IMG/VR virus record: IMGVR_UViG_3300021131_000008
Coordinates: 1 to 54,769 of that record
Source of the DNA: a virus
Taxonomy: Duplodnaviria; Caudoviricetes
Length of the DNA stretch: 54,769 bases
Reading direction: 5' to 3' (one strand)
Shown: in pieces, positions 1 through 54,769 of the stretch
How the letters are laid out: the number at the start of each line of letters is the position of its first letter
How positions within the stretch are numbered: position 1 is the first letter of the stretch
The notes under the pieces: model-generated
Database searches by the model: none
What the model was told of the DNA's origin: nothing
What the model saw: the letters and a program-made list of their open reading frames with translations, nothing else
Position numbers and translations under genes: made by a program

Positions 1-99
1 GATAGTTTTTCTTCTCTATTGCTTCGTAAATACGATCAACAACTTCTACTTCTTGAACTGGTATTGGTATTGTTAATTTTTTAGTCATTAGGATCTACC
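1..99. repeat. 99-bp terminal direct repeat, copy 1 (circular assembly overlap)
   Basis: Bases 1-99 are identical to 54671-54769. The repeat covers the 5' end of the Cas4-like gene, whose RBS continues at 93-100. Confidence 0.97.
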
Positions 100-111
100 T
101 ATAATAAAGAC

Positions 112-157
112 GGGCTACTCGCTGCAGCATATCTACCTCCGCCATCCGCTTTCGCCC
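112..157 (-). ncRNA. Candidate structured RNA element between the SSB and exonuclease genes
   Basis: Minus-strand GGGC-GAAA-GC...GC-G-AGUA-GCCC: a closing stem plus GAA opposite AGUA (bulged-G/loop E-like), followed by U-rich GUCUUUAUUAU. Confidence 0.45.
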
Positions 158-165
158 TAAACTGG

Positions 166-669
166 TTAATCCCAAGGATTCTTTTTCTTGGACGAGGGTT
201 TCACATCTTTATCGGTCGGGATGTCATTCGTAAGATCATCAATCCCAATGGACTTAGTTTCAGCTTTGGGCTCTGTTCCGCTTACAACGTAACCTACGAT
301 ACGGTTTTTATCAGAGTACCCATTGCTGCCTTTTTCAATATCAACAGAGGCTTTGAACTTACGATCTATCAAATCATCAAAACTGTTAGCATTAGGTTTT
401 CCGCAAGCTCGTGCCCATGAGGCCACTTGTTCACGACCGATACGCTGAGCGGCTTCGCTTTTGTTGTGAATATTGAAGTTGTTCCAGATCTTACGACCCG
501 TGTGTTGACCTGATAAAACTTCAAACGTAGCAGAGATCATTTCTCCACCTGACTTAGTGGCTTTAACCTCAGCGTCTACACAAGACAATACGTACTCGCC
601 TTTAGGTAACGGGGAGTGATCACGTACATCACCAGCATAGTCGGTTAAATCGAATCCAAATTTAGACAT
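166..669 (-). CDS. DUF669-like single-stranded DNA-binding protein
   Basis: PLPKGEY, G.HTGRKIWNNFN and an acidic tail ending KKNPWD. Adjacent to the AAA ATPase, with an AAAGGAAAT RBS. Confidence 0.8.
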   Translation of the reverse strand: MSKFGFDLTDYAGDVRDHSPLPKGEYVLSCVDAEVKATKSGGEMISATFEVLSGQHTGRKIWNNFNIHNKSEAAQRIGREQVASWARACGKPNANSFDDLIDRKFKASVDIEKGSNGYSDKNRIVGYVVSGTEPKAETKSIGIDDLTNDIPTDKDVKPSSKKKNPWD

Positions 670-680
670 AATAATTTCCT

Positions 681-1421
681 TTATTTAGTTATAACGGGTA
701 TATGTTTTACAATCTCTTCCATGCTCATATCGAAAGAATCAGGGCAAGCGTAACGATTTTTTGCAATATATGCAGGGTTCTCGACTACATGAAGTAACCG
801 TTCACCCGTCGTTATACCACGATTTACAGTGTTGTTAAAACCTACGTCAGACTTCTTGACGATCACTTTGAAACCTGCATAAGCAATCACATCACACCAC
901 TCCTGCAACAGCGCGTTGCAACGGTTTGGCAGTTTTGGCGAAAATCGATCGTACGGCTCAGTCAACGGATTTTCATAACGAACCACATTGGCATGCGCTA
1001 ATAGAACGATATTCATACTTCTTTTACGACGTAGCGCGTCTAACCCTTGGAGGATCTCGCGGAATGACTCAGCTACAAATACTTGACCCTTACCGTAACC
1101 CAAGTCTTTGGCGTCGTGAGAGGATTCAACATCCTTCACAATCAGCGGCTCAACCAACCAATCCACTGAGTCGAGAACGAGCGTTTTGAAGTCATGCTCT
1201 TCTTTCAATAGAGTTTTGATAGATTCAACCACGTCATTTACTTCGGTAGCTTGAGGAAACGAAGTAACGTCCAAAGAGTCCAATCCGTTCTCGGTATTGA
1301 TAAAAATAGGATCAGGGAATTTTGCCGCTATCGTAGACTTACCGATACCGTGGTTACCGTAAATACAGATTCTTGGGGGAAGTTGTTGCTTGCCCTTTAT
1401 CAGAGCGTCAGTAAAACTCAT
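681..1421 (-). CDS. AAA_24 / Sak4-like phage NTP-binding protein
   Basis: Walker A GNHGIGKS, Walker B LVLDSVD, GYGKG, LLAH, EWCD and AKNR motifs. Confidence 0.85.
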   Translation of the reverse strand: MSFTDALIKGKQQLPPRICIYGNHGIGKSTIAAKFPDPIFINTENGLDSLDVTSFPQATEVNDVVESIKTLLKEEHDFKTLVLDSVDWLVEPLIVKDVESSHDAKDLGYGKGQVFVAESFREILQGLDALRRKRSMNIVLLAHANVVRYENPLTEPYDRFSPKLPNRCNALLQEWCDVIAYAGFKVIVKKSDVGFNNTVNRGITTGERLLHVVENPAYIAKNRYACPDSFDMSMEEIVKHIPVITK

Positions 1422-1434
1422 ATTATTTCCTTTA

Positions 1435-1794
1435 TTAAAAGTTTAAAACTATATTTTCATACTGAAAAGCCCGAGCGTCGAATTGTAGAACATTCAACTC
1501 GATACCAGGACTACTTTGCGCTATAACGCCAACGCAAATTGCTGACAGCTTAGGGTCTCCAATAATGCAGAGGTAGTCACCTTCGCGGAAATCTTTTAAA
1601 ACTTCTCTAGCATGTTCAACTAAATCGACCTTTTTGAGATCAATGTCAGTGAACACGTGTTCAATCGATCCGAATCGTGCCGCATCCTTGATAGTTTTAC
1701 GTGTAGAATTATCAACGATCCAGACTACGGTATATGCGTCTTCCATAGATGGTTCCTTTTCTAAATCGCCAAAGTCGAGATTAAGTTGTTTCAT
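1435..1794 (-). CDS. Hypothetical protein in the replication module
   Basis: 119-aa ORF with a strong RBS, overlapping the polymerase stop. Contains DYLCIIGDP. Function unknown. Confidence 0.7.
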   Translation of the reverse strand: MKQLNLDFGDLEKEPSMEDAYTVVWIVDNSTRKTIKDAARFGSIEHVFTDIDLKKVDLVEHAREVLKDFREGDYLCIIGDPKLSAICVGVIAQSSPGIELNVLQFDARAFQYENIVLNF

Positions 1795-3565
1795 TATTTC
1801 CTTTATAAAACCGGCTTGCGCCGATATCCGTTATTGTTTTAATTATAGCCTGAAAATACCAGTTGAAGTCAAGATCTTTGGGAATATTTTTAGGTAGGGT
1901 CATGCAAGCCTTGGCCCCATCGGTTTTTGCAACTTTATTTCCATTGGTTGCATAAGTGATTGGAGGGAGTTTTTCAGTGGTTTGATACCACCGTACCACT
2001 CTGCCTAAATGCTCATCTCCCTGAACTCCACCTCCTGTGACGTTACGTACGCTGATAAAGTCATTGATGTCTTGGCTCTTCAGCGTCTCCTCAAACGGAA
2101 CGCCACTCGCTAACCAGTTGGCTACAGCTTTAGAAACAACTGGTGCAGTAGGATTCTTGCTCAACGTTGGTGGACTATAAATACCTTTGATTTTTACGCT
2201 TCTATCTCCTTTCACCGCGTAATAATTATTCACATCTTTGAGCGCCACACAGCGGTAAAATGTAGCTTCAAAGATAAAACCAGTTCGCTCAGAAAACTCT
2301 TTTATAATCTGCTCAACTATAGCCAACTCAGATTTACGATAACGTAACATAATGCCGTCAGTGTTAGCCGATATGACTGTAATGCTTTCACTTTCAAGAG
2401 CTTCAATCAAGTTGAGCAAGTTCAGCTGACCAGTCAAAACGATATTGATCATAACGTCTGGCGAATAGAGTGGAGAAAACTTGTTAGCAGTTTTTCCAAA
2501 CGTTCCGTTCAATGCAATCCGCAATGAGTCCGCTATGACCATATTTTTAATTCGTTTACCTTCTAAACGGCGATAAAATAAAGTCCGGTACTCTTCCAAA
2601 AACTTTTCGCCTGTGTTTACAGGTATCAAGTTGCAGTTCAACATAATAGCGGGGTAGTAGGATGCTACGTCGTAGTCAGTTACATAATACTCATCGTCGG
2701 CAACGTAACAAACTTTACGGTCGTGCTGAGAGTGCAAACCGCCTACTCCCATTTGATAAATACCCGCGTTTATATTAACTAGATCGTCTTTCAAGAAGCT
2801 CGGCAGTTCAACATGACCCGTTGTAGGGCGAACATAAAACTCGTGCGCTGTGATACGTTCGGCTATCGCTTTCAACGCGGGTGTTTTGAATTTTATGAAG
2901 TCAGGTAGTTTATATTGAACAGACGCAGGTATCGAAGGTGCTTTACGTTTTAAGTTCAAACGTTTTACGAACATCTGCTCAGCCACCTGAGAGTCTGATC
3001 GACTTCTAGCATCGAACTTATATTCTCTACTGATTTCAAGGCGTAACTGCAATTGCCCCTGAAGTCGATTATAAAGTTCAGCGGTGGTATCAAGATCATT
3101 GAAACAGTATTTCAATACGGTTTGTTTTTGGTCGTCTTCAATCATCGCGTCATAGTGAAAAGGCAGATCTTGAATGACCGGCATATTCATACGAGCACCA
3201 TAAGTTTTTAAACTCACGAAACTCGGCGCTACTTCAATCAAATCAATGTGATCGACTTTCGGCATAGTGAACCCGTACTTTCTCTCTGCTTCCCACGGCA
3301 TCAAATTATTTCTGATAATTTCATCGCCTAACTGTTTTGTTTCAAGAAACGTTTTTCCAGAAACAAAATAAGCTATTACTGGCATATCATATTTATTACC
3401 GTTGAAACTGATAAACGTATTGTTTGATTTGAAAAGATCTTTTATTTGCGCGCGAGCGTCATCTTCATCTCCCCAGATATGAAAGTACGTTTTTGTGTCA
3501 AGAATCAATCCGCAAAATAGGAATAGATTCTTGAACACTTCCGTATCGAATACTATCGTTTTCAT
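1781..3565 (-). CDS. Family B-type DNA polymerase with N-terminal 3'-5' exonuclease
   Basis: Exo motifs FDTE, FNGNKYD and YCFND. Polymerase motifs DYDVASYYP, RIALNGTFGK and SANTDG. Confidence 0.92.
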   Translation of the reverse strand: MKTIVFDTEVFKNLFLFCGLILDTKTYFHIWGDEDDARAQIKDLFKSNNTFISFNGNKYDMPVIAYFVSGKTFLETKQLGDEIIRNNLMPWEAERKYGFTMPKVDHIDLIEVAPSFVSLKTYGARMNMPVIQDLPFHYDAMIEDDQKQTVLKYCFNDLDTTAELYNRLQGQLQLRLEISREYKFDARSRSDSQVAEQMFVKRLNLKRKAPSIPASVQYKLPDFIKFKTPALKAIAERITAHEFYVRPTTGHVELPSFLKDDLVNINAGIYQMGVGGLHSQHDRKVCYVADDEYYVTDYDVASYYPAIMLNCNLIPVNTGEKFLEEYRTLFYRRLEGKRIKNMVIADSLRIALNGTFGKTANKFSPLYSPDVMINIVLTGQLNLLNLIEALESESITVISANTDGIMLRYRKSELAIVEQIIKEFSERTGFIFEATFYRCVALKDVNNYYAVKGDRSVKIKGIYSPPTLSKNPTAPVVSKAVANWLASGVPFEETLKSQDINDFISVRNVTGGGVQGDEHLGRVVRWYQTTEKLPPITYATNGNKVAKTDGAKACMTLPKNIPKDLDFNWYFQAIIKTITDIGASRFYKGNNETT

Positions 3566-3816
3566 CTGTCCTGATTCACGTAAGCTGAAGTGGGTTCAGA
3601 ACCGTCATCGGGATTTTCATTAACCACTTCAATATACTTCTCTAAAAAATGCTGAGCTTTTTTCAAATCAACTGTTCCGTTCTTCTTTTTCCATCGCGTC
3701 ACATACTTCGTGATTTGAGCTTGAAAATAGTCAAGATCGTTAGCCACCACGTAGTCCCAGTGCTGTATCTCAGACTGGTAATGTTTACCGCCTACTTGCT
3801 TATCATTTGCTGACAT
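3562..3816 (-). CDS. DUF3310 protein (T7 gp1.7 nucleotide kinase-related / SaV-like)
   Basis: QVGGKHY...KYVTRWKKKNG..DLKKA.HFL signature. Start refined to ATG 3816 behind an AAGGAG RBS. Confidence 0.85.
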   Translation of the reverse strand: MSANDKQVGGKHYQSEIQHWDYVVANDLDYFQAQITKYVTRWKKKNGTVDLKKAQHFLEKYIEVVNENPDDGSEPTSAYVNQDR

Positions 3817-4783
3817 TTTCTCTCCTTTCAATCCATTCGAATACTGCCGCTTTCCAATCTTCCGCTTTTATCATTTCAGCATATTTATATCCGCTTCCTT
3901 TTTTATTTTTACGAACATGAGACACCATGGCCATTGGGTAGGCCACTTCTTTGAAAAACTTGTGTGTGTACTTTGTTTCATCATTGAACGGATCTTTACA
4001 AAACCGATCGCAATCATGCAAAAAGCTAGCCCAACCTTCTTCAAATAATGGATAAGGTTTCAACCCCAATATCGCGTAGTAGTCGTAAGTGCTACTCGAT
4101 GGCGGCTGCATCATATCTTTGCTCGCGTCATACAGATCTGCGTACAAATGAAGATTATTTGAGATCGTATAATAGGTTCCGATGGGGATTTTGAGTGCGA
4201 TGGCGACAAATTCTTGTAGAATTGTAAAGTGTACCGCATTTGCACCTGCATAACCCCACCAGAAGTCGTTTGAACGATTGTTCACCATTAGATCTAAACA
4301 ACCGTTTTTAATTGAGAAAATCAACTGTGTATTACAAGCACGATCTTTTGTATCGATAACCAAATCATTTGCATCCCAGAGCTGTATAACCGCTTGACGA
4401 GAGTCAGGATTATTAGTCAAATGCGCGATCAACATTACCAATTGATCTACACCAAACTGTTGGCGCATGCGGTAACCATAGGCCGCGTTGAAAACACGCC
4501 CATCATCGCTGTACGCTCCTATCCGAGAGTTGAACTGACTAACAAAAGCTAAATCGTTTCTTCCGGCTAGTATCCACAAACTTTCCATTAAATGAAAAAT
4601 AGGATTAGCATCGCGCTGTGCATAAAAAAGAACTCTTTCTGTAGGATTAAATACTTTAGTTAATACTGGCTCTGGCATAACCCAAGCCTCGCCATTGCGG
4701 GTACTTGTTTTCTTAGCCGATACTTTGAATCTCCAAAGTGCATCTTCGAAAAGCGTATTTATATTTCTAGCTGAAATTTCCAT
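3803..4783 (-). CDS. Thymidylate synthase-fold dUMP hydroxymethylase
   Basis: SRQAVIQLWD, catalytic ACN, NRSNDFWWGYAGAN (Asn at the dUMP-specificity position) and NNLHLY. Clustered with hypermodification genes. Confidence 0.85.
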   Translation of the reverse strand: MEISARNINTLFEDALWRFKVSAKKTSTRNGEAWVMPEPVLTKVFNPTERVLFYAQRDANPIFHLMESLWILAGRNDLAFVSQFNSRIGAYSDDGRVFNAAYGYRMRQQFGVDQLVMLIAHLTNNPDSRQAVIQLWDANDLVIDTKDRACNTQLIFSIKNGCLDLMVNNRSNDFWWGYAGANAVHFTILQEFVAIALKIPIGTYYTISNNLHLYADLYDASKDMMQPPSSSTYDYYAILGLKPYPLFEEGWASFLHDCDRFCKDPFNDETKYTHKFFKEVAYPMAMVSHVRKNKKGSGYKYAEMIKAEDWKAAVFEWIERRENVSK

Positions 4784-5643
4784 TAAAATGCCTTTTCTGA
4801 TTTATAAAGTTGTCTAGGAGCACCTTGCGTCAAATACGCACGCATATATTTATCATATTCGCACATAACATTTTGAACGTCATGAAGTGTTATATCTTTT
4901 AAATCTGCATTTGACCCTATTAACGCATTGCGTATGTCTAATAACTCGCTATTGAATTTCTCTTGTGTAATTTTATCCTTCAAATATCGATAGTGCAACC
5001 GATTGAGCCCTCTTATACTTCCTGGCCCTATCGGCGCCCAAGTAAATAAATCAGTAGCCTCATCAAGTTGATCTTTTATATACGACAAGTCAGCAGCCAC
5101 TTGGCCAGCTATAAATGTTTGTATACCAAATGACGTAGCTAGCGCGGTTGTAACATTTTCAATTGACTTGCTTTCAACTTGCTTTCTTATCTCGTCTTTT
5201 ATCTCGATGGTCGGCATTATTATATAATTACACAAGTTATACGCTTTTGTGTTACCTTTCATTCGAGTCGGATAAACTATATATGCACTTGAATACGTTT
5301 TTTGTTTCAATTGTTCAAGATCTTTCATCGCATTAAGAAACAGCTTCGCATCAAACTCTTCTACTGTATGCGGTATTGCGTTATATTCCATTAATTTTAT
5401 AAGCGTTGGCGGCCAGTTTATCAAACGAGCTATTAGCGCTCTGAACCAAACATCGCCGGTTGTACATTTGTAATAATTATCAAGTAACCACTTTGATACT
5501 CGATCATGCTTTCTACGTACATTACAAAATCGATACTTCGCAAATATGGGGTCGTTAGTCAACGACAACGCACCACGTTCTTTTCTCAATCTTATTGATT
5601 CACGTTCATTGACTATACTAATTAGCACCTCATAAAATATCAT
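4783..5643 (-). CDS. aGPT-Pplase1 / 5-hmdU DNA kinase helical-domain protein (HhH glycosylase-like fold)
   Basis: YRFCNVRRKHDRVS, FIAGQVAADL, GPGSIRGL and DVQNVMCEYDKY.R motifs. Start refined to ATG 5643 behind AGGGGTG. Confidence 0.85.
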   Translation of the reverse strand: MIFYEVLISIVNERESIRLRKERGALSLTNDPIFAKYRFCNVRRKHDRVSKWLLDNYYKCTTGDVWFRALIARLINWPPTLIKLMEYNAIPHTVEEFDAKLFLNAMKDLEQLKQKTYSSAYIVYPTRMKGNTKAYNLCNYIIMPTIEIKDEIRKQVESKSIENVTTALATSFGIQTFIAGQVAADLSYIKDQLDEATDLFTWAPIGPGSIRGLNRLHYRYLKDKITQEKFNSELLDIRNALIGSNADLKDITLHDVQNVMCEYDKYMRAYLTQGAPRQLYKSEKAF

Positions 5644-6220
5644 TTTCACCCCTTTTAAAAATATCAAGCGTTTCATTGAATGCGTCCATATAATCAACAG
5701 TTAGTACTTTTACGCCTCCCATTGCATGAAGATTTTTGCAAGCAGCAAAAGTCGACTTATGCGCGCTAATTGTATTCTGAGGATTAAATGGACGATCATC
5801 TCCACGCTCTTTTCTACGTGCTAGGACGCGCTCTAAGCAAAGATCCAAAGGTGTGTCAAGGTACGCAGCAACATACGCACCAGTAGGTTTCAACATCTGA
5901 GTGGTTATGGCGTTTGGCCCGACCTTTGAAATCAATAATCCTTCAAGAAGAACATGGCCTTTAGGATGCGCGGCTAGCGCACGATCAGCTATCTCTTCTT
6001 GCGTACTGATACCATCTGTTCCTCCGCAAGTGTTGGCGTAAGACCCTATCACATAGAGCTTTTTCGCTAACCCTTCGGATGATAAATCAACTTCATACCC
6101 CCAATGTTTTTTACCATTCGGATCGGGCAGAGTTACAGTTGGATAATCAGTAAGAAACTTACGTGCTACTGTAGTCTTGCCACTTCCACTAGTTCCTCTG
6201 AGCGACAATATTATATTCAT
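5630..6220 (-). CDS. P-loop 5-hydroxymethyl-dU DNA kinase (5-HMUDK)-like
   Basis: LRGTSGSGKTT, GSY..TCGGTD, LLEGLL and LDTPLDLCLERV..RR. Start 6220 has a GGAG RBS and an ATGA overlap. Confidence 0.82.
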   Translation of the reverse strand: MNIILSLRGTSGSGKTTVARKFLTDYPTVTLPDPNGKKHWGYEVDLSSEGLAKKLYVIGSYANTCGGTDGISTQEEIADRALAAHPKGHVLLEGLLISKVGPNAITTQMLKPTGAYVAAYLDTPLDLCLERVLARRKERGDDRPFNPQNTISAHKSTFAACKNLHAMGGVKVLTVDYMDAFNETLDIFKRGENDIL

Positions 6221-6429
6221 GAAGTTTTCTCCCATAAGATAACTTTCTCTAATGCTTGATAACGAAGTACTTGTAATTTCACTTTATCCATCGCTTTTTC
6301 AAGTTTGATTTTTGATGGCACTAACCAATCAGGAAAAAACGAGCTAACCATGAGCTCTCCTGCAGTAATCAATTTACCATTGTTATCCCGCTTTGCAGGT
6401 GGCGGTTTCTTGCCTATTATTAATCTCAT
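6217..6429 (-). CDS. Hypothetical protein
   Basis: ATGA overlaps at both ends within the operon. Confidence 0.6.
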   Translation of the reverse strand: MRLIIGKKPPPAKRDNNGKLITAGELMVSSFFPDWLVPSKIKLEKAMDKVKLQVLRYQALEKVILWEKTS

Positions 6430-6521
6430 TCTTCTCTCATCCAATTAATAAAATCAAACATCATATAAAACGCCATCCCACATGCGATTCCCTGCACGAA
6501 AATCCTAGCACCGTCCGTCAT
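6426..6521 (-). CDS. 31-aa small hydrophobic protein (not in the ORF track)
   Basis: AGGAGG RBS, translation MTDGARIFVQGIACGMAFYMMFDFINWMREE, and ATGA overlap with the next gene. Confidence 0.55.
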   Translation of the reverse strand: MTDGARIFVQGIACGMAFYMMFDFINWMREE

Positions 6522-6702
6522 TGTCATCCTCCTTTAACTGTGGCGGTATGGAAAAACGCTCTGGAAACGTCTTAATATACTCACCAACAGCGTCAGCCAT
6601 TGAACCAGCTTCACTTGATGCGCCAACTTTCATCACACCTTCACGCGTTGTTAGCCACCCCGCAAAATCATAGATGTCAGTTTCGGCAAGTCGATACGTC
6701 AT
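6505..6702 (-). CDS. Hypothetical protein
   Basis: ATGA overlap, GGGAG RBS, YDFAGWLTTR. Confidence 0.65.
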   Translation of the reverse strand: MTYRLAETDIYDFAGWLTTREGVMKVGASSEAGSMADAVGEYIKTFPERFSIPPQLKEDDNDGRC

Positions 6703-7064
6703 TTGTTTTTCTCCCGTAATTTTTCTTGAATTGCAAAGTAAACATCAGTAACTGTAAAACTGCTCCAAGTTTTCATGCTGTCGCAAATCATTGTCAATTC
6801 ATCTTGCGTCAGCCCAACCCATGTGCGTTGTGGTGGGTCTTTGTACAGCGGGATTCCAGCAGACCCATCCGTTACTTCTCGCCAAATGTTGTCAGTAAAC
6901 TTGGCAAATTTACCTACAGGCTCTTGCTCTGACTGCTTTAAGGATTCTTTAATCGCGGTAATGGCGGCATACATTTCTGGTTCAAAGTCAGCCAAAATCC
7001 AACCATCTTTATTGACGCGTTCAATAAAATTAAGCGCAATCTTCAATGCTTTATCTTTACTCAT
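6699..7064 (-). CDS. Hypothetical protein with a WVGLT module
   Basis: EQEPV...PLY..PPQRTWVGLTQDE...LREKN, translationally coupled. Confidence 0.7.
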   Translation of the reverse strand: MSKDKALKIALNFIERVNKDGWILADFEPEMYAAITAIKESLKQSEQEPVGKFAKFTDNIWREVTDGSAGIPLYKDPPQRTWVGLTQDELTMICDSMKTWSSFTVTDVYFAIQEKLREKNK

Positions 7065-7285
7065 TTGTTTTTCTCCCGCAATGCCGATTCAATGGCATCG
7101 ACAAAGTTACGCGCATATTGAGGCACACGCCCATATTGCCCATAGTTAAGCATCTCCATGATTTCCTCATCCGTCAGCCCTACCCATGTGCGCTGTGGCA
7201 GTTCTGTAACTAAAGATTCAATCCCGCCATTGAGTTCAACGGCAACCCTTATGGTTTTGTCTGAAAATGAAACTCTGATGGTCAT
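7061..7285 (-). CDS. Hypothetical protein with a WVGLT module
   Basis: PQRTWVGLTDEE...LREKN, with ATGA overlaps. Confidence 0.7.
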   Translation of the reverse strand: MTIRVSFSDKTIRVAVELNGGIESLVTELPQRTWVGLTDEEIMEMLNYGQYGRVPQYARNFVDAIESALREKNK

Positions 7286-7551
7286 GCTTGTCCCCTTGCT
7301 CGGATAGAAACGCCAATCTGATATGCCGCACTTGATTGAATGGGCGCAGTCAAAAGTGCATTTGTATTGAATAATTGACTATCCGCAATCCTTGCACACG
7401 CCTCACGCTCGGCTTCTACTGCTTTGCGTATCTCTGCTTCTAACCCTGCCTTTGACCACAGCGACATTGGGCCAATTGCGGCTGTTACTTTTTGTATTGT
7501 GCATCGCCCACCTGCAAGTTCGCGCAATAAAATTTCTTCATCTTTAGTCAC
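7282..7551 (-). CDS. Hypothetical protein with an EREAC...IRARG module
   Basis: EAEREACARIAD...IRARGQ, with a GTGA overlap. Confidence 0.65.
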   Translation of the reverse strand: MTKDEEILLRELAGGRCTIQKVTAAIGPMSLWSKAGLEAEIRKAVEAEREACARIADSQLFNTNALLTAPIQSSAAYQIGVSIRARGQA

Positions 7552-7814
7552 GATTGTCCCCTTGCTCGGATGGTTGCGGCAAATTCAGTTCGTGTTCCGT
7601 ATCCAACGTATTCCTCACACACTTTTGCACACGCCTCACGCTCATCAGCACGAGCGGCAAGACAGCAGGGTTTGTTGGGTTGTATCTCTCGTGCATCCAT
7701 CAGATTTTGCAATCTTGCAAATTTTTGTTTCCATGCGTCTTCTATTGTTTTTTGCATAGATTCTTCTAGTGATTTTGCGTAACGTTTGCCTATTTTTTCA
7801 TATTCATCTTCCAT
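7548..7814 (-). CDS. Hypothetical protein with an EREAC...IRARG module
   Basis: ADEREACAKVCE...IRARGQ and an AAGGA RBS. Confidence 0.65.
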   Translation of the reverse strand: MEDEYEKIGKRYAKSLEESMQKTIEDAWKQKFARLQNLMDAREIQPNKPCCLAARADEREACAKVCEEYVGYGTRTEFAATIRARGQS

Positions 7815-8118
7815 TGTTTTTTTCCTTTAACTTAGCTTCAAGAGCTACCATCAAATCTTCATCGTCGTGAGATGGGTCACCCCAACCCACCACATCCCGC
7901 CAAAGTTTATTGCGCTCCTCATCTGTCAGCCCTACCCATTCGCATGGTGGGTGTGTGTAAAGGGGTTCCCAATTACCTTCGGTTGGTCTGCCAGCAATTT
8001 TGATCGAAAGCCTACCGTCCGGTAGTTTAGAGAACCACGCCACAGGGTCTTTACTCATATCTCTTCTCCTATTTTTACACGTGCATCTTCTTCCTTGGCC
8101 GCAGTCTTGTGTACACAT
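7804..8118 (-). CDS. Hypothetical protein with a WVGLT module
   Basis: PVAW...PLYTHPP.EWVGLTDEE...LKEKN. Possible internal start at MSKDP (8058, AGGAG RBS). Confidence 0.65.
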   Translation of the reverse strand: MCTQDCGQGRRCTCKNRRRDMSKDPVAWFSKLPDGRLSIKIAGRPTEGNWEPLYTHPPCEWVGLTDEERNKLWRDVVGWGDPSHDDEDLMVALEAKLKEKNNGR

Positions 8119-8300
8119 AAATCCTCCGCTTTATGTCTAGCTATAATATTGCGTTGCATAAGATTTTTATTAAATATTGTTTTTATGCAATGCTTGCATT
8201 TCCACCTTTTTATCTTTCCCGACCAGTAAAATTTCCCCTTGATCTTTATTTGATGTGTTTGGCAGTTTGTGCAAAACTTCGTCTCTAGATCGCCATCCAT
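8055..8300 (-). CDS. Putative zinc-ribbon protein
   Basis: KFCTNC...RWKCKHC with ATG 8300 behind GGAG. The stop overlaps the ATG at 8058. Confidence 0.6.
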   Translation of the reverse strand: MDGDLETKFCTNCQTHQIKIKGKFYWSGKIKRWKCKHCIKTIFNKNLMQRNIIARHKAEDLCVHKTAAKEEDARVKIGEEI

Positions 8301-8376
8301 ACTTTCTCCATATTTTAGTAACGTCTGTTTGCGCCGCATTGACGTAAACGAAATTTTTATTAAGTATTGAAATCAT
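8170..8376 (-). CDS. Hypothetical protein (FVY..AAQTDV..IWRKYGW motif)
   Basis: ATGA overlap with the AADT stop and a GGGGGA RBS. Overlaps the zinc-ribbon ORF in another frame. Confidence 0.5.
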   Translation of the reverse strand: MISILNKNFVYVNAAQTDVTKIWRKYGWRSRDEVLHKLPNTSNKDQGEILLVGKDKKVEMQALHKNNI

Positions 8377-9383
8377 ATTTCCCCCAGTATATATTTAGCA
8401 CGAAACGGTACTCCGGTTTCGGCAAATAAGCTCGCTTTGATTTTTCTCGGCGTTACTGTTTTTTCACATTCTTCGCGTAACCAGTCAGGCAACCAGCTAG
8501 CACGAATATCTTTAAATACGTTGGTCAGTTCATTCATGCCGCGGTTGTCGTACCATTTTATGCGGTCCCATCCCATATCGGCGTAAACGCCAGGATACCG
8601 CCGTGAGAAAAATCCATTCTTGAATTGACACAAACAAGACTCTAACGTAAACTTGTTCAAATGTTGGTGCCCGTTATAATCTAATTTGAATTCATTCAAA
8701 AATACTTCCGCTTTCTCTTCCAGTTGATTTGTTAATATGCTGAAGTCAATGTAATTCCCATCGTGAGAGTTAGGCTGTCGTTTGTCCCAGACATGATCGT
8801 CAAGACCCAACAAGAAAAACATGCCATTACGATGTGACCGTGATCCGTTCAAGTCATTAAAAACAAGAGTCTCACAATCCGCTCCATAACCGTTTAAATA
8901 TACGTATTCAAGATACGAGAAACAGGACAGCCGTCCAAAACTGTAAATATTCTCAGCGACTTCCCAAAGATCTTTATAACTTTTATCTATTGAAAGCAAC
9001 TTGGTTTGTGAGCCAGCTGCTTTAACTAATTCAGCATAAGAGTAAAGACCTTTGATAGTGTGTTTTTTCTGTTTATTTCGATCAGTATCAAAACTAAGAA
9101 GCGGCCACTCTTTGTCAAACCATGCTTGAAAACTAACCCACTCTTTTATGCTCTGTGGAATAGCAGGCATAAACTTAAAAATACGCAAACTAGTGATGGG
9201 GTTTTGAGTATGTCCATTGATCGCTGCAAACCAGAGCATCTCCTCATCAGTCCAGTTGAAATGCGATTTAAGTTTGGGCATATAAAGATAAACTAGCCCA
9301 GGATGAACTTTTAAAGCTAAATTCAACTTGTATAACTGAGAAAAATAGCTACGGCGGTTCTCTTTCAATCGATAGTCAGTCAT
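8373..9383 (-). CDS. Amino acid:DNA transferase (AADT, aGPT-Pplase2 family)
   Basis: FDTDR, FGRLSCFSYLE, SHRNG, TLESCLCQFK and RYPGVYAD motifs. Start refined to ATG 9383 behind GAGGT. Confidence 0.82.
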   Translation of the reverse strand: MTDYRLKENRRSYFSQLYKLNLALKVHPGLVYLYMPKLKSHFNWTDEEMLWFAAINGHTQNPITSLRIFKFMPAIPQSIKEWVSFQAWFDKEWPLLSFDTDRNKQKKHTIKGLYSYAELVKAAGSQTKLLSIDKSYKDLWEVAENIYSFGRLSCFSYLEYVYLNGYGADCETLVFNDLNGSRSHRNGMFFLLGLDDHVWDKRQPNSHDGNYIDFSILTNQLEEKAEVFLNEFKLDYNGHQHLNKFTLESCLCQFKNGFFSRRYPGVYADMGWDRIKWYDNRGMNELTNVFKDIRASWLPDWLREECEKTVTPRKIKASLFAETGVPFRAKYILGEI

Positions 9384-9472
9384 ACGTACCTCGCAAATAA
9401 AGGTAATCCAAAAACAACTAGCCAAAAGACCATTAACCACGTCACTGCCCACAATGTAATTTCACGTATCAT
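9380..9472 (-). CDS. 30-aa single-pass membrane peptide (not in the ORF track)
   Basis: MIREITLWAVTWLMVFWLVVFGLPLFARYV with an AGGAG RBS and ATGA overlaps with both neighbours. Confidence 0.6.
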   Translation of the reverse strand: MIREITLWAVTWLMVFWLVVFGLPLFARYV

Positions 9473-10206
9473 TTGTCAACTCTCCTCAATCCATTTTTAG
9501 CTGAACCAGCAGGCAAGCGCAGAAACTCGGCTTGATCAGGCGCGGTTGGCTCTAATCGATAATAAAAACTGTTAGCATGATATGCGCACCCCGTAATTGA
9601 ATACTTGTAACGCTCCCAAAACCTTCGACTCATTGAGTAAATATAACTCTTTCGGTCTGAGTCAATACGAGAGTCGATCTTATTGTAGTTTTTCCAACCC
9701 ACATGATATCGACAAGAAGACCCATCAGTCATTACAATGTACTTGGGCTGCTTGGCGGTCATGCGACGCAGTTCTTGTTCCCAACGGCCTTTTAAGTAAC
9801 GCCCCAGAGAGAAGAGCGGGAAGTCGCAAAGATACAAATCAGCGTACTCTGTGCCCAATACCTTTGTTGCGTCAGCATTTTGAATCTTTACGGGGTACTT
9901 GTTTAGCGAGTGTTCAAGTTGCTGTAAACAAGTCTCATCGATCTCGCTTATCACATGCACCTTCGGTTTGATCAACTCTTGCGTAGCGGTAGCAAATATG
10001 CCCACACCGCCAAAAGGTTCACAAACCAACATATTTAACGGCATGTTGCGCATAAGCCATGCTACGCACTGCACGTTTTTACCAGTTTCGGTAGGGCGTT
10101 TATTGAGATAGTCGTAATACGACACGCCACCTCCTTCCATTGCGCGGCCCTCTCCAGGAGTTAATTCAAACGGAAACTTATTTAGTATCAGCCACTGACT
10201 TGACAT
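9469..10206 (-). CDS. SAM-dependent methyltransferase-fold protein, atypical
   Basis: Motif I VCEPFGGVG, motif II VISEID, motif III NADA, and LYLCDFPL at the motif IV position instead of DPPY. Confidence 0.7.
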   Translation of the reverse strand: MSSQWLILNKFPFELTPGEGRAMEGGGVSYYDYLNKRPTETGKNVQCVAWLMRNMPLNMLVCEPFGGVGIFATATQELIKPKVHVISEIDETCLQQLEHSLNKYPVKIQNADATKVLGTEYADLYLCDFPLFSLGRYLKGRWEQELRRMTAKQPKYIVMTDGSSCRYHVGWKNYNKIDSRIDSDRKSYIYSMSRRFWERYKYSITGCAYHANSFYYRLEPTAPDQAEFLRLPAGSAKNGLRRVDK

Positions 10207-10720
10207 ATAAACCTTTCTTCGCTAAATATTCGTTACGGTAGTCGATAAACCACCAAGGAGTAGCACCTTCATCTTTGAACCAAATCATCTTCATAGTATC
10301 CGCTTTACTCGCGTAGTACTTCTTATACGCTTCAACAAAATCAGACCCACGGAACTCTTCGGGCATGGCCTGCGGTGGTTGTACCCATTTACAGTTTGTT
10401 AACGCAGGTGGTGCATGACGCAGCTCTTTCTCAAACACCGCTTCACAAGCGTGCGTCTTTCCAAATCGCTTGCGAAACTCGCAGGCTAAATGAATCGCCA
10501 AATCAGACACAAACTTGTAATGCAGTTTTGACTCACGAACCCAGACCGCGCAGGGATGATTTTTATGAGTAGGCTTGTAAGTAACCGCGTCACCATTACC
10601 CAGCACATGATGAGCCGTAGCTAATAACTGGCAAGACTCAAGCAGCATTTTGCCAACGTGAATGTCAGCGTGATAGCGTGCTGAAGCAATTGCGGTATGA
10701 TGGAGAAAGAAGATGTTCAT
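10178..10720 (-). CDS. Pyrimidine-dimer DNA glycosylase (DenV/Pyr_excise)-like protein
   Basis: MNIFFL...H.D.HV.KM.LE..QLL.TAH, YKPTHKNHPCAVWVRES, PPQAMP and AYKKYY. Confidence 0.8.
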   Translation of the reverse strand: MNIFFLHHTAIASARYHADIHVGKMLLESCQLLATAHHVLGNGDAVTYKPTHKNHPCAVWVRESKLHYKFVSDLAIHLACEFRKRFGKTHACEAVFEKELRHAPPALTNCKWVQPPQAMPEEFRGSDFVEAYKKYYASKADTMKMIWFKDEGATPWWFIDYRNEYLAKKGLYVKSVADTK

Positions 10721-10761
10721 ACATTATTACCTTTATTGAGTTATTGAATTATCGAGATTAA

Positions 10762-10796
10762 ATTATAGGGGAGGCCCAAACATAAAACAAGGACTT
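10762..10796 (-). promoter_or_regulatory. Sigma70-type promoter upstream of the DenV-like/MTase/AADT operon
   Basis: AAGTCC-TTGTTT-17 nt-TATAAT on the minus strand. Confidence 0.75.
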
Positions 10797-10809
10797 CCCC
10801 TAGAAAATA

Positions 10810-11556
10810 TTACAAGTAATTCTCGGCTAACTCCCAGAGCTTCAAGTTGGTTTTAACAGTGCTGCCCATCGCCTTGATACCTAGCGTGCGGATGTTGCGC
10901 CCATTCGGTGACAACCCTCTAACCCCACCACGTATCAAATTCTCCTGCACCCGATTAAAGACGTTCCAGAGCGTCAAATCTTTGTCTTCATCGCGACGCA
11001 CACTCAACAACTCGTCTTCAGTGACGTTTACCGAACGAATCTCTTTGGCTTGAGTCGCAAAGCTACGAGCGTCAAGTGGGGTCAGCACTTTGGACATGAA
11101 CAGTTCTATTCTACGAGCCGACTCTCTGGCTGCTTCAATGACTTTGGTAGCTTCACCTACGACCCGTGTCTCCGTGACGTCTACGTGACGTGTACGGGAA
11201 GAATAACTAGAAGCTGACTTGACAATCAAACCGTTCGAGCAGACCATACGGAACAGCGCAGCTTCCATGCGTAACGAAGTTGATCCATCGTGCGAGTTGA
11301 TGACTAATATCTCAGGGATGGTGCCATTGATTGCGGACATGTGGCTCTCGTGACGCATACGCAAAAAGTGTTTAACAACACGAGGATCACGTATGCGCGG
11401 TTTCAATGTGCTAGCCGACGTGACTAAAAATCCTTGCTCGCGCATGATCTCAATGACATCTGAAGTTTTGATGATTTGATATTTCTCAGAGAGTTTCTCG
11501 TATTTGATTGCGTCAGTAGCGCAAGCGGGAAGTTGTATTTTGTTTAGTTCGACCAT
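10810..11556 (-). CDS. DUF932 family protein
   Basis: NSHDGSTS, FRMVCSNGLI and LWNVFNRVQENLIRGG. Confidence 0.88.
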   Translation of the reverse strand: MVELNKIQLPACATDAIKYEKLSEKYQIIKTSDVIEIMREQGFLVTSASTLKPRIRDPRVVKHFLRMRHESHMSAINGTIPEILVINSHDGSTSLRMEAALFRMVCSNGLIVKSASSYSSRTRHVDVTETRVVGEATKVIEAARESARRIELFMSKVLTPLDARSFATQAKEIRSVNVTEDELLSVRRDEDKDLTLWNVFNRVQENLIRGGVRGLSPNGRNIRTLGIKAMGSTVKTNLKLWELAENYL

Positions 11557-11567
11557 TTTAATTCTCC

Positions 11568-11870
11568 TTAGATTTTAGCTGCGAAGTGTTGTTCAAAAAC
11601 ATCGGTAACATTCATATATGCATTGAAGCTATGGCCGCCCACGTGCCAACTGTACTCGCCCATCGGGGTTTCGCCTTCTTTCCAGTCATAAATACTGGCA
11701 ACGCTGTCGTCTTCAAACTTAAACGTCCACTCACAAGTGACTTTGCCGTCGATGTCAGCGTTAGGGCCAATCTCAGGCTGGCCAAATACTTCTACGAGCT
11801 GAGCGTAAGTGGCTCTGAATTCGCCCTTGAGAGAAGTTCTATTAGTGTCTGCGGTTTTAGTGAAGTTCAT
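11568..11870 (-). CDS. Hypothetical early protein
   Basis: TSLKG...TY..LV..FG.P, KV..EW, IYDWK and WHVGG pattern. Has its own promoter and RBS. Confidence 0.75.
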   Translation of the reverse strand: MNFTKTADTNRTSLKGEFRATYAQLVEVFGQPEIGPNADIDGKVTCEWTFKFEDDSVASIYDWKEGETPMGEYSWHVGGHSFNAYMNVTDVFEQHFAAKI

Positions 11871-11915
11871 GTTATTTCCTTTATTCGGTTATTGAAGTAA
11901 TTTGCTACAGTTCAA

Positions 11916-11950
11916 ACTATAAGCCAGTTGATTGTATTTGACAAGGACTT
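11916..11950 (-). promoter_or_regulatory. Sigma70-type early promoter
   Basis: AAGTCC-TTGTCA-17 nt-TATAGT with an AT-rich upstream element. Confidence 0.8.
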
Positions 11951-11963
11951 TTTAAAATAAATC

Positions 11964-12128
11964 TTAAGATTTATAATTTTTAATGTACTCTTGAGCTTCT
12001 TTACGAGTTTTGCATATCTCGCACAAGAAACTACGACCATCGTCTAAAATGGTCCAGACTTGCCATCGTGGTGCGTCATATGAATTTTGAAATCCAGATA
12101 AAACGTCTATTATTTTAAAAGTTTGCAT
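11964..12128 (-). CDS. 54-aa hypothetical early protein (not in the ORF track)
   Basis: MQTFKIIDVLSGFQNSYDAPRWQVWTILDDGRSFLCEICKTRKEAQEYIKNYKS with an AGAG RBS. Fills the gap in the operon. Confidence 0.55.
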   Translation of the reverse strand: MQTFKIIDVLSGFQNSYDAPRWQVWTILDDGRSFLCEICKTRKEAQEYIKNYKS

Positions 12129-12137
12129 TTTTATCTC

Positions 12138-12347
12138 TTATAGTAATTTTAAAGAAGTGTTAAGATTTGACCATTCGGCAAGAGAGACGATACGCACAGT
12201 GCCTTTGCTTACTGACTGTGTCCAGTGCTTTGCGATCACAAAGCGAACAGCTTGCAGTAAGGTTAAGGGTCTTGTTTTGTCCATCCATGTGTTGTTATAG
12301 TCATCGTGCATCACAACGATCCAGTTTTTTTGCCATTTGCTTTTCAT
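12138..12347 (-). CDS. Hypothetical early protein
   Basis: Start refined to ATG 12347 behind GGAG (MKSKWQKNW...). Confidence 0.65.
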   Translation of the reverse strand: MKSKWQKNWIVVMHDDYNNTWMDKTRPLTLLQAVRFVIAKHWTQSVSKGTVRIVSLAEWSNLNTSLKLL

Positions 12348-12362
12348 TTTTATCTCCAAGTG

Positions 12363-12378
12363 AGGGGCCGAAGCCCCT
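12363..12378 (-). other. cUUCGg tetraloop hairpin (stabiliser or terminator)
   Basis: AGGGGC-TTCG-GCCCCT on the minus strand. The U-rich run follows on the plus strand only. Confidence 0.55.
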
Positions 12379-12382
12379 GTGT

Positions 12383-12598
12383 TTATTGTTTGACAAGCAT
12401 CCGCTTGCAACCATCGCAATCGCAAGGTACAACCGAGTGCTTGATGTCCGAACGCAACTCGCTCATTGAGTCGTATGCGTAGGTGTGACACAAGGACATC
12501 GGGTCATGCGTGAACTTCCAGCCACTGGGCAAATTTAAGATGAAAACATCTGGTTCGTCAGTGTCTACATCACGGGCCACATTGAGTTTGTATTTCAT
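12383..12598 (-). CDS. Hypothetical early protein with C-terminal CxCxxC
   Basis: Start refined to ATG 12598 behind AGGGG (MKYKLNV...PCDCDGC). Confidence 0.65.
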   Translation of the reverse strand: MKYKLNVARDVDTDEPDVFILNLPSGWKFTHDPMSLCHTYAYDSMSELRSDIKHSVVPCDCDGCKRMLVKQ

Positions 12599-12611
12599 GG
12601 TGGTCCCCTGA

Positions 12612-12902
12612 TTAGCGTGCGAACAAACGGATAGAAGCTGACACCTTGCAGATCTTTTTGTAAGGCTTGAGGTCATTTTCGGATAATGCGAGGTCTTCAA
12701 CGATCTGTTTGTAATCGATGGACACACGCTCGGTAGGTGCAGAGACGGTCGCTTTGAAGAGCGAGCCCTCGTAAGAGCCTTTGCCTGCGCTTTTGAAAAC
12801 GTTCTTGATAACTTCTGCTTGAGCTTCTAAGTCGGCGATCTGAGCAAGCAAGTGGCCTAAGCGGTCGAGTTCGGTAATTTGAAATTCTAGGGAGTTTTGC
12901 AT
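12612..12902 (-). CDS. Hypothetical early protein
   Basis: Has its own promoter and an AAAGGAAAT RBS. DRLG.L.AQIA.L...YEGSLFKATVS. Confidence 0.75.
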   Translation of the reverse strand: MQNSLEFQITELDRLGHLLAQIADLEAQAEVIKNVFKSAGKGSYEGSLFKATVSAPTERVSIDYKQIVEDLALSENDLKPYKKICKVSASIRLFAR

Positions 12903-12950
12903 TTTATTTCCTTTATTCAGTTATTTAGGTTATTTGGTAGAACAGGTACA

Positions 12951-12985
12951 ACTATAAGCCAGTCCTCATCGTTTGACAAGGACTT
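12951..12985 (-). promoter_or_regulatory. Sigma70-type early promoter
   Basis: AAGTCC-TTGTCA-17 nt-TATAGT. Confidence 0.8.
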
Positions 12986-12999
12986 TCTTAAAATATATT

Positions 13000-13257
13000 T
13001 TAGAAACCGTTTGCAGCTTCGTAACCGCTCTTTTTATCTAAGTAGACACCGCATTCGTCTTGAATGTCCACCCACTGAGAATAGTTCAATGAGTCATAAT
13101 CGATCTCGCCATCTTCACCGATCACTTTGCACTGTACAGCCCACTGGGGTTGATCACTGGTGAAGGTCTCAACTTCGTAATCCGTGATCTCGATCGATAC
13201 TTCTCTACCGTCGTCGAGTACCATGTTGAATTCATCATATTTGTAAGGGTTTGCCAT
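13000..13257 (-). CDS. Acidic hypothetical early protein
   Basis: First gene of the minus arm, Asp/Glu-rich, with an AAAGGAAAT RBS. Confidence 0.75.
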   Translation of the reverse strand: MANPYKYDEFNMVLDDGREVSIEITDYEVETFTSDQPQWAVQCKVIGEDGEIDYDSLNYSQWVDIQDECGVYLDKKSGYEAANGF

Positions 13258-13304
13258 TTCGTTATTTCCTTTATTTAAGTTATCAAACTGGAACTTCTGA
13301 GTGA

Positions 13305-13339
13305 ATTATGGCTCATGTGTTTCAGTTTGACAAGGACTT
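13305..13339 (-). promoter_or_regulatory. Sigma70-type early promoter
   Basis: AAGTCC-TTGTCA-17 nt-CATAAT with an AT-rich upstream element. Confidence 0.75.
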
Positions 13340-13362
13340 TTTTATAAATATTTTAAAAAAGA

Positions 13363-13391
13363 TTGTTTTCCGCTCTTTTATAAGCCAAAAT
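13363..13391 (+). promoter_or_regulatory. Putative rightward promoter for the primase-helicase leader
   Basis: TTGTTT-17 nt-CAAAAT. The predicted start near 13398 coincides with the 5' end of the leader stem. Confidence 0.45.
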
Positions 13392-13397
13392 TAGAGG

Positions 13398-13511
13398 GTC
13401 GTCGCTCTAGCCCCATTCGTTCTACCCACTCATCCTCCCAAGGAGCCGACGACATCTGCGCGATTGCTAGTCAATTGCTTGAGTGGGTAGACCTAATGGG
13501 GTTAGCTTTTT
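13398..13511 (+). ncRNA. Structured leader RNA / attenuator upstream of the primase-helicase
   Basis: Stalk 13398-13408/13442-13453. Segments 13407-13417 and 13421-13432 are complementary to 13495-13505 and 13480-13491, followed by a U5 tract. Confidence 0.6.
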
Positions 13512-13538
13512 ATAAACTTTGGGCAGGATCACATAATA

Positions 13539-15590
13539 ATGGCAAAAAAGATAGATTGGGAGGCTTCGATCGCGGTCGACCCTCCAAAACGCACAAAACA
13601 AGAGGTTTCGCAAGCGCAGTTCATTCAGGCGTTGTTCGGTGAAGACGTCACTAGAGGGTGTTGTCACCACATAAGTCGTCGACCGAACTGGACACGATAT
13701 ACGATCTCAGCTAAAGACATTGATTTCAATCCTGAGCTGGACTGCTACTATTCGGTAGGGGCATTCATAGGGGAGGGGAACGAGAAGCAAGACTCTCCGT
13801 TTATGCGGGTACTCGTAGCTGATGACTACCCTCTCGAACGCCTAGACACACAACAACTAGCCCCGACTTACATACTTCAGACTTCTGACCGCAAGGTTCA
13901 AGCGGATGGTTCAATCAAACCGAGCTACCAAGTGGGGTTCAAGATATCAGATGGCAATAATCTTGAGCTCGCTGACGTAGTCATGCAATCGCTCTACAAA
14001 AGTGGATTCGCGGATAAGTCAGGTAACAATCGCATACGGCTAGCGCGGTTGCCCGAATCCACCAACAATAAACGGTCTGAGGACCCCTTCAGGGTAAAGT
14101 TGATAGTGTGGAACCCCACGGTGTCCTTTACTTTGAATAAAGTCGCTGAGGCGCTTGAATTAGACGTTCAAAAGCGGTCTTCGGCTCAGGACTTCGGCTT
14201 TGATCCCGCTACGTACGATAAGCTCAACATTAGTCAAGCGGTAACGGATATATTGTCGGGCACGTCGTTGCATGACAACATAAATCGTATCGCTATGAGC
14301 CAACTGGCCAAGGGCATGCGAGAAGCAGACACTGTTGACATGATAAAAGGCATCATGCTCAGTGCGAAAGCGGCATTTCAGCAACGCGGAGACGAAGAGC
14401 GCTGGGAGGAGCGGTTCTCAGACATCGAGCGGTCGGTACGCACGGCTTCTTCAAAACTGAAGGACAGGTCAGACCCTGAGAAACCATTACTGATACCCAT
14501 ACGGCAGTGGACTGACAAGATGGTGTCGCCCGACTGGGTGATCGACAACTTTATTGGCGAGGGGGTGCGCACTATCTCAGGTGCGGCAGGTAAAGGGAAA
14601 ACTTCAATCATCTCACCGCTTTGTGCTAACATAGCGCATTTGATTGAGCCGAACTTTCTAACTCCTCGCCATCGTAGGGTGGTATTTTATTTCACTGAAG
14701 ACACCAATCAACTGAACCGCATGATCTGCGGCATGAAGATACATCAGAGCCGTCCATTTGCTAATCTACACGATGAGTGGGCTAAGTATTTCAAAATACA
14801 CTTGACGCAACGGTATAAGGCGGGTGACATTGAGGATATCGCTAAACACATAAAAAACTTCAACACAGAGCAAGATGGCAAGTCGGTGCCTCCGCTCGTG
14901 GTGTTTGACACTCAAGCGGCCTCTTTCGATATCGACGATGAAAACAACAATGCCGAGCTCTCTAAACTTCTATCTCAGCTGAAAATACAGTTCTGGGAGA
15001 CGCATCGTATACCGGTCTGGGTGGTGACCCACATCACTAAAGACACGATGAGCTCTGGCGACTACGAAAAGCTCACTGCGAGGGGGGCAGGCTCAATAGT
15101 AGGGGATTCAAACGGTACATTGGCTATTGTAGAAGCGGAAGGCGTCCAAGGCCGTATTCTGGGCAATGTGAAAGATCGTGATAATGCGGTCAGAAAAGAG
15201 GTGAGAGCAGAAATAACGCACCACGTGGCCGATGGCCTGACTCCATACAACGAACCCGACAAGATAGACTACTACACAACGGAATACTTTGAAAGCTCCA
15301 AAGAACTGAGGATCGAAAACCGAGAGGAACGAGCTGATACTGTAAACCATCAGAAGATTTACGATGCCATGCGCACATTAAGTAAAAACAACCTTCCGGC
15401 TACTGCACGGCAATTAAGAGAGGTTACGAGCATCAATCATGGCACCATTGGACGACTTCTTCTTGATATGATCTCTCTAGGAAAGATTGAGCACGTAGTG
15501 TTAACCAACGACGAACTTAAGCAAAAAGGCTGGCATGCTAAACAGAACGAAGTGTATCGATTCACGGGAGATTGGGGGTGGAAGCTATGA
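13539..15590 (+). CDS. Primase-helicase (RepB-like AEP primase + AAA_25 helicase)
   Basis: VLVADD, QTS...SYQVGF and RLARLP..TNNK primase motifs. Walker A GAAGKGKT, Walker B VVFDT, THITK and ARGAGS. Confidence 0.85.
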   Translation: MAKKIDWEASIAVDPPKRTKQEVSQAQFIQALFGEDVTRGCCHHISRRPNWTRYTISAKDIDFNPELDCYYSVGAFIGEGNEKQDSPFMRVLVADDYPLERLDTQQLAPTYILQTSDRKVQADGSIKPSYQVGFKISDGNNLELADVVMQSLYKSGFADKSGNNRIRLARLPESTNNKRSEDPFRVKLIVWNPTVSFTLNKVAEALELDVQKRSSAQDFGFDPATYDKLNISQAVTDILSGTSLHDNINRIAMSQLAKGMREADTVDMIKGIMLSAKAAFQQRGDEERWEERFSDIERSVRTASSKLKDRSDPEKPLLIPIRQWTDKMVSPDWVIDNFIGEGVRTISGAAGKGKTSIISPLCANIAHLIEPNFLTPRHRRVVFYFTEDTNQLNRMICGMKIHQSRPFANLHDEWAKYFKIHLTQRYKAGDIEDIAKHIKNFNTEQDGKSVPPLVVFDTQAASFDIDDENNNAELSKLLSQLKIQFWETHRIPVWVVTHITKDTMSSGDYEKLTARGAGSIVGDSNGTLAIVEAEGVQGRILGNVKDRDNAVRKEVRAEITHHVADGLTPYNEPDKIDYYTTEYFESSKELRIENREERADTVNHQKIYDAMRTLSKNNLPATARQLREVTSINHGTIGRLLLDMISLGKIEHVVLTNDELKQKGWHAKQNEVYRFTGDWGWKL

Positions 15591-15600
15591 TTTTGATAAA

Positions 15601-15842
15601 AACCGATAGAAGAACCGAAGAGACCATTTATAATCAATGGGTTACGTTCTATCGGTTCTATCGGTTCTTTTATCGGAACTTTTGGAACCGAGAGAAACCA
15701 AGTTCAACCTTTACCTCTTCATTTGGGGGGGTTTTTGACCCCCCAAAAGAGGTCAAGTTGGGGGTGTTTCGGTTCTATCGGTTCTTCGGTTTTTTGCTTA
15801 AGGGAAAACCGAAGAAAGAACCGATAGAAGTTCCGATAGAAA
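15601..15842. repeat. Iteron-like repeat array with a central inverted repeat (putative replication origin)
   Basis: About ten exact or variant CCGATAGAA/TTCTATCGG units in both orientations around an ACCTCTT..TTTGGGGGG/CCCCCCAAA-AAGAGGT hairpin, directly after the primase-helicase. Confidence 0.65.
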
Positions 15843-15887
15843 TGAGGTGTTTGGGAAGCGTGATTTTGAAGCGGTTTTTCATGCGGT

Positions 15888-15916
15888 TTGCGAAAACAGG
15901 AAAAATCAGGCATAAT
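15888..15916 (+). promoter_or_regulatory. Putative promoter of the terminase/morphogenesis operon
   Basis: TTGCGA-17 nt-CATAAT, 45 nt before terS. Confidence 0.5.
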
Positions 15917-15961
15917 GCGGCAAAAGATGAAAATCTTTCAACACTTTAGGATCTTATAAAG

Positions 15962-16306
15962 ATGCCACCAAGCAAGTTTTCCGACGAAACGAGAAAAAGT
16001 ATTTCCGATAAGATGAAAGGAAACACGAACTCGACGAAGCACAAACCGTTCATTGAGATGTTGAACAGGAAAATCATACAGGATCCGAAGAAACTCGAGC
16101 GCATCGTCAATAGACTTCTGAAACAAGCGGAAGATGGAGAAGGTTGGGCCATTAAAGAAGTGGTCGATCGTTTGGATGGTAAGGCGGTTCAAATACAAGA
16201 GATCAGTGGCCCAGACGGAAACCCGATCGAAATTGAAAACGCAGGAAAGTTTGCCAACGAGCTTCTAACTGAACTGTTACGCAGTAGACAAAAAGAGGCT
16301 AAATGA
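15962..16306 (+). CDS. terS: Putative terminase small subunit
   Basis: Upstream of TerL. A..G..WAIKE..DRLDGK and ISGPDGNPIE motifs. Confidence 0.7.
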   Translation: MPPSKFSDETRKSISDKMKGNTNSTKHKPFIEMLNRKIIQDPKKLERIVNRLLKQAEDGEGWAIKEVVDRLDGKAVQIQEISGPDGNPIEIENAGKFANELLTELLRSRQKEAK

Positions 16307-16473
16307 TGGAAGACTTTAAACCAATGAATCGACAGACCGTACCCAATCCGATGACTTTAGAGCAAATGGCAGAGTTATTCGGCATCGACATGAAAGACGA
16401 CAAATCGGTCGTTCAAATGATGGAGATTGTAGACCGCGTAAGAATGATAGAACGATTTCATGGCATAGTTTAA
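16303..16473 (+). CDS. 56-aa hypothetical protein (not in the ORF track)
   Basis: MMEDFKPMNRQ...RMIERFHGIV with ATGA and TAATG overlaps with terS and terL. Confidence 0.6.
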   Translation: MMEDFKPMNRQTVPNPMTLEQMAELFGIDMKDDKSVVQMMEIVDRVRMIERFHGIV

Positions 16474-17903
16474 TGGATGACGCAGTAATAGAGCGAATTG
16501 CTCAGCGCATAGAAGAGAAGAAAGACGAGCTCGCTTTGTTACCCGCACCGATGCGTGCTGCGGTAAAAGCTCGCATCAAGTGGTTGAATCTTGCTAAGTC
16601 TCACCAAATACCTCCGGCGGGAGATTGGTGGGACATCTGGCTGTTACTTGCTGGTCGAGGTGCAGGCAAGACCCGTACTGCTGCCGAGGATATCTGGTGG
16701 CTGGCTTGGTCTACTCCTGGAACGCGGTCTCTGGTCTCAGCACCGACCTCAGCGGACGTACGGGACGTTTGTTTTGAAGGTGAATCAGGCTTGATGAGTA
16801 TAGTGCCTCCAGAAATCGTCAGAAACTATCGTAGCAGCTACCACGAGCTCGAGCTGACGAATGGCTCACTTATCAAAGGAATTCCTGCCAGCGAGCCTGG
16901 AAGGTTCCGTGGACCTCAGTTCCATCGCGGTTGGCTAGACGAGCTTGCAGCGTGGGACTACCTAGACGAAGCTTGGGACATGATCGCCTTCGGCATGCGG
17001 CTCGGCCAGCATCCCATCACGATCGTCACTACGACGCCAAAACCTAAACCCAAAATCGTAGAGCTGATAGATCGCGATGGTGACGACGTTGTGTACGTCT
17101 CGGCTAGCACCTACTCGAATATTGACAACCTTGCGCCATCGTTCAAGAAGCAGATACTTCAATACGAGGGAACCACGATGGGTCGGCAGGAGATCTACGC
17201 CGAGATCATCGATCCCGAAGAGTCCGGTGTCGTCAAACGCAACTGGTTTAAACTTTGGGATGCTGAGAAACCTCTACCTCAATTCGAGTACGTCGTACAG
17301 AGTTACGACTGTGCCACATCCGACAAGACTGTTAACGATCCGACTGCTTGTACGGTTTGGGGGATCTTCAAGCCTAACCCCGACAAACCGGTCAGCGTCA
17401 TGTTGATCGACTGTTGGACTGAGTACCTGAAGTACCCAGACCTCCGACCGAGGGTGATAGAAGAGTACAAGTCAGTCTACGGCGATATGAACGAGTTCGG
17501 CAACGGGAAAAAGGTCGACATGATATTGATCGAAGACAAGTCGGCAGGCATCTCGTTGATACAGGATCTTCAACGAGCTGGCCTACCGATACGCTCTTAC
17601 AATCCAGGAAACGCCGACAAGATGATGAGGCTAAACATTATTTCCCCCCTTATCGAGAAAGGTCGGGTATACTTGCCTGAATCTTCTAAAAATGAGGGGC
17701 ACGCTCGAGATTGGTGTGAGCCGTTGATCAACCAGCTTTGTTCGTTTCCTGATGTGCGGCATGACGATCTGGTTGACAGCACAACGCAAGCACTACGGAT
17801 TCTTCGAGACTTGGGTTTTTTGGTGATTGATTATATCCCAGACGATACGGATATGTACATAGACGACACTAGACCTAGAAGGGTTAACCCATATGCCGTA
17901 TGA
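16473..17903 (+). CDS. terL: Terminase large subunit
   Basis: Walker A AGRGAGKT, Walker B WLDE, TTTP motif III, and RNase H-like SYDCA, IEDK and HDDLVDS. Confidence 0.96.
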   Translation: MDDAVIERIAQRIEEKKDELALLPAPMRAAVKARIKWLNLAKSHQIPPAGDWWDIWLLLAGRGAGKTRTAAEDIWWLAWSTPGTRSLVSAPTSADVRDVCFEGESGLMSIVPPEIVRNYRSSYHELELTNGSLIKGIPASEPGRFRGPQFHRGWLDELAAWDYLDEAWDMIAFGMRLGQHPITIVTTTPKPKPKIVELIDRDGDDVVYVSASTYSNIDNLAPSFKKQILQYEGTTMGRQEIYAEIIDPEESGVVKRNWFKLWDAEKPLPQFEYVVQSYDCATSDKTVNDPTACTVWGIFKPNPDKPVSVMLIDCWTEYLKYPDLRPRVIEEYKSVYGDMNEFGNGKKVDMILIEDKSAGISLIQDLQRAGLPIRSYNPGNADKMMRLNIISPLIEKGRVYLPESSKNEGHARDWCEPLINQLCSFPDVRHDDLVDSTTQALRILRDLGFLVIDYIPDDTDMYIDDTRPRRVNPYAV

Positions 17904-20900
17904 CGCATTAGGCAACTATGTTCCAGGAGATGATACTCCTACATCCGATGACATGAGCTACGCTACATCGGTACCCACAGCGCAATCTTATCAGCAGCAA
18001 CGCATGGCTCGTGTGCCACAGAATCTACAAGGCATGGGCGCACCAGCACGTGGCCTGACTGATCTATTGACCGGCGCAGCCAAAGGCACATTAGCCGCAA
18101 CAGTAGGTGCTCCAGGAGATATAAGCCAGATGCTGCGGGACATGTCGCCTGAAGTCAGGGCGGTCATGGAACGTAAGTTTGGGTCACGAAGCTTCCCTAC
18201 GACGCAAGAGACATTGCCCTACATCCCGTCAACAAACCTCTCGGGTACGAATGTCGGAGAGACGGGCACAACGTTAGGTTCAAACATCGTAGCGCCATTG
18301 GCCGGTCCGCAGCTCTTAGGTGCAGCTGCCCGTGGCACAGCAAAAGCAGCCAAGGCTGCCGCCCCAAGCGTAGCGCAAATGGCAGCTGAGCTAATGGAGA
18401 AGCAAGGCCTCGGCCCAATGTATGTGGTCAAGCCTAATAAGGGTGGCAACTGGCTAAAGGACGAGGTTGAGCATGCGGTGAAGCCGCTGAAGTCTCGTAC
18501 CCCTGCTATGGGGCCATTTGGAGACCCTGTACCATACCATTTGCAAGACATTGCTAGTGATAACCCCGTTAACGCCTGGATCGACAAGAAACTTGTGCCG
18601 TATATCAAAAATGAGATGGGCACACCGGAAGATCCAGTTCGGCTAGGCATTGAGAAACGTGTTGCGGACGCTGAAGCTAGAAAAGCGCAAGGTGAAAAGC
18701 GTATAGCTAAACTTCAGACGGCAGTAGCTGAAGGCGAACGACTTGGTGCACCGTCGCAACTAACACGTGATCGGTTAGCAACTGAAATTGATAACGTTGC
18801 AAATCAGTACAACACTGACATGGCATCCGTCATGCACTCCGACGATTTAAACTATAATAATAACTATACTCCTCGTAACCAAATGTCGACGACAGCGCAG
18901 TCTAAGCACTGGGAAGGCGCAAGTGACATACAAATCGGTGAAAACAAGGCAGGAGAACTGATAGAGGAAAAACCGTTCCTTGTAACTGGCCCATTTAACG
19001 CTCGCTTAAAAACACGAGAAGAAGCACAGGCATATCTTGACAGGCTAAATAAGCTGGGTGAATTTGCGCCTGAGCTAGCTAAAAAATTGCGTTTATATCC
19101 ACCAAAGATTGTAGAAACAGGCGCACACATTGAAAATCCATGGCTCAAAAAAGTTGCATCTGATACGCCTGTGTACAGGATGTCAACGGGCGTAGATGAC
19201 GATTTGCAGTTTAAGCATCTTACCGACGAGCTGAAGAACGCACTGAATCCGCAGTCAGGTCTTCCACCTGAGCTATTGCTTTCACCGAATAAGATGCCTA
19301 AGACCGTTGATGATGCCATAGCGCATGTTGGCAAGATCAATGCGTGGCGAGCTCGTAATATGGCGAACGCGCAAATTAAAATTACTGAGGGGATGCCAGT
19401 TCACAAACAGTACCCCGAAGGTTACAAATGGCTTGAGTTAACAAAACCCAAACTGCCAGACGTATTGCCAGACGCATTGCCAGAGGGCTACACAGTCAAA
19501 CCTACTGAAAAGGAGGGCTGGTTTTCGGTTCACGAACCACCTTCCGAAAATTATCCCAATGGACGAAGCACTGGTGCAGTGGGTCGATCGCCCGAAGAGG
19601 CTATTGCTAATCATGATTTTAGTAGAGACGCTCTTGATAAAGCCCTCAAGTATGAAGGCGCGACCATGGGCCACTGCGTTGGAAGCTATTGCGAAGATGT
19701 TGAAAGTGGAAGATCTCGCATTTATAGTTTACGTGACGCAAAAGGTGAGCCTCATGTGACTGTTGAAGTCATGCCTAAAAGTATTAACAATTGGAAAGAT
19801 GTTAAGGCATTAGTTGGCCCAGAGAAAGGCGAGGAATTGCTTGGGGAATTCAGCCAGTTGCCCGATGTTTCTGAGGGAGATACTTACAGAAAGTTTATTG
19901 ATTTTATTGAAAGCAAAGGAATTAAAGCGCCTGAGATTATCAACCAAATCAAAGGCAAAGGCGACGGTGCGGTTAAGGAAAAATATTGGCCATATGTGCA
20001 TGATTTTGTTAAATCACAACCATGGAGTAAAGTTCGTGAGTTAGAAAACGCTGGACTAATGCCTTTTAAAGGCGGCTATATTACTGAGCCTGAATTTAAA
20101 GCATACACAAAATCAGTTATAGACCCTGCAAAAGAGTGGTACTACAATTCGCCTTATCATCAGACGTATAAGCAGGACTTTGATCGTAAGTCTGATTTGT
20201 ACAAAGACTTAAATCAATGGTCTGAAAGAACTAACATACCTGTAGGTCGACAAAAATTTAGTATTTCTGATATTAACGGTGTGCTTTCTGATACAGGTGG
20301 CCATGATATATCGACGCTGGAAAACGTACGTGATGCCGTTGACTGGTTAAAAGCAAATCAACCAGAGATACCAAAGCATCTATTGCCTGAGACGCCGCCC
20401 ACAAAAGGCATGAAAGACGGCGGTATCGTGCACATGAAAGAAGGTGGTAGAGCCATACCAAACGGCTTTGATCTTAACCAGTATATGCCTTCTGCACCGG
20501 CTAATGCGCAGCCTATTGCTACGGAGCCTACGCCACAAGCCACTATTGAGCAGATGCGAGCAGAGTTGCAACGAGCCAAAGAAGGCACACAAGCGTTATC
20601 AGCGCAGTTTCCGTCAGTTAAACCGGCGTTTCCTGACTTAGGTAAAGCGTATGGCGCAACTGAAGCTGCAGGCAATATGCTTTACAATACTGCAATAGCG
20701 GTTCCAGGCGCATTTGGTGCTGTAGGCAAGAGCATTAACGACTACGCAGCAGGTCGTACGCCCTATCCTGCAACGTCGCTAGACACGCATATGGGCGACT
20801 TTATGCAACAATATGGCTCAGCGCCTAGTACGCCAACGGGCCAAGAGTACTATAACAAAGCATCCGAAGTTTTAAGCAACATACCGCCTGTAATGCCTGA

Positions 20901-22299
20901 GTTACATGCTGCGCCATCGATAGCGCAGATGAAAGCTGAGTTGCAGTATGGCGCAGCTAAAGCTGCACCGCATGCAGGAAAAGCTGTACATAATATACTT
21001 GAAGCGCAAGGTTTAGGGCCTAGCTATGTTGTACCGCCTGAAAGTGTGCATCCAATTCTTGATCGTTTACAGACTACAGTGTCGCCCAAAATCGCGCATG
21101 CTGCGTCAACGTCAAAAGAAACAGGTAAACCGCTTGTTCAGCATCTTACTGATAAAGAGCGCGATACGATTATGAATGCATCTCTAATTCTTAGACGGTC
21201 GCAACTAGGCGATATTTTTGGGCCTAATGGTCGATTATTGAATGTGCATGAAAGTGGCAAAACAACCGCAGCAGCAGGTGCTAAAAACTCTATTAAAATT
21301 CGTTCGGAATGGGAACCTCAGTTTCTTGGTGGAACAGACATTAATTACGGCTATTTAACGTCTAACCCGCTAAGTACGACTAAATTACCTGTTGAGCTTC
21401 AATACAATAAAAAAGGTGACCCGTATCTTATGCCTGCTGATGATGTTATTCATTACGGGTCATACGGGCTTGAATTAGGTCCTGAAGCAAGAAGTAGATC
21501 GACGTTTACGTTAGGAGACTCTCTTGACGGAGGCCGAGGAAACTATGCAACGGCTGAAAGCATTATCAACCCTCCTGGCCCGCGCCACGACATTGCACAG
21601 CCAGGATCGATATTGCATGATCTTGCTAAAAACTACTGGGATACGTATTTGCCGATTATTGATAAAATGCGCAGTAAAACCGGTGTTATTGATCACTATG
21701 CTGCTGCAGAAATGATGAAAGAGCTTGGATTTGCAGGTCATTTCAGAGACTATTTGGCACAAGAAGGGTTTGGGCAAATGGGCGCCAATTTTCCTAGATT
21801 ATCGCCTAGGCCAATTAACGACCCGCGGTCTACGCCACTAATGAATACTGAGAGATTTAACTTAGGGGTTCTTGATCGACAAATTGATCGATCGTTGCCT
21901 TCAATGGGCGCGGATTACATAGAAGGTCAGGTTCACGGAGGCGTACAGCCGCAGGACGTTACGCGACTATACGACTTTAACTATGAGCCTAGTCTTGCCG
22001 TTGAAAAGAGAGCTAAGAAGTTTGGCATTGAGTATGTGCCTATGCCAAACGATACAATCTACAGTCTTGTGCAAAAAGAGCAACCTAAAACAAAACGTGA
22101 ACTTGCTGAGCTGCTAGGCCCAGAACGGTTTCGAGGCGCTAAAAATTATCTGCCTTCGAACAAATCACAAGCATCATGGGCTGATGCGCCTGCTCCTAAA
22201 TTCGGCAAAAGTTTCAAAAACGGCGGCGTGGTTCATATGCAAGAAGGCGGTAATGTTAACATTGACGAAATGCGCTTAGCGCTAACAAGGGGTAGATAA
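17893..22299 (+). CDS. Large modular (polyvalent-type) protein with PcfJ-like and DUF3626/ART-like domains
   Basis: EGATMGHCVGSY..IYSLRD..GEPHVTVEV (PcfJ-like), NYG/YG..RSTFTLGDS/YIEGQVHG (DUF3626-like), and four hydrophobic-xx-GG motifs. Confidence 0.65.
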   Translation: MPYDALGNYVPGDDTPTSDDMSYATSVPTAQSYQQQRMARVPQNLQGMGAPARGLTDLLTGAAKGTLAATVGAPGDISQMLRDMSPEVRAVMERKFGSRSFPTTQETLPYIPSTNLSGTNVGETGTTLGSNIVAPLAGPQLLGAAARGTAKAAKAAAPSVAQMAAELMEKQGLGPMYVVKPNKGGNWLKDEVEHAVKPLKSRTPAMGPFGDPVPYHLQDIASDNPVNAWIDKKLVPYIKNEMGTPEDPVRLGIEKRVADAEARKAQGEKRIAKLQTAVAEGERLGAPSQLTRDRLATEIDNVANQYNTDMASVMHSDDLNYNNNYTPRNQMSTTAQSKHWEGASDIQIGENKAGELIEEKPFLVTGPFNARLKTREEAQAYLDRLNKLGEFAPELAKKLRLYPPKIVETGAHIENPWLKKVASDTPVYRMSTGVDDDLQFKHLTDELKNALNPQSGLPPELLLSPNKMPKTVDDAIAHVGKINAWRARNMANAQIKITEGMPVHKQYPEGYKWLELTKPKLPDVLPDALPEGYTVKPTEKEGWFSVHEPPSENYPNGRSTGAVGRSPEEAIANHDFSRDALDKALKYEGATMGHCVGSYCEDVESGRSRIYSLRDAKGEPHVTVEVMPKSINNWKDVKALVGPEKGEELLGEFSQLPDVSEGDTYRKFIDFIESKGIKAPEIINQIKGKGDGAVKEKYWPYVHDFVKSQPWSKVRELENAGLMPFKGGYITEPEFKAYTKSVIDPAKEWYYNSPYHQTYKQDFDRKSDLYKDLNQWSERTNIPVGRQKFSISDINGVLSDTGGHDISTLENVRDAVDWLKANQPEIPKHLLPETPPTKGMKDGGIVHMKEGGRAIPNGFDLNQYMPSAPANAQPIATEPTPQATIEQMRAELQRAKEGTQALSAQFPSVKPAFPDLGKAYGATEAAGNMLYNTAIAVPGAFGAVGKSINDYAAGRTPYPATSLDTHMGDFMQQYGSAPSTPTGQEYYNKASEVLSNIPPVMPELHAAPSIAQMKAELQYGAAKAAPHAGKAVHNILEAQGLGPSYVVPPESVHPILDRLQTTVSPKIAHAASTSKETGKPLVQHLTDKERDTIMNASLILRRSQLGDIFGPNGRLLNVHESGKTTAAAGAKNSIKIRSEWEPQFLGGTDINYGYLTSNPLSTTKLPVELQYNKKGDPYLMPADDVIHYGSYGLELGPEARSRSTFTLGDSLDGGRGNYATAESIINPPGPRHDIAQPGSILHDLAKNYWDTYLPIIDKMRSKTGVIDHYAAAEMMKELGFAGHFRDYLAQEGFGQMGANFPRLSPRPINDPRSTPLMNTERFNLGVLDRQIDRSLPSMGADYIEGQVHGGVQPQDVTRLYDFNYEPSLAVEKRAKKFGIEYVPMPNDTIYSLVQKEQPKTKRELAELLGPERFRGAKNYLPSNKSQASWADAPAPKFGKSFKNGGVVHMQEGGNVNIDEMRLALTRGR

Positions 22300-24857
22300 T
22301 GGCTTTAGAAATGCCCATTCCACAAGATTACGATCGTCATATTGACGGTATCGCCAATTCACCTGAAGCACACGACTCTGTCTATGAGCTATTTGAGCAG
22401 GAGGCACCTGAGGTTGAAGAGTTGCCCGATGGCTCAGCTATAGTCAGAATGAAAGACTTGAAAGGCCCAGACGACAATCCAAACTTCTATGAAAACTTAG
22501 CCGACAAGTTTGACTCATGGGACCTTTCAAGCCTCGCATTAAAGTACCTCGAGCTTATTGAGAAAGACAAACAAGCTCGAGAAGACAGGGATAAACAATA
22601 CGAAGACGGGATACGCCGGACTGGGTTAGGTCAAGACGCTCCTGGAGGCGCGCAGTTTCAAGGTGCCTCAAAGGTGGTTCATCCAGTCATGGCGGAAGCC
22701 TGCGTTGACTTTGCAGCCCGTGCTATTAAAGAGCTCTTTCCGCCTGATGGCCCAGTGCGGTCTAAAATTATTGGCGACGTTACGGAAGAAAAAACTAATA
22801 AAGCAGATCGCAAACGCGACTACATGAACTGGCAAATCACGGAACAGATTGAAGAGTATCGTGACGAACAAGAGCAGATGTTTACGCAATTGCCACTAGG
22901 TGGTAGCCAGTATTTTAAAATCTGGTATGACCACCAAAAACGTAGACCTTGCGCTGAGTTCGTGCCCATTGACAATATTTATTTACCGTTTGCCGCGGGT
23001 AACTTTTATACCGCTGCGCGTATGACGGAAGTTCAAGACATAACGCAAGAACAATATGACATACGAGTTCAAGACGGGTTGTATGCCGATCTTGACGTTT
23101 ATCGCGCTCCAATGGAGCCCAATGAAAGCAAAGCGCAGAAAGCTAACGACAAGATTGAAGGCCGCAATCGTAAGCATGACAACGTAGACGGCGTGCGGCG
23201 TGTATTTCATATTCAAACATGGCTTGAGCGAGATGATGACAAGATTACTGGCGGCCAACGTGCGCCTTATATCTTAATGCTTGACGAGAATGAGCGCGGT
23301 GTTATTGGGCTATACCGGAATTGGGAGGATGGGGATGAACGGTTTACGAGACTGGATCACATTATCGAGTTTAAGTTCATTCCTTGGCGCGGTGCTTACG
23401 CAATTGGTTTGCCTCATCTTATTGGTGGGTTATCTGCTGCTCTTACTGGCGCTTTGCGTGCTTTGCTGGATTCTGCTCACATAAACACCGCGCCAACGAT
23501 GTTGAAGTTGAAAGGCGGCAAAATATCAGGGCAATCAACTAGCATTGAGCCTACGCAGGTATCTGAGATTGAAGGCGCTCCAGGTGTTGATGATATACGC
23601 AAGATTGCAATGCCTGTGCCTTTTAACCCGCCTTCGCCAGTACTATTCGAGCTTTTAGGCTGGTTGACTGCTGCTGCCAAAGGCGTGGTTACTACGTCAG
23701 AAGAGAAGATTGCAGATGTAAGTAGTCAGGCTCCAGTAGGCACAACGCAAGCATTGATTGAGCAAGGCGCAGCGGTGTTTAGTTCTATTCATGCTCGTAT
23801 GCACGCCTCCCAGCATCGAGTGTTTAAAGTCCTAGCACGTTTGAACCGTTGGTATTTAGACGAGCAATACAAGAACGACATCATTGAGGACTTGAATGTC
23901 ACGGCGGCAGACTTTGAGTCTAACTCTGATGTCATCCCCGTTAGTGACCCGCACATTTTTGCTGAGTCACAGCGCTACGCGCAGATTCAAACGCTAGCAG
24001 CTCGTGCGCAAGCTAACCCTGATTTATACAACCGCCTTGAGGTTGAGAAACGTATTCTTAAGCAGATCAAGTTGCCTGATATTAATTCATTGCTACCTGA
24101 TCCGCAAGAAACTCAAGACATGAATCCTGCGCTTGAGAACGTAGCTATGACCATGGGTGACCCTATCAGCGCGTACCCTGCGCAAGACCATATGTCACAT
24201 TTTATGACGCATATGCTTTATGCTAAAGACCCGTTATTTGGTGCTAACCCTGCCATTATGCCTAAGTTTGTACCGGCTTGCATTGAGCATTTGAAACAGC
24301 ATTTAACGCTTTGGTACTTATCAATGGCCGATGGGTACACCAGTGCGGCGCTGGGTAAACCGTATGACGTGTTAAAGGTGCAACCTACAATAATAGAAGC
24401 GCAAAAGTTATTAGCCGCTGCAGTGCAGCATGTGCATCAAGACGGCAAAGAGCAATTAAGCGCCATAGGGCAAACAATGGGGCAAATGCATCAAATGCTT
24501 CAGCAATTGCAACAGCAACAACAGCAAGGGCAAATACCTGTTGATCCTAACATTACTGCTCAAGTTCAGGCTCTTATGCAAACTTCCATGGCTGAAACTC
24601 AGCGCAAAGCTCAAAAAGATCAAGCTGATCTACAGTTAAATGCACAAAAGCTACAACAAGCGCAAACAGATGCGTCACAAAAATTGCAGACTGATGTTAT
24701 CCTTAACTCGCAAAACAATCTTACCACTGAGCGCATCAAGTCAGCTGAGCTTAGTAAAGACGCAGCACAGTTACAGCATGAGCAACTGAAAACTGTTATG
24801 GAAGCTCACGGTCGTATTCAAACAAATTTAGGAGATAAAAATGTCAGAAGCCATTAG
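22299..24857 (+). CDS. Portal protein
   Basis: 852 aa after the terminase. GASKVVHP..AEA.V.F.A.A..ELFP..GPV, F.PW.G.Y.IGL.HLIGG, APVGTT.AL.E and a Gln-rich C-terminal coiled coil. Confidence 0.88.
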   Translation: MALEMPIPQDYDRHIDGIANSPEAHDSVYELFEQEAPEVEELPDGSAIVRMKDLKGPDDNPNFYENLADKFDSWDLSSLALKYLELIEKDKQAREDRDKQYEDGIRRTGLGQDAPGGAQFQGASKVVHPVMAEACVDFAARAIKELFPPDGPVRSKIIGDVTEEKTNKADRKRDYMNWQITEQIEEYRDEQEQMFTQLPLGGSQYFKIWYDHQKRRPCAEFVPIDNIYLPFAAGNFYTAARMTEVQDITQEQYDIRVQDGLYADLDVYRAPMEPNESKAQKANDKIEGRNRKHDNVDGVRRVFHIQTWLERDDDKITGGQRAPYILMLDENERGVIGLYRNWEDGDERFTRLDHIIEFKFIPWRGAYAIGLPHLIGGLSAALTGALRALLDSAHINTAPTMLKLKGGKISGQSTSIEPTQVSEIEGAPGVDDIRKIAMPVPFNPPSPVLFELLGWLTAAAKGVVTTSEEKIADVSSQAPVGTTQALIEQGAAVFSSIHARMHASQHRVFKVLARLNRWYLDEQYKNDIIEDLNVTAADFESNSDVIPVSDPHIFAESQRYAQIQTLAARAQANPDLYNRLEVEKRILKQIKLPDINSLLPDPQETQDMNPALENVAMTMGDPISAYPAQDHMSHFMTHMLYAKDPLFGANPAIMPKFVPACIEHLKQHLTLWYLSMADGYTSAALGKPYDVLKVQPTIIEAQKLLAAAVQHVHQDGKEQLSAIGQTMGQMHQMLQQLQQQQQQGQIPVDPNITAQVQALMQTSMAETQRKAQKDQADLQLNAQKLQQAQTDASQKLQTDVILNSQNNLTTERIKSAELSKDAAQLQHEQLKTVMEAHGRIQTNLGDKNVRSH

Positions 24858-25134
24858 TATGCATAAACGCATGGCGATGTATGGCCAAGATGAAGCAACG
24901 CATCTTAAGAAAGGAGGCAAGGTAGCAAAGTTTGCAAAGGGTGGCGCGGTAGGTGCTTATCCTGAGCGTGGTGTAACTAATCTTCCGGCTAAAGGTGTTA
25001 AGCCTAAGATTGAAAAACCTGTACCCCATGCTATTGCAACAATGAAAAAGGGTGGTGGCGCTAAAAAACACGGTGTAGGTCTAACCGTTATTATGGCGAT
25101 GCCAGTCAAAAGAGGTGCTGGGCGAGGACGTTAA
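24841..25134 (+). CDS. Small basic protein with three GG motifs
   Basis: LKKGG, FAKGG and MKKGG, with an AGGAG RBS. Confidence 0.7.
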   Translation: MSEAISMHKRMAMYGQDEATHLKKGGKVAKFAKGGAVGAYPERGVTNLPAKGVKPKIEKPVPHAIATMKKGGGAKKHGVGLTVIMAMPVKRGAGRGR

Positions 25135-25316
25135 TGGAAATTAGCGCCCTCATTACGCTGATCAAACACCGGCAACAAGAAATTGTTACTGGGATGGCAA
25201 ACGGGAATTGTATAAATTTCGAGAGTTATCAACGTTTGGTTGGCCAGCATGTGGGATTGCAAGAATGTTTGCAATTTATTGATAACTTACTAAACGAGGA
25301 AAGAAATGTCGAATGA
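25134..25316 (+). CDS. Hypothetical head-module protein
   Basis: Coupled to both neighbours. FESYQRLVG...GL. Confidence 0.65.
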   Translation: MEISALITLIKHRQQEIVTGMANGNCINFESYQRLVGQHVGLQECLQFIDNLLNEERNVE

Positions 25317-25731
25317 CGTTACAGAACAGACGCTTGATGAAGCGTTTCCTGCAGTAGACCCAATGATGGCGCCTTATGGTGGTAGAGTTTTAGTGCAAGT
25401 GCGCGCTGTAAAAGAGCGTGTAACTTCTGCTGGGATTCATCTGCCTTCAGAAACAAAAGAAACCGAGAAGTGGAATACCATGATCGGTAAAGTAATTGCC
25501 ATTGGGCCGCTTGCATTTAAAAAGCGTGATACGATGGAACCGTGGCCAGAAGGTTCCTGGGCTCAAGTTGGTGATTTTGTACGCTTTCCTAAATGGGGCG
25601 GTGATCGTTGGGAAGTAGAATTTACAGACGCAAGTGGCATTAAAGGCCAAGCGTTATTTACTTTCTTCAATGACCACGAACTGATTGGAAAAGTAACCGG
25701 TGATCCGCGCGGCATTCGCGCATTTATCTAA
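25306..25731 (+). CDS. groES: GroES-like co-chaperonin
   Basis: P.GGRVLV, mobile loop TSAGIHLP, GKVIAIGP, VGDFV.F.KWGG and ND.ELIG. Confidence 0.88.
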   Translation: MSNDVTEQTLDEAFPAVDPMMAPYGGRVLVQVRAVKERVTSAGIHLPSETKETEKWNTMIGKVIAIGPLAFKKRDTMEPWPEGSWAQVGDFVRFPKWGGDRWEVEFTDASGIKGQALFTFFNDHELIGKVTGDPRGIRAFI

Positions 25732-25750
25732 GTTTTGAAAGGAAACTGAT

Positions 25751-26731
25751 ATGACACCTACCGATAAGGTTGAGATGCAAGTTGCAGAAGCGCAAGACGG
25801 GGGCGCTACTGTTGTTTTACCACCCGATGTGCCGACTCCTGATACAGTTTCACAGGACGAAGGTTCTGACTCGCATCATGATAATGATTCATCGAGTCAA
25901 AACGAATCTAATGATGGTTTAGACAGCGATCCCGATCGAGAAGCTATACGTGCTGCTCGTCGAGAAGAACGAAAGCTCAAAAAACAGATTCATCGTGAAA
26001 AAGCACGTGAGTCTAATCATCTTATAAGTGCTTTAAAGAAACAAAATCAAGACTTAGCTGAACGATTGGCTAAAGTTGAGCAAAAGACTTCAGGTGCCGA
26101 GCTGGCACGGGTCGATAAAGCTATTGATGACGCTGGCGTACAGTTAGAATACGCCAAAATGAAGATGCGAGAAGCGGTTGCATCACAAGATGGAGAAGGT
26201 GTAACTCGATCTGAGGAGATGTTATATGAGGCTCGACGTAAGGTTGAAGCGTTAAAAAACCTAAAACAACAAGCCACTAAACAGATGTCTCAGCCACAGC
26301 AGAATATTCAGGTGCCTGCACCCGAAGTTCAGCGATTGGCGTCAGAGTGGATGGAGCAAAACCCTTGGTATGACCCTCATGGAAAAAACGAGGAGTCTCA
26401 AATAGCTCAAATCGTTGATAAAAAGCTAACTGAGGAAGGTTTTGACCCCTCTAACATCGATTATTGGGACGAATTATCAGATCGTCTTAAAAAATACATG
26501 CCTTCTTCGCAAAACAAGGGTTATAATGACCAGAATAATAGGAGACCTAGGTCTGTTATGACAAGTTCGGGAAGAGAATCTATAGCGTCAACCAGAGGGA
26601 ATGAGTTTAGACTCACTCCTGATCGTGTCGCCGCTATGCGAGAAGCCGGACTATGGGATAACCCCAAAAAGCGTGAAGATGCAATTCGCAAATACGCTGA
26701 ATGGGACCGTCAACACAAATCTAGGAGTTAA
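25751..26731 (+). CDS. Putative capsid scaffolding protein
   Basis: Acidic N-terminus, long coiled coil and W...NPWY. Located between portal and capsid. Confidence 0.7.
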   Translation: MTPTDKVEMQVAEAQDGGATVVLPPDVPTPDTVSQDEGSDSHHDNDSSSQNESNDGLDSDPDREAIRAARREERKLKKQIHREKARESNHLISALKKQNQDLAERLAKVEQKTSGAELARVDKAIDDAGVQLEYAKMKMREAVASQDGEGVTRSEEMLYEARRKVEALKNLKQQATKQMSQPQQNIQVPAPEVQRLASEWMEQNPWYDPHGKNEESQIAQIVDKKLTEEGFDPSNIDYWDELSDRLKKYMPSSQNKGYNDQNNRRPRSVMTSSGRESIASTRGNEFRLTPDRVAAMREAGLWDNPKKREDAIRKYAEWDRQHKSRS

Positions 26732-26733
26732 TT

Positions 26734-27270
26734 ATGGACGATCGTTTAAAAAAGAATGTTACTTCAGGGCGTGAAAGTCGTGCAGTTGATGACCAAAAAC
26801 GTCGCGCTCCCGAAGAAAGTTTTGTTTCATCTGAGGAACGTCGTAGGATGTTCCGTTCGGAGTGGATGCAAGAAGCACTTCCGACCCCGCCTGAGATTCC
26901 GGGCTTTCACTTATGCTGGCTGTCTTCTACTAATCAGTATGACCCGATACATAAACGCTTGCGCATGGGATATACTCAAGTAAAAGCCGAAGAAATTCCT
27001 GGCTTTGAACATTTGAGAATTAAATCCGGTGAGCATGAAGGCTTTGTTGCATGCAATGAAATGCTGCTCTATAAGCTTCCGATGGACGTTTATCAGGATG
27101 TAATGGCAGAAATGCATCATTACGCCCCGTTAGACGAACAAGAGAAGATTAAAGTTCAGCAAGAACAGTTGCTAAACAGTGCGCGTGATAGTCAAGGGAA
27201 TTCACTTATTAAATTAGAAGGTAACGGCATGAACTTTGACCAAACTAAAGAATCACCCACTTTTGCGTGA
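26734..27270 (+). CDS. Conserved-looking head-module protein of unknown function
   Basis: LPTPPEIPGFHLCW...RLRMGY..V, with an AGGAG RBS. Confidence 0.7.
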   Translation: MDDRLKKNVTSGRESRAVDDQKRRAPEESFVSSEERRRMFRSEWMQEALPTPPEIPGFHLCWLSSTNQYDPIHKRLRMGYTQVKAEEIPGFEHLRIKSGEHEGFVACNEMLLYKLPMDVYQDVMAEMHHYAPLDEQEKIKVQQEQLLNSARDSQGNSLIKLEGNGMNFDQTKESPTFA

Positions 27271-27291
27271 TTTTAAATATAGGAGTTAAAC

Positions 27292-27879
27292 ATGTCTGCA
27301 GTTAATGCTCCGTTTGGTTTGCGCCCAGCTTTCTTCCCCACTGGGTTGGAACGTGCTCAAGCGCTAGCCAACGGTATTACTTCCGGTTATAGCGGCAACA
27401 TCCTTAAAGGACAAGCCGTGCAATATAGTCCTAATGCTGGCGTCATTTTGCCAGTCCTAGACACCACTACGAACTCAGGTCTTGTATCTGGCTCGTTTCA
27501 AGGCGTCGAATGGACTGACACTACAGGTCGGCGTCGCGTATCTAACTATTGGCCTGCAAACACCAGTTATATTGCTGGATCTTGTATTGCTTATTTCTAT
27601 AACGATCAGCAAATCGTTTATGAAATTCAGGCTGATGGCTCAATTGCGCAAACGGCAATCGGTAATGAAGCCAATCTTTCTAACTTTACGGCGGGATCAA
27701 CAACCACCGGTCTTTCCCAAATGACTTTATCTGCCTCTTTGGTAGGTTCAGCATCAGCTGGTCAGTTCCGTATTGTTGATATTGCGCCATATGCTGACAA
27801 TGCTTGGGGTGATGCGTACACGGTAGTTCGTGTGCAAATCAGCAAACCTCAGTTTGTAGCTACCGTTAACGCAATCTAA
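27292..27879 (+). CDS. Putative head decoration/cement protein
   Basis: NAPFGLRP start, beta-rich, immediately upstream of the MCP. Confidence 0.6.
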   Translation: MSAVNAPFGLRPAFFPTGLERAQALANGITSGYSGNILKGQAVQYSPNAGVILPVLDTTTNSGLVSGSFQGVEWTDTTGRRRVSNYWPANTSYIAGSCIAYFYNDQQIVYEIQADGSIAQTAIGNEANLSNFTAGSTTTGLSQMTLSASLVGSASAGQFRIVDIAPYADNAWGDAYTVVRVQISKPQFVATVNAI

Positions 27880-27892
27880 AGGAGAATAGACT

Positions 27893-28807
27893 ATGGCAGC
27901 CCCGATGAGAAGTACGGACTTCCGGTCAATTGTTGAGCCTATTCTCAACGAAGCATTTGACGGAGTTTATGATCAACGTTCCAATGAGTGGGAAACGGTT
28001 TTCCGTGAGCAACAAGGTATTCCACGGAACTACCATGAAGAACCGGTTCTTTACGGTTTTGGCGCGGCACCTCAGTTACCTGACGGGTCTCCCGTTACGT
28101 ATCAACAAGGTGGCGTATTGTTCTTGCAACGCTATGTCTATAACGTGTATGGTTTAGCCTTTGCTTTGACCAAAGTTTTGGTTGAAGACGGTGATCATAT
28201 TCGTATTGGTCAAGTATACGCAAAACATCTGGCTCAGTCTTTGGTGGAAACCAAGGAACTGTTATGCGCTAACATCCTGAATCGTGCTTTTAATAGCTCG
28301 TATACCGGCGGTGATGGCGTGTCTTTGATTAATACTGCGCATCCGATTGTGAACGGTTCATTTAGCAACCAGTTAAGTACTTCTGCTAACTTGTCCCAGA
28401 CCTCTCTTGAGCAGATGTTAATTCAAGTTCGCCAAGCTGTGGACAACAACGGCAAGAAAATCCGTTTGCAACCTCTGAAATTGGTTGTTGCTCCCGGAAA
28501 CGTGTTTCAAGCCGAAGTGTTGTTGAAGTCAGTGTTGCGTACTGGTACCGCCAACAATGACATTAACCCGATCAAATCGATTGGTTTAATGCCCGAAGGC
28601 GCTTCAGTAATCAGCCGTTTGACTTCTGCCACTAACTGGTGGGTACAGACCGACGCACCTGAAGGCATGAAACTGATGATGCGTCGTGCATTAGAGAAAA
28701 CCATGGAAGGAGATTTTGAGACTGACTCGATGCGCTATAAAGCCACCGAGCGTTATATTCCTAACTGGACTGATCCTCGCGCGATGTACGGCACTCCAGG
28801 CGTTTAA
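27893..28807 (+). CDS. Major capsid protein (HK97 fold)
   Basis: 304 aa with YGLAFALT...EDG, GGDGVSL...HP, EGDFETD.MRYKA.ERY...W.DPR and a strong RBS. Confidence 0.88.
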   Translation: MAAPMRSTDFRSIVEPILNEAFDGVYDQRSNEWETVFREQQGIPRNYHEEPVLYGFGAAPQLPDGSPVTYQQGGVLFLQRYVYNVYGLAFALTKVLVEDGDHIRIGQVYAKHLAQSLVETKELLCANILNRAFNSSYTGGDGVSLINTAHPIVNGSFSNQLSTSANLSQTSLEQMLIQVRQAVDNNGKKIRLQPLKLVVAPGNVFQAEVLLKSVLRTGTANNDINPIKSIGLMPEGASVISRLTSATNWWVQTDAPEGMKLMMRRALEKTMEGDFETDSMRYKATERYIPNWTDPRAMYGTPGV

Positions 28808-28821
28808 TCGCCGAAGGCTAA

Positions 28822-28851
28822 ACGGGGGAGCCTTAATCCCCCGTATAACTT
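28822..28851 (+). terminator. Hairpin after the capsid gene
   Basis: ACGGGGGA/TCCCCCGT 8-bp stem with a weak U tract. Confidence 0.5.
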
Positions 28852-28878
28852 TGTCTAAACTTTTCAAGGAGAAAGACA

Positions 28879-29853
28879 ATGCCCCAATTTAGCGATGACC
28901 TGTATCTGGGCACTTGCCAGACGTACATGGGAGTTGGTAACAACCCCGTTAGTGCAACTTTTACTGGCTCAATAGCCGCAACGACTCTTACTGTTACTGC
29001 TTTACTCTCAGGTGACCTAGTTCAAATCGGTCAATTTGTTACTGGCTCAAGCGTTACGGCAGGTTCATATATTACCGCTTTTGTTACTGGAACCGGCGGG
29101 ATAGGTACTTATACGGTAAGTGCTTCATCCACGGCGTCTAGTACTACCATGTATTTGTCTGGAAATGCAGCAATTAGCGACCCAACCAATATGGACTTAG
29201 GCGTTGGGCCACTGGGTCGAGTTTATGTATTTGACGTTATCCCTGAAACTAAATCAACAACCAACATTGCTACAGCAAGCGTTTACACAGCTACTGTCAC
29301 TTTGACTGCAGGTGCCGGAACTAAATCAATTGTACGTTCTGATGGTGTTACGGTTGTGCAACTTGATTGCCCTCGTGCTGTTTCAACAACTACTGGTGCA
29401 GGATCACCAACCACTCGCAACGTTACCATTTCTGGCTACGACTATTATGGTCAAGCTATGAGCGAAGTGATTGCAACTGGTGCTGTTGCTTCGACGACTG
29501 TTAACGGCAAGAAAGCATTTTTTCAAATTAGTGGTATCACAATTTCTGGCAGTCCGGTAGTTACGGTTGCAGTCGGCACGACTGATATCATTGGTCTTCC
29601 AGTTCGTGTGATTGATGCGGCTTACATTATATCTTCTGGATGGAATAATACTTTACCTAATGATGCAGGGACCTTTGTTGCCGCTGTAATGACTAACCCC
29701 GCAACAACAACGACTGGTGATGTACGTGGTACTTATGTGCCTTCTAGCGCAACTGATGGGCAAAAACGTTTGGTAATGGCACTTGCTGTTCCTGCATTAG
29801 CTGTTGGCCCAAACTCAACTCGCCTTGGCGCTCTTGGCGTAACGCAAGCCTAA
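28879..29853 (+). CDS. Virion structural protein
   Basis: Thr/Gly/Ser-rich beta protein in the head cluster. G.D.YGQ.MSE and GKKAF motifs. Confidence 0.7.
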
Positions 29854-29866
29854 CTAGGAGACAGAC

Positions 29867-30781
29867 ATGGGTAAATTTAAACGTGAACCAAAAGAAGCAA
29901 CCACTGAACCTTCGGTTAATGAGCTTAGTCATGAAGGTATGAAGCGCGGTGGTAAAGCGCATAAGAAGCATATGGCTATGGGTGGTAACCCTATGATGCG
30001 TTCGCCTTTAGCTCGTCCAATGGTGCGCCCAGGAATGCGTGCAGGTGTTGCGCCTTCCGTTGCTATGCCTCCTGCAGCGTTAATGCGTAAAAAAGGCGGT
30101 GAAGTTGAAAGTGCCGCTACGCATAAAGCTGAAATGCATGAAATGCGTAAAATTGAAAAAGAGCTTAAACATCATGAAAGTGAAAAAGCCGGTAAAGCGC
30201 ATCATGGTTTGAAAAAAGGTGGAATGTATCGCCCAACTCCAGGTGGCTTGCTGTCTGAAGGTCGTGCGCACGGTAAAGGCACTACCGGTGGAATTGAAGG
30301 CGCAGGTTACAAACATGGTGGCATGAGTAAAGGAGGCACTATGCATCCTAAAATTGATGTGCAAGATAAAGTTGTTGGTGCTAAACAAGTCAAGTCTCTT
30401 AGTACTAAAACTGGTGGCATTGAGGGTGCTGGCTATAAGCATGGTGGGCGTAGCAAAAAACACCATTATGCAAAAGGCGGTACTGTATCTGATGGTGTAG
30501 CAAATCGTTATCTTGATGATATGAAAGATGGTAAAAAAATGCCTACTAAAAAATTAGGCACTAAAGGCATCAGCCAAGCACCTGCTGGTTATAAACATGG
30601 TGGCCATGTATCGCACCCTACAACGTATGGGCATAAAGACAATGGTCATACGCGCCAACATGAAATGCAAGATGGTCATGGTCATGAAAAAATGGCTGCC
30701 CACCCAATGAAAAATGGTGGAAAAGCACATACTACTAAAATTTCTACCTGTATGCAAAAAGGTGGTAAGTGTAACTACTAA
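29867..30781 (+). CDS. Lys/His/Gly-rich protein with about 11 GG motifs
   Basis: Repeats of YKHGG, MKRGG, YAKGG and similar. Duplicated TGGIEGAGYKHGG. Confidence 0.75.
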   Translation: MGKFKREPKEATTEPSVNELSHEGMKRGGKAHKKHMAMGGNPMMRSPLARPMVRPGMRAGVAPSVAMPPAALMRKKGGEVESAATHKAEMHEMRKIEKELKHHESEKAGKAHHGLKKGGMYRPTPGGLLSEGRAHGKGTTGGIEGAGYKHGGMSKGGTMHPKIDVQDKVVGAKQVKSLSTKTGGIEGAGYKHGGRSKKHHYAKGGTVSDGVANRYLDDMKDGKKMPTKKLGTKGISQAPAGYKHGGHVSHPTTYGHKDNGHTRQHEMQDGHGHEKMAAHPMKNGGKAHTTKISTCMQKGGKCNY

Positions 30782-30787
30782 AAGCCT

Positions 30788-30809
30788 AGGGGCTTCGGCC
30801 CCTGCTTTT
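30788..30809 (+). terminator. Rho-independent terminator-like hairpin
   Basis: AGGGGC-TTCG-GCCCCT followed by GCTTTT. Confidence 0.65.
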
Positions 30810-30823
30810 AATTGGAGAAAAGT

Positions 30824-31243
30824 ATGACTATTACTGCTACATCACAAACATTATTCGATGGCGAAAGAATCGCCATTATGAAATTTAATGCGTCACTTAG
30901 CACGACTGAAAATGAGTCTGCTGTTGTTAAAGTTAACCCTTCTACTTTGTTGCCGTCAAACGCAGGTGGCGCTTGCGATGCCGTAAGCATTTTAAAAGTA
31001 ACTGCATTGACGCATGGTTTAGAAGTTCAAATGAACTGGGTTGCTACGGCCCCTGTAATGATTGAGGTCATCCCGCAAAACACGCAATACACGCAAGATT
31101 TTTCCAATTTTGGTGGGTTGACAAATAACTCAAGCACAGGAAAAACTGGTTCAATTTCTTTTACTACTCTAGACGGCGGCGCTGGAGATGCGTATACCGT
31201 GATTTTAGAAATGCAGAAACATTACGTTAACCCAACAAGCTAA
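30824..31243 (+). CDS. Putative virion structural protein
   Basis: ATG 30824 behind GGAG. Beta-rich, DFS.FGGL.N...GKTG.I.FTT. Confidence 0.65.
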   Translation: MTITATSQTLFDGERIAIMKFNASLSTTENESAVVKVNPSTLLPSNAGGACDAVSILKVTALTHGLEVQMNWVATAPVMIEVIPQNTQYTQDFSNFGGLTNNSSTGKTGSISFTTLDGGAGDAYTVILEMQKHYVNPTS

Positions 31244-31245
31244 TC

Positions 31246-31806
31246 ATGCCAAGCAAATCACCTGCGCAGCATCGTTTAATGGAAGCCGCCGCGCATACCA
31301 AAGGTGGTTTTGGAGGCGTTTCTCAAAAAGTAGGCAAAGAGTTTGCAAACGCTGACAAAAATAAAAAGTTTAGCAAAGGCGGGTTGTATGATAATATACA
31401 TGCTAAGCAAGAAAGAATAGCGCATGGTTCTAAAGAGCGTATGCGTAAGCCAAATAGTAAAGGCGCACCCACATCTGCAGATTTTAAAGCTGCTGCAAAA
31501 ACAGCTAAAATGTCAAAAGGTGGCGGCCCAAGATTGTCTGTAAGTCGCGGTGAAAAGTTATCCACAAGTCGAGGCGCAGGTTTAACACAAAAAGGCCGCG
31601 ATAAGTTTAATAGAGCTACAGGTAGTCATCTTCAAGCACCACAAGCCCATGGATCAAGACATGATTCTTTTTGCGCTCGAATGAGTGGAATGGCTGGGCC
31701 TATGAAAGATGAAAAAGGAAGACCAACTCGAAAAGCAGCGTCACTGCGTCGATGGCACTGCGCCGACGGTGGAAAAGTCAAAAAACATGACATAAAAGGT
31801 TGGTAA
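31246..31806 (+). CDS. Basic modular protein with a C-terminal DUF6321-like SFCARM domain
   Basis: MPSKSPAQHRLM.AAAH, GLY.NIHAK..RI..GS.E.MRK and R..SFCARMSG...SLRRW.C modules separated by GG motifs. Confidence 0.65.
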   Translation: MPSKSPAQHRLMEAAAHTKGGFGGVSQKVGKEFANADKNKKFSKGGLYDNIHAKQERIAHGSKERMRKPNSKGAPTSADFKAAAKTAKMSKGGGPRLSVSRGEKLSTSRGAGLTQKGRDKFNRATGSHLQAPQAHGSRHDSFCARMSGMAGPMKDEKGRPTRKAASLRRWHCADGGKVKKHDIKGW

Positions 31807-32865
31807 ATGAGCACTTCAGGCACCGTTGGCCAAACCGTTATTACCGTTCAACAACTGATTGATAGTGGCGCACGCCGAGCAGGCAAATTAGCTGAAGAAC
31901 TGACCGTAGAGCAAGTACAGGCTGCTAAACAAAGTCTTTACTACCTATTGTCCAATCTAGCTAATATGGGCATACAATACTGGTGCATTGTAAAAAATGT
32001 TGTCGGAATGCTGCCTGATAAATATATTTATACTCTACCGGTAGGCACAATTGATGTGCTTAACTCAAACTATCGCACCGTTACTTACATCAACACGGTA
32101 ATATCCAGTTCTTCAGGCGTTACGGCCAACGCTTTTGATGGTGTAGGGCAAAATATCTGTCAATTAACTACTAATACCGGCAACATTGGCGTTAGCAACG
32201 GCACTAGTGGGCCTGTTTATATTGCCACCATAGGTATATTACCTGCAATAACCGGCATAGTCACTGTTCAATTACAATATTCTTACGATGGCATAACTTG
32301 GGTTACAATTTATTCGCCTGGAGCGGTGAGCTGGGTAACAAATCAATGGATTTATTATGATTTAGACCCGTCAGCAACGGCTACTTACTGGCGTATTTTG
32401 CAAACCAGTGGCCCAAATATGGGTTTTTATCAAGTGGCGTTTGGTACTGCGCCGATGGAAATACCTTTGGCACGATTAAATCGTGACGATTACACCAACC
32501 TGCCTAACAAAAACTTTACTAATAATCGCCCGTTGCAGTACTGGTTTGATAGAACTATACCGCAACCGTCTATGTATCTGTGGCCTACGCCTAATACCAT
32601 ACAGCCTCAGATTGTGGCGTGGTGTCATCGGCAGATTCAGGATGTAGGAACCTTATCAGGCTCAATAGAAATACCGCAGCGATGGTATCTGGCCATTCAG
32701 AATATGTTATCGCACCAAATGGCCATGGAACTTCCAGGCGTCGACCCAAATCGAATTACGTATTGCGAACAGCAAGCCGATAAGTACTGGGCTATGGCAG
32801 AACAAGAAGAAAGAGACAAGTCTCCAATTTATTTTGCGCCTAATATTGCGCCATATACAGCATGA
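31807..32865 (+). CDS. Putative head-tail adaptor / tail protein
   Basis: MSTSGT start, Y.NLPNK...RP.QYW.DR....YLWP.P and P.RWY. Located in the neck region. Confidence 0.6.
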   Translation: MSTSGTVGQTVITVQQLIDSGARRAGKLAEELTVEQVQAAKQSLYYLLSNLANMGIQYWCIVKNVVGMLPDKYIYTLPVGTIDVLNSNYRTVTYINTVISSSSGVTANAFDGVGQNICQLTTNTGNIGVSNGTSGPVYIATIGILPAITGIVTVQLQYSYDGITWVTIYSPGAVSWVTNQWIYYDLDPSATATYWRILQTSGPNMGFYQVAFGTAPMEIPLARLNRDDYTNLPNKNFTNNRPLQYWFDRTIPQPSMYLWPTPNTIQPQIVAWCHRQIQDVGTLSGSIEIPQRWYLAIQNMLSHQMAMELPGVDPNRITYCEQQADKYWAMAEQEERDKSPIYFAPNIAPYTA

Positions 32866-33209
32866 GCGTTTGGCTAGACACTAGGGGCAATACAGTATTA
32901 AGCATCGTCATATGCGATAGATGTAAAATGAAGCGTGCGTATGACGATTGTCTTAATGATATTAACTTTCCAGGGCTTAGAGTTTGCAAATATGGTTGCG
33001 CTGATAAAAAAGACCCTTATCGATTACCTGCTCGACAGCCTGAAAAGATTGCTATTCGTTTTCCTCGCCCTGATGCTGATATTGCTGTTTATAATAATCA
33101 AATTATCACTAGCGGTAACGATGCATATGTTTTGGCTGCCGAACAGACTACTCAACCGGTTAACGGCAATCAAGAATTGATTACAAAGACTCCACAAAAC
33201 AATGTCTAA
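32862..33209 (+). CDS. CxxC-containing neck-region protein
   Basis: ICDRC...GLRVC...C.D..DP...RFPRPD. Confidence 0.65.
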   Translation: MSVWLDTRGNTVLSIVICDRCKMKRAYDDCLNDINFPGLRVCKYGCADKKDPYRLPARQPEKIAIRFPRPDADIAVYNNQIITSGNDAYVLAAEQTTQPVNGNQELITKTPQNNV

Positions 33210-35574
33210 CGTAACCATTAGCGAATTACCAACCGCACAGACCATAACTGGTACTGAGTTGGTGCCCGTACAGCAAAATGGACTGACAGTTCAGACCACT
33301 GTATCGGCTATTACCAACTCACCAGTGCAGACGCAAACATTTATAACTGTCAATACTGAGTCGACTTTGCCTAATAGTCGATATTTAGGTACAGGCACAG
33401 GTTTAACTACTACCGATGGGGGCATACAAGGCAAATTATCTGTTAATTTGACCGGTGCGCCACTATCGTTAGTTACTTCAGGCACTGGAATACAGGTTAA
33501 AACAAGTTCAACGGCGCTCTCAGCGCGTCTTTTAACTTTCTCAGGCACTGGCCTCACTATAACTAACCCTGACGGCATATTGGGTAATCCGACCTTTGCT
33601 TTTTCAGGCGTTATGGCTAATTTATCAACATTTTCAGGCACTGGATTACTAGGTATTAATGGCACTACCATTCAAAACCTTACCATTACTGGCACAACCA
33701 ATCAGACTGCAATTACTAATGGCAATGGCGCGTCAGGAAACCCTGTCATTGGGCTAGCTAATAACCCTGTTATCCCTGGAACTGCCAGTTTAACCATCCC
33801 AGTGGGCGCAACAGCGGCTCGACCGGTTGCTACAACTAGCGGGATGATACGTTATAACAGCGATCTTCAACAGTTTGAAGGTTATAACAATATTGGCTGG
33901 AGTCAGTTTTCATTATCAGGTGGCGTTACTTCATTTAGTGGCGGCTCAACTGGTTTTTCGCCTTCATTAGCTACTACAGGGGCTGTAACGCTTGGCGGGA
34001 CCTTACTACCGGCCAGCGGGGGCACCGGAGCGAATACTCTTACCGGTTATGTGTATGGTAATGGTACCAGCGTGATGACCGCCGCTACGACCATCCCTAC
34101 AACAGCTTTAAGTGGGACGATTAGTAACGCGCAGTTAGCCAATAGCGCAATTACAATAAACGGTAATTCCGTGTCTTTAGGTGGTTCTACAACGGTTACG
34201 GCTAGCACAACTAGCACTTTGACTATAGGAACTGGACTATCAGGCACTTCGTTTAATGGCTCTTCTCCAGTCACTATTGCCATAGACTCTACGGTAGCAA
34301 CGCTTACCGGATCCCAAGTCTTAACGAATAAGTCAATTAGCGGTGCTACTAATACCTTATCTAGTATAGCTAATGCATCTCTTACGAATAGCGCGATTAC
34401 CATCAACGGCACTTCTACGAGTCTTGGTGGGTCAATTAACGTAGGAACTGTGACTTCTGTAACGTCCTCGACTTTAACAGTTGCAGGCACTTCAGCAGTT
34501 CCGACGATTAACCTAACTTCTGGCATAGTAACCGCAGGAACTACGGGTTCTGCTACGTTAATTCCAGTAGTTACTGTAGATACCTACGGGCGGGTAACGT
34601 CTATAACGACTGCCGCTAATCCTCAAGGAACGGTAACTTCGGTATCTGCGCTTACTTTAGGCACTACAGGCACTGACTTATCAAGCACTGTTGCTAATGG
34701 CACTACAACGCCTGTTATTACTTTAAACGTGCCTACCGCTTCAGCAAGTAATCGCGGTGCTTTAAGTTCTACGGATTGGACTACTTTTAATAATAAAGGC
34801 AGTGGCTCAGTTACGTCGGTAGCGCAGTCATTCACTGGCGGTTTAATTGCCGTTACTGGCTCGCCAATTACAACTAGCGGTACGTTGGCTTTAACGGTAG
34901 CAGGAACTTCTGGTGGAATACCTTATTTTTCTAGCGCCTCAACATGGGCAACATCGGCGGCACTTGCGGCTAGCGCTTTAGTGGTTGGTGGAGGGGCGGG
35001 TTTATCGCCTGCCACTATAACTACAGGAACAGGTGTAGTCACGGCTTTAGGCGTAGCAGTAGGCTCAGCAGGATCATTTGTAGTTAACGGTGGGGCGTTA
35101 GGAACGCCGTCAAGCGGAACAGTTACTAACCTAACTGGAACGGCAGGTATCAATATTACGGGAACTGCTCCTGCGGGAACTTTGACAGGAACAACGCTTA
35201 ATTCTACTGTTGTAACATCGAGCTTAACGACTGTCGGAACGATAGGAACAGGTGTCTGGAACGGCACAGCGGTGACTGTACCTTACGGTGGAACGGGTGT
35301 AGCAACGTTATCTGGATTAGCTTACGGTAACGGAACGAGTGCTTTTACAGCCGCCACAGCCGCACAGGTGGTATCGGTGATCGGCTCAACTGCGGTAACA
35401 AACGCAACCAATGCAGTAAATACTGGCATTACCGCCGCATCAACAGGCGCTACTAACTACTTAACTTTTGTAACTTCTACTTCTGGAAACTTACCACAAT
35501 TGGTAAACTCATCAATAACGGCAAACGCTGTAAATGGCACCATTACGGGTGGCGTTTCTGGTGGAGCATTTTAA
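33202..35574 (+). CDS. Tail fibre-like protein
   Basis: Thr/Gly/Ser-rich repeats (GTVTSV, LANSAITING, GGTG) and G.IRYN.D..QFEGY. Confidence 0.75.
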   Translation: MSNVTISELPTAQTITGTELVPVQQNGLTVQTTVSAITNSPVQTQTFITVNTESTLPNSRYLGTGTGLTTTDGGIQGKLSVNLTGAPLSLVTSGTGIQVKTSSTALSARLLTFSGTGLTITNPDGILGNPTFAFSGVMANLSTFSGTGLLGINGTTIQNLTITGTTNQTAITNGNGASGNPVIGLANNPVIPGTASLTIPVGATAARPVATTSGMIRYNSDLQQFEGYNNIGWSQFSLSGGVTSFSGGSTGFSPSLATTGAVTLGGTLLPASGGTGANTLTGYVYGNGTSVMTAATTIPTTALSGTISNAQLANSAITINGNSVSLGGSTTVTASTTSTLTIGTGLSGTSFNGSSPVTIAIDSTVATLTGSQVLTNKSISGATNTLSSIANASLTNSAITINGTSTSLGGSINVGTVTSVTSSTLTVAGTSAVPTINLTSGIVTAGTTGSATLIPVVTVDTYGRVTSITTAANPQGTVTSVSALTLGTTGTDLSSTVANGTTTPVITLNVPTASASNRGALSSTDWTTFNNKGSGSVTSVAQSFTGGLIAVTGSPITTSGTLALTVAGTSGGIPYFSSASTWATSAALAASALVVGGGAGLSPATITTGTGVVTALGVAVGSAGSFVVNGGALGTPSSGTVTNLTGTAGINITGTAPAGTLTGTTLNSTVVTSSLTTVGTIGTGVWNGTAVTVPYGGTGVATLSGLAYGNGTSAFTAATAAQVVSVIGSTAVTNATNAVNTGITAASTGATNYLTFVTSTSGNLPQLVNSSITANAVNGTITGGVSGGAF

Positions 35575-35583
35575 GGAAAAATC

Positions 35584-38346
35584 ATGGCACAAAGCGGATA
35601 TACCCCAATCCTGATCTACGCAAGTGGAACAACTACAAACGTGCCTTTAGCGGCTAACTTAACAAGTAGCGCATCAGGCGCGGAGTTAGCACTTAACTAC
35701 GTTGATGGTAAGTTGTTCTACAAAGACAATGCAGGCGTAGTCCAGACTCTAGCTACAAAGTCTTCAACTTCAGGTGTATTTACGTCAGTCACCGACTCCG
35801 GCCTTACTTCTGGGCGTGTTACATACGCAACAACTGGTGGGCTTTTAACTGACTCTGCTAACTTGACGTTTAACGGCACTACGCTGACTGCCAACACACT
35901 GAATCTGACAAACGCACTGGGAACAACTTACGGCGGCACAGGATTGGGCTCGTACACCGCAGGCGACCTCACGTACTACTCCTCTGGCACGGCGTTTTCC
36001 AAGCTAGCAATCGGTACGTCAGGGCAGATACTTACCTCAACGGGCTCGGCTCCACAGTGGTCTACGCTGTCTGGCGTGGCGGTTACTACCTTCTCTGCGG
36101 GCACAACCGGCTTCACACCCTCAAGCGCAACATCAGGCGCAGTTACTTTGGCTGGAACGCTTGCCACAACCAACGGCGGCACAGGACTGACATCCTTTAC
36201 TGCTAACGGAGTTGTTTACGCCTCAAGTTCTAGTGCATTGGCTACTGGCTCTGCGCTTACTTTTAATGGAAGCAATTTCAAACTCACAGGTTCAGATAAC
36301 AACAACCTTGTTTACTCTGCAAACTCAAATGGCACTACAAGTATCAGGATGCAGTCAAATGCGGCAGGTAATTATTTAGTTGCCGCAGGTGCAGACCCTT
36401 TATATTTCCAAAATGCAAGTGCATCAGGTGTCATGGTGTTTGCGCCTGCATCATCTACAGAACAAATGCGCCTGACCAGCACAGGTCTGGGTATTGGTAC
36501 AAGTAGTCCTAGTAACCCTTTGCACGTTATAGGTTCAATTCTTACATCTAACACTTCAGGAAATGCTTATTTACAAGCATTATCAACAAATAATGGTTCT
36601 TCAGCCTATTTCAGAAGTACCGCTAACACCATTGGTGGAACTGCACAAACATGGTATGTTGGTCAAAATTTATCAGGAAATGCTGGTGCGTTTGAAATTT
36701 ATGATTCTGCTTTAGGTGGTGATTTATTGAATAGCCCAGCTGGTTCTGGTAACTTAGGATTAGGAGTTACTCCTATTGCTTGGGGAAGTTCGCACACGGC
36801 TTTTCAAGTTGGTGCTAGAGCCGCTTTATGGGCTGAAAAATCAGCAGGTAATACATATCTAAGCAACAACACATTTTATGACGGTACAAGTTATAAATAC
36901 ATTGGGACAGCGGCGGCTTCTCAATACACTCAAAACGCAGGTTCACATTTGTGGCTGACAGCCCCCTCCGGCACAGCAGGAAACGCCATTACCTTCACCC
37001 AAGCAATGACTCTTGATAGTAGCGGTCGGCTTGGTATAGGAACATCAAGCCCTACATCAACACTTACAGTTGCGGGAACAATAACCGCGATAAGTGGAAT
37101 AACTCCGGCTTATGTTGGTTACGTTCCTACAGGAGCGGGTGTTTTTGTTTCACCAACTGTTAATGCGGCAAGCAATTCTTCTGCTCCAAATGCCGCCGAA
37201 ACAGTGTTGACACTTACAAGAAGTGGAGTAACAGGTCAAGTTTATCCAAGTGTTGCTGAGTTTCAAATATCAAAAACCACAACCGACCTTTACGGTAGTA
37301 CAAAACTTGGTATTAAACTATTAAGTACAGATAATGTTTCTTTTATAACTCCGCTTACATTATCTGCATCGGCCGCAGGTAGCAGTGTTGCTGTCACGGG
37401 AACGCTGAGTGCGACGGGAACAAGCACTTTAGCGGCAGTAAATGCCAGTGCATCTTGTTCCATTATTAACGGTGGCGGTAATCAATCAAATTTAAGAATA
37501 GGCAACGCTGTCCCTGTGACGTTGGACGTTGGGGTATATAACCCGTACTTCACTATTGCGGCAGGCGTGTTGACAACTGCTACTAACCACCCTTTAATTT
37601 TTGGCACAAACAACACAGAAGTTGGTCGTTTTGATACTAGCGGCAACTTAGGTATTGGGACAAGTAGTCCTAGCGGAAAACTGACTGTTGCAAACACTTA
37701 CACAAATACTTCTGATGCAACCATTGTTGCTAGCTCAAGTATTCCCGGTATTAACTTGCGAACTACATCTACTGGAAGATTTTCAATTTTTAGTAGTTAT
37801 TCAGCCAATAACAGCACATCATTTGTGGTTGGTACAGGAACAAATAATCCGTCATCAGAGTCTATTTTTATAGACCACACTACTGCCAATGTTAGGTTCG
37901 CTAACGCTATTTCTGTTGGCGGTGTAACTCCCGCCGCTTCCGGCGCTGGCATCACCTTTCCCGCCACGCAGTCTGCATCGTCAGACGCGAATACGCTGGA
38001 TGATTACGAAGAAGGAACGTGGACACCAACAGATGCTAGTGGGGCGGGTTTAACCTTTACAGTATCGTTTGCAAAATATACAAAAGTGGGAAGGGCTGTA
38101 TCTATACAAGGCGCTATTACATATCCAACAACGGCAAGCACTGTTACAGCCCAATTTACTGGGTTTCCATTTAATGCGGTCGATTCAATACAAATGTCTC
38201 TTATCTATACAGATGCTTCTGTTGCAACTTTTACTTATTTATCTGGGAACACAACAAACGTATATCCACTTATACCGGGGGTTAATATAACTAACGCAAC
38301 ATTAAGTGGGAAACTTATTTCTTTTGCTGGAACATATTTTGTTTAA
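35584..38346 (+). CDS. Tail fibre / receptor-binding protein
   Basis: ELALN..DGKLFYKD, repeated G.LGIGTSSP units and a LDDYEEGTWTP...YTKVGR C-terminal module. Confidence 0.8.
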   Translation: MAQSGYTPILIYASGTTTNVPLAANLTSSASGAELALNYVDGKLFYKDNAGVVQTLATKSSTSGVFTSVTDSGLTSGRVTYATTGGLLTDSANLTFNGTTLTANTLNLTNALGTTYGGTGLGSYTAGDLTYYSSGTAFSKLAIGTSGQILTSTGSAPQWSTLSGVAVTTFSAGTTGFTPSSATSGAVTLAGTLATTNGGTGLTSFTANGVVYASSSSALATGSALTFNGSNFKLTGSDNNNLVYSANSNGTTSIRMQSNAAGNYLVAAGADPLYFQNASASGVMVFAPASSTEQMRLTSTGLGIGTSSPSNPLHVIGSILTSNTSGNAYLQALSTNNGSSAYFRSTANTIGGTAQTWYVGQNLSGNAGAFEIYDSALGGDLLNSPAGSGNLGLGVTPIAWGSSHTAFQVGARAALWAEKSAGNTYLSNNTFYDGTSYKYIGTAAASQYTQNAGSHLWLTAPSGTAGNAITFTQAMTLDSSGRLGIGTSSPTSTLTVAGTITAISGITPAYVGYVPTGAGVFVSPTVNAASNSSAPNAAETVLTLTRSGVTGQVYPSVAEFQISKTTTDLYGSTKLGIKLLSTDNVSFITPLTLSASAAGSSVAVTGTLSATGTSTLAAVNASASCSIINGGGNQSNLRIGNAVPVTLDVGVYNPYFTIAAGVLTTATNHPLIFGTNNTEVGRFDTSGNLGIGTSSPSGKLTVANTYTNTSDATIVASSSIPGINLRTTSTGRFSIFSSYSANNSTSFVVGTGTNNPSSESIFIDHTTANVRFANAISVGGVTPAASGAGITFPATQSASSDANTLDDYEEGTWTPTDASGAGLTFTVSFAKYTKVGRAVSIQGAITYPTTASTVTAQFTGFPFNAVDSIQMSLIYTDASVATFTYLSGNTTNVYPLIPGVNITNATLSGKLISFAGTYFV

Positions 38347-38395
38347 TTAACTGCATTGGATTATGCAGTCGGACACTTAACTTAAAAGGAAAATC

Positions 38396-38653
38396 ATGTC
38401 AATCACCAAATCAACCACTGTTGACCAAATAACCATCACCGAAAACGGCATCATTCTTTACCGTGAAGCCACACGCATCATTGAGGACGGAACTGAACTG
38501 ACCAAAACCTACCACCGCAACAGCCTGACGCCAGCGCAAGACCTGACGGGCATCCCTGCCAATGTCGTTGCTCATTGCAATGTAGCTTGGACTGCTGAAG
38601 TCATTGCGGCTTATCAAGCCCAAGTAGCATCTCAACGTAACCAAGGAGTTTAA
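38396..38653 (+). CDS. Putative fibre-associated small protein
   Basis: Directly after the fibre gene, with an AAAGGA RBS. Confidence 0.6.
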   Translation: MSITKSTTVDQITITENGIILYREATRIIEDGTELTKTYHRNSLTPAQDLTGIPANVVAHCNVAWTAEVIAAYQAQVASQRNQGV

Positions 38654-38655
38654 AA

Positions 38656-38976
38656 ATGAATACATATGTTTGGACAGTAACCGCAATGGACAGCTACCCA
38701 ACGTCCCCACAACCTGATTGCGTGTTCAATACGCACTGGACATGCTCAGGCACAGATGGCACATATAACGCATCCGTTTATACCACCACAGCGATACCGT
38801 ATAACTCGGCAGAACCGTATATCCCTTACGCGCAACTAACGCAAGCAGAAGTGTTGGCGTGGGTTTATGAAAACGGTGTGGATAAAGTGACGGTTGAGGC
38901 GGCGGTAGGACAGCAGTTAGCTAATTTACAAAATCCTCCGGTAGTGACATTACCACTGCCGTGGGTAGTAGGGTAA
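38656..38976 (+). CDS. Putative fibre-associated small protein
   Basis: IPYAQLT..EVL.WV...LPLPW, with an AAGGAG RBS. Confidence 0.6.
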   Translation: MNTYVWTVTAMDSYPTSPQPDCVFNTHWTCSGTDGTYNASVYTTTAIPYNSAEPYIPYAQLTQAEVLAWVYENGVDKVTVEAAVGQQLANLQNPPVVTLPLPWVVG

Positions 38977-39010
38977 AGGACTGCCCTTTCAGTCCATAGT
39001 AAGGAGAATA

Positions 39011-39241
39011 GTGATGAGTCAAGACACGAAAAAAACTCAGATAACTATAGATGGTGTAGATTTTTTGTACGAAGACATGACGCAAGAACAGCAGATGCTA
39101 GTACAGCATACCGAGGATTTAACCCGAAAGATTGGTTCAGCACAGTTTAATCTTGACCAACTTAATGTCGGAAAACAAGCCTTTGTTAATCTGCTCAAAG
39201 AATCTTTAACGAAACCTGTAGAAGAAAAGGTAGTTAACTAA
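39011..39241 (+). CDS. Hypothetical coiled-coil protein
   Basis: AAGGAG RBS. Short helical protein. Confidence 0.65.
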   Translation: MMSQDTKKTQITIDGVDFLYEDMTQEQQMLVQHTEDLTRKIGSAQFNLDQLNVGKQAFVNLLKESLTKPVEEKVVN

Positions 39242-39475
39242 ATGGACTGGCAAATTTATCTTAACATTGCAGTAGCAATAGGGTCAGCGATTGTTGGGTG
39301 GTGGTGCAAACAAGTGTGGGATGCTACCCAAAGCCTTAAGACTTCGGTGCAAAAGATTGAGGTAGATTTGCCAACTTACTATGTACGTAAGACGGATATG
39401 GATACGCGGTTTGATAAATTAGAATCAATGTTAGATAAGATTTTTGATAAGCTAGACAAAAAGGTGGATAAATGA
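39242..39475 (+). CDS. Membrane protein, 1 TM plus coiled coil (lysis cluster)
   Basis: N-terminal hydrophobic helix and IFDKLDKKVDK. Confidence 0.6.
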   Translation: MDWQIYLNIAVAIGSAIVGWWCKQVWDATQSLKTSVQKIEVDLPTYYVRKTDMDTRFDKLESMLDKIFDKLDKKVDK

Positions 39476-39663
39476 ACACATTAAAGTCAGCGTTAAAATC
39501 AAGAACGGTATTATTTGCTCTTTTAATAGCAATTCTTTCTGTGCTTCAAGGGTTTGTTTATATCCTCCCCATCACGCCTGTAAATCAAATGTACATCGGC
39601 CTTCTTGTTTCTGTAGCTGTAGTCTTCTTGCGTTTTATTACAACGACTCCGGTGATTAAATGA
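39472..39663 (+). CDS. Putative holin (2 TM)
   Basis: KSRT.LF start, two hydrophobic helices and LRFITT.P. Confidence 0.55.
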   Translation: MNTLKSALKSRTVLFALLIAILSVLQGFVYILPITPVNQMYIGLLVSVAVVFLRFITTTPVIK

Positions 39664-40154
39664 ATTGGCTTGCACAGATTGCCCCCACAATTGCAACCGC
39701 AGTTGGTGGCCCTTTAGGAGGACTCGCATATGAAACAATTAGCAAAGTTATGGGCATTGGTCAAGATGACGCTAAAAAAATGTTGGACGAAGGTAAGCTC
39801 TCTGGTGACCAAATCGCATCTTTACAGCAAGCTGAAATAGCTCTTAAAGCAAAAGCCCAAGAACTAGGATTGGACTTTGAAAAGCTGTCGGTTGAAGACC
39901 GTAAATCAGCGCGGGATATGCAAGTAGCAACGAAGTCATGGTTACCGCCTACCTTAGCAATATTAGTGACTATAGGTTTTTTTAGTATATTGACAGGGCT
40001 AATGTTGGGGAGGGTGGAACATGGTGCTGAAATTGATATTATGCTTGGTTCTCTTGGTACCGCTTGGACTGGCATTATTGCTTTTTATTTTGGGTCTAGC
40101 TCTAGCTCTCAAAAGAAAGATGCGATGATTTATAACTCTACTCCTACAAAATGA
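39660..40154 (+). CDS. Holin-like membrane protein (GTA 3TM holin-like)
   Basis: APTIATA.GGPLGG, DRKSAR, two TMs and FYFGSS. Confidence 0.65.
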   Translation: MNWLAQIAPTIATAVGGPLGGLAYETISKVMGIGQDDAKKMLDEGKLSGDQIASLQQAEIALKAKAQELGLDFEKLSVEDRKSARDMQVATKSWLPPTLAILVTIGFFSILTGLMLGRVEHGAEIDIMLGSLGTAWTGIIAFYFGSSSSSQKKDAMIYNSTPTK

Positions 40155-40372
40155 CAATACAAGACAAAGTAATTTTGATTGCTACTGCATCATTATCGCT
40201 AATTGTATGCGCGATGCTAGCGATGTTCTGTTACGCGATAATAGACCCCAATACCGATGACGAAGAAGTTTTTACAATTATAGGCCCAAGTTTTCAAGTT
40301 ATTGTCGGTGGATTTATTGGGCTAGTAACTGGAATAAAAATAGGTAAAAAAAATAATGAAACTGACAGCTAA
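40151..40372 (+). CDS. Membrane protein (2 TM) in the lysis cluster
   Basis: Two hydrophobic segments including P.FQ.IVGGFIGL..G. Confidence 0.6.
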   Translation: MTIQDKVILIATASLSLIVCAMLAMFCYAIIDPNTDDEEVFTIIGPSFQVIVGGFIGLVTGIKIGKKNNETDS

Positions 40373-40784
40373 CTTTAGTCTTGAAGAACTAAGTTTCACC
40401 GAGCATCGGGAGTTTGACAACACGCCTCCTCCTGAAGTTATACCTAATCTTAAAAGGCTAGCGATAGTGCTTGAGCAGGTTAGGTCTTTGGTAAATAACA
40501 ATCCGGTAGTCGTTAACTCTGCCTTTCGCTGTTTAAACGTCAATCGGGCAGTAGGAAGCGGAGATGGGAGTCAACATAGATTGGGCTGTGCGGCAGACAT
40601 AAGGGTTCCGGGAATGGAGCCAGAAATGGTTTTGCAAGCTATAAAAGCCTCCAACATCCAGTATGACCAACTTATAAGAGAATTTGATGCTTGGGTGCAT
40701 ATCTCTGTGCCGAGTATTGAAGGAAATGCACCGCGTAAAATGGTGCTTATTATCGATAAACAAGGCACTAGAGCTTACGGATAA
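40356..40784 (+). CDS. Endolysin, peptidase M15 family
   Basis: SAFRC..VN.AVG, SQH..G.AAD and WVHIS zinc-binding motifs. Confidence 0.9.
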   Translation: MKLTANFSLEELSFTEHREFDNTPPPEVIPNLKRLAIVLEQVRSLVNNNPVVVNSAFRCLNVNRAVGSGDGSQHRLGCAADIRVPGMEPEMVLQAIKASNIQYDQLIREFDAWVHISVPSIEGNAPRKMVLIIDKQGTRAYG

Positions 40785-40790
40785 CCTACT

Positions 40791-41420
40791 ATGACCGCGT
40801 CTTTTGCTTTAACTTATGACTCTTTAATCACCGCGGTAGAGCAGTATCTTGAACGAAATGATGACGCGGTTGTTAATCAGATCCCTACGTTCATAACATT
40901 ATGCGAATTTGAAATAGCGCAACAAATGAAGACGTTAGGGCAACAGCAGGTTGTAGAGAGCACCATGAGCATAGGTAACCCTATTATACCAAAGCCTGCA
41001 AGATGGCGTAAGACTGTCTCTTTTAACGTAACCGGTTCTGCTGGGCCTGCGCCTGTGTTTATACGTAAATATGAGTATCTTTTAAATTATAATACCGGTG
41101 CAAGCAATGGTCTTCCGTTATACTATGCTGATTATGACTACGCGCATTGGCTGGTGTCACCCGCACCAGATCAAGCCTACCCGTTTGAAGTATTATACTA
41201 TGAACGTTTACAACCGCTGGACTCGACTAATCAAACCAACTGGATAACCCAAAACGCACCCAACGCCATGCTTTTTGGAACATTATTGCAAGCCATGCCA
41301 TTTTTAAAAAATGATCAAAGGCAAATATTTCAACAGAAGTATAGTGAAGCCATGGCAGCGCTGACAACAGAAAATACACTCAGAATTGGCGATCGTCAAG
41401 CCGTAGCACAGGACTCATAA
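40791..41420 (+). CDS. Putative head-tail adaptor protein
   Basis: TYDSL...V..YL.R, IPTFI.L.E, P.PD..Y, TNW....P...L.GTL..A..FLK.D. Confidence 0.7.
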   Translation: MTASFALTYDSLITAVEQYLERNDDAVVNQIPTFITLCEFEIAQQMKTLGQQQVVESTMSIGNPIIPKPARWRKTVSFNVTGSAGPAPVFIRKYEYLLNYNTGASNGLPLYYADYDYAHWLVSPAPDQAYPFEVLYYERLQPLDSTNQTNWITQNAPNAMLFGTLLQAMPFLKNDQRQIFQQKYSEAMAALTTENTLRIGDRQAVAQDS

Positions 41421-41421
41421 C

Positions 41422-42660
41422 ATGACCACATATACTAATCCGTTTACTGGGCAAACTGTATCGCCTTCGCAAGTCGCGTATGAATCGTTAACTATCTCAG
41501 CTGATACGGTATTGCAATGGCCAGTTAATGGTAACACCGGCGTTGTTGCATCTAATATCATTGAAGTAACCGCGACAACGACTAGTTTGAATTTGATAAT
41601 GCCTTCGGCACTGCAAGTCTCTGTCGGTCAAGCGGTTATCATACGTAATATTGGTACGAATACATTCACGGTTACTGATAATCCAACTCTACCGGCGCTT
41701 GTAGGCTCTACGCTTGTATCTATACCCTCAGGCATAACAATATATCTTTACCTTACCGCCAATACAACTAACGCAGGCACTTGGCAATCGGTTACATTTG
41801 GCGCAGGTACTTCTTCTGCTAATGCGGCCACGTTAGCAGGTTATGGTTTAACTGCATTAGGTACTACCTTAAATCAATCTTATCTTGTAACCAATTATTA
41901 CTCAAACAGCACATTAACTGCAACCAATCGTGCTAACTTTGTAGTCTGGGGTAGCGGTGTAGGCACTTTAACATTGACGTCTGCAGCTACGCTAGGCAAT
42001 AACTGGTTTTGCATGATTGCAAATAATGGCACAGGCATTGTAACCATTACCCCATCAGGTACGGATACTATCAATGGTAATGCTAATCAACAATTACAAC
42101 TCACCGAGTCGCTGGTTATTGTTTCCAATGGCGCAGGTGGGTTTAATACGTTTGGGTATGGGCGGTCAAACGCTTTTGCATATACGCAGTTTTCGCAATC
42201 TGTTACTGGCGGCACATTTACATTAACATCCGCGCAAGCTTCAAATACAATTCAAACGTATATTGGGGCTTTGACAAGCAATCAGATTGTAATCGTACCC
42301 TCAACCGTGCAGTTATATACCTTTACCAATAACACGACAGGTGCGTACTCATTCACGGTAAAAACTGTGGCTTCCGGTGGCGCAACAGTGCTTGTACCGC
42401 AATCATCTTCACTGGTTATTATCTGTGATGGCACTAATTGTTATAATGCAGCATCAGGGTCATCGAGTTCTTTAACCACTTTAACGTTAGGCAATGGTTC
42501 TTTATCAGTACCATCTTTGAAGTTTTCAGGCGATATTAATTCAGGGATTTTCTTACCATCGTCTAGTCAAGTCGGGTTCGTTGTCGCAAATACTTTAGCC
42601 GGTTATTTTAATGCTTCGGGTTTCACGGCTATTAATGGCATTGGTGGAGGGGCGTTTTGA
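41422..42660 (+). CDS. Tail structural protein
   Basis: Beta-rich Thr/Gly/Ser composition, ending GIGGGAF. Confidence 0.65.
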   Translation: MTTYTNPFTGQTVSPSQVAYESLTISADTVLQWPVNGNTGVVASNIIEVTATTTSLNLIMPSALQVSVGQAVIIRNIGTNTFTVTDNPTLPALVGSTLVSIPSGITIYLYLTANTTNAGTWQSVTFGAGTSSANAATLAGYGLTALGTTLNQSYLVTNYYSNSTLTATNRANFVVWGSGVGTLTLTSAATLGNNWFCMIANNGTGIVTITPSGTDTINGNANQQLQLTESLVIVSNGAGGFNTFGYGRSNAFAYTQFSQSVTGGTFTLTSAQASNTIQTYIGALTSNQIVIVPSTVQLYTFTNNTTGAYSFTVKTVASGGATVLVPQSSSLVIICDGTNCYNAASGSSSSLTTLTLGNGSLSVPSLKFSGDINSGIFLPSSSQVGFVVANTLAGYFNASGFTAINGIGGGAF

Positions 42661-44426
42661 CAGCACAAGTTCAGTCACTTAATATACAAGCAGGAATTCA
42701 ACGAGACGGGACGTTATTTGACTCGCCTTGTTTTGTTGATGGCCAGTGGGTGCGGTTTCAACGCGGTCGGCCTCGTAAAATAGGTGGCTATAGAGGCGCG
42801 TTTTTAAATGCGCCTCAGATTAGCCGCGGTATGGTCATGCAGTCTCAGCAAGGCATAAACTACGTATATTCCGGCAGTCAAACTTATTTAAAGTATTGGC
42901 AAACAGGCACTAATGATGGTGTAGGCTCTGGGCCGTATGATGTAACGCCTTCCACGGGGTTTACCGCTAACGCCAACAATCTTTGGCAGTTTGACATTGG
43001 GTACAACTCATCGGCTACAGCATTGCAGATTGTAGCCCATCCAGGACAAAATTTAACTAACATTGACAGTACGGTAACTACTCGTGTTTTGTCAGGCACG
43101 TTTCCTGGCGGCACACTAACGCCGGTAGGCGTATTTAGTGACAGCGCAACTATTAATAGTACGTCAACAACTATGACGGTTAATATTGCTGATTTCAGGA
43201 TTGCCGCGGGGCAAACAATTACAGCTGCATCGGGTATACCGGCTAATACAACAGTGGTATCCGCTTTAGTCTCAGGTAGTACAACAATAGTAGTTATGTC
43301 AGCTGCGGCCACTGCAAGTACTACGCAGTCCACCACGTTTGATAATAATATTTCCGTTTCTGGCGGAACTTGTATGATCTACCCATATTTGTTTGTGTAC
43401 GGTAGTAATGGGCAGATACAAAATAGTTCAGCCGGTGACTTTACCAACTGGGTTGGCGCCGATGCAAACTACGCTAACGTATCATCTACAAAGGTCGTTA
43501 AGGGTATGCCCCTACGTGGGGGTACAACGTCTCCTGCAGCGTTATTCTGGTCATTGGATCAGCTGACTCGAGTGAGTTATGCCCCACAAACGATAGGCTC
43601 GGCTACTATTTACTGGCGTTATGACATTATTTCAACGCAAACGTCAATTCTGTCAAGCCAATGCGTCATAGAGTATGATGGTATATACTATTGGGTAGGC
43701 GTAGATAGATTTCTACAATACAATGGCGTTGTGCAAGAGATTAAAAACAACAATAATATCAATTTTTTCTTTGATAATTTGAATTATAATCAACGACAAA
43801 AGGTATGGGCAGCAAAAATCCCTAGATGGGGCGAGATTTGGTGGTTTTACCCTTCCGGCACATCAACCGAATGCGACAACGCAATAATTTATAATGTGAG
43901 AGACAATATCTGGTATGATGCTGGTTTTGCGCCAGGAGCCCATCGGTCTGCCGGTGTATTTTCTGAAGTATTTAAGTTCCCTATCTGGGCAGATACAACG
44001 CCTAATGTAACTGGCACGTACACACTTTGGCAACATGAGACCGGCACCGATAGCGTGTACTTAAATAACGTAGATGCTATAGAATCTTATTTTGAGACCA
44101 ACAGCATAGGTTGGGTAACCGGTGGTCCAGGAGTAAAATCGCCTTCTGGCAATAATAGATGGATTAGAATTGAGCGTATAGAGCCTGACTTTGTGCAGTC
44201 TGGGCAAATGAGTGTAGTTATAACCGGAAAAAGCTACGCTGATGACGCTGATGTGCCGTCCGACCCATATAATTTTACATCTGGCACGCTTAAAATTGAC
44301 ATGCGAGAGCAACGCCGTGAGATGCGATTGCGATTTATCAGTAACGATTTTAACGGTAATTATGAGACAGGTAATATATTGTTGAGCGCTGATATTGGCG
44401 ATGAACGTGGCACAGGGAACCCGTAA
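42657..44426 (+). CDS. Putative tail nozzle / P22 gp10-like beta-propeller
   Basis: W.RF.RG.P.KIGG, YW.G.D.F..YNG, EIWWFYPS..STECD....YN and RIEPDF. Confidence 0.65.
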   Translation: MTAQVQSLNIQAGIQRDGTLFDSPCFVDGQWVRFQRGRPRKIGGYRGAFLNAPQISRGMVMQSQQGINYVYSGSQTYLKYWQTGTNDGVGSGPYDVTPSTGFTANANNLWQFDIGYNSSATALQIVAHPGQNLTNIDSTVTTRVLSGTFPGGTLTPVGVFSDSATINSTSTTMTVNIADFRIAAGQTITAASGIPANTTVVSALVSGSTTIVVMSAAATASTTQSTTFDNNISVSGGTCMIYPYLFVYGSNGQIQNSSAGDFTNWVGADANYANVSSTKVVKGMPLRGGTTSPAALFWSLDQLTRVSYAPQTIGSATIYWRYDIISTQTSILSSQCVIEYDGIYYWVGVDRFLQYNGVVQEIKNNNNINFFFDNLNYNQRQKVWAAKIPRWGEIWWFYPSGTSTECDNAIIYNVRDNIWYDAGFAPGAHRSAGVFSEVFKFPIWADTTPNVTGTYTLWQHETGTDSVYLNNVDAIESYFETNSIGWVTGGPGVKSPSGNNRWIRIERIEPDFVQSGQMSVVITGKSYADDADVPSDPYNFTSGTLKIDMREQRREMRLRFISNDFNGNYETGNILLSADIGDERGTGNP

Positions 44427-44662
44427 TGGTTACTTATGATCCTAGAGGGCATACGTGGGACTCTTGGTGCAGACGTATGGCTGAATTGTTTGCCTCCAAC
44501 CAGCTTGGCACTGTGCTTGAAGAAGACTGGCGTGACTGGGCTTCAGGAATGCAAGGTATAGGTTATTTTGTGCAATCAGGCGTGCCTGATGCAAGAAACT
44601 TTGATACTTGGCAAGACTGGGCGTCTACATTGGTTGGCATCATGTCCATAGACAGGAATTAG
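44426..44662 (+). CDS. Trp-rich hypothetical protein
   Basis: Coupled to the nozzle gene. P....F.TWQDWA. Confidence 0.65.
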   Translation: MVTYDPRGHTWDSWCRRMAELFASNQLGTVLEEDWRDWASGMQGIGYFVQSGVPDARNFDTWQDWASTLVGIMSIDRN

Positions 44663-44663
44663 A

Positions 44664-47600
44664 ATGGCTAGTTACGTCCCAACAGAACTACAAGCTTACG
44701 GTGATTTATTAAAACCACCAAGTAAATCTTCCACGCCTACGGGTGAGTTAGTTGGATATTTTAATAGTTTCCCTATTTATTCCACTAAACCTATAGACCC
44801 AGTCTATGTAGGCAGTGACCAAGACGGCAATGTTTCTTACGTTGATAAAAACACTGGCGCAGGTATACATGGAAATGATGATGGCTCATATAGTTTTAAT
44901 GGTGGTGGTGAAGATAGCCCTGCCAATTTAAATGGTATGGATCCGTCTAAATTATTTGCTAGTACAACATTAGGAAAAACTGATTGGAATTACACGGACG
45001 TATACCGTGGCAACCAAACCACAGGCACAAATAACGGTGAAACAGTAAGTGCTTTATGGGGTGGAACATCTTATCCCATGGGAAGGGTTACTAATTGGTC
45101 AGATATAGACCCAACGCAACAAGAAGCACAATTTACCGCAGGACAGACGCGTGATGCTCTTTGGAATGTTTACGACAACTTAGTAGCAAAAGGAACCACA
45201 CCTGCATTAAATCCTGACCAAATTGCATTAAAATTAGCAAGTGATAATGGAACGGGCAATATTGGTAGTAATGGAAGCGTACAGGGTTATGGTGCAGGAG
45301 CTAATTCGTTAGCAATAGCGCAAACTATTTCTTCTATATTTATGAATCAACCGCAAGTTGTTGCGGTGACGCAACAGCCTTACACAGTCTCTCCTGACTC
45401 GGTAAAGCAAATTGGAGACTTTGGCACAGCGCATAATAGCCCTCAAGTTTTAAATACTCTTTCCACTTTTGTTCGCCAAGGCGTTAATAGTGACTGGGGA
45501 TTTACTGCTGTTGGAATAGGTTTAGCCATAATGGGTGGTATGGCCGCCTCCGAAGCAATAACAAGTGGATTAGGCGGTGCTACAGCAGTAGACGCGGCAG
45601 GAACAGTAGTTCCAGCCACTACCGCAGGTGTTGCCAATACATCTATAGCCACCGTAGGAGCAGGAGCGGTTTCGGGTGGAATAAATGCGGGTGTCCAAGG
45701 CGGTGATATTTTAAAAGGCTCTTTAACTGGTGCGTTTACTTCCGCTCTAGGATTAAATATTTCGCCTGTAGCAAAAAGTTTAGTAGAGGCTAGCAATGGA
45801 ACTATTAATCTACAAGTAGCTCAAGCGGCAGTGCAAGCCGCCGCAGTAGCCGCAAAAGCAGGTCTTACTGGTGGAGATGTAACTAAAGCAATTACAAATA
45901 GTCTTGAAGGTTCTGCAATCTCCGCAGGATTAAAAGGGATGAATGTCCCATCCGATATAGCAACCATTGTTACTCCAATTGCTTTAACCGGTTTAAATAA
46001 CGGAGATGTTAACGCCGCAATACAAAACTCATTAATTAATTACGCTAGTGGCTTTGCTAAATCTGCCATGAGCCCTCCTGCTACTCCTCTTGCGGAACAA
46101 CCTAGCGCACCGGTATATCCAGAATACCCTAAATCTGGGCCTACAGTAGAGCCTCCACCTGCGTTGCCTGCGTATAATACTGACGTTACACCAACATCAA
46201 CAGACTTACCTTCTAATTTATCTACTATTGCGCCATCAACTTCGCCTATTGTTTCTACGCCTATTGACGTAGCAAATGCCAATACGCCTCCAGAAGCTAT
46301 AACAACACCGGCTAATTTACCTACCGCGCCAGACGAGTTTAATTTAGCCCCTGGTACAACAATTAACGAACAAGGCAAGGTTGTAGCCACAGGTATACCT
46401 ACTGCAATAGATGTGCCTTCTACTTTAGATGCTATTATAAGTAATAACCCCACTAAAAATACTTTAGATACTATAGACGTAAATGCGCCAGATGGCATAG
46501 TACCTGCAACTGACCCATCAACTGGTGCATTGCCAGTAGCAACTTCGCCTATTACTGAGCCTACAACGCCTGCAGAAACACCTACTACACCAGTTGATAT
46601 GTCAGCGGCATCTTTTTTAGCAACAGACCCAACCACAGGTAATGGGATTTACACACTTGATGGCAAATTAGTTAATGCGGATGGGTCAGAATATACTGGT
46701 GATTCTAATACTAATATGTTTGTTAATGGGTCGCCTACTGATACTACGCCTGCTGCCGTTACGCCTACTGATACTATCCCTGCTGATACTACACCTGCTA
46801 TTGATATGTCAAACGCAGTTTTTATTGCTACTGATCCAGTCACAGGGGCAGGCGTTTATACACTTGATGGTAAGTTAGTTAATGCTGATGGGTCTGCGTA
46901 TACTGGTGATTATAGTACTACTGCACCGGCTACAACGCCTACAGTTGAAACCCCTAAACCTGAAGATCACGTTTACGTAGGCGGTAATGCTGAGCCTACA
47001 ACACTAACTGAAACTGCTTCAGCAGTTGAAGCTCCAGCAGTTGAAGCTCCAGCAGTTGAAGCTAACGTTTACGTAGGTGGCAATGCTGAGCCTGCAACGC
47101 CTGCAACGCCTGCAACGCCTGCAACGCCTGCAACGCCTTCAGCTACAGGTAGTGGCGGTGCGTTGCCAACAGCAACTACAACCGCAGCAACGCCTACTCA
47201 ACAAACATCAACTACGCAGTCTACTGCTGCACCGGCAGCCACGCCTGCTGTTGCGCCTTTAAGTTATCTAACTCCAACAATGTTAGCAGGTGCCCCTGTG
47301 ACTCCACAAATGACTGCGCAAATCGCGCAATTAAAACAACTTTATCCCCAGTTGCAAGGGGTAAGTGATAAAATACTATCATCTTTAATTGCCAGTGAGC
47401 CTAAAACTGCAGCCGATAATAGCTCGCAACTAATGAGCAGCGGATTAAGTTCAATGTCTAATGCGTCGCCATCTACTGCCTCACGTGGTTCACTGGCTGG
47501 ACAAGATGCAAATAGTAATTTAATGCAAGCCGGACTGTCTATGCTAAATCCAGGAAGCTCGTTAGCTACTCCGCATTTTGCTAAAGGCGGCCATGTGGAG

Positions 47601-47873
47601 GATCATGTACCAGAATTTATTACAGGGGCAACAGGGCATTATGTTAAAGGTCGTGGCGATGGGCAATCGGATGATATACCGGCAATGCTTGCTGATGGCG
47701 AGTACGTTTTTGACGCTGATACTGTGGCTGCTTTGGGCAATGGTTCATCTGATGCCGGTGCTAAAGCTCTAGATAAAATGCGGGAGGCCATTCGTAAGCA
47801 CAAGCGCGCAGCCCCCGTTAACAAGATACCTCCTAAGGCTAAGTCGCCTTTAGAATACTTTAAAGGTAGATAA
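44664..47873 (+). CDS. Putative internal virion/ejection protein with Pro/Thr repeats
   Basis: Gly/Ala helical segment, PT-rich linker and C-terminal FAKGG..GRGDGQSDDIPAMLADGEYV module. Confidence 0.6.
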   Translation: MASYVPTELQAYGDLLKPPSKSSTPTGELVGYFNSFPIYSTKPIDPVYVGSDQDGNVSYVDKNTGAGIHGNDDGSYSFNGGGEDSPANLNGMDPSKLFASTTLGKTDWNYTDVYRGNQTTGTNNGETVSALWGGTSYPMGRVTNWSDIDPTQQEAQFTAGQTRDALWNVYDNLVAKGTTPALNPDQIALKLASDNGTGNIGSNGSVQGYGAGANSLAIAQTISSIFMNQPQVVAVTQQPYTVSPDSVKQIGDFGTAHNSPQVLNTLSTFVRQGVNSDWGFTAVGIGLAIMGGMAASEAITSGLGGATAVDAAGTVVPATTAGVANTSIATVGAGAVSGGINAGVQGGDILKGSLTGAFTSALGLNISPVAKSLVEASNGTINLQVAQAAVQAAAVAAKAGLTGGDVTKAITNSLEGSAISAGLKGMNVPSDIATIVTPIALTGLNNGDVNAAIQNSLINYASGFAKSAMSPPATPLAEQPSAPVYPEYPKSGPTVEPPPALPAYNTDVTPTSTDLPSNLSTIAPSTSPIVSTPIDVANANTPPEAITTPANLPTAPDEFNLAPGTTINEQGKVVATGIPTAIDVPSTLDAIISNNPTKNTLDTIDVNAPDGIVPATDPSTGALPVATSPITEPTTPAETPTTPVDMSAASFLATDPTTGNGIYTLDGKLVNADGSEYTGDSNTNMFVNGSPTDTTPAAVTPTDTIPADTTPAIDMSNAVFIATDPVTGAGVYTLDGKLVNADGSAYTGDYSTTAPATTPTVETPKPEDHVYVGGNAEPTTLTETASAVEAPAVEAPAVEANVYVGGNAEPATPATPATPATPATPSATGSGGALPTATTTAATPTQQTSTTQSTAAPAATPAVAPLSYLTPTMLAGAPVTPQMTAQIAQLKQLYPQLQGVSDKILSSLIASEPKTAADNSSQLMSSGLSSMSNASPSTASRGSLAGQDANSNLMQAGLSMLNPGSSLATPHFAKGGHVEDHVPEFITGATGHYVKGRGDGQSDDIPAMLADGEYVFDADTVAALGNGSSDAGAKALDKMREAIRKHKRAAPVNKIPPKAKSPLEYFKGR
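47020..47063 (+). repeat. 15-bp tandem repeat, about 3 copies (AVEAP)
   Basis: CAGCAGTTGAAGCTC units. Confidence 0.9.
47091..47138 (+). repeat. 9-bp tandem repeat, 5 copies (PAT)
   Basis: CCTGCAACG x5. Confidence 0.95.
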
Positions 47874-47875
47874 TC

Positions 47876-50089
47876 ATGGCTATTACCGCTGCATCGACAA
47901 GTGCTTCCATCAACCCGAATCAGGTTGCTGCACCACCTACCCCAGCAAGTGGCTCTGGTGCACTACCATCTTTTGATCCTAGTATTCCTCCACCCCCCGC
48001 CCCCACAACAATAACACAAGGACAAGGTTTACCATCTAACTTTACCACTGCCGATGATTATAATAATTGGTATAGTAATTTAACTCCAGATCAATTACAA
48101 AATTACCAAACTTGGGAAGGAACTTCTAATAACCCTGTCTCATTGGACAGGGCGTATCCAGCCTATATGACGCAAGGAATGCAAGACTCCGGTTATGATC
48201 CACAAATGGATGATAATCTTGCTCGTGCAAATGCATATCAACGATATTTATATCCTACGCCATCTCTTCAAGCGCACCCACCCATTGTTTCTAATGATCC
48301 AAATGATACTGCATCACCCGGACTTACCGACCCGTTTGCAAATCTTCCTGCCCTCGACAATACCCCCCCAGTCACAACTACCGCCGCATCAGCAAATGCT
48401 TCTGTTAATCCGAATCAACTCTCGCCATCTTTACAAGGAACCAATATGGCCGGTGGAACTCCAACCTCATCTCCAGCATTACCTACAGCAACTACAGGTA
48501 ATCCTACCTCAGTGGCACCGCCTAACCTTGGCGTGACTCCTGGAGGCGCTGGGTCAGGTAGTTTAACGCAAGGCGCACCTCTGCCCAATATTACTACATT
48601 GCAGCAACAAGCAACTGCAGCGCCACAGTACTATACTGACTATTTGAACCAACTGTCATCGCAAGGTGCTGCAGCAGCGCAAGGCGCACAATATGTTGGC
48701 GCACAACCACTTCAAACGCAAGCATTTAATCAAGTCGCACAGAATGTGGGTAATTACCAACCGGCATTAAATACTGCCACCGGTGCGTTGAATCAAGCAT
48801 TGGGGCAAAACGCAGTTGGCGCAGCAATGCCAGGAATTACTGCCGGTATGAATTTATCACCTGTAAATGCGGCAGCTCAAAACATTAACGCTTCTACCAA
48901 TCTATCACCGCTTCAAGCAGCATCACAAAACTTAACTCAAGCTTCTGGTTTAAGCGGTGCATCGGCCGCGCAGCCTTATTTAAATCAAGGTGCTAATGCG
49001 CAAATTTTAAATGCCGCACAGCCTTATTTAAATGCTGCTGCAGTGCCTACGTCGCAAACAGTTCAGAATTACATGAGCCCGTACACGCAAAACGTTGTTG
49101 ACCAAATTGGTATTTTAGGACAGCAAAACATTGCGCAAAACGTAGCCCCGCAAGCTGCGGCAGGGTTAATTGGCGCGGGTCAGTTTGGGTCACGTCAGGG
49201 TGCTAGCGCATTAGCCCAGTCTTTAGCTAACGCAGGGCAAAACATAACCGCGCAACAAGCTCAAGCATTGCAAACCGGCTATGGTCAAGCACTAACTGCT
49301 GCGAATCAACAAGCACAGTTGTATGGGCAGTTAGGGCAAACGGCAGGTAATTTAGCGCAAAATCAAGCGGCCAATCAGTTAGCGGCAGGACAAACTACTG
49401 GTACTTTAACTGGTCAGCAACAAGCTAATTTAGCTAATATTGGGCAAACGCAAGGTACTTTAACTAATCAACAAGCTCAAAACTTACTAGCTGCGGGTCA
49501 AGCGCAAGGCACTTTAACGCAGAATCAAGCGCAAAACCTGATTACAGGTGGACAAAATCTAGGTTCATTGACCGCGCAACAAATGCAAAACTTGATGCAA
49601 GGCGCAACGCAAGGTCAAAATTTAGCTTCTTCGACACAGAATTTAGGCCTTGCCGACGTAAACGCATTAGGCACTTTAGGTGGGCAGCAGCAAACTATTG
49701 CGCAGAACGCCCAATTATTCCCAATGCAACAACTTACATCTGAGTCTGGATTGTTACGGGGTTATAATGTACCCACTAGTGTTTCAAGCTCTACAACTGG
49801 GCCTGGACAAGCTGGGCAGTACCAAGCGTCGCCATTGGCGCAGATTGCTGGGCTGGGGACGTTAGCGGCAGGCATTAGTAATACTAACTTAGGGCAACAG
49901 TTATTTGGCACACTAGGCAGTGCAACCAATCCTACTGGAACTACAGGGTTGATTGGGCAAGGTTTAAGTGGTTTAAGTAGCCTGTTTAATAGTAATCCTA
50001 CGTATACACCGCTTACTCCAGACAGCCCAAATGTGACAACTAATACGAATGGTTACTTTAATCAAGGACCTGATATCCCTTATGGTTAA
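47876..50089 (+). CDS. Putative ejection protein, Gln/Ala-rich
   Basis: YMSPY.Q.V, GAGQFGSRQ and about 18-aa Q-rich repeats (GQ.QGTLT.QQA.NL). Confidence 0.6.
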   Translation: MAITAASTSASINPNQVAAPPTPASGSGALPSFDPSIPPPPAPTTITQGQGLPSNFTTADDYNNWYSNLTPDQLQNYQTWEGTSNNPVSLDRAYPAYMTQGMQDSGYDPQMDDNLARANAYQRYLYPTPSLQAHPPIVSNDPNDTASPGLTDPFANLPALDNTPPVTTTAASANASVNPNQLSPSLQGTNMAGGTPTSSPALPTATTGNPTSVAPPNLGVTPGGAGSGSLTQGAPLPNITTLQQQATAAPQYYTDYLNQLSSQGAAAAQGAQYVGAQPLQTQAFNQVAQNVGNYQPALNTATGALNQALGQNAVGAAMPGITAGMNLSPVNAAAQNINASTNLSPLQAASQNLTQASGLSGASAAQPYLNQGANAQILNAAQPYLNAAAVPTSQTVQNYMSPYTQNVVDQIGILGQQNIAQNVAPQAAAGLIGAGQFGSRQGASALAQSLANAGQNITAQQAQALQTGYGQALTAANQQAQLYGQLGQTAGNLAQNQAANQLAAGQTTGTLTGQQQANLANIGQTQGTLTNQQAQNLLAAGQAQGTLTQNQAQNLITGGQNLGSLTAQQMQNLMQGATQGQNLASSTQNLGLADVNALGTLGGQQQTIAQNAQLFPMQQLTSESGLLRGYNVPTSVSSSTTGPGQAGQYQASPLAQIAGLGTLAAGISNTNLGQQLFGTLGSATNPTGTTGLIGQGLSGLSSLFNSNPTYTPLTPDSPNVTTNTNGYFNQGPDIPYG

Positions 50090-50136
50090 CTCTATTGCCC
50101 CTAAACATTAATCTCTATGATTTATAAGGAATAATT

Positions 50137-51927
50137 ATGGCAGCTCTTCCAGCTTTAGGTAGTTTACCCGCGCCTCCAACGGGCATAGGCGCTGATCTTG
50201 ACGCGTCAAAAGAATATTTTGATGCATTGCAGAGAGTAGAGCAATCATTAACACAACGTAATGAGCCTAATTATTTCAAGATGGCGGGTGAGTTCTTTAA
50301 TCCTGGAAAAACCGGTAACTTTGGTGAAGCTCTAGGCCGCGCATCTTCATCATTAGGCGAAGACCAGCAACGTCAATTAGAGCAAGCACCAAATATTGCT
50401 ATGATGCGCGCACAGATTGCTGGGCAAAAATACACCGTGGCAAATACCGCTAAAGCATGGGGCATATTAGCTGATGCAACCGGTATGTCACCCACAACGC
50501 TTAAGAAAGAAATAAATAGTGATACCCCGTCAGCTACTGTAACTAATAAACTAAATAGCCTTACGCCGCAAACATTTTTGGTATTAAGTCGTTTATCACC
50601 TGACGTCGCAGCCGCGGCAAAAACTGCAGCAGCTATGGCAATTGACGAAAGAAAAACGGCCGTGTCAGAAGGGACACTTGCTGAGCAACAAAAGCAAAAT
50701 ACATTCACGCAACATGTTGAAGATCAAAAACTTCTAAATGCGCAATTTGCATTACAACTTGACTTATTAAAAGCAGGAAATGATCAAGCTGCTAAAAACC
50801 TTGCCATTGCCGCATTTATTGATAAGGTAGGATCTGCGAACGCTGCAACACTCGGTATTGGCGCACCTCCACCTTCAGTGATGCCAAAAGTGCCACCTAT
50901 GCCAACATTAAGCGCACCTCCTACGCTTGCAGCGCCACCTATGACGCCACCTGCAGCACCGCCTGTACCTATGGCACCGCCTGCAGCGACGTCTTTACAG
51001 CCTGTGCCAACACCTTCTGGGCCAATGCCAGCTGCGGAAGGGCCAGTTTCAACATTAAACACCGCGCCAGTTCCTGCGCAACCTTTAGGGTTAGGAATGC
51101 AACCCCCACCTATAGCAAAACCTTTAGTACCTCCGCCTATAGCAAAACCTTTAGTACCTCCGCAATTAAACGCGCCACCTGCGCCAGTAGCGCAAAAACC
51201 AACACTGCTTGCCGCTGCACCAGTGCCGTCTGGAGGCGGCGGGAGTGGGGAATCGCAAAGAGCAATTGACGTAAAAGCAGCTGAAGCTGAAATTGCAAAA
51301 GGCAAACAATACGAACTAGATCGCGAAGCTGCGTATAAACCTAAGTTAGAAATGATTAGTGGGTATGACCGGATGACCGTAAACAGCAACAACTCTAAAT
51401 ATGATGAGTTAATGTCATTAACGCGAAAACGGCCCGATCTTGTAGGTTTATTGGCACAAAGAAGTGGCCCAGTTGCAGGTCTTTTAACTGCCATGGAAGA
51501 AGGCGTAAAAGCCGGTAATTACAATATTAGCTTGCCAGTTGAAAAAGCACTTGCTGCAGGAACATTTAAACCTGAAGATAAAGGCGTGGCAAGAAATATT
51601 TTGCAATTGATTGCAGATTTAAACATGGACGTCATGCGCAAAGGCAAATCGATCTTTGGGCCTTCTATTAGTACGTATGATGCACAGAAAATGGCTGAAC
51701 CTGGATTTAAAGTTACAGACCCCGCGTCGTTCATTACTTACCTTGCTGCAAAAAATAAAGTTGTTAACGATTATATGGGACAACTTTCAACGGCTGCAAC
51801 TCGTTACTACGCAACACACCGCAATTCACCACATTCGGCATTTTTTGCGTCCGACGAGTACCATAAAATAATAGATCATTTTTATGGCACGTACAATATG
51901 CTAGTCAAAAACTCACCTTATAAATAG
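50137..51927 (+). CDS. Putative ejection protein with a Pro-rich linker
   Basis: PGKTGNFGEALG..., a central polyproline tract and a helical C-terminus. Confidence 0.55.
   Translation: MAALPALGSLPAPPTGIGADLDASKEYFDALQRVEQSLTQRNEPNYFKMAGEFFNPGKTGNFGEALGRASSSLGEDQQRQLEQAPNIAMMRAQIAGQKYTVANTAKAWGILADATGMSPTTLKKEINSDTPSATVTNKLNSLTPQTFLVLSRLSPDVAAAAKTAAAMAIDERKTAVSEGTLAEQQKQNTFTQHVEDQKLLNAQFALQLDLLKAGNDQAAKNLAIAAFIDKVGSANAATLGIGAPPPSVMPKVPPMPTLSAPPTLAAPPMTPPAAPPVPMAPPAATSLQPVPTPSGPMPAAEGPVSTLNTAPVPAQPLGLGMQPPPIAKPLVPPPIAKPLVPPQLNAPPAPVAQKPTLLAAAPVPSGGGGSGESQRAIDVKAAEAEIAKGKQYELDREAAYKPKLEMISGYDRMTVNSNNSKYDELMSLTRKRPDLVGLLAQRSGPVAGLLTAMEEGVKAGNYNISLPVEKALAAGTFKPEDKGVARNILQLIADLNMDVMRKGKSIFGPSISTYDAQKMAEPGFKVTDPASFITYLAAKNKVVNDYMGQLSTAATRYYATHRNSPHSAFFASDEYHKIIDHFYGTYNMLVKNSPYK
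51109..51162 (+). repeat. 27-bp tandem duplication (PIAKPLVPP)
   Basis: CCTATAGCAAAACCTTTAGTACCTCCG x2. Confidence 0.92.
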
Positions 51928-51935
51928 AGAACACT

Positions 51936-53066
51936 ATGGCCACACCCACTCAAGTGCCAGTCGTAGACGAGCAAGCAGAAGCTGATGCGCGTGCTAAAGC
52001 AGATTTACAACGTTTGTTTCCTGAGCACCATGATCCAAGCGGCAATTTTAATTTATTTACGCCTGCGCCTCCATCAAAGAACAGTACAACAAATTCGGTT
52101 GTAATAAAACCAGACGAATCAAACTCTCCTGCACTAGTTGATTTAAGTTTAGGCGCTATAGCAGGTGGCGTGCTGGGCGGTAGAGCGCCGCAATATATTA
52201 ACCCTAATTTAACTTCAGCAAGGGCAAATGTTGCAGGCGCAAATGCAGGACTGCAAGCAGCGATGGAGAATATGATTAGAGAAAGTGAAATACATCGTGG
52301 CGCATTAGACGCTGCTATACAAGAGCATGAAGCTGCAAAAATTGGGTTATCAGACGCAGCACGTGCAGCGCAAGAAGCTGAAATGCATGCTATTAAACAT
52401 GGCATTGACATTACCCCAGTGGATGAATTATCCGGAGATAAATGGAATCGTAAGGTGGTAGGTGATTTAGGTCCAGGTGGAAAAAGCTCAACTGAGGCGG
52501 CTAAAAACTATCGTCTACAGGAGTCGCTTACGCCGACTGAAAAAAATAGATTTAAAGCATCACGTTCAGGTTTAGTAGTGCCTAATGAGCCTGATATTGG
52601 TACAGGACCATTTTTATCAGACGAACAAAAGATAGCAAAAGAACGACTTGAGCAATCTCGAATTGCGCATGCTACGGCACAAGCTCGTGTTGCTGAAACA
52701 ACAGCAAATTTAGAATCTGCAAGTAGAACGCCTAGAACAGTTTCTAGTGCGCAAAACGCAGCTAATGCAGCTAGAACTACACAAGCTACAGCGCAAGGCA
52801 CACTTGCTGAACTAGAAAAAGCACGATCATTTCTTTCTAAAATACCTTACTTTAATACTTTGCTGGGCGCATTATCAGGCGCTGAAGCAGTACATGCGTA
52901 TCACTTAATCAAGCAAGGCCATACCGCAGAAGGTGTTGTTAACGCAATAGGCGCGGCAGGCGGCTTAATAGGGTTAGTACCTCATCCTGCAACCAAAATT
53001 ATTGGCGCAGGTATGAGTGCGATTCCTTTAGCGTATGAAGGTTATAAACATCTAACTGCACCGTAA
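51936..53066 (+). CDS. Putative ejection/internal virion protein
   Basis: Last plus-arm gene. Ala-rich coiled coils and a Gly-rich hydrophobic C-terminus. Confidence 0.5.
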   Translation: MATPTQVPVVDEQAEADARAKADLQRLFPEHHDPSGNFNLFTPAPPSKNSTTNSVVIKPDESNSPALVDLSLGAIAGGVLGGRAPQYINPNLTSARANVAGANAGLQAAMENMIRESEIHRGALDAAIQEHEAAKIGLSDAARAAQEAEMHAIKHGIDITPVDELSGDKWNRKVVGDLGPGGKSSTEAAKNYRLQESLTPTEKNRFKASRSGLVVPNEPDIGTGPFLSDEQKIAKERLEQSRIAHATAQARVAETTANLESASRTPRTVSSAQNAANAARTTQATAQGTLAELEKARSFLSKIPYFNTLLGALSGAEAVHAYHLIKQGHTAEGVVNAIGAAGGLIGLVPHPATKIIGAGMSAIPLAYEGYKHLTAP

Positions 53067-53195
53067 TTTTGATTTTTCAATAGCTAAAGACCAAGCCTCT
53101 ACCCAGATGTTGTAGGGGTTTTTTAACATATCTTCGTTATCGGTACGTTTCAACAGCGCTAGCCAGTCCTCATACTCTTTCTTGATTTCATCCAT
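53052..53195 (-). CDS. 47-aa hypothetical protein (not in the ORF track)
   Basis: MDEIKKEYEDWLALLKRTDNEDMLKNPYNIWVEAWSLAIEKSKLRCS with an AAGGT RBS. Overlaps the upstream gene's stop. Confidence 0.55.
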   Translation of the reverse strand: MDEIKKEYEDWLALLKRTDNEDMLKNPYNIWVEAWSLAIEKSKLRCS

Positions 53196-53400
53196 TTTTA
53201 GTTACCTTTTTGAATTTTTTACTCAATTGCTTAAGTATAGTGGGTGTCAAAGGAAAGTAACAAAGCGGAGTGACTGGTAAACCCGTTGGCCCATTTAAAA
53301 CCTTGACCAAAATTGTTTCTTCAACAAATTGATTTGCATAGTCGTAAGCTTCGCCACTGTTTAAATAACCTCCAAATACCTCGACAGTTTGATTGATCAT
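53188..53400 (-). CDS. Hypothetical protein
   Basis: AAGGCGG RBS, downstream of the resolvase. Confidence 0.55.
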   Translation of the reverse strand: MINQTVEVFGGYLNSGEAYDYANQFVEETILVKVLNGPTGLPVTPLCYFPLTPTILKQLSKKFKKVTKNG

Positions 53401-53409
53401 AACCGCCTC

Positions 53410-53907
53410 TTAAAGTGAATTCAAAGTGTTTCTATTTTTAAATAAATATAATGCTAACAGCGCAGCTTCGGCACGACCGTCGTCTTTTTTACGCGCAAAC
53501 AACGTCGAATGAGCAGGCCAAGTACGCATGGCTAGCTCCCTAGACCCGTCTTTACTAGCATTGATTTGCATTTTACGTTTCCAAACCACGGGTGAAACAT
53601 AAACATACGGTATAAGACAACCCGCTAAAACACCCTCTATAACGCCTAGAGAGCGTCCGAATGAGAACATGCTAGTGACGCCCTGATTAGGCATTGCGTT
53701 CACTTGCTCTACGATCCCCATGATGGGTTTATCTTTAAATAACCGCAGTTCAGCCACGATACTCTGAGGGTTAACTCGTTTTTTCTTTGATTTACCAGTT
53801 ATCACCTCTAATGTGGGCGTGTCATAAATGTCAACTATTTTCGCGCCATCATCTAACACTGCCAGTGCACCGCTAATTCCTGGATCGATTCCTAAATAGA
53901 ACATCAT
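53410..53907 (-). CDS. RuvC-like Holliday junction resolvase
   Basis: LGIDPG.SGA, IVEQV, FSFG..LG, P..WK and DGRAEA.L.A. Confidence 0.85.
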   Translation of the reverse strand: MMFYLGIDPGISGALAVLDDGAKIVDIYDTPTLEVITGKSKKKRVNPQSIVAELRLFKDKPIMGIVEQVNAMPNQGVTSMFSFGRSLGVIEGVLAGCLIPYVYVSPVVWKRKMQINASKDGSRELAMRTWPAHSTLFARKKDDGRAEAALLALYLFKNRNTLNSL

Positions 53908-54758
53908 TTCCCCTTTTGATCATATTGCTCACAGGCCGCGAGCTGATCTTTTAATGTAAGCGTACTATTTTTGAGCGTGCACAGCCATGTTCCATTTTCA
54001 AATGGTTTTGAGTGTTCACAAGAACGACAGGTTTTCAACGGCGGTTTTTTACCATAACAAACTTCTTTGTAATCACACCAAGAACAAGGATAACCCTCAA
54101 TATTTTCACCGATACGAGCTGGTGCTATTTCAGCTTCAGTCAGCGTTTTTATACGTTTAAGTATATCGTTCTGAACTTCAGGGTCAGGTTTTATGCGCCG
54201 AACGTAGTACTGTTCATTGTCTTTATTTAACGCTACGTAGAACCCCCTGTCTACATTAGAGAACATCATACCGCTTTGAACTTGATAGTAATGCGACGGT
54301 TTTGAACCCGCTACACCTTTCTTTTCTAAATCAGCGAAAGATTTTGTATTGTGGGTTTTGATTTCAAGTATATGGGCTTTTACTTCTGCCCCAGGAATTC
54401 CTTTGATAATGCCGTCAACTTTTGCAACAAAATGTCCGGTTTTGTCTCCATATGTAAATTGGGTTTCATTATCCGTCATGTTCCAAACTGAGTAACCCGC
54501 GTTTCTAAGATCGTTTATTATCCTAGTTTCCTGAAGATTACCGGTCTCGAATAATCGTAAAATTCTACCTTTTGGCTGTACGTTATCGTAACCGCGCCAA
54601 GCCAACCAAATTTTACGTATACACTCTTCTCCTATTCCAGACGCGCCTAACCTAGAAAGTCTGAGCGGACGATAGTTTTTCTTCTCTATTGCTTCGTAAA
54701 TACGATCAACAACTTCTACTTCTTGAACTGGTATTGGTATTGTTAATTTTTTAGTCAT
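53904..54758 (-). CDS. Cas4-like / PD-(D/E)XK exonuclease
   Basis: LGASGIG..C.R, G...E, DG...LEIKT, YYQVQ and CSWCDY..VC, plus an extra CRSC..C..C. Confidence 0.85.
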   Translation of the reverse strand: MTKKLTIPIPVQEVEVVDRIYEAIEKKNYRPLRLSRLGASGIGEECIRKIWLAWRGYDNVQPKGRILRLFETGNLQETRIINDLRNAGYSVWNMTDNETQFTYGDKTGHFVAKVDGIIKGIPGAEVKAHILEIKTHNTKSFADLEKKGVAGSKPSHYYQVQSGMMFSNVDRGFYVALNKDNEQYYVRRIKPDPEVQNDILKRIKTLTEAEIAPARIGENIEGYPCSWCDYKEVCYGKKPPLKTCRSCEHSKPFENGTWLCTLKNSTLTLKDQLAACEQYDQKGK

Positions 54759-54769
54759 TAGGATCTACC
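54671..54769. repeat. 99-bp terminal direct repeat, copy 2
   Basis: Identical to 1-99. Confidence 0.97.

Follow-up and report, generated by a model that had tools for sequence, protein, structure and literature searches.

The window, meaning the whole 54,769-nucleotide stretch of DNA that was analysed, is a complete phage genome of 54.8 kb with terminal repeats. Its minus strand carries the genes of a thymidylate synthase (TS)-fold enzyme, an aGPT-Pplase1 protein, a P-loop kinase and an amino-acid:DNA transferase (AADT), all four upstream of the DNA polymerase gene, where the initial annotation had placed them (Table 1). These core genes were matched in both Pfam and PHROGs far above chance. 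The Pfam HMM search was significant for PF00303, PF18723 and PF18724, and the kinase family PF18748 (HMUDK_HMUD1) stayed below its cut-off (19.1 bits against 27).

Table 1. Positions of the features discussed, in window coordinates.
Feature	Position	Strand	Basis
DNA polymerase, last gene of the co-directional block	1781..3565	-	phrog_1252, E 3.6e-168
DUF3310 small protein, between TS homologue and polymerase	3562..3831	-	PF11753, E 6.6e-7
TS-fold enzyme, read as dUMP hydroxymethylase (to 5-hmdUMP)	3803..4783	-	PF00303, E 7.9e-19; phrog_5131 'thymidylate synthase', E 5e-101
aGPT-Pplase clade 1 protein (HMUDK_hel)	4783..5697	-	PF18723, E 1e-37, 130.5 bits (cut-off 25)
P-loop kinase, read as 5-hmdU DNA kinase (5-HMUDK)	5630..6235	-	AAA_33, E 1.8e-6; Walker A 'GTSGSGKTT'
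Island of nine small ORFs (65-121 aa) between kinase and AADT, about 2.1 kb	6217..8376	-	Orphan ORFs, splitting the operon
AADT (aGPT-Pplase clade 2)	8373..9452	-	ADDT PF18724, E 9.7e-14, 52.1 bits (cut-off 26.2)
SAM-methyltransferase-fold protein adjoining AADT, outside the block first annotated	9469..10206	-	Structure-based
Major capsid protein (MCP)	27893..28807	+	86% identity to MW202545.1, 76% to Caulobacter phage RW, 42% to Pelagibacter phage HTVC023P
Head-to-tail adaptor, SU10 type	40791..41420	+	PF24175 SU10_adaptor, E 1.1e-23
Tail nozzle protein	42657..44426	+	phmmer, VP1 nozzle gp16 (PDB 8zkk/8zkm), E 2e-11

Operon order, island and neighbouring genes

Stop and start codons overlap between the operon genes, and the polymerase start overlaps the 3' end of the DUF3310 gene. 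The order AADT-kinase-Pplase1-TS-...-polymerase is that of phages M6, PaMx11 and Pam3, and the same four genes occur in the same order in 64 of 69 related IMG/VR loci. The polymerase is present in 61 of these loci and the DUF3310 protein in 62. The former matches the polymerases of RcSpartan, PaMx25 and 9g-like phages at 37-39% identity along 97% of its length; the latter is homologous to M6 gp61 (55% over 62 aa) and PaMx11 gp53. Two start positions are uncertain. The ATG at 5643 is likely to be the true start of the aGPT-Pplase1 gene, and AADT could begin at a GTG at 9452 or an ATG at 9383, the latter being the end of the block first annotated.

That block, drawn from 3562 to 9383, does hold the core genes, but the nine-ORF island inside it went unmentioned. 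No Pfam or PHROG family matched any of the nine ORFs, and none of the 69 related loci holds any of them. AADT and kinase lie 2138 nt apart in the window; in 64 loci the distance ranges from -12 to 795 nt, with a median of 25.5. By these sequence comparisons the island falls outside the conserved operon. Fragments of it are found again in four metagenome runs from freshwater, where their contig depth adds up to a high value.

The protein adjoining AADT had no match in a Pfam search. In the ESM Atlas it lies among class I methyltransferases (score 0.94), and its AlphaFold model (pLDDT 75.5, pTM 0.79) has Trm1, TYW2, PH1948, TrmM and RsmD as top Foldseek matches (E 4.5e-8 to 1.4e-6). Ten residues (E63, G67, G69, E88, D90, D112, A113, D128, F129 and P130) are invariant in 6 out of 6 homologues. 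A homologue also adjoins AADT in two TET/JBP-type loci, L046 and L047. The modelled fold makes this protein a candidate tailoring enzyme. Its gene occupies a place that in many relatives belongs to a decarboxylase.

The 54.8-kb window lacks tailoring enzymes of the PLP decarboxylase, radical-SAM, flavin and acetyltransferase kinds; a PLP enzyme lies upstream of AADT in 29 of the 69 related loci. Since known tailoring enzymes are absent, the DNA adduct would either be final or be altered by the adjacent methyltransferase-fold protein. Likewise, the window has no homologue of HD 5'-deoxynucleotidase, dCMP/dCTP deaminase or MazG, enzymes carried by M6, PaMx11, Pam3 and 23 related IMG/VR loci. It follows that T need not be replaced completely.

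Genome, lineage and tail type

The source is an uncultured freshwater phage with, to judge from its proteins, a structural module of the short-tail (podovirus) type. The protein matched by the nozzle, VP1 gp16 of 8zkk/8zkm, is a podophage nozzle (PMC13730344), and the adaptor matches that of PDB 7z47 (E 1.2e-4). Nozzle and adaptor also resemble HTVC023P gp72 (24% identity, E 3.6e-13) and gp56 (25%, E 8e-14), and portal, MCP, GroES, adaptor and nozzle are all common to the window and HTVC023P, a podovirus by electron microscopy. Nozzle proteins are a marker of short-tailed phages. The short-tail architecture proposed in the initial annotation is thus supported by the nozzle, the SU10-type adaptor and the module shared with HTVC023P. 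Its statement that tape measure and sheath are lacking agrees with the PHROG searches, in which no tape-measure, tube or sheath family was found at E <= 1e-4 among 33 window proteins. A rescan of 11 structural proteins at E <= 0.1 gave two weak, non-significant tail matches only, a 352-aa protein to a major-tail family (E 0.0057) and a 1069-aa protein to a tape-measure family (E 0.037).

On a rival reading, the lineage is long-tailed, the nozzle and adaptor matches are misleading and nothing has been extended to podoviruses. Besides these two matches, it has in its favour that the nearest GenBank relative, MW202545.1, is labelled 'Siphoviridae sp.', and that Table 1 of Ely et al. 2024 credits the RW cluster with a 'tail tape measure protein' by a tick. 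However, the label comes unexplained, the deposited RW and RLK records have no tape-measure annotation to match the tick, and both PHROG matches are below significance, whereas the nozzle protein matches a podophage nozzle of known structure, the adaptor belongs to the SU10 type and five structural genes are held in common with a podovirus. A long tail is therefore unlikely, and the short-tail reading is preferred.

Predicted pathway

The TS homologue is 42% identical to M6 gp58 over 98% and 41% identical to PaMx11 gp51. An Asn at the dUMP-specificity position had been claimed, and the HMMER alignment to E. coli TS bears this out, pairing the Asn of 'GANAV' with that of 'PFNIA' and the Cys of 'RACNTQ' with the catalytic Cys; we take these sites to be N177 and C146 in E. 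coli numbering. The specificity column is Asp in the CMP hydroxymethylase MilA. Cys150 and Asn182 are invariant in all seven aligned phage homologues. Where the solved E. coli TS chain 1kzj_A, presumably the W80G mutant, has its engineered Gly, the enzyme of the window does not carry a Trp. MilA is the best solved relative (E 1.1e-27), and every ThyA equivalog cut-off is far above the score (e.g. 54.9 against 327 bits). On sequence, the enzyme groups with the hydroxymethylase MilA and not with ThyA.

The kinase is similar to PaMx11 gp49 (36% identity over 186 aa, E 7e-23) and M6 gp54 (29%, E 1.3e-12), both assayed as 5-HMUDKs (Lee et al. 2021, PMC8989533). The aGPT-Pplase1 protein, 32% identical to Pam3 gp50, 28% to M6 gp55 and 26% to its PaMx11 homologue, is present in 64 of the 69 related loci. 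The initial annotation counted it in a full core. While TS homologue, kinase and AADT belong to the published chemistry, aGPT-Pplase1 lies outside what has been demonstrated, because M6 gp54 and gp51 were enough in lysate reactions without gp55 (Lee et al. 2021).

Mycobacterium phage homologues share 33% identity with AADT; ViI-like ones share 28%, over 91% of the AADT length, and also its C-terminal extension. Identity to the assayed glycine transferases is no more than 15-18%. PaMx11 gp46 residues E243, T244, C247, D175, F173 and R94 correspond to E271, S272, C275, D200, F198 and R125, so that the alignment finds both catalytic residues (Glu and Cys) of the solved protein in AADT, along with its wedge Phe, one Asp and one Arg. 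The minor-pocket residues of gp46, suggested in the structure paper to hold the leaving phosphate, are unconserved.

As described by Lee et al. 2021, a dUMP hydroxymethylase leads to 5-hmdU in DNA, 5-HMUDK converts this to 5-PmdU, and an amino acid or an amine is then added by AADT. The gene set matches this published core, as had been proposed. It is likely that the locus is the known thymidine-hypermodification core, in an operon ending in the polymerase, of a complete freshwater phage genome of short-tail type. The enzymatic steps, the donor substrate and the composition of virion DNA are predicted from homology, catalytic residues and conserved gene order. The TS-fold enzyme would turn dUMP into 5-hmdUMP rather than dTMP, and the phage polymerase would build 5-hmdU into DNA. 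After phosphorylation by the kinase, Cys275 of AADT, aided by Glu271, would attack C6 and the phosphate would be expelled, leaving an amino acid or amine on the exocyclic methylene.

The genes might be present while only 5-hmdU, partly modified DNA or nothing is made. With the operon split by the 2138-nt gap and enzymes that deplete dTTP or supply dUMP missing (HD nucleotidase, deaminase, MazG), host dTTP would compete and modification would be sparse or absent. Against this, the four ORFs are all intact with their catalytic residues kept, and in M6 and ViI only part of the thymidines is reported to be hypermodified. Four runs, each from a different study, contain contigs with 97-99% identity over the core genes, and the gene set therefore persists in nature; the runs holding the stretch are assembled contigs, data that cannot show base modification. 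This reading is rated improbable. It is highly improbable that no base is hypermodified, with the kinase a standard nucleotide kinase and the AADT- and Pplase1-like proteins acting in DNA glycosylase-type repair or anti-defence, given the reciprocal similarity to assayed 5-HMUDKs, the PF18748 score of verified gp49, itself below cut-off at 18.1 bits, the retained Cys and Glu of AADT and the strict four-gene linkage in 64 of 69 loci.

Comparison with known systems

Characterised carriers had been given as myo- and siphoviruses, and these are the sole morphotypes in Table 1 of Lee et al. 2018 (PMC5889632), in whose text 'podovir' does not occur. Extension to a different lineage holds in part. 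The genome is of short-tail type, but TS and aGPT-Pplase1 were described as a DNA-hypermodification pair in HTVC023P-type Podoviridae by Wittmers et al. 2022 (PMC9599517), 64 of 69 loci are alike, and 5-HMUDK queries recovered 352 and 713 metavirome contigs (Lee et al. 2021). The phage is a new carrier of an already characterised pathway, and its lineage is only partly novel. This copy is set apart by its lack of PLP decarboxylase and dTTP-pool enzymes, the methyltransferase-fold gene beside AADT and the 2.1-kb island.

The clusters of the Mesyanzhinovviridae siphoviruses PaMx11 (gp46-gp55, 5-AcNmdU) and M6 (gp51-gp62, 5-NedU) have, like the window, AADT, 5-HMUDK, aGPT-Pplase1, TS homologue, DUF3310 protein and polymerase, with tailoring genes after AADT. 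The window differs from PaMx11 in lacking FAD lyase and acetyltransferase, from M6 in lacking PLP and radical-SAM enzymes, and from both in lacking HD hydrolase and dCMP deaminase. Its polymerase is of a different type, its structural module is short-tailed, and its AADT is of the long ViI/Mycobacterium-phage type, nearer to the ViI-like form than to those of PaMx11 and M6. In the 5-NeOmdU pathway of Salmonella phage ViI (Ackermannviridae), gp247 is the serine:DNA transferase and gp226 the PLP decarboxylase. A PLP enzyme upstream of AADT, as in the 29 loci, is what this logic would need, yet the window has none. It also has one kinase to the two of ViI, a 158-kb myovirus.

HTVC023P-type pelagiphages share the structural genes (portal 30%, with MCP, adaptor and nozzle as given above) but are marine and have a different replication module. 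The passages of PMC9599517 consulted place TS and aGPT-Pplase1 near the polymerase and name a 5'-deoxynucleotidase and a glucosyltransferase, with no 5-HMUDK or AADT; the two cultured or deposited members compared, HTVC023P and 023Pt_psg01, have none of the four core genes. The closest structural relatives are the Caulobacter phage RW cluster (proposed Riverwalkvirus) and MW202545.1, with TerL 43% and 58% and portal 47% and 57% identical, respectively. TS homologue, Pplase1 and AADT are absent from the RW and MW202545.1 records, which have no replication or modification gene in common with the window. The metavirome TET/JBP, kinase and AADT clusters in Fig. 2 of Lee et al. 2021 (sequences 22-25) resemble L046 and L047, where an AADT 57-60% identical to that of the window is followed by the methyltransferase-fold homologue, a P-loop kinase (PF18751) and a Tet_JBP dioxygenase. 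In this type 5-hmU would arise by oxidation of T in DNA, whereas the window, without a dioxygenase, has a TS-fold hydroxymethylase.

Gene content and order of the modification core

The 54,769 bases of the window are the whole of the virus record, which is classed as having direct terminal repeats and is estimated to be 100% complete; its first 99 bases are identical to its last 99. Genes on the minus strand lie from 166 to about 13,257 and again at 53,410-54,758, and constitute the replication and nucleotide-metabolism module.

Features of the window, with position, strand and the matches or characteristics that identify them
Feature	Position	Strand	Characteristics
DNA polymerase	1781-3565	-	End of the co-directional block
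Thymidylate-synthase-fold (TS) enzyme	3803-4783	-	PF00303, E 7.9e-19; phrog_5131, E 5e-101
aGPT-Pplase clade 1 (Pplase1)	4783-5697	-	PF18723 (HMUDK_hel), 130.5 bits, cut-off 25
P-loop kinase	5630-6235	-	Walker A 'GTSGSGKTT'
Island of nine small orphan ORFs	6217-8376	-	65-121 aa each, 2.1 kb in all; between kinase and AADT
Amino-acid:DNA transferase (AADT)	8373-9452 (ATG at 9383, the end coordinate of the interval first annotated)	-	PF18724 (ADDT), 52.1 bits, cut-off 26.2
Methyltransferase-fold protein	9469-10206	-	245 residues; directly upstream of the AADT, outside the interval first annotated
phrog_624 'DNA binding protein'	10178-10720	-	Upstream of the modification genes
DUF932 protein	10810-11556	-	Upstream of the modification genes
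1468-residue protein	17893-22299	+	Between large terminase and portal
GroES/Cpn10-like co-chaperonin	25306-25731	+	Head module
920-residue protein	35584-38346	+
Adaptor, 209 residues	40791-41420		SU10 family: PF24175, E 1.1e-23; PDB 7z47, E 1.2e-4
Nozzle, 589 residues	42657-44426		Phage VP1 gp16: PDB 8zkk/8zkm, E 2e-11
Replication module members		-	DUF669 single-strand-binding-like protein, Sak4-like AAA_24 ATPase, Pam3_gp32-like protein, DNA polymerase, Cas4-type exonuclease, RuvC-like resolvase
Plus-strand genes	13.5 to 53 kb	+	Primase/helicase, large terminase, portal, GroES-like protein, capsid protein, fibres, lysis genes, tail genes

The TS-fold enzyme, P-loop kinase, Pplase1 and AADT that the initial annotation placed on one strand upstream of the polymerase are all present, on the minus strand. 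The core genes share one direction, with overlaps between neighbours at TS/DUF3310, DUF3310/polymerase and Pplase1/TS. The Pfam searches proposed at that stage recover the TS, and also Pplase1 and AADT, the latter two above their cut-offs, but the kinase falls below the gathering score of PF18748 (19.1 versus 27 bits). The Pplase1 match spans profile positions 4-275 of 281, beside the kinase and TS genes, and the gene has the same position as gp55 of phage M6, gp50 of phage PaMx11 and gp50 of phage Pam3. The order in these three phages is AADT, tailoring genes, kinase, Pplase1, TS, small genes and polymerase, and the order in the window is the same.

The gap between AADT and kinase is 2138 nt in the window, compared with -12 to 795 nt (median 25.5) in 64 related loci. 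The nine ORFs that occupy it have no family in PHROGs and only scattered sub-threshold matches in Pfam at E <= 1 (best E 0.01), and their counterparts are found in 0 of 69 related loci. Over the island, summed contig depth is very high and joints are numerous in four freshwater metagenome runs, and it therefore looks like a mosaic of pieces common to many other abundant lake phages. When positions 1-20000 were compared by megablast with 50,697 phage records, the single match had 39 bases (7614-7652); it lies in the island and is 97% identical to Phage DSL-LC05. These 20 kb of the window are therefore without a close sequenced relative.

Further upstream, the DUF932 and phrog_624 genes are conserved in 14-15 of the related loci. 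The 1468-residue protein has a 34% match in only 3 of them, and the one family it matches is PF14284, through a short PcfJ-like segment (residues 584-630, E 2.7e-6).

Predicted functions of the core enzymes

HMMER alignments to solved chains pair Cys150 of the TS homologue ('RACNTQ') with the catalytic Cys of E. coli thymidylate synthase, and Asn182 ('GANAV') with the Asn of E. coli 'PFNIA', a column at which the CMP hydroxymethylase MilA has Asp. We take the E. coli residues to be C146 and N177. Asn or Asp at this pyrimidine-specificity position corresponds to uracil or cytosine, respectively. Both query residues are invariant in 7 of 7 aligned homologues, and the earlier reading of an Asn at the dUMP-specificity position is borne out.

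The best solved relative of the TS homologue is MilA (E 1.1e-27), with true thymidylate synthases at about 1e-10. The NCBI ThyA equivalog models require 108-427 bits, and it reaches 27-66. Over 98% of its length it shares 42% identity with its counterpart in M6, and the identity to that of PaMx11 is 41%. The top-scoring E. coli chain in the PDB is 1kzj_A, presumably the W80G mutant, and its engineered Gly pairs with a Gly of the query; MilA has Ala there. The Trp is also absent at this column from the homologues in M6, PaMx11 and Pam3. Opening of the Trp position gives a nucleophile access to the exocyclic methylene, and the Gly of the window enzyme would be compatible with hydroxymethylation. 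The identity to M6, the ThyA scores, MilA as nearest solved relative and the Gly column are indirect indications that the product is 5-hmdUMP rather than dTMP.

The kinase is 36% identical over 186 residues to PaMx11 gp49 (E 7e-23) and 29% identical to M6 gp54 (E 1.3e-12), both of which are given as 5-hmdU DNA kinases (5-HMUDK) in Table 1 of Lee 2021 (PMC8989533). Its low PF18748 score is not decisive, because the assayed PaMx11 gp49 itself scores only 18.1 bits; M6 gp54 and Pam3 gp49 score 65.1 and 31 bits. Judged by these scores, the PF18748 model under-covers the PaMx11-type branch of kinases. The window kinase is a putative 5-HMUDK, by homology and by its linkage to an AADT in 64/69 loci.

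The AADT (aGPT-Pplase clade 2) belongs to the long type. Its identity is 33% to the homologues of one Mycobacterium phage group, 28% to those of ViI-like phages and only 15-18% to M6 gp51, PaMx11 gp46 and Pam3 gp47. A PDB sequence search with it gave no match. In M6 gp51 and ViI gp247, Lee 2021 (PMC8989533) found both a conserved Cys and a Glu close to it to be essential, and the structure paper on PaMx11 gp46 names Glu243, Thr244, Cys247, Asp175, Phe173 and Arg94 (PMC11472151). These six residues align with E271, S272, C275, D200, F198 and R125 of the window AADT, of which E271 and C275 also align with the corresponding residues of M6 gp51. The minor pocket of gp46, suggested in the same paper as the seat of the leaving phosphate, is a different matter: its residues D24, Y47, E92, K261, D262 and E265 are unconserved or lie opposite gaps. 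Identity to assayed enzymes is 15-28%. Donors known for AADTs are Gly, Ser, Glu or putrescine.

Thymidine-hypermodification chemistry is established for M6, ViI, PaMx11, PhiW-14 and SP10 (Lee 2021, PMC8989533). The mechanism first proposed for the window, in which 5-hmdU is phosphorylated in DNA and then receives an amino acid or amine, is judged to be the best explanation on the basis of family matches, catalytic residues and gene order.

Related loci and the methyltransferase-fold neighbour

A scan of IMG/VR with the window AADT as query retrieved 69 loci at 49-68% identity. The order AADT, kinase, Pplase1, TS is present in 64 of these, usually followed downstream by DUF3310, polymerase, Pam3_gp32, AAA_24, DUF669, exonuclease and resolvase. 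Two of the remaining five stop right after the AADT, one has the AADT alone, and two (L046 and L047) have a different type of cluster. The terminase is reached in nine loci and is about 63% identical to that of the window. With the shared order, this indicates one widespread phage group rather than a singleton. Four metagenome runs, each from a different study and labelled lake water, aquatic, freshwater or 'metagenome', contain contigs that match the core genes at 97-99% identity. Sequencing runs with part of the window make up 17 rows from 7 studies, with no RNA run listed among them; none covers half or more of the window's words, and all are assembled contigs, which are uninformative on base modification, expression and strand.

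The window has no homologues of the HD 5'-deoxynucleotidase, dCMP deaminase, MazG, PLP, radical-SAM, FAD or acetyltransferase enzymes present in M6, PaMx11 or Pam3. Among the related loci, a PLP-type enzyme is found 12-4162 nt upstream of the AADT in 29/69 and an HD nucleotidase in 23/69; neither was found in the window by tblastn at E <= 0.1. A more distant member of the phage group, L060, has a fuller set at 8163-15163, consisting of a PALP-like PLP enzyme, a dCTP-deaminase-like protein, AADT, kinase, Pplase1, TS, a YdcK beta-solenoid protein and a YfbR-like 5'-deoxynucleotidase. Accessory genes therefore vary within one phage group.

The gene next to the AADT in the window encodes a protein without a match in Pfam or NCBIfam. 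In the ESM Atlas its neighbours belong to the class I SAM methyltransferases (score 0.94), and an AlphaFold model built from six sequences has a pLDDT of 75.5 and a pTM of 0.79. The top Foldseek matches of this model in the PDB are Trm1, TYW2, PH1948, TrmM and RsmD, with E 4.5e-8 to 1.4e-6 and TM about 0.45-0.55, and a Rossmann-type methyltransferase fold is supported by the prediction. 'EPFGGVG', E88/D90, D112-A113 and 'DFP' are invariant in 6/6 homologues, and in our own reading these may be methyltransferase motifs I to IV. In class I enzymes of this kind one expects a SAM loop rich in Gly, acidic residues following strands 1-2 and a motif IV of D/N-P-P type.

Among the 52 loci extending 800 nt or more upstream of the AADT, 5 match the profile of this protein family; a sixth locus (L013) has a partial match at its cut end. 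Homologues are also present in Pam3 (gp39, E 3e-17) and in L046 and L047, where the gene lies between the AADT and a PF18751 P-loop kinase in a cluster with a Tet_JBP dioxygenase. That cluster (L047 762-7759, for example) adjoins a topoisomerase IV subunit A gene and NUMOD3 homing-endonuclease-like ORFs. Two tandem methyltransferase-fold homologues lie upstream of the AADT in L072 (517-1581 and 1563-2318).

The protein recurs beside AADTs in two cluster types and never together with the PLP enzyme (0 loci), which suggests that it is a candidate tailoring enzyme. The plain alternative is a free-standing DNA methyltransferase. Methyltransferases are absent from the co-associated tailoring enzymes that Lee 2021 names in its main text (PMC8989533). 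In a 2026 study of phage T-dioxygenases, the domains said to co-occur with 5mYOX clusters generally include O-methyltransferases and N6/N4 methyltransferases (PMC13229309). A more specific form of the tailoring role can be put forward only tentatively and is rather unlikely to hold in full. By this, in a subgroup of short-tailed phages from fresh water the methyltransferase-fold protein would replace the PLP decarboxylase of the 29 loci and methylate the side chain attached by the AADT. The virion DNA would then contain an undescribed base, in which thymidine bears an N- or O-methylated amino acid that has not been decarboxylated, and the enzymes that usually deplete dTTP would have no part in making it. 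The pattern of accessory genes within the phage group, with a PLP enzyme, a methyltransferase-fold protein or neither, is the more useful lead, as it offers natural variants for finding new thymidine adducts by simple in vitro assay.

Tail type and exchange of modules

The short-tail architecture without tape measure or sheath that the initial annotation described agrees with the matches to a nozzle and to an SU10-type adaptor. VP1 gp16 is counted among podophage nozzles (PMC13730344). Pelagibacter phage HTVC023P, which is podovirus-like by TEM according to its authors (bioRxiv 10.1101/2019.12.14.876532), has homologues of the terminase, portal, GroES-like protein, capsid protein, adaptor and nozzle of the window. 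Among 33 proteins none matches a PHROG for a tape measure, tube or sheath at E <= 1e-4, and a rescan of 11 structural proteins at E <= 0.1 gave just two weak matches (E 0.037 and 0.0057). The best PDB sequence matches of the 352-, 790- and 1069-aa structural proteins have E 0.02, 0.4 and 0.86 and are read as chance.

Two records point to a long tail instead. The closest relative, MW202545.1 (86% in the capsid protein), carries the label 'Siphoviridae sp.', and a tail tape measure is ticked for the cluster of Caulobacter phage RW in Table 1 of Ely et al. 2024. The deposited records of phages RW and RLK have no tape-measure annotation, and the tick is not traceable to any annotated gene in either. 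Taking both sides together, the uncultured window phage is very probably short-tailed and of podovirus type.

The GroES/Cpn10-like gene is conserved in MW202545.1, RW and HTVC023P. Over its first ~95 residues the 920-residue protein has 65% identity to an MW202545.1 protein that bears the annotation endo-N-acetylneuraminidase, and the remainder is without a match. This is the usual pattern for a tailspike, which would have a conserved anchor and a swapped receptor-binding part.

As the initial annotation stated, the characterised carriers of the pathway are myo- and siphoviruses; Table 1 of Lee 2018 (PMC5889632) has only Myoviridae and Siphoviridae. Kinase queries have since been used to mine 352 IMG/VR2 and 713 GOV2.0 contigs (Lee 2021, PMC8989533). 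Among the papers retrieved by a full-text search on the subject, only Wittmers 2022 (PMC9599517) treats, by title or abstract, hypermodification genes in podovirus genomes. The TS/aGPT-Pplase1 pair is published there for HTVC023P-type podoviruses, and the passages on it mention neither kinase nor AADT. The suggestion that the pathway extends to a different lineage holds in that a very probably short-tailed phage has the full four genes, but the extension is not wholly new, half of the set having been published. Within that lineage, the window adds a new carrier for a pathway that was already known. What it brings beyond the TS/aGPT-Pplase1 pair is the complete kinase and transferase chemistry, documented in a widespread group of freshwater short-tailed phages. 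The predicted non-canonical T bears on restriction evasion, on native long-read basecalling and on metagenome assembly of such phages.

MW202545.1 and RW, the nearest structural relatives, have no TS homologue, Pplase1 or AADT, and share no replication genes with the window. In both gene content and gene order, the window's replication and modification block is like the one found in M6, PaMx11 and Pam3-type phages. The pathway therefore appears to move as part of a replication module, which is joined by recombination to different virion modules and is swapped independently of the structural module. The polymerase is unlike the rest of this M6/PaMx11/Pam3-type block, being of the RcSpartan/PaMx25/9g kind.
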